The translations under genes were made by a program, and so were the position numbers. Shown one piece after another: positions 1-32,000 of a stretch of DNA of 32,000 nucleotides (within the stretch, counting starts at the first letter, position 1; the number at the start of each line of letters is the position of its first letter). The stretch lies in contig JAIZWK010000001.1 of the NCBI GenBank assembly GCA_021498095.1, positions 2,040,001 to 2,072,000 on the forward strand. The letters are read 5' to 3'. Below the pieces are notes generated by a model. That model searched no databases. It saw only the letters and a list, made by a program, of their open reading frames with translations, and was not told where the DNA came from. Source of the stretch: Candidatus Harpocratesius repetitus. Its GTDB lineage: Archaea; Asgardarchaeota; Lokiarchaeia; Sigyniarchaeales; Promethearchaeaceae.

Positions 1-241
1 CTATTGAACTAGTATAAATATCAGTTCGACCTCTTATGGAATATTGATACCAAAGATAGGTTCGGGGAAGAAGATGAAAAATATCTCCAAACGCAAGCAA
101 GAAAAAGGCATTAAATAAATATTTCCATGATTTAGAAGGGTTTTCGGGTTTTTGAATCCAAATTTGAATTAAATTTCCCCATATAATGGCCATGTAGCTC
201 CATAAAAACACGATTGAGGGAATATTTTCAATCATCACCAT
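1..241 (-). CDS. Partial (runs off left edge) predicted membrane protein
   Basis: Not in ORF track. Manual translation from ATG at 241: MVMIENIPSIVFLWSYMAIIWGNLIQIWIQKPENPSKSWKYLFNAFFLLAFGDIFHLLPRTYLWYQYSIRGRTDIYTSSI, open to the edge, with two hydrophobic segments. Confidence 0.75.
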   Translation of the reverse strand, partial: MVMIENIPSIVFLWSYMAIIWGNLIQIWIQKPENPSKSWKYLFNAFFLLAFGDIFHLLPRTYLWYQYSIRGRTDIYTSSI

Positions 242-349
242 AGTATATCATTCTCCTAAAGATTTTTATAATTCTTCGTTTGATTCGTATGAAATTCATA
301 CAAATATGAATAAAGGAAGATCATTTAAAAATATTATTTTATCATCTTT

Positions 350-880
350 TTAAGTATCTCTTCTTTTTGGACCCTCAATCATATTTTCTGCCCATTTTCC
401 TATTGCATCTTGATTAAGTAAAGCTAAGACAATGCTCTGTGTTTTTTCATGAGATAGAATTAAAATTTGTAATCCTGGGGTAATATCTAAATTATCTCGA
501 ACCTTTTTTGGAATAACAATCTGCCCTCTTTCAGCCACTTTAACTAATCCAACAAATTCATGATTTTTTGAATTCTTGAGAGGTGCCGATTCTGGCATTT
601 TGTACCACTTTTCAGCATCTAAAAGCATCATTGCATCCTTACTGTGAGGGAGAACTCCAATAAGTAAGGCAACGTTATCACCTGCGACGATACCAAAATC
701 TTCTCGAGCTTGCTTGGGAATACAGATCTGTCCGCGTGAATTTATTCTCGCCACGCCATAGAATTTGTTCACATTCATGGAATTACATGATAAAACAAGA
801 TATTCTTCTTTAACAAATTTCGCTTTTCCTTGCATGCGCTTAATCGATTTAGGAATGACTAAGTTAATCGGACAATTCAT
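350..880 (-). CDS. Tandem AbrB/MazE/SpoVT-domain DNA-binding protein
   Basis: Two AbrB-type motifs: ARINSRGQICIPKQAREDFGIVAGD and VKVAERGQIVIPKKVRDNLDITPG. The true start may be downstream. Confidence 0.85.
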   Translation of the reverse strand: MNCPINLVIPKSIKRMQGKAKFVKEEYLVLSCNSMNVNKFYGVARINSRGQICIPKQAREDFGIVAGDNVALLIGVLPHSKDAMMLLDAEKWYKMPESAPLKNSKNHEFVGLVKVAERGQIVIPKKVRDNLDITPGLQILILSHEKTQSIVLALLNQDAIGKWAENMIEGPKRRDT

Positions 881-994
881 GCTTTTTCCTTATTTATCTC
901 TTTAACAAATAGATCAATGAATTCACGATATTTTACTGTATTTTAGAAAATATTAACAGTATTCTTTTAAAGGGAATTCACAAAAGAAAAATCT

Positions 995-2716
995 ATGATA
1001 TTACTCAATCCCCATAAAATGGATCGATACTATCCAGATGAAATTTCGAAACAAATAATGGAAAAAACCGTTCAATGGTTTGAAAACCGTGGTAAAACCC
1101 ACATGCTTCAAGATGATTTTGATCGTGTTTGGTATCAAGATTTTTTGGATTTTTTAAAAGAAAATCAAATTTTCGCCACACTACTCACTCCCACTCAATA
1201 CGGTGATGGAACAACTCGCTGGGATACGTGGCGCAATTGTGAATTTAATGAAATATTAGCGTTTTATGGATTGCATTATTGGTACACCTGGCAAGTGTCT
1301 ATTCTTGGATTAGGTCCAATATTTTTAAGTAAGAATGAAAAAGTCAAAAAAAAAACCGCACGATTGCTGAAAGAAGGGGGAATATTTGCATTTGGTCTTT
1401 CTGAAAAAGAACACGGCGCCGATATTTATTCATCAGATATGATCCTGACAAAACATGGAGAAAACGACTACACTGCCAATGGCTCAAAATACTATATAGG
1501 AAACGGTAATAAAGCGGCATTTGTTTCAATTTTTGGCAAATCTCGACCTCCATTTTTCCCTGAAGATAAGAAATATGGAGATTACACCTTTTTTGTAGCA
1601 AAAACAGATCATCCAAAATATGAATGTGTGCGGAATTTAGTTGCTGTTAGTAGCTATGTAGCTGAATATCGCCTTCACGATTATCCTATAACTGAAGAAG
1701 ATATTTTGGCAAAAGGACGTGAAGCATGGGATATGGCGTTGAATACAGTAAATATAGGAAAGTTTAATCTTGGATTTGCATCAATTGGAATTGCAACTCA
1801 TGCCTTTTATGAAGCAATTAATCATGCCAGTCACCGTATCTTATATGGAAAGGCTGTAACTGAATTTCCTCACATTCAATCCTTTTTTGTGGAAGCATAT
1901 TGTCGATTAGTCGCCATGAAATTATTCGCTTTACGCGCTGCTGATTATTTCCGAGCTGCTACTCCCAAAGATCGACGTTATCTCCTGTATAACCCCATGG
2001 TCAAGATGTGGGTAACCTTACAGGGTGAAGAAGTAATTGATTTATTATGGGATATCATCGCTGCAAAAGGTTTTGAGAAGAGCACTTATTTTTCCTTAGC
2101 AACTCGAGATATTCGGGCATTACCCAAGTTAGAGGGTACAGTTCATGTTAATATGGCACTAGTATTGAAATTCATGAAGAATTACTTCTTTAACCATGCT
2201 GAATATGATGAAGTTCCTCAAATGTCTGAAGCAAAGAATGATGATTTTCTCTTTGAACAACCGGCTGCAAAAAATTTGGGTAAAATCAGATTTCACGATT
2301 ATCGGAAGATATATAATCAATTCAACCTCCCCAATGTCAATCGTTTTAAGCGAAATATTAAATGGCTGAAGATGTTGTTGATCGCTGCTCCGCCTTCGAA
2401 GAACCAAGCAAAAGATTTTGATTTTCTGTTAAATTTAGGAAAATTATTCACTTTGGTAATCTACGGGCAACTTATTCTTGAAAATGTAAAATATTACAAT
2501 ATTGACAGTGATTTAATCGAAGAAATATTTGACATTTTGATTCGCGACTTTGCCAAATATGCTTTGGTTTTGCGATCCAAACCTCAATGTACATGGAAGC
2601 AGGCATGGTTCTGCAAGCAAATGCTCAGTAGTCCGAAATCCAACCAAGATCGCTTCAAAAGAGTGTGGGAAAAGCATGTGTTGGTGTTAAAAGATTTGTA
2701 TGAAATGAATCCATAA
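995..2716 (+). CDS. Acyl-CoA dehydrogenase family protein
   Basis: FAFGLSEKEHGADI, NGSKYYIGNG, LNTVNIGKFNLG, HRILYGK and IIAAKGF match ACAD FAD-binding motifs. Confidence 0.92.
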   Translation: MILLNPHKMDRYYPDEISKQIMEKTVQWFENRGKTHMLQDDFDRVWYQDFLDFLKENQIFATLLTPTQYGDGTTRWDTWRNCEFNEILAFYGLHYWYTWQVSILGLGPIFLSKNEKVKKKTARLLKEGGIFAFGLSEKEHGADIYSSDMILTKHGENDYTANGSKYYIGNGNKAAFVSIFGKSRPPFFPEDKKYGDYTFFVAKTDHPKYECVRNLVAVSSYVAEYRLHDYPITEEDILAKGREAWDMALNTVNIGKFNLGFASIGIATHAFYEAINHASHRILYGKAVTEFPHIQSFFVEAYCRLVAMKLFALRAADYFRAATPKDRRYLLYNPMVKMWVTLQGEEVIDLLWDIIAAKGFEKSTYFSLATRDIRALPKLEGTVHVNMALVLKFMKNYFFNHAEYDEVPQMSEAKNDDFLFEQPAAKNLGKIRFHDYRKIYNQFNLPNVNRFKRNIKWLKMLLIAAPPSKNQAKDFDFLLNLGKLFTLVIYGQLILENVKYYNIDSDLIEEIFDILIRDFAKYALVLRSKPQCTWKQAWFCKQMLSSPKSNQDRFKRVWEKHVLVLKDLYEMNP

Positions 2717-2770
2717 AAAAATTTGATTATTGATCAATATAGAAGTTAGAAAATAGTATTATACTCCTTT

Positions 2771-2836
2771 TTTCTTTTTATTCACTATCTCTTTATACTT
2801 TTTTTTTCTTTCTCAGAATTTCTTTTTATTCACTAT
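2771..2836. repeat. 18-bp direct repeat TTTCTTTTTATTCACTAT (2771-2788 and 2819-2836)
   Basis: Exact copies 48 bp apart; the second overlaps the GNAT stop codon. Confidence 0.7.
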
Positions 2837-3368
2837 TGATACAGTTTTCTTGATATTGTAGCAGTATTTCACCTTCTATTTGATCTATCTTTTTAATTTT
2901 AAAGCCTAATCTTTGAAAAAATTTAAGCCCATTTGTATTTTTAATTAAACATTCTGTATAGATTGGTAAAATTCGGTGTTTATGAAGTCGATGTTGTTTT
3001 TCCTGTAGACTTATCCTCTTAACATTGTAATCTTCAGAATAATTGCAGCGAATAATAAAATCCACAAGAGATCTGCCAATACCATTTCTTTGAAAACTTC
3101 TATCTACTGCTAACATTTTGATCCAGAGTGCATCTGATGGATTGCGGATGATCATGAAACCAAGGAGTTTATTTGTTGAAAAATATCCATAATAATCATG
3201 ATAATCTTGATGTCGGTTTTGAAACCAAGTTTTTAATGTTTCTAAAGTATGAGTTCTGCCTGGAGATGTAAAAAATTCTGGAAAATCATTCCAGATCTTG
3301 ACCATCTGATTCAAATCACTTTCATTTATCAAGAGGACGCTTCCATTATTTAAATCATTAGATTTCAT
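2826..3368 (-). CDS. GNAT family N-acetyltransferase
   Basis: Motif A LAVDRSFQRNGIGRSL and motif B NTNGLKFFQRLGF. Confidence 0.88.
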   Translation of the reverse strand: MKSNDLNNGSVLLINESDLNQMVKIWNDFPEFFTSPGRTHTLETLKTWFQNRHQDYHDYYGYFSTNKLLGFMIIRNPSDALWIKMLAVDRSFQRNGIGRSLVDFIIRCNYSEDYNVKRISLQEKQHRLHKHRILPIYTECLIKNTNGLKFFQRLGFKIKKIDQIEGEILLQYQENCINSE

Positions 3369-3556
3369 AACATGTTGATTAATAATTAGGGATAAATGAA
3401 TATTGCATCTTACTCCAAGTGATCAGAACTTATCAACACTCCATGAATTATTATAGTGTTATTCAAAATCAAGAATCAATCTATAAATTTTAAATAGCAT
3501 GCCCCTTTTTTTACATTGATACCGTAATTAGAAAAATATAACGGTAGAGAACCCTA

Positions 3557-3709
3557 GCCTCGGTGGCCTAGCCCGGGAAGGGGAATTCGCCAAGAATCTC
3601 TTCCGAAGGCACTGGACTGAAGAAATTTGTCGAGAATGGCATGTTTCGCTTATTTTCTCGCCATTTTGCACTCATCCAGGCATCGTTGGTTCAAATCCGA
3701 CCCGAGGCA
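3557..3709 (+). tRNA. tRNA-Phe(GAA) with two introns (about 3580-3607 at position 22/23; 3623-3673 at 37/38)
   Basis: Acceptor GCCTCGG/CCGAGGC plus A73; D-arm GCCT-AGCCCGGGA-AGGC after removing 28 nt; anticodon stem CTGGA/TCCAG with loop CT-GAA-GA after removing 51 nt; T-arm GTTGG-TTCAAAT-CCGAC. Confidence 0.85.
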
Positions 3710-3789
3710 TCATTATATCTTCTATTTTTTAACTGAATTCTTTAAAAATGAAATATAAAAAAATGGAACTTAGCATTCAATTTAACTTC

Positions 3790-5382
3790 CTAAAAATGCA
3801 ATGTATCATCTTCATCTGTCATTAAATGTTTTAATTTTTTAAGTTGAGATATTGTATCTTGTATTTTTGTTAAATCATCAACATTAATTGATAGTTTCTC
3901 TAGATTGATAAGGTGTGAAATTTTTTTGGAAATATTCGAGAATTCATTTTCCATTATGTTAAATTCAGTTAAATTTATGAGTTTCCAAATACCTTCTGGC
4001 AAATTTGTTAGGTTGTTATGGCTTAGATCTAATGTTCTCAAATATTCAAGTTTTCCAATGGTTTCAGGAATACTTGTAAGATTATTTAGACTTAAATTTA
4101 ATTCTTCTAAGTAATTAAGTTGAGAAATGTTATCTGGTAAAAATTTCAGCTCATTTCCTTGTAATATTAATTTTTTTAAATTTTTAATATTTGTAATCAT
4201 TTTTGGGAAATCCGTGAACTTGTTGTGGCGAAGATCTAAGATTTCTAAGTTATTCAGTTGAGAAATACTCTCTGGTAGAGTAGTTAAATTAGTTATACCC
4301 AAGTATAATTCTCGCAAATTCTCTAATTTTCCAATACTTTTTGGAATATTCGTGAGATTGTTATAACTTAGATCAAGTATTTCTAAGTTTTTTAATTGAC
4401 CAATACTGTCAGGAATTCTTTGTAACTTGTTGTCTATTATTTCAAATTTTTTTAGATTACTAAGCTGAGAAATATTCTCTGGTAGATGGGTGATTTGATT
4501 AAAACTTATGTCTAATTCTTGCAAATTTCTAATCTCCATGATAGATTTTGTAATTTCTGAAAAATTATTGGAATGAAGTATTAATTTGTTGAGATTTGCA
4601 AGTTGAGAAATATTTTCAGGCAATTTTGATAATGAATTTGCACCTAGCATTAATATTTTTAAATTTCTAAGTTTACCAATATTTTCTGGGAGTTCTACTA
4701 ACTTATTATGCATAATATCTAAAAGTTCTAAATTCTGAAGATGCTCGATACTTTCAGGGATTTTTGTTATATTGTTATATCTTAGATACAATTTCTGTAA
4801 ATTCTTTAATTGCAATATACTCTCTGGAAATTTAGATAGATTATTTTGGTATAAATCTAAAGTTGTTAAATTGGTGAGTTGTTTAATGGATTTAGGTATT
4901 TTTGTCAAATTATTATAACTTAAGCCTAAAGCTCTTAAATTTCTAAGTTGTCCAAGATGCTTGGGAAATTCTTCAATCCGTAAGATTAGAGTAGGAATAT
5001 GCATAATATATTGGTAATATTTATTAAATGTAGCAACAACGTACTTGAAATTCTCCTTATTTAAAAGATTAAAACCTTTTATATGTGAAGGCGCAATCAT
5101 CACTTTTTCTAATGATTTACATTTTGCTAATCCTTGTAAATTTACCACATTATCTACAAAAATATAAATCTCTTGTAAATTTGGAAGTTGTGCAATAAGT
5201 GGAGTAATATAACTTAAATTTTCGAAACTGAGCGAGTCAATTCTGCTTATATCGATTTTCTTTGCTTCATTTATAGGTATGCTTTTTGAAGGTTCTTCTA
5301 TGGTAATTTGATTAGTTATTTTAACACCTGCTTTTAATTGGTATTCAGCTTGAATTTGTGTTAGTACATTTTTAGCATTCAT
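3790..5382 (-). CDS. Leucine-rich repeat protein (about 17-18 repeats of 23 aa)
   Basis: Repeated LxxLxxLDLxxNxLxxLPxxIxx units; no recognisable C-terminal effector domain. Confidence 0.95.
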   Translation of the reverse strand: MNAKNVLTQIQAEYQLKAGVKITNQITIEEPSKSIPINEAKKIDISRIDSLSFENLSYITPLIAQLPNLQEIYIFVDNVVNLQGLAKCKSLEKVMIAPSHIKGFNLLNKENFKYVVATFNKYYQYIMHIPTLILRIEEFPKHLGQLRNLRALGLSYNNLTKIPKSIKQLTNLTTLDLYQNNLSKFPESILQLKNLQKLYLRYNNITKIPESIEHLQNLELLDIMHNKLVELPENIGKLRNLKILMLGANSLSKLPENISQLANLNKLILHSNNFSEITKSIMEIRNLQELDISFNQITHLPENISQLSNLKKFEIIDNKLQRIPDSIGQLKNLEILDLSYNNLTNIPKSIGKLENLRELYLGITNLTTLPESISQLNNLEILDLRHNKFTDFPKMITNIKNLKKLILQGNELKFLPDNISQLNYLEELNLSLNNLTSIPETIGKLEYLRTLDLSHNNLTNLPEGIWKLINLTEFNIMENEFSNISKKISHLINLEKLSINVDDLTKIQDTISQLKKLKHLMTDEDDTLHF

Positions 5383-5620
5383 TGTGGTTGATTTCTCACT
5401 TATTTTTTCCTACCTGGTTTAGTAATTTTATTATAAAAAAACCTGTTAATAAAAAAATTATCAATTAGTCATATCAAATAAGAATTCATCATCATCTTGA
5501 TGAACTAAATCTAATTTTGAGTGGAAGATTCTTCAGTTAAGAGTGTATACGTTTGATTGAGATAAAGTAGGGTTTATATTCGGAAAAATTCTCGAGTTTC
5601 ACCAAAAAAGTATATCTATA

Positions 5621-6031
5621 TTGAAGAATATCTTTATTCTATTCATGGATAATCGCATAACTTTGATTCAGAAATTTTGGGATTTTTTTGATAAACGTCA
5701 ATTTGAAAAAGCTCTCCCCTTGCTCCACCCAGAATTTCAAGCAATATGGGTGACCTCTAACGAGTGCTTTCAAACAAAAGAAGCATTTATTCAAGCAAAT
5801 TCTCATTATCCAGGTAAATGGCACACTCATTTAAAGCGAATTGAATTATTTGATTCAGGAGCTGTTAGTATTGTAAAGGTGTTTTCTGAATCAAACCCTG
5901 CAGAATTTTATGCAACTTCATTTTACAAATTCAAAGAGAATCTGATTTTAGAGATTAAAGAATACTGGGCAACGGTAGAAAATCCACCAGAATGGCGGAA
6001 AAAATACACAATAACATATTTAACAGAGTAA
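5621..6031 (+). CDS. SnoaL-like / NTF2 family protein
   Basis: LIQKFWDFFDKRQFEKALPLLHPEF at the N-terminus and FYKFKENLILEIKEYWA...PEWR at the C-terminus. The start may be MDNRI. Confidence 0.75.
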   Translation: MKNIFILFMDNRITLIQKFWDFFDKRQFEKALPLLHPEFQAIWVTSNECFQTKEAFIQANSHYPGKWHTHLKRIELFDSGAVSIVKVFSESNPAEFYATSFYKFKENLILEIKEYWATVENPPEWRKKYTITYLTE

Positions 6032-6079
6032 ACTGTTTTTAGATTCTTTTTAGCTTTTTAAAAGAAAGTATGAAGAAGA

Positions 6080-6174
6080 TGCGTCCACCGGGGATCGAAC
6101 CCGGCTCCTAGACTATCTCCATAAGATTATTAAATATGGAAGGCCTAGATGCTAAACCACTACACAATGGACGC
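6080..6174 (-). tRNA. tRNA-Gly(TCC) with a 22-nt intron at 37/38 (6115-6136)
   Basis: Acceptor GCGTCCA/TGGACGC plus A73; anticodon stem TAGGC/GTCTA; BHB central helix CTTC/GGAG with 3-nt bulges; T-arm CCGGG-TTCGATC-CCCGG. Confidence 0.93.
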
Positions 6175-6301
6175 AAAAATCCATTTGAGAAAAGAGCACT
6201 GGACTTTCTATGCTGAGTAAAAGAAAGGGTGATGAATTTTAAAATTTATCATTCAACTATTTAAAAATTCTTTCATTAATTGCATCCACAAAATATGAAA
6301 A

Positions 6302-6967
6302 TTACAAATCCAGCATTTCAGAGTCAGCTTCATTATTATTTTCTATGCTGTTTATTTTTCCAGTATTAAATAGGTCATTTTTTTTCAATTGAATTGCAAG
6401 TTTTTTCAGTGATGATTGGATTGTTGCCAGATTATTCGCTCCGGTGCAAATAACCTTGCCAGAACTAAAAATAAGAAAGCAAATTTTATTTGGTTCTGGG
6501 ATTTTATAGATTAATCCCGGAAAAACTTCAGGTTCGTAAATGGCTCGTTCAAGCATTAACGAAGATAAATCTAAATTAATTTTGGTTTGAAAATCAGCCC
6601 GACCTACCATATTTTCAATACGGATTTCTGGTTCTGAGGTCAAGGTAATTCCTGCTAATGAAAGTCTTTTCAAAGTTTTTTCCATGATAATCGGGATATG
6701 CTTTTCAAGGCGGACACCAGTGACAACAATTTTTCCACTAGAAAAAATAAGTAAAGTAGCTTTAGGTTTGCTAAATTTAGTAATCACACCTGGAAAGTTC
6801 TCTTTTTTCTCAATATCTTTGAATTTTTCGGCTAGAATTGTCAAATTGATATGGCAGTGAAGATTAATGGTTGCAACTATATTTTCGATCCGTAAGATAA
6901 GCTTATTAGGTGTTTTTCGCTCGTCTGTGGAAGGATTTTGAGGAGGATGGGATGATTTTGTGTTCAT
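6302..6967 (-). CDS. tbp: TATA-box-binding protein
   Basis: Two repeats: IENIVAT...FPG...LLIFSSGKIVVTG and IENMVG...YEPEVFPGLIYK...LIFSSGKVICTGA. Confidence 0.95.
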   Translation of the reverse strand: MNTKSSHPPQNPSTDERKTPNKLILRIENIVATINLHCHINLTILAEKFKDIEKKENFPGVITKFSKPKATLLIFSSGKIVVTGVRLEKHIPIIMEKTLKRLSLAGITLTSEPEIRIENMVGRADFQTKINLDLSSLMLERAIYEPEVFPGLIYKIPEPNKICFLIFSSGKVICTGANNLATIQSSLKKLAIQLKKNDLFNTGKINSIENNNEADSEMLDL

Positions 6968-7091
6968 TAATCAATTTCACTTTAAATGTGCATTTTTTCT
7001 AATTTTGGAAAGATTTGGAAATTATTAAGAATTTTTGATAGTGTTGAAATTTTTGAAAGTTTTTTTTAGATTTATATGAATTATTTAAATT

Positions 7092-7136
7092 TTCAGAGTC
7101 TTTGGAGCATTTAGAGTCGTTAGAGTCTTTGAATCG
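7092..7136. repeat. Degenerate 9-bp tandem repeat (TTTAGAGTC-like, about 5 units) upstream of tbp
   Basis: ttcagagtc tttggagca tttagagtc gttagagtc tttgaatcg. Confidence 0.5.
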
Positions 7137-7474
7137 TTTTAGTTTTCAGAGTTAATATCATTAATCTAATTATCGATATTATTTGTTTAGATCCTATCTG
7201 GGATGGTAGATATATGGGAAATACTAAGGATTGAGAGTCCATTTATTTATAAATCTACAGCAAACTGATATATTAGATTGAATTCAAGATGGTATTGGTT
7301 GTGAAGTTGCTAATTTTGTTCGTAGTACTGATTGTAATATGATTGTTAAAGAAATGATGAGTTGATAACTGTGAATGTTATTATTGTTAAGAACGATCAG
7401 TTTAGTATTTGAACCTTTATTTCGTGAAATTCGCAAAAAAATTGTTAAAAAAAAATCCAAATATATCTTAATTT

Positions 7475-8025
7475 GGCTATTTTTAATTACGAAGGATCAA
7501 TTCACTGACACCTCGGTTTGAATTTTTTTCCCCCATTTTTCGTTTAATTGAAATAATTATTTAATTTCTGAATTATTCCACTCATTAGAGAGAATTTTTG
7601 GGCTAAATCGGTGCAGAACAATGGTAATTCCCAAGATTTCGGGTTCATTTATGACTGTAATATATCCCTGAAATCGCTGTTCTAAACCCTCAGGTGTTTT
7701 AGGAACAGTTAAATGCACACGAGTCTTAATCCTACTATTAATATTCTTCGCCAGATTATTTAATAAAACTTTTGTCACAAATAGTCTTGTATTTCCTTTT
7801 TAGCAACTGTAACTGCGGAAAGCATATTTTTGCCAGTTTGAGAGTTTTATAAAAAATATCAATTTATGTATATCCTTGCTTTTCTTTGTCATAAGTTTTA
7901 GAATAGTGTATGTTTTGCTCTAAAAATTCAATGAAATTGTCAATGAGATTTTTTTGAACGGTAATATTGAAATAATTTAAAAAATAAGGCTTCTTTTAAT
8001 TGATCCTTCATTCCTAAAAATAGTC
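7475..8025 (-). mobile_element. 551-bp non-autonomous (MITE-like) internal-deletion derivative of the IS family at 23713-25305
   Basis: 28-bp imperfect TIRs (7475-7502 and 7998-8025, 23/28 match) and 8-bp TSD CTTAATTT at 7467-7474 and 8026-8033. It retains only the decayed transposase 3' end, with CGA changed to TAA. Confidence 0.92.
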
Positions 8026-8062
8026 CTTAATTTTCAAATAAAATTTTTATCAACTTTTATAA

Positions 8063-8575
8063 TTATTTTTCCAAATAGAATAAAATTTCTTCTTCTAAAG
8101 TAGATTTATGCTCTGGTTTTTCATCTATTTTTCCTAAACATTTACCTTTCTTATTAAAAAGAAAGATGGCAGGAATATGAAACATATCAAATCGTTCATC
8201 TAATGTTTCAGGAGGTGATGGAGGGGATTTCCAGATAACTTTTCCTTTTTCTCTACTGTAAGGTGCTCTCACTTTTATTCCTGTAAGGACACGGACTTCC
8301 ATTCGAGGATTATTTAGACTTCTTTCAATTTTAACTAAACGTGGTAATTGAATCTTGCAATCTCCGCACCAACTTGCCCCAAATGCAACAATAATTAAGG
8401 TTTCATCATTTTTGATCAACCAAGATTTGATTTTTTGAATAATTTCAGATTTTGGTTCATATTTTTCATAATTTTCTCGGTATACTTCTGTTTGAGGGAT
8501 GTAATTATGTCCTACTTTCCATTCCGATTTTATATCTTCGAGTGTAATCTTATTTTTATCAAACTTTTTTGACAT
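8063..8575 (-). CDS. Thioredoxin-family protein
   Basis: FGASWCGDCK active site and a downstream HIPAIFLF cis-Pro loop. Confidence 0.85.
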   Translation of the reverse strand: MSKKFDKNKITLEDIKSEWKVGHNYIPQTEVYRENYEKYEPKSEIIQKIKSWLIKNDETLIIVAFGASWCGDCKIQLPRLVKIERSLNNPRMEVRVLTGIKVRAPYSREKGKVIWKSPPSPPETLDERFDMFHIPAIFLFNKKGKCLGKIDEKPEHKSTLEEEILFYLEK

Positions 8576-8674
8576 AAGACGTTTAAGAAAACCATATAAA
8601 AAAAGGTTAGGCTTGCGGAGTATAACAAGAAATCTATTTTTTCTTCTTGTAAATGTCTATTGTGAAAAAAATAA

Positions 8675-11600
8675 TTATAAAAAGAAGGAATCAAGATTTA
8701 TTTTTTGTCCATTAATAAAAACTTCTGTATATGTATAATTAGCAATATTTTTCTTTAGAAAGGCTTTTTCTTGATTAAGATCGATTGAATCTGTCTTATT
8801 ATACCAAATAATTAATATTCGTTTTTCAGTTTTTATTCCAAGAATAAACAAATATTCCACGCCATGATGCTCGTGCCATTGATAAGAATCAATTTGAATG
8901 GAGTATAAATAATTAAAAGTTTCAATCAAATCAACATTAACTGATTTTATGCCTGTATCTGATTGAATATTATATATACTTCGAAAAGGATTAGGAACTG
9001 GAAGATTACTTAACATATATGGATAGTTATGGATGAAATCATTAGGATTTAATAAATTTTGATTTGAAAATGAAATATTTTCGAAAGTGTCTTCAAATTG
9101 TTCGAGAATGTGATATTTTATTATAATTGATTTTTGTTTTGATTCTTCAGCAGTATCAATATGTCTTTTTGCGACAGAATTACTTTTAGAATCAACACTG
9201 TTAAGATCGATCAATTTTGGTTTTCCTGCGCGCCATTTAGGAGAAAAAACAAATTTAAGTAATCTGGGCTTTAAAACAGATTCAAAATAAGAACTTTTCT
9301 CAATTAAAATGAATTTTCGATGACTTTTAGAACTTTGATTCAATTCTAAAACAGCTTGTCCTGTTGTTCCTGAACCAGCAAAAAAATCTAATATCCATGA
9401 ATTTTCAGCCGATCCCAACTCAATAAATCGTTTAATTAAAGCGGTAGGTTTTGGATTAGAAAAAACAATTGTTCCAAACATTTGTTTGAGATCTGTAGTT
9501 GCTTTAGTTGTTGTTGGCAAATCTGTCCATAATGTATTTGTTACTCTACCACGGTTCATGGCTTCAAATTGATATCGTTTTCTTTGAGGTCCCGCTTCTC
9601 CGGATTTACCAAAAACAATTCTCCCTTCATTTAGCAATTTTTGAAAGGTATTATAATCATTCTTCCAACTGCAACCAGGATTTGGATAATATTCTTTACC
9701 AGTTTTTGGATTTTTAATGACATATTGTTGATTTGGCCGCCAACCTCCTACTTGAAAAGGGTCAGCTTTCCATGGTCCTTTTGGATCATTATCAGGATTA
9801 GTAAATCCCTCACCAGATTCTGGGAGACGAAATTCATTACGGTGACTGCGATAATAGGAAATATTTTTCGAAAAAATAATATTATGAGTATGGGCTTGGG
9901 AGATTAAAGCCGTATTGGTCATGGATTTCGTCGAATGCCACAATATATCCGCTATAAAATTGTGTTCTCCAAAAACTTGATTAGATAATAATCGAAAATA
10001 GTGGGTTTCATGATCATCTAAACTGGTAATTAGTAATCCTCGTTCAGAAAATAATGGATAAAGTTCAGTAAGGCTTGATTGCATTAAACTTAGCCAATAA
10101 CTATGAAGAAATCCATCATGATAAGAAAAGGTGGTATTTCCAGTATTATAAGGAGGATCAATATAACATAAGTCGATATTATTCCGATATTTATGAAGTA
10201 GTATTCGTAGTGCTTGATAATTATCAGATTGGAACAAAATTCCTGTTGTTTTTTCATCAAAATTAGAAATTGAAGCGATAATTTGATTACGAAATTTCTT
10301 AGGAAAAAATTTTGTATCGATCATCAAATTTGGAAAAGATCTTTTGAAGTTCTCACTGAATTTTAAAACATGTGAAATTTCATTTGTCTTGTGATCCTTT
10401 ATAGGAATAAAAGAAGAGAATTCCTTCAAGCTTAAAGATTGACCAAAAAGATGTTTATTTTTTATCATTTGAAGTAAATTGAAATCTAAATGTTCTTTCC
10501 ACCACTCTGTTTGTTTTTTATTTAAAAGAATTTCAGGGATAAAATGTGTAGGAATCAAATCAAGAGTCAAACAATAATCCGTTTTCAAAACCAATTTCGG
10601 TTTTTCCCAAATTTCCCTAAGGATTTCTTCAAAATTAGCCAAATGATTAATTAGTTGAAGAGAAAATTTCGTAATAAAATAACTACGAATGCGAATTTTC
10701 ATCATTCTTGCAGCAAGTTCATCAGTTAAATCGACAGCAGACTTATCAGCTAATAAATCTATTAAGTTATCATTAAACTTATCCATAAATTTAATAGGAG
10801 AATTATTTATGATTTCATCGCCAAATTCATTTGTGCGTTCATCTGTGCGTTCATTTGGGAGGTCATTGGTAAAATTATTTGAAAAAATATCCATATAAGA
10901 TGAAGATAAAGAACGAAAAGAAGGAAAAGAAGAAAAATGAACATCTTTTATGAATTTTTCAAGCTCTTGAATAAAAAAAGATCGTAAATCTCGATGGATT
11001 AGATATTCTTCCCCTTTGTATTGGCAGAGCTGTCTAAAATGCCATTCGATTGCAGAAATCATCTTCGCTTTTTTTTTTACTTTTTTTATTTTTGTTTTTT
11101 GATTTGATTGATTCGCCGACTTTTGCATTTTTTGTGCATATTCTTCAGAGAGTAATGGTTTGTAAGGATCTAAAAGATTTTGAGTAATTAATTCTTGATG
11201 ATTAGAAATAAAGTGTTGAATTTGCTCCAAATTATCTTGAAATATGTGAATAGACGAAACTCGAGTTAATTTTCTTTTCTTTTTTAATGAATGATATTCT
11301 TCAGAAGAGAGGGGTCTATATTCAAATTGAAATTTAAGATTTGAAGAATTTTTATCCCATGTAGAATCCTTTAATAGAAAATATGGTTGATGAATCCCTT
11401 TTTGTTTGCTTTCTTGCATTCTTTCTAAAGCTTGGTTACAAATAAATTCTACTTGGATATGGTGACTTGAAAATTGATACCGAATTTGGTGATCTCTGGG
11501 CTTAACATAGTATTGATCTTCAGTTGCCCACCATAGTCTGGTATCTTCTTGTGATTTTACGGCTAAATTGAGTTTTTGGGGAATAAATCTTCCATGATTA

Positions 11601-11923
11601 TAATAACGCTCAAAAAAATTAATCAGATCTCCAATAATCTGTTCAATAATCTCTTCTTCATCAATTTGATATTTTTGAAAGGAGAGTTTTCTATTCCAAT
11701 AATGAATATCTTCAGCCAAAGAGGGAATGATATCTTGAGAAATGATTTTTGATAGTTCTTTGGATCGAAAATTGAGAAATTGATGAATACCCCCTTTAAA
11801 ATTTGAAAGATCTCCTGTCAGAATCTGTTGTAATTGAATGATCAGGTTCTTTTCTCTTGCAATGAAATCCTCTTTGAATTTGTTTTTCAAGGGTATATTG
11901 CTTTTCTTCATTTTTTCTCCCAA
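8675..11923 (-). CDS. Large type III R-M Mod-like adenine DNA methyltransferase (beta order)
   Basis: Motif IV YIDPPYNTG precedes motif I ILDFFAGSGTTG; FQSDNYQAL, FSNPKP and an N-terminal FFERYY...WATEDQYYVK block typical of long Mod proteins. No Res gene is adjacent. Confidence 0.88.
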   Translation of the reverse strand: MGEKMKKSNIPLKNKFKEDFIAREKNLIIQLQQILTGDLSNFKGGIHQFLNFRSKELSKIISQDIIPSLAEDIHYWNRKLSFQKYQIDEEEIIEQIIGDLINFFERYYNHGRFIPQKLNLAVKSQEDTRLWWATEDQYYVKPRDHQIRYQFSSHHIQVEFICNQALERMQESKQKGIHQPYFLLKDSTWDKNSSNLKFQFEYRPLSSEEYHSLKKKRKLTRVSSIHIFQDNLEQIQHFISNHQELITQNLLDPYKPLLSEEYAQKMQKSANQSNQKTKIKKVKKKAKMISAIEWHFRQLCQYKGEEYLIHRDLRSFFIQELEKFIKDVHFSSFPSFRSLSSSYMDIFSNNFTNDLPNERTDERTNEFGDEIINNSPIKFMDKFNDNLIDLLADKSAVDLTDELAARMMKIRIRSYFITKFSLQLINHLANFEEILREIWEKPKLVLKTDYCLTLDLIPTHFIPEILLNKKQTEWWKEHLDFNLLQMIKNKHLFGQSLSLKEFSSFIPIKDHKTNEISHVLKFSENFKRSFPNLMIDTKFFPKKFRNQIIASISNFDEKTTGILFQSDNYQALRILLHKYRNNIDLCYIDPPYNTGNTTFSYHDGFLHSYWLSLMQSSLTELYPLFSERGLLITSLDDHETHYFRLLSNQVFGEHNFIADILWHSTKSMTNTALISQAHTHNIIFSKNISYYRSHRNEFRLPESGEGFTNPDNDPKGPWKADPFQVGGWRPNQQYVIKNPKTGKEYYPNPGCSWKNDYNTFQKLLNEGRIVFGKSGEAGPQRKRYQFEAMNRGRVTNTLWTDLPTTTKATTDLKQMFGTIVFSNPKPTALIKRFIELGSAENSWILDFFAGSGTTGQAVLELNQSSKSHRKFILIEKSSYFESVLKPRLLKFVFSPKWRAGKPKLIDLNSVDSKSNSVAKRHIDTAEESKQKSIIIKYHILEQFEDTFENISFSNQNLLNPNDFIHNYPYMLSNLPVPNPFRSIYNIQSDTGIKSVNVDLIETFNYLYSIQIDSYQWHEHHGVEYLFILGIKTEKRILIIWYNKTDSIDLNQEKAFLKKNIANYTYTEVFINGQKINLDSFFL
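10826..10857. repeat. 12-bp tandem repeat, about 2.7 copies, within mod (NERTDERTNE)
   Basis: ttcatttgtgcg ttcatctgtgcg ttcatttg. Confidence 0.8.
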
Positions 11924-11987
11924 TAATTAATAGTTCCATAGTCTGTTTATAATAATTTATGGAAAGTATATCAATAATTATTTATAT

Positions 11988-12278
11988 ATGAAATTCAAAG
12001 AGGTGTGGTTCAGTAAAGATTAAAAGAGAAAATTCCCTAATGATGTTGAGGTACTGTAAAATTGGGGTATCACGTTCTTCTCGAATGGTAATTCGCATGT
12101 TAGATTTGCTGATTTTACTGCAAATATTAGTTATATAATACCTTTGAGTCGTTCTCGCCAGTATTTCAATTTCAAGTCAATTTTTTGTCAGGGAAGTTAT
12201 AGTTATTCACCCAGTAAATTAAAGAGAATATTCTTTTATGATATATATAAGCAAGTTGTGGGATTTTTCCTCCTATAA
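11988..12278 (+). pseudogene. Possible decayed ORF (97 codons, two internal TAA)
   Basis: MKFKEVWFSKD*KRKFPNDVEVL*NWGITFFSNGNSHVRFADF...VGFFLL* in a single frame; no family recognised. Confidence 0.25.
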
Positions 12279-12452
12279 GTTAAGAAAAAAATTTATCGAC
12301 TAATTCTGTCTTATTTCAGTATAATTATAGATTTATACATATTTTTTTTAAATCTATAATAAAAAAGGTTCTTATGTGTGATAAATGATTACAATCTTTG
12401 ATAAAATCAGTAATATTTTTTTTATTAGAAGTCTGATTTTATTTATTATTAG

Positions 12453-12701
12453 ATGGAGAATTTTAAAAAAAAGTACATACAAGCGTTGGAATCAGAAAAT
12501 TCATATCAAGAATTAATTCAAATTGTACTAAACTTAAAAAAGAAAGGATTTAACCAAGATCAAGTTGTATCTCAATTTAATGATCTTCTTTCATATGTTA
12601 TTAAAAAAGGCAATGAAAAACAAGAAGAAATTCTACGAGAAGTAATGGATCTTATAGTTGGCTGGTGTAATCAAGATATGTGGCTTTTTAAGCCTGATTA
12701 A
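12453..12701 (+). CDS. Small helical hypothetical protein
   Basis: 82-aa amphipathic ORF ending EVMDLIVGWC; isolated on the + strand. Confidence 0.7.
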   Translation: MENFKKKYIQALESENSYQELIQIVLNLKKKGFNQDQVVSQFNDLLSYVIKKGNEKQEEILREVMDLIVGWCNQDMWLFKPD

Positions 12702-12851
12702 AAAAAGTAATAGAAATGCTTTACATGTGTGTTAATTGCTGGAATTTACTATATTGTGGGAATCAAAATACAAAATTGATATTTAAAAAAAGAAATCTAT
12801 CGCACAAAAAAAGAAAATAAATAAAAAATCGAACGAAATAGAAGAAAGTAA

Positions 12852-14534
12852 TTAATTTAAACGGTGATAACGATGACAATGATACACATAAAGATATAGA
12901 ATGAAGTACCCAAACACCACAGCAAGCCCTAGAAATTCAAAAGAACCTGCAATAGTAATTGAAGGTGAAGGTTGAGAATCATCATTTACGTCATCATTAT
13001 CTATGCTTGTGTCATCAGTCGTTGAATCGTCAGTAGCAGTATCGTCATTGGAAGTAGGTGTTAAGATACCTTTGCAATTAAAAATGAATGCTCCGCTATC
13101 CAATGTTTCATATCCACCAACAACTGCAAAATCTCGAATTCCATCGCCATTTTGATCAGCCATCAAAGTCATATCATAAATTTTAATTGCAAATGGATTT
13201 AGCCAGTATCCAGAACCAGAGACAGAATTTTTCCAATACCAAGTGAAGTTGTTACCGTAAAGAACACCAGTCATACCCGTTCCACCTACTGCATAATCTG
13301 GTATTCCATCTCCTGTTATATCGTCCAACTGCAAGAATCGAGTTATTTGGCCACCTGGAAGTGTTGTATTAGCAACTAGCATTCCGAAAGTTGTGGAATT
13401 AAGGCACACATCGAAAAATAAGATATCACCTTCCCAATTTCCAGTAATTACTTCAGGAAAGCCGTCTCCTGTAATATCATTAAAAACGACCAAATCCCTA
13501 AATGTACTGCCAATATTTGTCGCATTCCATATTAAGACTCCATTGCTTCCATTTAGAAGATATATTCCAGCGCGAGAAGTAGCAAGTACTTCAGGAATTC
13601 CATCATTAGTCATATCTGAAATCACAGTTATTCCTCCAACATCCGATTTAATATCGGTTTGCCAAATTAATGCATTTGCAGAAAAGTTAGTGGAAATTGC
13701 TGCAATAAAATTATCATAACCTGCAATTATATCGTCATGTTCTGTTCCATGGTTATCTATGTTCGATATCGGAATAATGCATGTATGGAATTTTCGATAA
13801 TCGAGATCTGCAGCGCCATCGCTAAATTGGAAAAAGGTGCTACCTTGATTTGGAGTTTGAAGATTCATTAATCCAACAATCTTTCCATTTGTACCTAATG
13901 CAGCTACTTCAAGTTCGTCATCATCATCAAAATTGCCTTTGCATAAACTTATTAGGGGTGTGTCGACAAAAGTTGATTTCCCATTGTCTTCAACAGTAGG
14001 TGCTGTACTATAAATGGGATTGGCAGCTTCTTGGCGAACTAATGTGCCAGTATCTGTGCCTTGAGTCGAATAGATTATCTTTGTGTTTTGATCTTGTGGA
14101 TCTACATAAGTAATAATTCCAGTTACTGCATCATCATTATCATTTTGTAATTTATTCAAACTGGTTGATTCATTTGTATAATATCCTTGTAATCCTCGCC
14201 AGCTAGCCATTCCAGTAGTTCCAACGATAATCATATCAGTAGTATTTGTATCACCTTCTCGTGTGTTTATCCCTGCAACAGATAATCCAGTAACATCTCC
14301 TAAACTCTGGGCAAATAGAATTTGACCAATACGTTTATAATCTTGAGCGGAATTGGGGGAATTACTTATTGTATTTTCAGAATTTTCGTAATTATAAGTA
14401 TTATCAGGAGTATAGAAAGAATTGATATTATTAAAAGGTATAAATGCTCCAAAAAACGAAATAAGTGTTACTCCAATTATGAAAAATCGAAGAGATCTAA
14501 AAAAGAATTTTTCAGCCATAAGAGTGATATGCAA
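12852..14534 (-). CDS. Membrane-anchored surface protein with FG-GAP/VCBS-like Ca-binding repeats
   Basis: N-terminal hydrophobic signal; repeats DMTNDGIPEV, DITGDGFPEV, DITGDGIPDY and DQNGDGIRDF; Asp/Thr-rich stalk; C-terminal TM with a short tail. Confidence 0.85.
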   Translation of the reverse strand: MHITLMAEKFFFRSLRFFIIGVTLISFFGAFIPFNNINSFYTPDNTYNYENSENTISNSPNSAQDYKRIGQILFAQSLGDVTGLSVAGINTREGDTNTTDMIIVGTTGMASWRGLQGYYTNESTSLNKLQNDNDDAVTGIITYVDPQDQNTKIIYSTQGTDTGTLVRQEAANPIYSTAPTVEDNGKSTFVDTPLISLCKGNFDDDDELEVAALGTNGKIVGLMNLQTPNQGSTFFQFSDGAADLDYRKFHTCIIPISNIDNHGTEHDDIIAGYDNFIAAISTNFSANALIWQTDIKSDVGGITVISDMTNDGIPEVLATSRAGIYLLNGSNGVLIWNATNIGSTFRDLVVFNDITGDGFPEVITGNWEGDILFFDVCLNSTTFGMLVANTTLPGGQITRFLQLDDITGDGIPDYAVGGTGMTGVLYGNNFTWYWKNSVSGSGYWLNPFAIKIYDMTLMADQNGDGIRDFAVVGGYETLDSGAFIFNCKGILTPTSNDDTATDDSTTDDTSIDNDDVNDDSQPSPSITIAGSFEFLGLAVVFGYFILYLYVYHCHRYHRLN

Positions 14535-14696
14535 AAAAGATCTAAAATACTTTTACTCTTTTAAGGAAAAATCATATATTTTTTTATTAATCCAGTAAAA
14601 ATCATTTGTATTCTTTAAAAACTGTCAGACTATTGACACAATAGACATTTCTTATATTTACTACAAAGAAATTTTGATTGGCGTGGTATTATATAT

Positions 14697-15104
14697 CTAA
14701 ATTAGATCTAATGCGATTTCCGAGAGAACAAGCATATGATTTACTACAGTCCATGAATCCCATATGTGATTTCCCCATGAAATTGGGGTTGCTGAGAGCC
14801 TTTGGATTTCTGTAGAAAAATTCCCTTTTTGGAAACATCCGATTAAAAAAACAACATCTTGAGATACATTCATTAATTTTCCAATTAGTTCTTGAATCTC
14901 ATTAAAAGATTTGTTCGGTCCTTTTTTAGTTAAAAGGAAGACTCTATCTGAAGAAAAATTCGAGGAAATCCAGTTATTGAATGAATCTTTATGTTGTGAA
15001 ATCAAAGATGATTTATGTTGAGCTGAGCTATCTATTAATGCATTTCCATAAGAATAATCACTGATTGCATCTATTCGTTCAAGAAATCTTTCATCATTGT
15101 AATT
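14697..15104 (-). pseudogene. In-frame chimeric remnant: yhbY internal fragment (15007-15104) fused to the nep1 3' half (14697-15006)
   Basis: 14697-15006 vs 21696-22005 has 14 mismatches in 310 bp; 15007-15103 vs 23131-23227 has about 20 mismatches in 97 bp. The junction is TTGTGAAATCAAA, present in both parent genes. No ATG start; GGFQKG is changed to GCFQKG. Confidence 0.9.
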
Positions 15105-15175
15105 CTAATGGCGGATTGATATTCAAAAAAATTTGTTCTCATTTTATTTTGAGTAAAAGTTGTAGAATTATTCTA

Positions 15176-15256
15176 TTAAATCGAATCTAATGCTAATTTT
15201 GTAAGGATTTACATCTAATTAAAGAGTATTTAATAAAAAAAGCAATGTTCTCCAAG
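15176..15256 (-). pseudogene. Heavily decayed nep1 3'-end fragment
   Basis: Frame reads LGEHCFFY*ILFN*M*ILTKLALDSI* vs Nep1 WGNHTLNSWTVVNHMLVLSEIALDLI*; 29/51 nt identity next to the stop. Confidence 0.6.
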
Positions 15257-15291
15257 AAAAAGTTTATACTACAAAAAGAGTAATTAATATT

Positions 15292-15996
15292 TCAAATTTC
15301 CTTCAAGTTTCCATTTTTTAAACGAAAGATTTTTTTTGCATATTTAAAAGTCTCTTTGTCATGAGTGACAGCAACAATTGTTAATCCAAAATCATTTAAT
15401 TTTTTAATAGATTTCCAGAAGATATTTTTAGTGTGATAATCAATAGAACCTGTAGGTTCATCTAAAAGGATTAACGGATTTTTGCAAATATATATGGATG
15501 CTAACGCTACGCATTTTTTTTCGCCCCCACTTAATTTTATTGTTCTTTTGTCTAGTAAATGATCAATTCTTAATTCTTTTGCTGTCTCTTTGATTTTTTG
15601 CTTTATTGTTTTTACTGGAATTTCATATAGATTCGCATTGAACTCTAAATACTCTTTTACTTTAAAACTATCAGGAAGATATATATTTTGAAATACATAT
15701 CCTATTTTTTTTCTTAGTTCAAATTGTTTAAATGACCCTGAATTAAGTATTTCATTGTTAAATAGAAAAATTTTTCCACTTTTAGGAAATTCTAATCCGC
15801 CTAATAAATATAGAAGAGTCGTTTTTCCAGAACCAGATGGTCCAAAAATAATATTAAAATCTCCTTGATTCACAATCCAATTAACGTTATTTAATATTTG
15901 CTTTCTTTTTGTACCATTTTCATAGTAAAAACTGACATCCTTTAATTGTATTGGTGGAGGTGTTTTATTATTTACATCTATATTCAATGATTTCAT
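15292..15996 (-). CDS. ABC transporter ATP-binding protein (LolD/MacB-like)
   Basis: GPSGSGKTT, LSGGEK, LLDEPTG, VTHD. Confidence 0.93.
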   Translation of the reverse strand: MKSLNIDVNNKTPPPIQLKDVSFYYENGTKRKQILNNVNWIVNQGDFNIIFGPSGSGKTTLLYLLGGLEFPKSGKIFLFNNEILNSGSFKQFELRKKIGYVFQNIYLPDSFKVKEYLEFNANLYEIPVKTIKQKIKETAKELRIDHLLDKRTIKLSGGEKKCVALASIYICKNPLILLDEPTGSIDYHTKNIFWKSIKKLNDFGLTIVAVTHDKETFKYAKKIFRLKNGNLKEI

Positions 15997-15997
15997 T

Positions 15998-16747
15998 TTA
16001 AATCTCCTGAATTTTACCGTTTTTCAAAATAAATAACTTATGATTACGGGTAATTTCTTCATTATGTGTAGTGATTAAAACGCATGCATTATTTGATTCT
16101 CTATACTTATCCAAAATATTAATAATGTTTATCTTATTTTCATCGTCTAATTGAGAAGTAGGTTCATCGCAGAGAATTAATTTAGGAAGTTTTATTAAAA
16201 CACATGCTAAATTAAGTCTCTGTATTTCACCTCCCGATAATTTCCGAACAGGTGTGTTTAAATCTAAGGAGAGATTAAAAAATTTCAGATATTTAGCATA
16301 ATCCATTTTTTCCAAATTTAATATACCTTTCTTTTTTCCTAAATGTTGATAGAGTGATAAATTTTCTTTGATACTAAGATCTAAACATAACGTTTTCGCT
16401 GGAAATTGATTTACATATCCAATTCTACTCCAATAATCTGCCCTTATAGAATATTTCATTATATATAACTTATGAATTGAATAGTGCTTAAAGTAAATTT
16501 CTCCAGCTGAAACAGGAGAAACACCTAAAATCATTCGAATAAATGTGCTTTTTCCTGATCCAGAAGCTCCCATTAGGAAATTTAGCTGATTGAATGTAAA
16601 TTTTTGATTTACACCTGATAAAATAGGGATTTTTGTATGAGGATCAGATGGATGAGGAAAAATTTTTGTTAAATCCTTTATTACCAAGATGTTATCGTTA
16701 TTTTTATCCTCATCCATTGTAATTGTACTTAATTTTGCTTCTGACAC
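15998..16747 (-). CDS. ABC transporter ATP-binding protein (GTG start)
   Basis: GASGSGKST, LSGGEIQR, LCDEPTS, TTHN. Confidence 0.92.
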   Translation of the reverse strand: MSEAKLSTITMDEDKNNDNILVIKDLTKIFPHPSDPHTKIPILSGVNQKFTFNQLNFLMGASGSGKSTFIRMILGVSPVSAGEIYFKHYSIHKLYIMKYSIRADYWSRIGYVNQFPAKTLCLDLSIKENLSLYQHLGKKKGILNLEKMDYAKYLKFFNLSLDLNTPVRKLSGGEIQRLNLACVLIKLPKLILCDEPTSQLDDENKINIINILDKYRESNNACVLITTHNEEITRNHKLFILKNGKIQEI

Positions 16748-16753
16748 TGTGAA

Positions 16754-19471
16754 CTACTCCGGATATCTAAATAATTCTTTAATCTTTAACTGACTAAATT
16801 TTCGAAATTCTAAATATTGATATAAGGCAATAATGCTCAAGAAGAAAACTGACAAATAAAGTATGTTTTTAACTAAAAAATTAAAAAATGTTAAATTTAT
16901 TCCAGATAATAAAAGAGATGCTAGATTTGCAAAAAGACTTGCTAACATTAAACTCAAAATATATGAAATAATGAAAATTATTCCTTCTATAATCAAACAA
17001 TTTCTTAAAATCTTGCGATGGTTGGTTACCAATCCAAATTTCGCCAGAATAATTGATTTTCGTTTAGATATTGTTGAAACATTAATAAAACCGAAATACA
17101 ATGCTAAAATTCCAAATATTAAAGAAATTTGTAATGTTTGAAATAATAAGCTTGATTGCAATTGTTCAATTCCTATAAATCCTGACATATCAAGAAAATT
17201 TACGCTAAAACTCGAAAATTTATTTGAGATTTCAAGTCCAATTTCATTAACCTGGTTATATTTAACATTTAAAAGAAAAGTTTCTTGATAATTCACATTA
17301 GAAGCATTTAACAGAATCGTTAGTATGTCTTTTGGAATGATACCAAATTCTATATTTTTTGATTGTATCTCTATATTATTCATAGGATATGAAGTTAAAA
17401 CCGGCCAACTTTTAACAAATGCATTTACATCACAAATAAAATATTCATTTTTTCCTTCAGATGAGTTATAATATGGAATAATAAATTGATCTTCAAGATT
17501 ATAACCGATTTCTTTAAATTGATAACTAAGTAATATGGAATTATTTTTCGAAAAAAATAATGAATTCCCTTTTTCTTTAGTTTCGAGTAAATCCAATACT
17601 TTCTTTTCTCCATAGAAATCAATCCAATTTTGATAGTCTATTCCCATAAGGTTGTACTCAACTTTATATATCGAATCATTTACGTTAAAATCCGTATGTA
17701 TTGATATATAGGAAATATAATTCACTAATCCAAGTTTTTCTCGATTAGTTTCTAAGTAACCTCTAAATTCACTTGAATTTTTTGAATCACACGATACAGA
17801 AATCGGAGATCCAAGTTCCCAAATTGTGTTAGTCCTAAATATATTAACAAATACAGTGGATCCAACATTGATTATTATAAAAGAAAATAGTATCAAAGAA
17901 ATAATGAATATTTTTTTATAACTGTATTTATTCCAAAAAGAGAATAATAGGTATGTTTTACTGAGTTTTTTCCCTTTGTTTATCCAGATTTTTTGTAAAA
18001 TTAATTGGAAAACTGATGTAAATAATCTAAGGAACAAAGAAATAACTATGCAACAAGTAATTAATAACCCAATTACTGCCATTAAGGATAAGATTATTAT
18101 TCCATTATCTTGTAAATAAATAAATATAAACAATCCGGTAATTACTAGGAAAATTGAAATTTTTATCGGTCTTTGCATTGAAGAAAAACCAGATTTTAAT
18201 AAATCAAAATCATCGTCATTTTTCAATGATCTATTTATTATAATTTCAGAAATTACCCTCCCCATCAAAAAAATGAAGGTTACGATTGAAATCGATATGA
18301 TATAATATAATATATCAAATTGATAAGGTGCGACAAACAAAAGGTACTGTATTTTCATAAAAACGAATAATATTATTAAAGATATTGTAGCACTACTTAT
18401 TATAATCAGTAAAAATTCTAGGAAAAACAGAAAATTTCGCTCGAACTTGTCTTGACCTCTTAGAAGTTCATTTTGTTCAAAATCTTTATCTACGTTATAA
18501 TACTGTAAAATTAATAGAATCAGATATAGAAATGGAAAAATAAAAATGAAAATTTGAATTATTCTTAAAATTAAAAACGTAATGTTGATAAACGATTCCG
18601 AAGAAAGTATTTTTGCTTCTAAATATGGATTCTCGGCATGAAAATCAATATTTGTGTATGAATTTTCGAAAAATAGCTTAATTTCATTAAAATAAGAAAA
18701 TAGATGTTCCTTTGCATTTTTAGACCAAATTATCCCATTATATTTCTCTAAATTAAATACTTCTTGATAACCAGTAATTTTATATTTAAAACTGGGATTT
18801 ACTATCTTTACTGGGGATAAATCAGTTCCATAAGATTCTAATCGAGTAATAACAACAGAATTCAAATCAGTATATCTTAAAATTGTTTCATTGAAAATGA
18901 AATTAGCAAAAGAATTAGAATAATTTAAAAGATTTTCTGAACATATCTGAGTTGTATTTGTAATATCAAAACTGTAATCATCTATTTTAATATTAAAAGA
19001 AGGATCTTTTGCTGAGAATTTGGTATTATTTTGAGAAATATTCAAGAATAAGTATTGTGTATTATTATGATAATTGTTTATCTTATTGAATATTCCATCA
19101 TCAATGCCAATAAACATAGAATTTGAATTATTAAGTTCGATAAAATTATATAAAAATATTACGCTGTTGGATTCTTCTTGGTTGAAATCAAAGTGATTAT
19201 TGCAAATTTTGTCAATTTTATAATCAAAATTTTGTATAATTTCGCTTGTAAAAGATTCACCTGAAAAAAAGGAAATGTATTGATAACTTTCCTGTTGTGA
19301 ATCAATTTCAAATATAGGTTTGAAAATACTGGCTAATCTATTAGGTGATACAAAAGAATTTAAAGATAAAATAATCGTAAATATAAAGATTAGAATACTT
19401 AAAGAAAATACAATGTTACTTATTTTCTTTTTTTTGGATTTAAGGCGAATATAAATTTGTTGCATTGACAT
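16754..19471 (-). CDS. Large ABC permease, FtsX/MacB-like double-module topology
   Basis: 905 aa arranged as TM, large extracellular domain, TM cluster, second extracellular domain, three C-terminal TMs; tightly coupled to two ATPases. Confidence 0.75.
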   Translation of the reverse strand: MSMQQIYIRLKSKKKKISNIVFSLSILIFIFTIILSLNSFVSPNRLASIFKPIFEIDSQQESYQYISFFSGESFTSEIIQNFDYKIDKICNNHFDFNQEESNSVIFLYNFIELNNSNSMFIGIDDGIFNKINNYHNNTQYLFLNISQNNTKFSAKDPSFNIKIDDYSFDITNTTQICSENLLNYSNSFANFIFNETILRYTDLNSVVITRLESYGTDLSPVKIVNPSFKYKITGYQEVFNLEKYNGIIWSKNAKEHLFSYFNEIKLFFENSYTNIDFHAENPYLEAKILSSESFINITFLILRIIQIFIFIFPFLYLILLILQYYNVDKDFEQNELLRGQDKFERNFLFFLEFLLIIISSATISLIILFVFMKIQYLLFVAPYQFDILYYIISISIVTFIFLMGRVISEIIINRSLKNDDDFDLLKSGFSSMQRPIKISIFLVITGLFIFIYLQDNGIIILSLMAVIGLLITCCIVISLFLRLFTSVFQLILQKIWINKGKKLSKTYLLFSFWNKYSYKKIFIISLILFSFIIINVGSTVFVNIFRTNTIWELGSPISVSCDSKNSSEFRGYLETNREKLGLVNYISYISIHTDFNVNDSIYKVEYNLMGIDYQNWIDFYGEKKVLDLLETKEKGNSLFFSKNNSILLSYQFKEIGYNLEDQFIIPYYNSSEGKNEYFICDVNAFVKSWPVLTSYPMNNIEIQSKNIEFGIIPKDILTILLNASNVNYQETFLLNVKYNQVNEIGLEISNKFSSFSVNFLDMSGFIGIEQLQSSLLFQTLQISLIFGILALYFGFINVSTISKRKSIILAKFGLVTNHRKILRNCLIIEGIIFIISYILSLMLASLFANLASLLLSGINLTFFNFLVKNILYLSVFFLSIIALYQYLEFRKFSQLKIKELFRYPE

Positions 19472-19473
19472 TT

Positions 19474-20241
19474 TTAATCAAATAACCGATTTTTTTTTGT
19501 AAATTGAGTGAAAATTATGATCCAACCAATAACACTTCCAGCAATAAGTATCGGAATAAGTAGCTTAGTATAATTTTCATTTTGGTGATTTGAGGTATTA
19601 TCATAACTTTGAATTTGACGAATCCCAAGATATGCTTCTTCGAAATTCCATGAATTGAGATATTTTGAATTAAATTCAGTATTAATTATTTTTATTCTAA
19701 TAGACTCAGTTAAGTTTGTCCTGCAATTCACGATAACTTCTTCAACAAGTTTATTTTGATGAGCATGATATTCGTAGTACTTCAGATGTATCGGGTCGTA
19801 TTTAATGATTATAGAATTATTTGCAAATTGCTGTTGTCTATAAGAACTAAACTCAATATAATCATTAAAATTTGAAAGATTCCAATATAAGTAATTTGAT
19901 ATATTCACTTTTCCTAAGGATATATAACTTATTTCACCATATCCATTAGTTAATATTATTTCCATTATGTCGGAAATCGATTGAGAAGTTGTTGATACTA
20001 ATTGAATTCTAGGAAAGATATTATTATAATCATTGTTTAAAATTAAGCCGTTTGAGTAAAATGTGACGTTTAAATTTTGAAATAAACTTAAAGTAGAACC
20101 TTGAAGTTCATTTGAGGCATCACCTGAAATATCTACTTCATAGACATTTTGTTCTGAATCTTGTGCAACACTTATTGCTGTGAAATTTAGAAAAAATATT
20201 AATAGAAATAAGATAAAAAACGTGAACTTTTTTTCCATCAT
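19474..20241 (-). CDS. Secreted protein with C-terminal membrane anchor, unknown function
   Basis: Signal peptide ending SVA-QD; C-terminal LLIPILIAGSVIGWIIIF followed by TKKNR. Confidence 0.75.
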   Translation of the reverse strand: MMEKKFTFFILFLLIFFLNFTAISVAQDSEQNVYEVDISGDASNELQGSTLSLFQNLNVTFYSNGLILNNDYNNIFPRIQLVSTTSQSISDIMEIILTNGYGEISYISLGKVNISNYLYWNLSNFNDYIEFSSYRQQQFANNSIIIKYDPIHLKYYEYHAHQNKLVEEVIVNCRTNLTESIRIKIINTEFNSKYLNSWNFEEAYLGIRQIQSYDNTSNHQNENYTKLLIPILIAGSVIGWIIIFTQFTKKNRLFD

Positions 20242-20265
20242 GATGAATTCCTATTTATCAATAAA

Positions 20266-20823
20266 TTAATACAACACTATTCTATATCGAATTGTTAAGG
20301 CACCACTATAACCATCGAAATAATATTCATGTGTATACCAGATACCGTAGTTATTACTACCACCAAATGAAACATACCTCCAATAGTAACTATACCAAGT
20401 TCTTAATTTTAAATACACCCGAAGTTCATAACCAGTTTCTGATAAATCAGGAGCATAGCAATAATCAGATTTGTAGTTACTATTTTCACCAAAGATTATT
20501 GAACCAACTCCATTAGTTGTTCCACCTCTAAAAGATGCAATTTTATTATAGTCTAATTTATCAATTCCATCATCGTAATTAGAATCAGAAGTGAACACCT
20601 TTCCATAACTTCCAAAAATTCTTTCAAATTGAACTGCTACATCCAAATAGTAGTGTTTATTTTCGAGCTGGTCAGATACTTTCACCCAATCAATTTCAAA
20701 CGCGACTTTTTTCATATCTCTTTCGATGACAGCATTAGCGCTATTCATTATAAATATTGGAAATAATGACGAAATTAAGCAAAGAACTATTAATTTTCTA
20801 ATCTTTTTGTTCATTTTATTCAC
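20266..20823 (-). CDS. Secreted Tyr/Gly-rich protein, paralog of 20875-21429
   Basis: Signal peptide ending SANA; shares IDWxKVxDQ, RIxGSYG and CYAPDLSExGYEL with its neighbour. Confidence 0.8.
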   Translation of the reverse strand: MNKMNKKIRKLIVLCLISSLFPIFIMNSANAVIERDMKKVAFEIDWVKVSDQLENKHYYLDVAVQFERIFGSYGKVFTSDSNYDDGIDKLDYNKIASFRGGTTNGVGSIIFGENSNYKSDYCYAPDLSETGYELRVYLKLRTWYSYYWRYVSFGGSNNYGIWYTHEYYFDGYSGALTIRYRIVLY

Positions 20824-20874
20824 TTTTTTTTATCAAATAAAAAAATAATAATCTATAAAAATGCTTCTTTAATC

Positions 20875-21429
20875 TTATTCAGTTATAACTTTATATCTTA
20901 TTTGTATTGATCCAGAAAAATTTGGAAATGAATATGTATATCTATACCAAGTATTATATTCAATTACACCTCCGAAGTAATGATAATCAATATCAGTTTT
21001 TATTGGATAAATTGACTCAATACGACCGTGTACCTTTAATTCATACCCTGCTTCAGATAAATCAGGAGCATAGCAAACATCAGAATAATAATCTGAATAA
21101 CTACCAAATATTATTGTATTAATTGGTGAAGATGCGCCATTGAATGAACAAATATAATCATAGTCTAAAAAAAATAAATGTGCTGAATAATCTATATCAT
21201 TTGAATATTTTTCACCATAGGAACCATAAATTCGAGCAAATGATACTGAAAAAGACATTTTGTAATTATATCCATAGAATTGATCTGTAACCTTAATCCA
21301 ATCAATAACAAATCTCGTTTTTTTTAAGTTGGTTTGATCAATCGCAGATGTTCTATCAATGCTAATAGCAGGGATTATTGTTAGAGAAAAAATCGTGATT
21401 AAAATTAACCATTTATTAATTCTTCTCAT
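20875..21429 (-). CDS. Secreted Tyr/Gly-rich protein, paralog of 20266-20823
   Basis: Signal peptide ending RTSA; same conserved blocks; no TM anchor. Confidence 0.8.
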   Translation of the reverse strand: MRRINKWLILITIFSLTIIPAISIDRTSAIDQTNLKKTRFVIDWIKVTDQFYGYNYKMSFSVSFARIYGSYGEKYSNDIDYSAHLFFLDYDYICSFNGASSPINTIIFGSYSDYYSDVCYAPDLSEAGYELKVHGRIESIYPIKTDIDYHYFGGVIEYNTWYRYTYSFPNFSGSIQIRYKVITE

Positions 21430-21498
21430 GAAACAAAATTTTGTGATGATATCTTTAAATTTTATAGTACATTTTTTTTTAAGAGTATTATTTATGAG

Positions 21499-21660
21499 TT
21501 AAATTAAATCGAATACAAATTCTGTTAGGACTAGAACCCGATTAAAGACCGTCCACGCATTTAAAGGATATCTTCCAAAAGCAATATGCATTGATGGGAT
21601 ATTTTGAATCTCAGCTGAAAAATCTCCCTTTTAATATCCACTAATCAAAATAGCAATATT
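21499..21660 (-). pseudogene. Divergent nep1 3'-end fragment (54 codons, one internal TAA)
   Basis: NIAILISGY*KGDFSAEIQNIPSMHIAFGRYPLNAWTVFNRVLVLTEFVFDLI* has 25/53 aa identical to the Nep1 C-terminus, gap-free, with the same stop position. Confidence 0.88.
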
Positions 21661-21695
21661 GTCGGTTGAATTTTTATTTATCCTTTTTCTATTCT

Positions 21696-22379
21696 CTAAA
21701 TTAGATCTAATGCGATTTCCGAGAGTACAAGCATATGGTTTACTACAGTCCATGAATTCAACGTGTGATTTCCCCATGAAATTGGGGTTGCTGAGAGCCT
21801 TTGGATTTCTGTAGAAAAATTCCCTTTTTGGAAACCTCCGATTAAAAAAACCACATCTTGAGATATTTTCACAAATTTTCCAATTAGTTCTTGAATCTCA
21901 TTAAAAGATTTGCTCGGTCCTTTTTCAGTTAAAAGGAAGACTCTATCTGAAGAAAAATTCGAGGAAATCCAGTTATTGAATGAATCTTTATGTTGTGAAA
22001 TCAAATAAGGTTTCTTAGGAGGAATATGTCCTAATTCTAGCAGCTGAGCAATCAAACCTTTGAATCGCAGATAGTCTCTTGGACAACGCATAGCAGAATC
22101 TATTAAGAAAAATCCAGAAGGACACTGAAAATGGAGTTGTAAATTTCCATGTATATTTAAAGGAGATCCTAAACAATCAAGAAGAAAGTGATGTAAAATA
22201 TCTGGTCGACCTCTTTTTTGTGCATCAGGTAACTGATTCATGGTAGAATGATGCAGAGCGACATCTAATAATAGAGCTGCTTTTCCCAATTTTTGATGAT
22301 TTCGATAGAAGCTAGGTGTTTTTCTTAAATTTTTTGGAACTAATTCGATAGCAGTGTCTACAAGGATAAAATGAATCAT
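21696..22379 (-). CDS. nep1: Nep1/Emg1 rRNA small-subunit pseudouridine N1-methyltransferase (SPOUT)
   Basis: KRGRPDILHHFLL, SPLN, RCPRDYLRFKGLIAQLL, LIGGFQKGNF. Confidence 0.93.
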   Translation of the reverse strand: MIHFILVDTAIELVPKNLRKTPSFYRNHQKLGKAALLLDVALHHSTMNQLPDAQKRGRPDILHHFLLDCLGSPLNIHGNLQLHFQCPSGFFLIDSAMRCPRDYLRFKGLIAQLLELGHIPPKKPYLISQHKDSFNNWISSNFSSDRVFLLTEKGPSKSFNEIQELIGKFVKISQDVVFLIGGFQKGNFSTEIQRLSATPISWGNHTLNSWTVVNHMLVLSEIALDLI

Positions 22380-22397
22380 TTCAGGATTTCACTCTTG

Positions 22398-22441
22398 GAA
22401 TTTAATTGGTAATAGGATTTAATTGGTAATAGAATTTAATT
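22398..22441. repeat. 17-bp tandem repeat, about 2.6 copies, across the rnp4 stop and rnp4-nep1 spacer
   Basis: gaatttaattggtaata ggatttaattggtaata gaatttaatt. Confidence 0.8.
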
Positions 22442-22868
22442 TATTTCCAGATTTTTTAGAGTTTTTTGAATTTTGACTTTTTATATCTTTTCCATTGATC
22501 CAGCGAAGATTGCGACAAGCGGGGCCCTTAAATAAATAACGGGTTGTATGACCGCAATCTAAACAAGTTACAGTTAAGTAACTGGCATAATTCTTAATAT
22601 GCCCTATCCTATATCGAACATTGTAACCAATTCGTAACCAATGTTTACAAGAATGACACACTTTATGATGATATTCAAGAGGGAATCTTATTTTAGTTGC
22701 CATAGCTAGTTTTCTGGCAAGTTGAATATACCGATGAGCTAACATAGAATTTTCAGGGAAAATTTCATCTGCCATTTTGACCAATTCATGAATTCGTTCA
22801 AGAGCGGCTTGTTTCATAAGTTTCTGCCGTTTCATGCGCTTAGAATAAAAGCGTTTAGATTTTCCCAT
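22419..22868 (-). CDS. rnp4: Ribonuclease P protein component 4 (Rpp21/Rpr2)
   Basis: ALERIHEL, RYIQLARKLAM, zinc ribbon CHSC...VTCLDCGHTTRY. Confidence 0.92.
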   Translation of the reverse strand: MGKSKRFYSKRMKRQKLMKQAALERIHELVKMADEIFPENSMLAHRYIQLARKLAMATKIRFPLEYHHKVCHSCKHWLRIGYNVRYRIGHIKNYASYLTVTCLDCGHTTRYLFKGPACRNLRWINGKDIKSQNSKNSKKSGNKLNSITN

Positions 22869-22889
22869 TATTAATTATCTCCAAAAAGG

Positions 22890-23642
22890 TTAAGATTTTC
22901 TATTATTTGAATGGGATCCTTTTTTTGAACGTGATTGAGGTCGTTTGGAACGATTGTCACCAAATTTTCGCATATTCTTTCGAAGTGGATTTTTATTATT
23001 AGGTCTATTTTGATTTTGCCCTTTTCGAGAGGATTTTTGAGAGAATTTTGGAGAAGATTTTGGAGAAGATTTTTTGTAAGACTTTTTTATTACATGTTGA
23101 ACCTTTTCTGGCTTAATTTGTGAAATCAAAGGTGATTTAGGTTGCGCTGAAGTATCTATTGATGCATTTCCATAAATTTCATCACTGGCTGCATCTATTT
23201 GCGCAAGAAGTTCTTCATCATCATAATCAATAAATTCAGGTTCTTCCGGTTCATCATTATCATTGTTTTCATCAGATTTATATGCTTTTTCTTCATTTTT
23301 TGGTTCTTTATCATGATTTGAATCTAGTTTTTCTTGTTTTACATGTTGTTTTCGCATTATTCGGTATTTCTTAGGTATTTGCACACCATGGACTGCCCGT
23401 TTAGATATAACAGCGGTAAATCCTCGAACATCTAAAACATAAATTCCCAGTTGTTGAATAAGATATTCTAAAAAGTAATCCACTCCGTATGTGTGGGCAA
23501 TATCCTTTAGAATTTTGATTTTTAACAACTTATTCGTTTTAAAAAGCTCTGTGATATGAATAAGCATGTTTGGGGTAATTCCATTTTTTCCGATAATAAC
23601 GTGTGCCCGATTTTGTAAGGTGGTTTGAAATTCTTCGTTCAT
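22890..23642 (-). CDS. yhbY: YhbY/CRM-domain RNA-binding protein with a long low-complexity C-terminal extension
   Basis: VIIGKNGIT and LLKIKIL CRM motifs in the first ~90 aa, adjacent to rnp4; then acidic and K/S/R/N-rich tails. Confidence 0.82.
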   Translation of the reverse strand: MNEEFQTTLQNRAHVIIGKNGITPNMLIHITELFKTNKLLKIKILKDIAHTYGVDYFLEYLIQQLGIYVLDVRGFTAVISKRAVHGVQIPKKYRIMRKQHVKQEKLDSNHDKEPKNEEKAYKSDENNDNDEPEEPEFIDYDDEELLAQIDAASDEIYGNASIDTSAQPKSPLISQIKPEKVQHVIKKSYKKSSPKSSPKFSQKSSRKGQNQNRPNNKNPLRKNMRKFGDNRSKRPQSRSKKGSHSNNRKS

Positions 23643-23712
23643 TACTCGTCATTAAATTCTATGAAGCATGATGGATAAATTTTTGGAGTAAAAGATAAAA
23701 ATAAGGAAATTG

Positions 23713-25305
23713 GGCTATTTTTAATAACGAAGGATCAATTCACTGACATATCGGTTTGATTTTTTTTGCCCCAATTTTCGTTTAATTGAAATAGTCGTTT
23801 AATTCCTGAATTATTCCACTCATTAAAGAGAATTTTTGGGCTAAATAGGTGCGGAACAATGGTAATTCCTAAGATTTCTGGGTTATTTCGATAAATAATA
23901 TATGCCCGAAGTCGCTGTTCTAAAACCTCAGGTGTTTTAGGACCTGTTAAATGCACACGAGTCTCAATCACACTATTTATATTCTCCGCTAGATTATTTG
24001 ATATAGACTTGTGCCAAAATAAGTCTTGTGTTTCCCTAATAGCAGCTGCAACTGCGGGAAGCACATCTTTTGCCAGTTTGAGAGTTTTATGAAAAAGGTC
24101 AATTTTTGCATATCCCCGTTTTCCTCTGTCAAAAACTTTAAAAAGTCCTTTCCGCCTCCGCTTCATTTTTGGTTTTGGATTTTTTCTTTGTTTTCCTTGC
24201 CCGTTTTTCACTCCTTTTGGTCTTCCCCGTTTTTTTGATATTGACACACTCAAATCATCTTCATTCACTAGGTAAAAGTATTCTTTCTTCCCCCATTTTT
24301 TAAAAAAATCGGTTTTAACACCTATTTTGGTAGTTATTCGCTTTTTCTTTTCATAGTCTATATGCCAAATAACGGCTTTATCATAGGGTTTTTTATGTTT
24401 ATGAATTACTAAGGTAATATTACGCATCAAATTCTTGCTCATTGTTTGTGTAGCACCCCATGCATCGGCAGTAACTATTTTTATCGGCAATTTTATATTT
24501 CGATTCGCTTCCTCAAAAACTTCACGGATGTCTTTTTCGTTCCTCGTTTTTGAAACCTTTATTCCGAGGATTTTATGAGTAGTATAACCCGTGAACATGA
24601 TAATATAAAACGGTACACCGTTTATCCGAATGAAAGTTTCATCTGCTGCAACCGCAGTATCATTCGTTAATTCTACAACCAGATTTTTCAATCCTTGCAG
24701 ATCTGAAATTGTTTTCTCAATCTTAGAACGCAAATAGCAGATAAGGGCATCGGAAACCCCATATTTTTCAGCTATTGCACTCTGACTGATTTTTCCTTTC
24801 ATGATTTCTTTTGTCATCTTTCCGAGCATGCAGTCAAGCACTTCTTTGACACCTCCAGATGTAGTCAAGGCAAATTGTCGGGCAGTATTGTGCGTTTTAT
24901 TGAATAAGCATGCAGGATTTTTACACTGATAATATTGAACTCTTCTACCTTTCCGTTTATGAGTGCCACATGGTCCAACGACAGCGGAACGACATTCTGG
25001 GCACAAAACAGGTATTATTTCCAGTAATTCCTCCCTTCTATCTTCGATATTGATGTACAATGGCTCGAATAATGGAGGATATTCTTTTTTAGGGCGTCCT
25101 ACCATAGGATAACACATGATTAATGTGATTTAAACATTTCCAAAATATCGGTTTACGAACTGACTTGAAATAGATGCTTAAGGTAGTGTACGCTTTGCTC
25201 ATAAATTTCAACTAAGTTGCCAAAAATAAATATTTGAAAGATAATTTGGAAATAATTTAAAAAATATGGCTTCTCTTAATTGATCCTTTATCCTTAAAAA
25301 TAGTC
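23713..25305 (-). mobile_element. Complete 1593-bp insertion sequence, IS6-like
   Basis: TIRs GGCTATTTTTAATAACGAAGGATCAATT and GACTATTTTTAAGGATAAAGGATCAATT (23/28 match); 8-bp TSD GGAAATTG at 23705-23712 and 25306-25313. Confidence 0.93.
23735..25117 (-). CDS. DDE transposase with N-terminal Zn ribbon and HTH
   Basis: CPEC...YYQCKNPAC ribbon; AADETFI, VTADAWG and SNNLAENIN catalytic segments resemble IS6/IS1-type DDE enzymes. Confidence 0.88.
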   Translation of the reverse strand: MCYPMVGRPKKEYPPLFEPLYINIEDRREELLEIIPVLCPECRSAVVGPCGTHKRKGRRVQYYQCKNPACLFNKTHNTARQFALTTSGGVKEVLDCMLGKMTKEIMKGKISQSAIAEKYGVSDALICYLRSKIEKTISDLQGLKNLVVELTNDTAVAADETFIRINGVPFYIIMFTGYTTHKILGIKVSKTRNEKDIREVFEEANRNIKLPIKIVTADAWGATQTMSKNLMRNITLVIHKHKKPYDKAVIWHIDYEKKKRITTKIGVKTDFFKKWGKKEYFYLVNEDDLSVSISKKRGRPKGVKNGQGKQRKNPKPKMKRRRKGLFKVFDRGKRGYAKIDLFHKTLKLAKDVLPAVAAAIRETQDLFWHKSISNNLAENINSVIETRVHLTGPKTPEVLEQRLRAYIIYRNNPEILGITIVPHLFSPKILFNEWNNSGIKRLFQLNENWGKKNQTDMSVN

Positions 25306-25405
25306 GGAAATTGTTAAAATTTTCTTTGTTTTCTGCCTTTCTTTAGAATTTTAAAAGTATTATGATTTTATTGTAGGGCTTTTGTAATATTGTATTTTTG
25401 TAATT

Positions 25406-25888
25406 TTAATTTTTAGGTTGTTGACCAAACCAATTTTCAAATTTATCCAACCACTGATTGATTATTAATCGAAATCGATCAAAAGTAGGTTTAATAAGAG
25501 AATAGTGGATGAAATTTCCTTTTTTCCAACCTTGAATTAATCCTGCTAGTTCCAATTTCTTTAAGTCCCTCGAAACTGCTGGTTGAGATTTTTGTAATAA
25601 TGCTTCGAACTCACAAGAGCACATATCAGATTTTGATAAAGCTTCTAGAATCATTAATCGATCAAAATTCGAGAGCACATCAAAAATCGAGCGAATTTTT
25701 TGTAAATCTGGATTTTTCCTTATCTGTTCAGATTTTCTTTGAAGATTTCGATAATGAGAAATCGAATCCTTAATATCGCCACAATTTCCTAGAATATTGC
25801 AAATTCTTATTTCAAATGGTGTCAATTCATCTGAATCTGGAGGGGAAATATCCTTCGTGGGCATTGTATTATTTTGATAAAATATCAA
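25406..25888 (-). CDS. arsR: ArsR/SmtB family repressor
   Basis: DMCSCEF alpha3 Cys site, SQPAVSRDLKKLELAGLI HTH, RKGxxxxY-like wing; divergent from acr3. Confidence 0.9.
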   Translation of the reverse strand: MIFYQNNTMPTKDISPPDSDELTPFEIRICNILGNCGDIKDSISHYRNLQRKSEQIRKNPDLQKIRSIFDVLSNFDRLMILEALSKSDMCSCEFEALLQKSQPAVSRDLKKLELAGLIQGWKKGNFIHYSLIKPTFDRFRLIINQWLDKFENWFGQQPKN

Positions 25889-25986
25889 AATTACTTATAA
25901 ATATTATGTTCACGAATATATATAACAATTCTTAAATATTAATAACAATTATTGAATACACATAATCATACTATTTTTTTGAAAGT

Positions 25987-27120
25987 ATGAAAGATTTTAG
26001 TGGGGCAATTATGCTAGAAAATTCGAATTTAATCTCTAATACAGAAATAGATAAAAATATAATTCAAGCACAACAAATTGATAAAGAAAAAAAACTCAGT
26101 TTTTTTGAGAAATTTTTGGTTTTGTGGATTCCAATTTGTATGATACTAGGAATTTTACTATCGGAATATACAAATTTAAGCACAGCGATCGATTCTTGGT
26201 CAATTCGTGGAATTTCTATTCCAATTGGAATTTGTTTATTTCTGATGATGTATCCTGCAGTGTTGAATCTACGTGCTTCTGAATTGAAAAAGCTTAAGGA
26301 TAATCCAAAACCAATTATATTAACGCTCTTTTCAAATTGGATAGTTGCACCTTTAGTTGGATTTGCTTTGGCAAAATTGTTTTTGGGAGATAACGATCAA
26401 TTGTTTGTGGCTGTAATTTTGCTCAGTTCTAGCCCGTGCACAGCAATGGTACTAGTTTGGGGTTCCATGGCTCATGGAAATCAAGAACAAAATGTAGTAA
26501 ACACCAGCTTAAATACCATATCCATCATGATTTTTTACGCTCCACTGGTTGCATTTCTCACTGGAATACAAGATATTGATGTTGATCGGGTTAGTTTAGC
26601 CATTTCAGTTTTAGTATTTATTGGTTTACCGATAATATTAGGTATCTTGACACGTAAAATTATAATTCCAAGAAAAGGAGAAGCATGGTTTAATGACGTT
26701 TATCGCCCAATTTTAGGTAAAATTTCAATTATTGCATTGTTAACAACTTTGATTATTCTATTCGCCTTGAATGGTAATACATTGTTAAAAAATCCACAGT
26801 ATTTGCTGCTGATTTCAATTCCCTTATTACTTGGATTCGTAATAGTTGTAGGATTTAATGTTCTAATCACAAAATTATTTAGATTAAAATATCGCGAAGC
26901 AGTGTTAACAGTAATTATTGGATCATCCAGTCATTTTGAAATAGCAATAGCTACTGCAATTTCTGCATATGGGGTTGGTTCATTAGCTGCATTAGGAACA
27001 ACCATGGGTTTATTCTGGGAAATTCCAGTAATGCTTAGTTTAGTCTATTTCGGTCGTTATTTAGGGAAAAAGCATTTCTGGCCACCAAATACTCCCGTTA
27101 AAAGTGAAAGTAAAGAATGA
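25987..27120 (+). CDS. acr3: ACR3-family arsenite efflux transporter
   Basis: LSFFEKFLVLWI, CLFLMMYP, SPCTAMVLVW, SSHFEIAIA; about 10 TMs. Confidence 0.93.
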   Translation: MKDFSGAIMLENSNLISNTEIDKNIIQAQQIDKEKKLSFFEKFLVLWIPICMILGILLSEYTNLSTAIDSWSIRGISIPIGICLFLMMYPAVLNLRASELKKLKDNPKPIILTLFSNWIVAPLVGFALAKLFLGDNDQLFVAVILLSSSPCTAMVLVWGSMAHGNQEQNVVNTSLNTISIMIFYAPLVAFLTGIQDIDVDRVSLAISVLVFIGLPIILGILTRKIIIPRKGEAWFNDVYRPILGKISIIALLTTLIILFALNGNTLLKNPQYLLLISIPLLLGFVIVVGFNVLITKLFRLKYREAVLTVIIGSSSHFEIAIATAISAYGVGSLAALGTTMGLFWEIPVMLSLVYFGRYLGKKHFWPPNTPVKSESKE

Positions 27121-27376
27121 AACTATTCACACTTTTCACATTAATCACACTATTCAAATTAATACTTTTCCTTCTATTCAAAGTGAATAGTTAAGCTAAA
27201 TATCTATTTAGAAGTGGAAAAAAGACAAAATAAATACTATTGTTAATTAAACATTCATGCTTCATTTGCTAATTCAGTGTAAAGAATTCAGAAATAATGT
27301 AAGTAATTTTTGCGAAAAGTTTTCAATATTTCTATATCTTTTAGACAATTCAAATGAATTCATTTTGAATTTTATA

Positions 27377-27892
27377 TCACATGATTTGATTTAAAGTGCG
27401 GGTCCATCTCTTTAAATCTGATAAACGAAATCTATGTACTTTTTCCCAAAATTTTATAGCTCGTCTGACGTCCTTTTTACTAAAAAATCCTTCATTCACA
27501 AGAAAGATACAAAAATCAGGCAAAAAAATAGCTTTCTTATTAATACTTAATGCTGCAGCATTTAACGCGCCATCATCTGATATGAGAACACTTGATTCTT
27601 GAATTAGAGATAATAAAAGGGTTTGATCTGCAATATCAAAATCTTCAAAAAAAGGAAAATTTTGAATCATTTGCTCGAGTTCTTTATCTTCAACAGGGAA
27701 TATATAACAATTAGTTGGAGGAAAAAAATGGTCTAAGTTATAATACACCCATTCACTAAGAACATCTTGAGTGATACAAATTCGAAAAAATTTCAATACA
27801 TGCCTTAAATCAATTATCTTGTAATTGTAAAGTTCACGAATATGATTTAACGCACAAGTATCAAGCAAAAAAAACATTACCATCTTTTTCAT
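27377..27892 (-). CDS. PIN-domain (VapC-like) nuclease/toxin
   Basis: Acidic catalytic set LLDTCAL, TQDVLSE, DIAD, ISDD. Confidence 0.82.
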   Translation of the reverse strand: MKKMVMFFLLDTCALNHIRELYNYKIIDLRHVLKFFRICITQDVLSEWVYYNLDHFFPPTNCYIFPVEDKELEQMIQNFPFFEDFDIADQTLLLSLIQESSVLISDDGALNAAALSINKKAIFLPDFCIFLVNEGFFSKKDVRRAIKFWEKVHRFRLSDLKRWTRTLNQIM

Positions 27893-27896
27893 TATC

Positions 27897-28238
27897 CTAT
27901 TTTGATGATTTGCTTTTTTTTAGAAATTCAGTTGTTTTTAGGCTCATGGCAATTTCTAGGGATTTTTCAGTCAATTCATCAGGAATTTTCTCTTCTGCAC
28001 CCCTTCGAGTCCATTCTTTGAGAAATTCTGAGCCATTAAGTCCAGAAATCTTCCATGCTTTTTTTCTATTAATTTTTCCTTCTTGAAGAAGTTTGAAGGC
28101 TAAATCAACTCGTTCATGAGAGATAATGCGAAATATATTATGTTTAACAAACTCAGTTATAGTTAATCCTCGATTATGAGCAAGTAATTGCAAGATATGT
28201 TTTTCTTCTTCAGAAATTCGAAAATTTATTTGTCCCAT
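27897..28238 (-). CDS. Putative antitoxin (RHH plus UPF0175-like HTH)
   Basis: QINFRISEEEK ribbon-helix-helix; LLQEGKINRKKAWKISGL; 4 bp upstream of the PIN gene. Confidence 0.78.
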   Translation of the reverse strand: MGQINFRISEEEKHILQLLAHNRGLTITEFVKHNIFRIISHERVDLAFKLLQEGKINRKKAWKISGLNGSEFLKEWTRRGAEEKIPDELTEKSLEIAMSLKTTEFLKKSKSSK

Positions 28239-28416
28239 AGATTTCCACTATACAAAAGATAAATTTAATATTTAAATAATTGGATAGCTTTGTATATCAG
28301 ATAAAAAATAATAAATCATTTTATTTTAAAATAGTAAAGATTAGTGTTTTAAAGAAGAAAAATGATAATATAACTTTAAATTAAAAGAATTAAGATTTTT
28401 CGATGAAGAGATGAAG

Positions 28417-29637
28417 TTATATCCATTTCCAGACAGGTTTTATAATTATTTTTTTATTTTCATATTTTACTTCATCTTCATCATCATAGGTCAATATTAA
28501 ACCTTCATTAAGATTAAACTTAATTAGGGCTTCAATTAATCCATCAAATTCTCTTTTCATATTATTTTCATTTAATTCATAGCATACTTGAATTGCCAAA
28601 GTTATTTTTTCTTTTTCTTTGATTACAAAGTCACATTCACCATTTTCTTTAAAATAGAAAATTTTTTTATTTCTTCTTTTTAATTCTTGAAAAACTAAGT
28701 TTTCGAGCATTCTTCCGTGATCAGCTGAGAATGAAATTGAATTTGCTCTGGTTAATCCATTATCTATTGAGTAAACCTTTTTTGGATTAACCAATTGTTT
28801 TTTTAGAGAATAACTGAATCTTGAAATTGTAAATAATAGATAACTTTCTTCAAAATAAGAAATAAAAGATATTATTGTATTAATAGAACCTGCGTGGAAT
28901 ATTTTTTTAAGGTTGTTAAAAGAAAATTCTTTTCCTACATTTGTTAGTAAATAAATTCCTAATTCTATTATTAGTTTGGATTCTCTAATCCCATATCTTG
29001 CGACTATATCTCTTAAAACAATATCGTTAAAAAGTTCTTGAAGAATTTGTTCATTCTCTAATTTTAGAAATTCAGGAAAACCTCCATTTTTTAAGTAATA
29101 ATCAAAAGAAGCAATATTGCTGTCTTTATTTAAGAATTGGAGCATTTCTCGATAAGAAAAGGGAAATAATTCATATCTTAAGTGTCTACCTGTAAGTTTT
29201 GTTCCTAATTCTTTACTAAGTAGTGATGCATTTGATCCTGTTATCACAAATTTCTTTCCTTGATCTAACCTTGATCTAACAAAAATCTCCCATTGCTGAA
29301 TATTTTGAATTTCATCTAAAAAATAATATTCTGATTCTCCATATTCTTTAATATATATCTCATCAAGTTTTTGAAAATCTGAATTATCAAAGCTTAAAAG
29401 GCGCGTATCTTCGAAGTTCATATAATAAAAGTTAGGTAATTCTTTCATAAGTTGAATTAATAATGTGCTTTTACCACATCTCCGTATTCCTGATATTACT
29501 AGTGCAAAATTCTTATTTATTGTAATATCATTTAATATTTCTCTTTTTATGCCAAAATCATATTTTGAAAGATTATCTTTTTGAGATTTAACTATTTCTT
29601 TCAAAGTTTTTTTTAAAATCATATTAAAATAAACCAA
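28417..29637 (-). CDS. COG1373-type ATPase (AAA_14 plus DUF4143)
   Basis: GIRRCGKST, FLDEIQ, TGSN, LTGR, GGFP, KKVYSIDNG, ENLV, ECDFV...IQVC. Confidence 0.92.
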   Translation of the reverse strand: MVYFNMILKKTLKEIVKSQKDNLSKYDFGIKREILNDITINKNFALVISGIRRCGKSTLLIQLMKELPNFYYMNFEDTRLLSFDNSDFQKLDEIYIKEYGESEYYFLDEIQNIQQWEIFVRSRLDQGKKFVITGSNASLLSKELGTKLTGRHLRYELFPFSYREMLQFLNKDSNIASFDYYLKNGGFPEFLKLENEQILQELFNDIVLRDIVARYGIRESKLIIELGIYLLTNVGKEFSFNNLKKIFHAGSINTIISFISYFEESYLLFTISRFSYSLKKQLVNPKKVYSIDNGLTRANSISFSADHGRMLENLVFQELKRRNKKIFYFKENGECDFVIKEKEKITLAIQVCYELNENNMKREFDGLIEALIKFNLNEGLILTYDDEDEVKYENKKIIIKPVWKWI

Positions 29638-29649
29638 TTAAAGGCATTT

Positions 29650-29718
29650 AAAAGTTTTCATTATCAATGAACAAAAGTTTTCAATGATAATGAACAAAAG
29701 TTTTCAATAGCAATGAAT
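29650..29718. promoter_or_regulatory. Three tandem 23-bp units, each with a TTCAWT-N3-AATGAA palindrome, in the divergent ATPase/TIR-Nudix promoter region
   Basis: aaaagttttcattatcaatgaac aaaagttttcaatgataatgaac aaaagttttcaatagcaatgaat. The repeat is certain; the operator role is inferred. Confidence 0.65.
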
Positions 29719-29749
29719 AAAAATTTCTTTTATTAATAAACAATATTTT

Positions 29750-31084
29750 ATGATTTTTTCTCTTAATTTATTTATGGTCATCGCTAAATTTAATACTCAT
29801 GAGAAGATCTCGAATAATCAACTATTTATTAGCTATTCTCATCAAGATAAAAATGAAGCATATCTCATTACGAATTTTCTTGGTGGGAAAAATATTCGCT
29901 TTTGGTATGATTATGTATTGAAAGAAAATCCAGGAATCGAATGGAAGAAAGAAATCGAACGTAACATTCGTTTCAGTGAAATTTTTATTATTCTACTCTC
30001 TGAATTCTCCATAAAATCAAGTGCTGTTAGGGAAGAATATCGTTTAGCTAAAAAATTTGAAAGAAAAATAATCCCCATCATTTTAAATGAAGATTTAAAT
30101 GCTGAAAACATCAATTCTACGAATAATGAAGAATATTCTAAAATAATAAAAGAGCATTTTCCAGATATTTACAAAAATCAATATATTGAGAAATATCGAA
30201 CTGGATACGATTTAATCGAATTTCAATCAAGCTTGTTGGCAATGGTTGAGAAGCTAACTGGTGTGCAAATTCAAGAAAGTGTTGGTTTAGTTCCTATCTA
30301 TAATATTCAAAAAACAATAATTGGTTTCACCACACGACCCTTTTTACATTTCATTCCCCAAGCTTATCACAAGACTATTATCGCTATCCTCGTTGCTCCT
30401 GTTATGCAAGATAAAGGAATTATAGATCCCACGAAACGAAAAATCATCGTTCAAGTAAAACCAAAAAAAAGGAAGAGAAGATCTGGGAGTTTAGCATTTT
30501 TTGGAGGGCATAACGAAATAAATGAGTCTTATACTGATACCGCCATACGGGAATTGAGTGAAGAAATTAATATTCCTGAAGAAGAAATTACCAAACAGCC
30601 TCTCATTAGAATTGGTAGAGAAGGTGAATTCTCATGGACAGCAGAAGATAAAGAATTTTCACGGTATAACTATGAATTCAGCACATTATATGTATACCAT
30701 CTTGCAAATCGTCCGTATTTCTTTCAAGAAACGATAGGACCTAAGATTTTACCCGTTTTTACAATTCAAATAACCTTAGATGAATTATTCAATATCTATA
30801 ATAATTCAACAACAATTGGTTCATTTATAAAAGACAATTCAATCGAAATTCCTGAAAACATACAAAAAAACATGGGAGATTTCACGGATCCATTACGATT
30901 TAGTGATGATATTGTTCGTTTATTTGGATATCCTGAAAATATCACACAAAAAAATGGACAAAGCTTTAGTGAAGATCTACAAAAGAGAAGAGAAAAATAT
31001 GAAAAGAGATGGAAAGCTGCAATCTTTGATGCAATTCAAAATCCCCACCATCTGTCAAACCCAGACTGTAAATTAATTTTATAA
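29750..31084 (+). CDS. TIR domain-Nudix hydrolase fusion protein
   Basis: TIR: LFISYSHQD, FWYD, IERNIRFSEIFIILLS, SSAVREEYRLA (E96), IIPIIL. Nudix box at 30506-30574: GHNEINESYTDTAIRELSEEINI. Confidence 0.88.
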   Translation: MIFSLNLFMVIAKFNTHEKISNNQLFISYSHQDKNEAYLITNFLGGKNIRFWYDYVLKENPGIEWKKEIERNIRFSEIFIILLSEFSIKSSAVREEYRLAKKFERKIIPIILNEDLNAENINSTNNEEYSKIIKEHFPDIYKNQYIEKYRTGYDLIEFQSSLLAMVEKLTGVQIQESVGLVPIYNIQKTIIGFTTRPFLHFIPQAYHKTIIAILVAPVMQDKGIIDPTKRKIIVQVKPKKRKRRSGSLAFFGGHNEINESYTDTAIRELSEEINIPEEEITKQPLIRIGREGEFSWTAEDKEFSRYNYEFSTLYVYHLANRPYFFQETIGPKILPVFTIQITLDELFNIYNNSTTIGSFIKDNSIEIPENIQKNMGDFTDPLRFSDDIVRLFGYPENITQKNGQSFSEDLQKRREKYEKRWKAAIFDAIQNPHHLSNPDCKLIL

Positions 31085-31183
31085 TTCTTCGTTTTTTTCT
31101 TCAATTCAGGCAAAAAACTATAATTATAAAAAGATTAATGGAAATTTTTTACTAGCAAAATACGTTGAAGGTAGGTATTTCTT

Positions 31184-32000
31184 ATGACTGAATTAAAGAA
31201 AAGAAGAAATTTAAATCGAAAAAGAGCAAAAAAAAATGTCCCACTCGCCCAATTTTTTCAAGAAATACTTCAAACTAGTAACTCTATGGAAGTAATAGTA
31301 TATGAAGGACTTGTAGGCATTAAAGTCAATTCTCCAGAAGAGGCTATGAAATGTTTTGAAAATGATCTTAATCTCCTTTACAATGGTTATTTACATTATT
31401 TTGAGGAGGAATTGAAATTCATCGAAGATTCCATATATGAATATGATTTCGGCAGTAAAGAATATAAAAAGTATAAAAGAAAGATTAGAAAATTAGTAAA
31501 GGACTATCGCAAACAGCAAGAAGTCTGGTTAAAAAATAAAGAATGGAAAAGTAAATTTGAAGAAATTTTAAGAAAAATTTGGGCGAATATTTTAAAACCA
31601 GAAAACTACCAAGGAATTCAAGGCTATGTACTTCAGTATAGTGGAAATGTTAGTGTTAGTAATGATTCCGATTATCTTTATTCATCTGAAGATTTATTAC
31701 TGTTAAAAGACAGTGCTCCAGATGGTATTACTGGTATTGCATTATCCAATGAACTCTCAAGTTTATTACATAATCTCGATATATTCATAAATGAAATACA
31801 AGAAATCTTATCTAGAATGTTAAATTGTGATGATGAAACAAAATGGATGAGATTGTTAACAAGAATTTATACTTCAGAAGATTTTCCTGTTGGAGAAACT
31901 CATTTTTATGCAATTCAAAGTATGGTTAGGAATTTTGGAATAGATGGATGGGAAATTGCCATGCGAAGAAGAGCAAAAATAAAAAAAAATAACTGGTTAG
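31184..32000 (+). CDS. Partial hypothetical protein (runs off right edge, at least 272 aa)
   Basis: Not in ORF track. Open frame from ATG 31184: MTELKKRRNLNRKRAKKNVPLAQFFQEIL...RRRAKIKKNNWL; no family recognised. Confidence 0.85.
   Translation, partial: MTELKKRRNLNRKRAKKNVPLAQFFQEILQTSNSMEVIVYEGLVGIKVNSPEEAMKCFENDLNLLYNGYLHYFEEELKFIEDSIYEYDFGSKEYKKYKRKIRKLVKDYRKQQEVWLKNKEWKSKFEEILRKIWANILKPENYQGIQGYVLQYSGNVSVSNDSDYLYSSEDLLLLKDSAPDGITGIALSNELSSLLHNLDIFINEIQEILSRMLNCDDETKWMRLLTRIYTSEDFPVGETHFYAIQSMVRNFGIDGWEIAMRRRAKIKKNNWL

Follow-up and report, generated by a model that had tools for sequence, protein, structure and literature searches.

Repeated nep1 gene ends around an accessory operon behind the yhbY-rpr2-nep1 operon of Candidatus Harpocratesius repetitus

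The nep1 locus and its four gene ends

In the genome of Candidatus Harpocratesius repetitus, the nep1 gene is followed on the same strand by an operon of six genes and by three further copies of its own 3' end. The window analysed here is a stretch of 32,000 nt (positions 2,040,001 to 2,072,000 of contig JAIZWK010000001.1), and all coordinates below refer to it unless otherwise indicated. A preliminary description of this window had claimed four co-oriented nep1 3' ends; all of them were found where it had placed them, on the minus strand, and every one is terminated by a stop codon. The features of the locus, in the direction of transcription, are as follows.

22890-23642 (-), yhbY, two genes upstream of nep1 (Pfam CRS1_YhbY)
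22419-22868 (-), rpr2 (Pfam Rpr2)
21696-22379 (-), intact nep1, 227 aa (Pfam EMG1/NEP1, PF03587, E 1.9e-35)
21695-22005 (-), outer direct repeat, proximal copy, 311 nt, the 3' part of intact nep1
21664-21694 (-), spacer of 32-33 nt from the nep1 stop to tail B, dissimilar to the ancestral downstream flank by alignment
21499-21663 (-), tail B, last 55 codons of a foreign nep1, with a single TAA
15292-21429 (-), cargo of six genes, within the nested tails
15176-15259 (-), tail C, 27 codons and the stop of a decayed nep1 end, with three internal stops
14994-15103 (-), yhbY fragment, 110 nt, fused in frame to tail A; counterpart at 23118-23227
14994-15006 (-), junction TTTGATTTCACAA, 13 nt, which by alignment occurs in both yhbY and nep1 and encodes LISQ in both
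14697-15006 (-), tail A, distal copy of the outer repeat, Nep1 residues 126-227, a decaying orphan
14576-14696 (-), ancestral nep1 downstream flank, now behind tail A, by alignment with the relative L038

The intact Nep1 covers positions 1-193 of the 197 of the PF03587 profile, and is thus a full-length member of the EMG1/NEP1 family of SPOUT methyltransferases. Its gene is the last of the operon; the order yhbY-rpr2-nep1 is kept in all nine relatives' loci examined, and the Nep1 orthologues of relatives sit in an equivalent operon. Upstream of yhbY and outside the structure described here, the sole nearby transposase-like gene (23735-25117) belongs to a multi-copy insertion sequence.

An unoccupied site and a duplicated operon end

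An unoccupied site, the existence of which the preliminary description had proposed to check, was found in the close relative L038, whose Nep1 is 89% identical at the amino acid level and whose syntenic blocks are 87-90% identical at the nucleotide level. The L038 locus reads ArsR-yhbY-rpr2-nep1, followed by a small gene and TBP, with neither the island nor any tail. The 120 nt after the L038 nep1 stop codon match the flank that now lies behind tail A (88 of 124 nt identical), and give no alignment with the sequence behind the intact nep1. Hence, in the ancestral state nep1 was directly joined to this flank, and tail A is, as had been anticipated, a native 3' end displaced to the far boundary. 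About 6.6 kb (15107-21694) now separates the intact nep1 from a partial second copy of the operon end; by the comparison with L038, its insertion postdates the split from that relative and was accompanied by the duplication of 1.5 kb or more of the operon end.

The duplication can be read from the two sides of the insert, where the segment 14697-15103 (yhbY fragment plus nep1 end) is a direct copy of parts of the contiguous chromosomal segment 21695-23227. Repeat analysis places the source from about 23227 to 21695, that is, the nep1 end, rpr2 and part of yhbY, and the 311-nt outer repeat stops 1 nt beyond the nep1 stop codon. Tail A is 95-95.5% identical to the intact nep1 over ~310 nt (tblastn E 8e-57, 88% amino acid identity), so the near-identical 310-bp tail of the preliminary description is present, though not as a free-standing piece, being joined at TTTGATTTCACAA to the 110-nt yhbY fragment, which is 81-82% identical to the resident yhbY. 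The second copy originally extended over at least 1.5 kb, starting in mid-yhbY and finishing at the nep1 stop codon, and ~1.1 kb of it was later deleted between the two copies of the 13-nt sequence, which left a yhbY::nep1 chimera.

In a three-way comparison with the relative over 310 nt, there are 22 sites at which the two outer copies share a base that the relative lacks, which makes them sisters; seven sites are private to tail A and three to the intact nep1. The changes of tail A are mostly non-synonymous; the 14 differences from nep1 fall in 13 codons, and 10 are non-synonymous, including a Gly to Cys change in GGFQKG. The halves of the chimera, on the other hand, diverge unequally (14/310 for the nep1 half vs 21/111 for the yhbY half; Fisher p 1e-5), and the corresponding three-way alignment does not clearly make the yhbY fragment a sister of the resident yhbY. 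The best explanation must therefore be extended by one more event: the nep1 half underwent gene conversion, or the donor and recipient strains were not identical.

The cargo operon and the inner tails

The preliminary description had recognized a module of six secreted-protein and ABC genes behind nep1, and both the Pfam matches and the translations agree with it:

20875-21429 (-), secreted protein, first cargo gene (signal peptide read from the translation)
20266-20823 (-), secreted protein, paralogue of the product of the first cargo gene (from the translation)
19474-20241 (-), anchored surface protein (from the translation)
16754-19471 (-), polytopic membrane protein, 905 aa (membrane spans read from the translation)
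15998-16747 (-), ABC ATPase (ABC_tran profile)
15292-15996 (-), ABC ATPase (ABC_tran profile)

The ABC_tran matches of the two ATPases have E values of 1e-27 and 6e-23. The GC content of the cargo is 24-27%, vs 30-37% in the flanks. The cargo is patchily distributed, since homologues of its first gene occur in only three of 151 genomes of the order, and a homologous operon of identical gene order in another closed genome lies distant from the nep1 of that genome. Taken together, these results support the view that the region behind nep1 took up foreign DNA. Two independent vent metagenomes contain the cargo at ~91-95% identity and nearly no nep1, yhbY or FG-GAP gene. In an independent vent metagenome, one low-depth contig matches the nep1 end and the 32-nt spacer and diverges at 21664, which is a weak hint only.

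Tail B aligns with the resident Nep1 at 25 of 54 amino acids (E 1e-10) with no frameshift, and with the Nep1 of a same-genus relative at 28 of 53, so that it is as near to that relative as to its host; the public protein sets searched yielded no closer Nep1. Its differences from the resident nep1 are distributed 21/9/36 over the three codon positions. This pattern, the single stop, the lack of frameshifts and the genus-level distance indicate that tail B is foreign and evolved as coding sequence. We infer from its sequence that it is the nep1 end of another, unsampled species, which diverged under selection and probably arrived with the cargo. At the nucleotide level it shares 99 of 165 positions (60%) with the resident gene, and the longest exact run is 7 nt, which is too divergent for homologous recombination; therefore, the first landing of DNA from a divergent donor precisely behind nep1 is not explained by plain homology, and the divergence hints at targeting by something else besides.

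Tail C, which lies ~70 nt from the yhbY fragment, aligns with tail B without gaps and with the stop codons in register (50/84 nt identical, vs 42/84 for nep1). When the corresponding 84-mer of tail B was slid along both strands of the whole 4.36-Mb genome, tail C ranked third, after tail B itself and the intact nep1; the highest score at any unrelated place is 46, and none of 2000 shuffles reached the score of tail C. At informative sites, tail C sides with tail B at 17 and with nep1 at nine (p 0.08).

Routes of entry and similar scars in the genome

The explanation that we consider somewhat probable is that a single accessory operon entered behind nep1 by recombination anchored on yhbY-rpr2-nep1, without a dedicated integrase. 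If a circular DNA with the target segment on it underwent one crossover with the chromosome, that segment would be left duplicated around the insert, as in the Campbell-type integration known as pop-in/pop-out in archaeal and bacterial genetics. The observed geometry (segment, insert, segment, old flank) is as such a crossover predicts, although the outcome of an equivalent duplicative insertion would look no different. The direct duplication around the insert, the distal copy on the ancestral flank and the unoccupied site in L038 are all present, and, as in the laboratory process, recombination between the two 311-nt copies could free the island, here as a circle of ~7 kb. Unlike that process, the nep1 case would be natural, host recombination acting on a circle; moreover, its duplicate was later trimmed by ~1.1 kb through the 13-nt microhomology deletion, and its insert holds older gene-end scars that would have come from another host, tail B being the working nep1 end of that host and tail C an older orphan. 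As both tails lie within the insert, the operon would already have been behind nep1 in the donor, which implies at least two such events in different lineages. Homology-facilitated illegitimate recombination, described in naturally transformable bacteria, similarly introduces foreign DNA beside a conserved gene, through a homologous anchor at one end and a microhomology join at the other, and nep1 has such a join, of 13 nt; however, it replaces DNA without duplicating the anchor, and it is not known to occur in Asgard archaea. The nep1 locus offers a dated and anatomically clear gene gain, with an empty site, a target duplication, a microhomology deletion and a co-transferred piece of the donor nep1.

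Similar scars were sought over the whole genome as low-copy direct-repeat pairs in which the repeat ends no more than 20 nt from an intact gene's stop codon and the orphan copy lies downstream. This pattern is found in nine of the 33 low-copy direct-repeat pairs, while the mirrored control on 5' ends gave one spurious case. The scarred genes are unrelated (e.g. PUA, lacZ-like, SNF2, ABC and actin), and the cargoes bracketed by the gene-end duplications are diverse, none encoding a recombinase. Among eleven comparable loci, nep1 alone has more than one orphan tail. Their occurrence behind about nine further genes suggests that this genome gains cassettes by a general route free of recombinases, and together with nep1 they suggest that no element-encoded recombinase is needed for accessory operons to come in behind housekeeping genes. 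In most cases the repeat ends a few nucleotides from the stop codon, and such sharp borders make plain homologous recombination insufficient unless selection is additionally assumed. A broader reading, which we put forward only tentatively, is that a class of recombinase-free mobile cassettes exists in this genome, each travelling with a copy of the 3' end of the gene behind which it lies, entering by host recombination there and able to leave as a circle, and that the nep1 tails document how one cassette moved serially through two or more host lineages. If so, the borders at stop codons would point to a new rule for the first joining to a gene, and cassettes that exit and re-enter through their repeats would represent a simple mobility missed by searches for mobile elements based on integrases or transposases.

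The preliminary description had regarded nep1 as a reused attachment or recombination site that gathers cassettes. The foreign DNA, the empty site and the presence of more than one orphan tail bear out part of this proposal, whereas several cassettes, let alone cassettes of different ages, are not seen: there is one operon only, inside two nested pairs of tails. In its fullest form, elements bearing a replacement nep1 end would integrate serially at an attachment core in the nep1 3' end, with an integrase acting in trans or since lost and most older elements deleted, in the manner of SCC at rlmH or of ICESt1-type elements and derivatives of these without an integrase at fda. We regard this as unlikely. 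It would fit the termination of all four ends at the stop position, the native tail at the far boundary on the old flank, the apparently selective retention of tail B, as expected of an element-borne replacement end, and the similar stop-codon borders at other loci, and the excess divergence of tail B would favour sequence-independent or protein-guided targeting. However, the tails begin at residues 126 (A), ~172 (B) and ~200 (C), with no common start as an SCCmec- or CIME-like core would give; no motif common to the junctions was found; and the outer repeat is what is left of a copied segment that extends over at least 1.5 kb into yhbY rather than a core of attachment-site size. Tandem distinct elements are likewise rejected, as there is a single cargo and the remaining gaps measure only 32 nt (nep1 to tail B) and 70 nt (tail C to the chimera). 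Decay follows the opposite order to that expected of serial integration, in which the farthest tail should be the oldest, yet tail A is the freshest of the three (95%, with no stop codon inside) and the inner tails are the most decayed. Among relatives, no extra tail was seen in 40 by Nep1 protein search or in the nine nep1 loci inspected closely (a Pfam search of 151 genomes being too insensitive to pick up such short tails), and one sister genus has a conserved set of genes behind nep1.

The lack of an integrase, noted in the preliminary description, holds for the island and the window region, and no recombinase domain occurs in the six cargo genes or their neighbours. The whole genome has one tyrosine recombinase match (PF00589, genome positions 2287030-2287563) and 12 small resolvase-domain matches, yet some ten unrelated target genes carry the scar. 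A recombinase may act in trans; with no integrase present, homologous recombination, also named earlier as a route, is judged more likely. Insertion by a transposon or insertion sequence, which calls for a transposase with terminal inverted repeats and a short target duplication at the island borders, was rejected as well: the one transposase-like gene nearby lies outside the structure, and the junctions have no motif in common.

Known arrays at gene ends invite comparison. SCCmec and composite SCC arrays of staphylococci occupy the 3' end of rlmH (orfX) by means of self-encoded serine recombinases (Ccr) and a short repeated core. As at nep1, the islands follow a SPOUT-class rRNA methyltransferase gene that is left intact, with repeated copies of its 3' end at the element borders; in contrast, the nep1 island has one cargo, a 311-nt repeat left from at least 1.5 kb and no recombinase found. 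Furthermore, since the equivalent scar recurs behind unrelated genes, the parallel with rlmH that had been drawn looks coincidental. ICESt1/ICESt3-type elements and integrase-less CIMEs accrete in tandem at the fda 3' end in Streptococcus thermophilus, and tycheposon arrays in Prochlorococcus contain partial tRNA remnants. CIMEs and tycheposons resemble the nep1 island in that integrase-less cargo segments, bounded by remnants of the target gene end, are gathered at one site; the arrays at fda and in Prochlorococcus, however, rest on known tyrosine-recombinase elements with defined attachment cores, neither of which was found at nep1.

It is much less probable that in some or all cells the island exists as a free ~7-kb circle with the yhbY::nep1 chimera on it, beside an empty chromosome, the assembly having joined the two forms, or that the duplication is an assembly artefact of another kind. 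Short-read contigs from the probable source sample contain both junctions without mismatch (one covers 14977-21724), but taken alone they do not tell integration apart from a 7-kb circle beside an empty chromosome: their graph has one collapsed 311-bp node with two entries and two exits, which fits both arrangements, and the depth of this repeat (25.4) is about twice that of its neighbours (11.7-17.9). The island contig is slightly shallower (11.7) than the flanks (14.3-17.9), which would suit a circle; the lower depth agrees with its lower GC. On the other hand, according to the paper that names the organism, the assembly was built by Canu from Nanopore reads and polished afterwards (PMC8813620), and reads a few kb long reach across a 311-nt repeat; in the assembly, 14 distinct differences are retained between the two copies; and the chimera could not serve as the sole copy of nep1 and rpr2, so both copies are in the cell regardless.

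Least credible of all is a purely local history, in which tandem duplications of the operon end decayed around a native operon without transfer: this genome is rich in local duplications and repeats, but the codon-position pattern and genus-level distance of tail B speak for a working gene in another lineage, the close relative L038 lacks the operon here, and the operon is rare among relatives.

The nep1 locus and its four 3' ends

The minus strand carries every gene of the nep1 region, in which the intact gene is followed by three orphan nep1 3' ends (tails A, B and C), and a six-gene operon, hereafter the cargo, lies between tails B and C.

Features of the nep1 region in reading order
25117-23735, minus strand: multi-copy insertion sequence (IS) with a DDE transposase-like gene, first in reading order
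23642-22890, minus strand: yhbY
22868-22419, minus strand: rpr2
22379-21696, minus strand: intact nep1 (Pfam EMG1/NEP1, E 1.9e-35)
Between intact nep1 and tail B, minus strand: spacer of 32 nt
21663-21499, minus strand: tail B
21429-15292, minus strand: six cargo genes
15259-15176, minus strand: tail C, then about 70 nt before the yhbY fragment
15103-14994, minus strand: yhbY fragment, fused to tail A
15006-14697, minus strand: tail A, then a 120-nt flank
14534-12852, minus strand: FG-GAP gene, past that flank

All four nep1 ends are real, as the preliminary description held, because tails A and B align with the gene and tail C stands out in a genome-wide slide. Tail A is indeed a near-identical nep1 end (95.5% identity with the last 310 nt of the gene), but not a free-standing one, as it is joined to the yhbY piece at a 13-nt sequence common to yhbY and nep1. 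Its 14 differences fall in 13 codons, and 10 are non-synonymous, with one lying within the conserved GGFQKG motif, the pattern of a freely drifting orphan. The yhbY::nep1 chimera (14697-15101) has a 135-codon open frame up to the nep1 stop, and translation from a candidate TTG start at the junction would yield a predicted 102-aa C-terminal half of Nep1.

Tail B aligns gaplessly with the last 55 nep1 codons, with one TAA, at 60% nucleotide identity; the first, second and third codon positions differ at 21, 9 and 36 sites, and the identical residues are 25 of 54 with the host Nep1 and 28 of 53 with that of a same-genus relative. These codon-position differences and residue identities suggest that tail B diverged in a third lineage, where it was the end of a functional gene. 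A word-based search for its donor used the 43 residues that follow the stop of tail B as query against 5.8 billion proteins and gave 0 matches; when 1.84 billion representatives were searched exhaustively with HMMER, the best true Nep1 was only 54% identical, with no closer Nep1 in the public protein sets searched. As neither search yielded a close Nep1, the donor is unsampled.

Tail C has weak protein-level similarity and three internal stops. When the last 84 nt of tail B were slid over both strands of the genome, the matches numbered 84 at tail B itself, 51 at nep1, 50 at tail C and 49 at tail A, every other position giving 46 or fewer, and the stop codon of tail C was in register, which argues that it is a real nep1 end despite the weak protein match. 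At informative sites tail C leans towards tail B (17 sites, against 9 with nep1; p 0.08).

The 310-nt repeat formed by tail A and the end of intact nep1 was also compared with L038, a contig of a close relative. The two copies agree against L038 at 22 sites, with 7 lone differences in tail A and 3 in intact nep1, and on these counts they are sisters that either postdate the split from this relative or have been homogenised since. Divergence is higher in the yhbY fragment (21/111, vs 14/310 in the nep1 half; Fisher p 1e-5), which shows no clear sister relation to the resident yhbY (6 sites shared with the relative, 4 with the resident gene). One clean duplication does not account for this divergence; the extra step could be gene conversion of the nep1 half of the chimera or, alternatively, a donor strain unlike the recipient on one side of the crossover.

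The empty site and the route of insertion

In the nearest reference genomes Nep1 is only about 50% identical, and the order yhbY-rpr2-nep1 is kept in 9 of the 9 loci examined. Searching the order (151 genomes) with Pfam EMG1 gave 0 tail-like extra matches, at a sensitivity at which tail A was barely seen (E 2e-4) and tail B was missed. An empty site was found in a closer relative from a protein search, labelled Candidatus Harpocratesius sp. (Nep1 89% identical; L038, a 33-kb Logan contig), whose syntenic blocks share 87-90% nucleotide identity with the window. Its order is TIR-Nudix, SBF, ArsR, yhbY, rpr2, nep1, a small gene and then TBP on the opposite strand, and the contig is without the IS, the cargo and the nep1 tails. 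The 120 nt past its nep1 stop match behind tail A (88/124) and give no alignment behind intact nep1; in pairwise comparison of the flanks after the four stops, the only significant likeness was that of tail A's flank to the relative's. Tail A therefore sits on the ancestral flank, and the displaced native 3' end does lie at the far boundary, as had been proposed.

The segment from 21694 down to about 15107 was inserted after the split from the L038 lineage. That the DNA behind nep1 is foreign, another point of the preliminary description, is borne out by tail B as a third-lineage end and by the insert's lack of a counterpart in L038. A stretch of at least 1.5 kb, starting midway through yhbY and ending at the nep1 stop, was duplicated on both sides of the insert, and a deletion between two copies of TTTGATTTCACAA later removed about 1.1 kb from the distal copy.

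Both junctions are confirmed by short-read contigs from the probable source sample: the cargo contig runs across them (14977-21724, 0 mismatches), and the outer repeat is collapsed into a single 311-nt contig whose depth is about double that of the contigs next to it. The contig graph fits the integrated form and, equally, an empty chromosome plus a 7-kb circle. One of the papers naming the organism that this genome most likely represents describes a Nanopore assembly, made with Canu and corrected by short-read polishing (PMC8813620), which makes a false join across 311 nt unlikely; these papers do not mention the nep1 locus. In all four runs one contig links 15087 to 15330 through 36 other letters; its depth in the source run (28.5) exceeds that of the organism, the 36-mer is absent from this genome, and the contig probably belongs to another organism with a short chance similarity.

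In order, the locus consists of the target segment, the insert, a second copy of the target segment and the old flank. This is the layout expected when a circular DNA that carries the target segment recombines with the chromosome by one crossover, and an equivalent duplicative insertion would give it too; homology, as already suggested, is the likely route. The outer pair of ends is young and native and the inner pair old and at least partly foreign, and this nesting suggests that tail B, cargo and tail C arrived as one block, in which case the cargo would already have lain behind nep1 in the donor. Since its longest run shared with the resident nep1 is 7 nt, tail B is too unlike that gene for homologous recombination, which therefore does not explain the first exact arrival of donor DNA behind nep1.

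The four ends had been read as cassettes of different ages at a repeatedly used attachment site. Simple serial integration at an att core in the nep1 end predicts the reverse order of tail decay, several cargoes, whereas there is a single one among the tails, and tails beginning at one core, whereas they begin at different positions and no att-type core is seen. No recombinase gene lies within or beside the island, in agreement with the earlier remark on integrases; a single tyrosine recombinase and a dozen small genes with resolvase domains occur in the whole genome. With homology-anchored insertion as the favoured route, the locus is best filed as a nested, recombinase-free variant of island gain at a gene 3' end.

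The cargo operon

The cargo encodes two secreted paralogues, a membrane-anchored protein, a 905-aa polytopic membrane protein and two ABC ATPases, at 24-27% GC vs 30-37% in the surroundings. The secreted paralogues (20266-21429) are 40% identical, and the related operon of another closed genome (L036, 8445-14047) has a single copy. Elsewhere in the family a closed genome holds a homologous operon with the gene order kept, 1.1 Mb from its own nep1, and homologues of the first cargo gene are present in 3 of 151 genomes of the order; in a big protein set the first cargo protein matched only itself. Lax-threshold Pfam searches with the 905-aa, 255-aa, 185-aa and 184-aa proteins gave no matches, and the label 'FtsX/MacB-like' comes from topology judged by eye only. 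Among JGI metagenome contigs the 905-aa protein found one contig of 1.2 kb, too short for gene context.

In two independent hydrothermal-vent metagenomes, from Pescadero and Guaymas, the cargo is present at about 91-95% identity, with almost no nep1, yhbY or FG-GAP sequence; depth is low and contigs are short, so these data are no more than a hint of the operon in other backgrounds. A vent contig departing at 21664 carries a 30-nt loose end that is absent from this genome (at up to 5 mismatches) and from the GTDB species genomes.

Gene-end repeats across the genome and neighbouring changes

Comparison of the genome with itself gave 33 low-copy direct-repeat pairs of 45-1200 nt, 0.3-20 kb apart. 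In 9 of the 33 an intact gene extends past the repeat, its stop codon lies no more than 20 nt from where the proximal copy ends, and an orphan copy is found downstream; the targets include a PUA gene, rdhA-like and lacZ-like genes, a SNF2 helicase, an ABC transporter and nep1. An actin gene is a variant, its repeat covering the ends of two convergent genes. When 5' ends were tested in mirror image, one spurious case came up, and three or four repeats span start codons. The enclosed cargoes are varied (AAA14/DUF4143, DUF285, radical SAM and beta-helix proteins, unknowns), none with a recombinase gene, and the junctions of eight repeat-bracketed insertions share no motif. The nine repeats listed here measure 55-300 nt and duplicate the 3' end of an intact gene, most of them ending only a few nt from its stop codon; the recombinase-free cargo between the copies spans 1.5-10 kb, and their targets include PUA, rdhA-like, lacZ-like, SNF2, actin and ABC genes.

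Gene-end direct repeats (genome coordinates, as paired)
63606/66880
342390/344019
378603/381272
510694/513331
785266/795486
2260749/2265222
2460829/2467437
2565756/2572392
3491644/3499666

The same scar thus lies behind unrelated genes, and the parallel once drawn with SCCmec through a shared SPOUT target loses its specificity; the nep1 locus fits best as one case within a class found across the genome. Among eleven loci tested nep1 alone has more than one orphan tail, one paralogue-family region aside (ORF ending at 3491762, with three downstream matches).

Other changes lie close by. The DDE transposase-like gene (23735-25117, 460 aa) sits between ArsR and yhbY and has about 59 tblastn matches genome-wide, up to 93% identical; as it is absent there in a same-genus genome and L038, it is an IS inserted in this lineage. 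A block at 5597-14576 (small SnoaL-like gene, TBP, thioredoxin) is inverted relative to nep1 by comparison with L038 and a same-genus genome, and a perfect 13-nt inverted match (5446-5458 and 14578-14590) lies near both breakpoints; the block also contains the FG-GAP gene and a 1082-aa DNA methylase, which were not seen at the same place in L038. Between SBF and the TIR-Nudix gene, which are only 16 nt apart in L038, the stretch 27095-29680 holds three genes, for a 171-aa protein, an RHH antitoxin-like protein and an AAA_14/DUF4143 ATPase; the last SBF codons are altered, no repeat flanks the insertion, and seven related RHH and 171-aa pairs occur elsewhere in the genome. Just upstream of the TIR-Nudix gene, 29650-29720 holds a 23-nt unit (CAATGAACAAAAGTTTT-like) in about three tandem copies.

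Follow-up and report, generated by a model that had tools for sequence, protein, structure and literature searches.

The TIR–Nudix gene described here lies in the 32,000-nt stretch of DNA that we analysed (the window), and it is best read as one of the accessory, conflict-type genes of Lokiarchaeia-like Asgard archaea, encoding a self-contained two-enzyme effector that dismantles NAD+. We hold this reading tentatively, at a little below an even chance. In the first step, judging from conserved residues, the TIR domain would use Glu96 to cleave the nicotinamide–ribose bond of NAD+, and the product would be linear ADP-ribose (ADPR), as the TIR lacks the aromatic 'cyclase' residue and has Ala92 there. 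In the second, the fused Nudix domain, with its intact REx2EE box and the extra His200/His207/His254/Glu309 metal site of the IPP-isomerase/YfcD clade, would cut the ADPR diphosphate to give AMP and ribose-5-phosphate, and NAD(H) itself may be a further, direct substrate. Together the two steps would degrade NAD+ in a way that is hard to reverse, with no ADPR left. A preliminary description of the sequence had offered three options for the fusion, of which complete NAD depletion fits best. Its headline, a single-chain writer and eraser of a nucleotide immune signal, is less likely, because the position equivalent to W204 of AbTir is variable and is Ala92 here, the Nudix part is nearest to YfcD and the IPP isomerases, and there is no conserved receptor or effector neighbour.

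The presence of TIR and Nudix in one ORF is confirmed (Table 1), as both domains exceed their Pfam cut-offs: TIR_2 (STIR clan) at residues 26–116 (E 7.6e-16, 59.1 bits vs a cut-off of 28) and NUDIX at residues 230–295 (E 4e-6, 27.3 bits vs a cut-off of 21.1). The motifs first quoted for the protein, SSAVREEYRLA and the Nudix box, are found in the 444-aa translation (the database copy is 436 aa). They are more than chance, since neither Glu96 nor any catalytic residue of the Nudix box varies among 10 TIR–Nudix proteins that share 25–52% identity. The full-length AF2 model has a pTM of 0.50 and low-confidence linkers; pLDDT is moderate in the TIR part (57–88). The AF2 model of the Nudix part has a mean pLDDT of 89.4 and matches many Nudix structures. 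By Foldseek on the model, the flavodoxin-like TIR fold is present and resembles the TIRs of SPARTA TIR-APAZ, RPP1, RPS4 and SARM1 at probability 1.0. The Nudix domain span takes in an N-terminal β-hairpin and a lineage-specific insert at ~218–232, and the F-S/A-D-D/G-I-x-R motif of the C-terminal extension is conserved.

Table 1. Features in and around the TIR–Nudix gene (positions within the window)
Feature	Position	Strand	Details
171-aa ORF without family match	27377-27892	-	adjoins RHH gene
RHH (RelB/TacA-like) antitoxin-type gene	27897-28238	-	within 27377..28238
AAA_14 + DUF4143 ATPase gene	28417..29637	-	divergent; PADLOC candidate PDC-S01, 8e-115
23-bp tandem repeat	29650..29726	.	3.3 copies; divergent intergenic region
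TIR–Nudix ORF (P0001)	29750..31084	+	444 aa; alternative start M9 at 29774
TIR domain, residues ~24–170	29819..30259	+	Pfam TIR_2, Foldseek and family-profile matches
Ala92 codon	30023..30025	+	AbTir W204-equivalent position, non-aromatic here
Glu96 codon	30035..30037	+	catalytic-Glu position of NADase TIRs, within SSAVREEYRLA
Nudix domain, YfcD/IDI-like clade, residues 179–342	30284..30775	+	AF2 model, Foldseek, profile match
IDI-type metal-site residues His200, His207, His254, Asn307, Glu309	30347..30676	+	E. coli Idi alignment
Nudix box, residues 253–275 (GHNEINESYTDTAIRELSEEINI)	30506..30574	+	sequence, family alignment
C-terminal helical extension, residues 343–444	30776..31081	+	F-S/A-D-D/G-I-x-R motif (384–390), terminal β-strand with Cys440
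72-bp direct repeat, left copy	31045..31116	+	last 40 nt of ORF + 32 nt downstream
LRR gene, 5' part	31184..32000	+	672-aa protein, unknown N-domain then LRRs; extends past window

The TIR domain keeps the FISYS β-A strand, the BB-loop Gly62, Trp65 and Ser90. Gly62 aligns with AbTir G174 and is retained in eight of the 10 fusion proteins. Glu96 was originally placed at the TIR catalytic position, and this is borne out: the residue is invariant in the 10 aligned family members (25–52% identity), shares the catalytic-Glu column with AbTIR, Cat1 and TLR6, and equals AbTIR E208 by the offset from W204. Among solved structures, the family profile matches Cat1, TLR6, AbTIR and SARM1/tir-1. These best matches mix bacterial Cat1/AbTIR with animal TLRs/SARM1, and nothing specific emerged for the suggested bearing on the origin of eukaryotic TIR immunity, which TIR–Nudix alone does not inform. 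The ThsB_TIR match is borderline (22.4 bits vs a Pfam cut-off of 21.2) and the PADLOC ThsB matches are weak.

The likely product of the TIR domain depends on one position. A W204-type residue in AbTir is required for cyclic-ADPR products, and in a 122-protein survey the non-aromatic TIRs gave ADPR alone. The window protein has no aromatic residue at this position, which varies among the 10 members (A, S, F, N, Y, D, Y, A, S and H), so its sequence predicts plain linear ADPR and no cyclic messenger. Replacing the aromatic residue lowers activity in AbTir (W204A) and abolishes it in L6 (W131A) and ROQ1 (W82A); by analogy, its lack here could also mean low NADase activity. Trp65, which occupies the position of AbTir L177, might make up for the missing aromatic.

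The Nudix box reads G253-x5-E259-x7-R267-E268-L-S-E271-E272-I-N274-I275, and its sole deviation from GX5EX7REUXEEXGU is N274 in place of the final Gly. It is thus as near-perfect as first reported, with all catalytic residues present. G253, E259, R267, E268, E271 and E272 are unchanged across ~10 TIR–Nudix relatives (25–52% identity), and both the catalytic residues of the box and the IDI-type metal-site residues show no variation across 13 family sequences. His200, His207, His254 and Glu309 align with Idi H25, H32, H69 and E116, and Idi E114 is replaced by Asn307, i.e., four of the five metal ligands are kept. The domain is not an isomerase, because Asn307 stands for E114 and the catalytic Cys67 of Idi is Gly252 in all family members.

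This Nudix part belongs to the YfcD/IPP-isomerase clade and is not ADPRase-like. Its model has 2fkb, 3dup, 1hx3 and 2i6k as top Foldseek matches and DR0079 as a structural neighbour, and its profile matches YfcD at E 1e-11. ADPRases carry a Pro ~15–16 residues past the Nudix box, and NudC enzymes carry the motif SQPWPFPxS. Here, positions +15 and +16 past the box are R290 and E291, and SQPWPFPxS is absent from the protein. The NCBIfam matches of the protein include no ADPRase or NudC model, consisting of far sub-threshold matches to CoA pyrophosphatase and MutT-type models alone. The preliminary description had cited the hydrolysis of ADPR and NAD(H) by Nudix enzymes. The nearest relatives of this domain are YfcD (function unknown), type-1 IPP isomerases and DR0079, a Nudix enzyme that prefers CDP/CTP.

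TIR–Nudix is a rare accessory gene of Lokiarchaeia-type Asgard archaea. At E≤1e-10, a search of 1.84 billion proteins yields 14 cluster representatives of the family, and three of 400 genomes in the phylum carry the full fusion. Every named member comes from Promethearchaeota/Lokiarchaeota MAGs, names which back the Asgard origin first proposed. One relative (P0017) aligns with the window protein across both domains, indicating that the fusion was inherited as a unit. In Asgard proteins, those of Hermodarchaeota among them, the same Nudix clade is also joined to a Nuc_deoxyrib_tr (DrHyd-type) domain, with the two domains in the opposite order, and DrHyd domains have been described as the NADase counterparts of TIR domains in conflict systems (PMC9503650). 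Family-specific pattern scans of metagenome contigs and viral contigs (IMG/VR) gave no relative, and a scan of genome contigs with a generic Nudix-box pattern gave unrelated bacterial Nudix genes alone. When the fusion was searched in Atlas, the clusters returned were generic for TIR or Nudix, apart from a weak lead, scoring 0.77, to bacterial and phage clusters of the type Nuc_deoxyri_tr2+Nudix. Neither 'TIR-Nudix' nor 'Nudix-TIR' occurs as a string in the literature searched, and an earlier mention in Burroughs et al. 2015 (NAR 43:10633) is possible.

Gene turnover around the locus is evident. A sister species (G136) has lost TIR–Nudix, leaving an 85-nt 5' relic, and the same-genus copy (G135) has no synteny with the window beyond the gene itself. 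We rejected the divergent AAA_14/DUF4143 ATPase as a partner, as G136 retains it without TIR–Nudix. The 23-bp tandem repeat between the two genes is also conserved in G136; every copy contains an imperfect palindrome (TTCAnT-N3-AATGAA), and we regard the repeat as a candidate operator. The RHH gene and the 171-aa ORF likely form a toxin–antitoxin pair.

On the other side of TIR–Nudix, the LRR gene is an inserted neighbour delimited by a second, 72-bp copy of the TIR–Nudix 3' end, with the right copy of the repeat immediately past the LRR gene (G000 2073182-2073253). This flanking duplication led us to reject the LRR gene, as a general rule, as a conserved sensor partner. Of the three other loci with context, two also lack the LRR gene. 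A paralogue of it sits at another genomic position with no TIR_2 profile match close by, and the LRR repeats are all that it shares with the TIR-LRR neighbours at locus L005. An Atlas feature search on its N-domain returned no usable match.

Usable context was available at four loci, and the expected association with defence genes held at two of them. In the window, the conflict-type neighbours are the PDC-S01 ATPase, the RHH antitoxin-type gene and the LRR gene; those at L005 comprise two TIR-LRR genes, a PDC-S07-like Nudix gene and a SIR2_2 gene. The association failed at L001 and L004, which have no defence genes. No locus has a conserved adjoining receptor or effector gene (SLOG, Macro, STING or SAVED-type). 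Within the annotated flanks of the window gene, no ThsA-type effector (SIR2-, SLOG-, Macro- or TM-type) occurs. The TIR–Nudix protein showed no domain recognisable as a sensor or trigger.

These surroundings bear on whether the protein signals, i.e., whether the TIR makes a cyclic or modified ADPR messenger that the Nudix trims to a new messenger or clears as basal signal. TIR signal generators are established (ThsB), and the weak Pfam and PADLOC ThsB matches and the company kept by the L005 copy agree with such a role. There are also precedents for Nudix enzymes acting on TIR-type products, as plant NUDT7 removes them (10.1101/2021.11.09.467869) and phage cREC-Nudix fusions are predicted to degrade cADPR (PMC9503650). 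However, the cyclisation residue is lacking, no receptor or effector is conserved beside the gene, and a writer and eraser at 1:1 in a single chain would be futile unless regulated, so we consider signalling unlikely.

Equally unlikely is a role in two-step decapping of NAD-capped RNA, in which the TIR would strip nicotinamide ('deNAMing') and the Nudix would cleave the ADPR-RNA diphosphate to leave 5'-monophosphate RNA. NAD-RNA is deNAMed by TIRs from bacteria and by one from an archaeon (TcpA), NudC turns the deNAMed product into p-RNA, a two-step in vivo route has been proposed, and NAD-cap levels are reported to be high in archaea (PMC10937652). A covalent TIR–Nudix fusion would embody that route. 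However, presence in just three of 400 related genomes and loss from the sister species do not fit the pattern expected for a housekeeping role in RNA turnover, and the Pfam search showed no RNA-binding domain.

General nucleotide depletion, not specific to NAD, is less probable again. Here the Nudix would convert NTPs, NDPs or dNTPs to NMPs, from which the TIR or DrHyd-type domain would remove the base. This would suit the joining of the same Nudix clade to a nucleoside 2-deoxyribosyltransferase-type domain, the structural proximity of DR0079 and the N-glycosidase chemistry common to the TIR-DrHyd-SLOG class (PMC9503650). However, the characterised TIR enzymes have been described as NAD+ specialists (PMC9503650), and this TIR retains the canonical NADase Glu and BB-loop Gly. 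Least credible is that the Nudix is a non-catalytic, NrtR-like ligand sensor that gates the TIR: Nudix domains do act as ADPR sensors in conflict-system transcription factors (PMC9503650) and TIR effectors usually need a regulatory domain, but the catalytic box and extra metal site are invariant in all 13 sequences, so an enzyme is expected and not a degenerate sensor, and the intact hydrolase box and confident model are unlike ligand-sensor Nudix domains.

In favour of NAD+ dismantling, we count the conservation, seen in the aligned sequences, of Glu96, Gly62 (in eight of 10) and every Nudix-box catalytic residue. We also count the joining of the Nudix clade to a DrHyd-type domain, the sporadic distribution and the conflict-type neighbours at two of four loci. 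Against it, there is no ADPR or NADH pyrophosphatase among the nearest Nudix relatives, and two of the four loci are without defence genes. An adaptive reason for destroying ADPR comes from phages: NARP1 rebuilds NAD+ from ADPR, and the Nudix enzyme NudC cleaves the intermediate ADPR-PP (10.1101/2024.02.11.579819). The fused Nudix could render the loss of NAD+ to the TIR 'reconstitution-proof', as ADPR, and perhaps ADPR-PP too, would be removed at source. This would be a single-chain host counter-counter-defence that denies viruses a NARP1-type substrate, via a hitherto uncharacterised IDI-like Nudix clade fused repeatedly to TIR/DrHyd N-glycosidase domains in Asgard archaea. We offer this more specific proposal as a speculation of low probability.

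TIR NADases are an immune currency common to bacteria, archaea, plants and animals, and whether they lead to a signal, to metabolic collapse or to a state that a virus can reverse depends on the fate of the TIR product. The TIR–Nudix family, with a product-processing enzyme welded to the TIR, would be a natural experiment on that fate, and the obscure YfcD/IDI-like Nudix clade would gain its first nucleotide-linked context. The gene would also enlarge the Asgard defence repertoire by an accessory TIR effector.

Among known systems, the best solved-structure matches by sequence and fold are NADase TIRs, i.e., AbTir, archaeal TcpA, CRISPR-associated Cat1, SPARTA TIR-APAZ and SARM1, which share the TIR fold, FISY-type β-A strand, BB-loop Gly and catalytic-position Glu with the window protein. 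It differs from AbTir in having Ala92 for the aromatic W204, and from NADase TIRs joined to coiled-coil, APAZ, CARF or SAM domains in that its partner is a Nudix hydrolase. Thoeris ThsB is likewise a TIR enzyme of conflict systems and gives the borderline ThsB_TIR match, but here there is no ThsA-type effector nearby, the predicted product is non-cyclic and a Nudix is fused.

For the Nudix part, E. coli YfcD and Idi are the closest structures and sequences, N-terminal β-hairpin included. Idi lacks a full REx2EE hydrolase box, which is retained here, and YfcD does not have all three of the His residues that are present here; the domain is also followed by a 100-aa helical C-terminal extension. 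The family's Nudix regions also match PADLOC candidate PDC-S07 weakly (E 1e-3 to 2e-8); PDC-S07 (Nudix) and PDC-S01 (ATPase) are both PADLOC candidates, and the PDC-S01 ATPase is no obligate partner of TIR–Nudix. NadM (NMN adenylyltransferase / ADPR pyrophosphatase), which is among the Foldseek matches of the full-length model, offers a parallel in that a NAD-pathway enzyme is fused to a Nudix acting on a pathway nucleotide. However, NadM serves to build and regulate NAD+, it carries an ADPRase-clade Nudix and its role is in housekeeping or phage salvage. Phage cREC-Nudix fusions and stand-alone NudE-like phage Nudix enzymes, which are predicted to degrade ADPR-derived signals, similarly couple a Nudix with a second enzyme on NAD-derived molecules in conflict settings (PMC9503650), but they are viral counter-defence proteins, and IMG/VR gave no relative of the TIR–Nudix family.

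P0001, the product of the TIR-Nudix ORF, belongs to the TIR and Nudix superfamilies, and we predict that it behaves like a TIR NADase effector that carries its own hydrolase for the product. The preliminary description of this ORF (its position, an N-terminal TIR domain with Glu96 at the catalytic position, and a near-perfect Nudix box) was correct in all details: Pfam assigns residues 26–116 to TIR_2 (E 7.6e-16, 59.1 bits) and residues 230–295 to NUDIX (27.3 bits, above the cut-off of 21.1), Glu96 lies within SSAVREEYRLA, and the Nudix box reads G253-x5-E259-x7-R267-E268-L-S-E271-E272-I-N-I, deviating from the consensus only at the last Gly. Because the database copy is 436 aa long, Met9 (at 29774) may be the true start.

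Features of the window around the TIR-Nudix ORF
Feature	Coordinates	Strand	Remark
529-aa protein, LRRs throughout	3790-5382	-	
1081-aa protein with N6_N4 DNA methylase domain	8675-11923	-	
IS element	24000-25313		includes DDE transposase ORF 23735-25117
23-bp tandem repeat, 3.3 copies, each with TTCAnT-N3-AATGAA palindrome	29650-29726		between ATPase and TIR-Nudix
TIR-Nudix ORF, 444 aa	29750..31084	+	

An alignment of 10 TIR-Nudix fusions (25–52% identity) has invariant residues in both domains: F26, S28, Y29, W52, S90, E96 and A100 on the TIR side, and G192, H200, H207, G252, G253, H254, E259, A265, R267, E268, E271, E272, L285 and G289 on the Nudix side. P0001 and its relative P0017 also align through both domains (310 aa, 27% identity); the fusion is thus passed on as one unit, and purifying selection acts on both catalytic centres.

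Only three full-length relatives (38–48% identity) came out of a word-index search. When 1.84 billion cluster representatives were searched exhaustively with HMMER, a profile of the Nudix and C-terminal part gave 64 matches at E<=1e-3, of which 14 reached E<=1e-10. Among the top profile matches, Pfam scans identified six further TIR_2+NUDIX proteins (271–408 aa) as well as two long ones, of 876 and 1031 aa, with an N-terminal Nudix of the P0001 clade followed by a deoxyribosyltransferase-type (Nuc_deoxyrib_tr, DrHyd) domain; in P0021 this domain scores 34.9 bits against a cut-off of 28.8. These large Asgard Nudix-DrHyd proteins, i.e., P0012/P0075 (876 aa), P0021 (1031 aa) and one encoded in genome G155 (L021 1785–2780), carry several hundred uncharacterised C-terminal residues. 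Named cluster members are Promethearchaeota/Lokiarchaeota MAGs, and P0021 comes from a Hermodarchaeota MAG.

Within the phylum of the window, six of 400 species-representative genomes match the profile at E<=1e-12, and tblastn found the full TIR-Nudix only in G000 (the window's own genome), G135 (same genus) and G272. G155 has the Nudix-DrHyd type, G397 a shorter ORF that matches the Nudix part alone, and G087 a fragment. A different assembly has the G135-type gene annotated as two ORFs (P0072/P0073, cluster of P0005), with the break falling within the Nudix insert (…ENGLSM / …QIKPKK); this is either an allelic frameshift or a misassembly. Family-specific patterns found no TIR-Nudix relative in IMG/VR or JGI metagenome contigs.

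The window contains housekeeping genes (TBP, Nep1, RNase P Rpr2, YhbY) together with an IS copy, the 1081-aa DNA methylase-domain protein, two LRR proteins and antitoxin-type genes. The IS element has at least six full copies in the genome (89–95% identical), and at dozens of genomic loci only its two ~140-bp ends occur, side by side; these loci look like MITE derivatives. Directly upstream of TIR-Nudix is a divergent AAA_14/DUF4143 ATPase (PADLOC PDC-S01, E 8e-115), beyond which lie an RHH antitoxin-type gene and its 171-aa partner. The 23-bp repeats in the 112-bp divergent intergenic region are also present in the sister species G136 and are a candidate regulator-binding array.

Downstream, 99 bp (31085–31183) separate TIR-Nudix from a gene for a 672-aa protein (uncharacterised N-domain plus LRRs). 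This 2.1-kb LRR gene is bracketed by a 72-bp direct repeat of 83% identity: window 31045–31116, and G000 2073182–2073253, the latter being 4183–4254 of L003 (the G000 region covering the LRR gene and beyond). As read from the alignment, the right copy in the TIR-Nudix frame ends HHLTNPDCKLIF-stop and the gene itself HHLSNPDCKLIL-stop, the distal copy retaining the last 12 TIR-Nudix codons in frame; the LRR ORF terminates inside that copy in a different frame. Given this retained 3' end, the LRR gene seems to have arrived as a cassette whose insertion left a duplicate of the TIR-Nudix 3' end. No integrase lies between the two copies. In G000 the N-domain recurs in a single paralogue, 39% identical across 645 aa, that has no TIR_2 profile match nearby. 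Past the insertion, L003 4219–5224 (minus strand) holds three short ORFs, two of them different MFS transporter pieces and the third without a family match, probably a fragmented pseudogene. Further on, at about L003 7127–7468 (G000 about 2076126–2076467), is a ~320-bp repeat with >40 genomic copies (88–94% identity).

In G136 the ATPase, the 23-bp repeats and about 85 nt from the start of TIR-Nudix persist at 89% identity, but a 30-bp deletion has removed the ATG, an in-frame stop is present and homology then stops. This relic (L026, G136:C60, 3954–4060) corresponds to window 29750–29841, with residues 4–32 76% identical. Orthologues (73–78%) of the genes abutting it adjoin the LRR paralogue in G000, 290 kb away; a rearrangement thus destroyed TIR-Nudix in G136. 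The G135 copy (38% identity) has an unrelated gene context, the relative P0010 is surrounded by metabolic genes, and the genes after P0017 encode two Zn-ribbon-TIR-LRR proteins, a PDC-S07-like TM-Nudix, a SIR2_2 protein and a TPR protein. LRR adjacency, found at two of the four loci with context, is suggestive without being conserved; the 4.36 Mb of G000 contain about ten LRR ORFs. The P0017 locus (L005 1–9279, ENA ERZ27275847 contig) is a dense NAD-themed cluster including TIR-Nudix, with its two Zn-ribbon-TIR-LRR genes convergent and the Nudix domain forming the C-terminal end of a 576-aa membrane protein.

The TIR-part family profile matches solved structures of Cat1 (4.6e-12), TLR6, AbTIR, SARM1/tir-1 and plant TIRs, and Glu96 shares a column with the Glu of AbTIR (WTNYE), Cat1 and TLR6. 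Gly62 is the counterpart of AbTir BB-loop G174, which is essential for activity (10.1101/2022.05.07.491051), and Trp65 occupies the L177 position. AbTir W204, four positions ahead of the catalytic-position Glu, is aromatic in 12/12 cyclic-ADPR-producing TIRs of a 122-protein survey, and an aromatic there is needed for cyclisation (10.1101/2022.05.07.491051). Because this position is Ala92 in P0001 and varies across the 10 fusions (A, S, F, N, Y, D, Y, A, S, H), P0001 is expected to yield linear ADPR, not 2'- or 3'-cADPR, with the caveat that in some TIRs losing this aromatic also lowers or abolishes activity (10.1101/2022.05.07.491051).

The Nudix part (residues 179–444) was modelled confidently from a 13-sequence alignment (pLDDT 89.4, pTM 0.89). 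Foldseek ranked E. coli YfcD (2fkb), 3dup, E. coli and human type-1 IPP isomerases (Idi) and DR0079 highest, and the Swiss-Prot AlphaFold library gave CA_C0446, the Nudix part of S. pombe Tnr3, many Idi proteins, YfcD and AtNUDT3. The best solved relative by sequence profile is YfcD (E 1e-11, N-terminal beta-hairpin included). Aligned with E. coli Idi (NC_000913), the metal ligands H25, H32, H69 and E116 correspond to His200, His207, His254 and Glu309, and E87 to Glu272. Gly252 replaces the catalytic Cys67 and Asn307 replaces E114, so the domain is not an Idi and not an isomerase. NCBIfam models and profile comparison with solved structures gave no link to ADPRase or NudC subfamilies, so homology cannot reveal the substrate; the domain is not an ADPRase-clade Nudix.

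The simplest reading that uses all conserved features is a two-step breakdown of NAD+, which we put a little below an even chance. The TIR domain (Glu96) would split NAD+ into ADPR and nicotinamide, and the fused Nudix would then split ADPR into AMP and ribose-5-phosphate. The adaptive point of destroying ADPR may be irreversibility. Phages rebuild NAD+ from ADPR via NARP1, and NudC, a Nudix enzyme, cleaves the NARP1 intermediate ADPR-PP (10.1101/2024.02.11.579819). A role as signal converter or eraser is unlikely, given Ala92 at the W204 position and no conserved receptor at the loci; P0001 is not placed among ThsB-type cyclases. Two-step NAD-RNA decapping, by a route proposed in PMC10937652, sits poorly with the sporadic distribution of TIR-Nudix and is likewise improbable. 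General nucleotide depletion is quite improbable, and a Nudix acting as sensor, with its catalytic residues invariant, very much so.

The TIR-Nudix architecture is not named in the literature searched, one key comparative-genomics paper lying outside that search. For the Nudix substrate, the fusion partners supply the contextual evidence: this clade occurs joined to TIR or, with the order reversed, to a DrHyd-type domain. Each partner has an N-glycosidase fold belonging to the TIR-DrHyd-SLOG class, and in conflict systems DrHyd members are described as NADases equivalent to TIR (PMC9503650). The P0001 Nudix itself has both a His-rich metal site of the IDI type and a complete hydrolase box, a pairing absent from YfcD.
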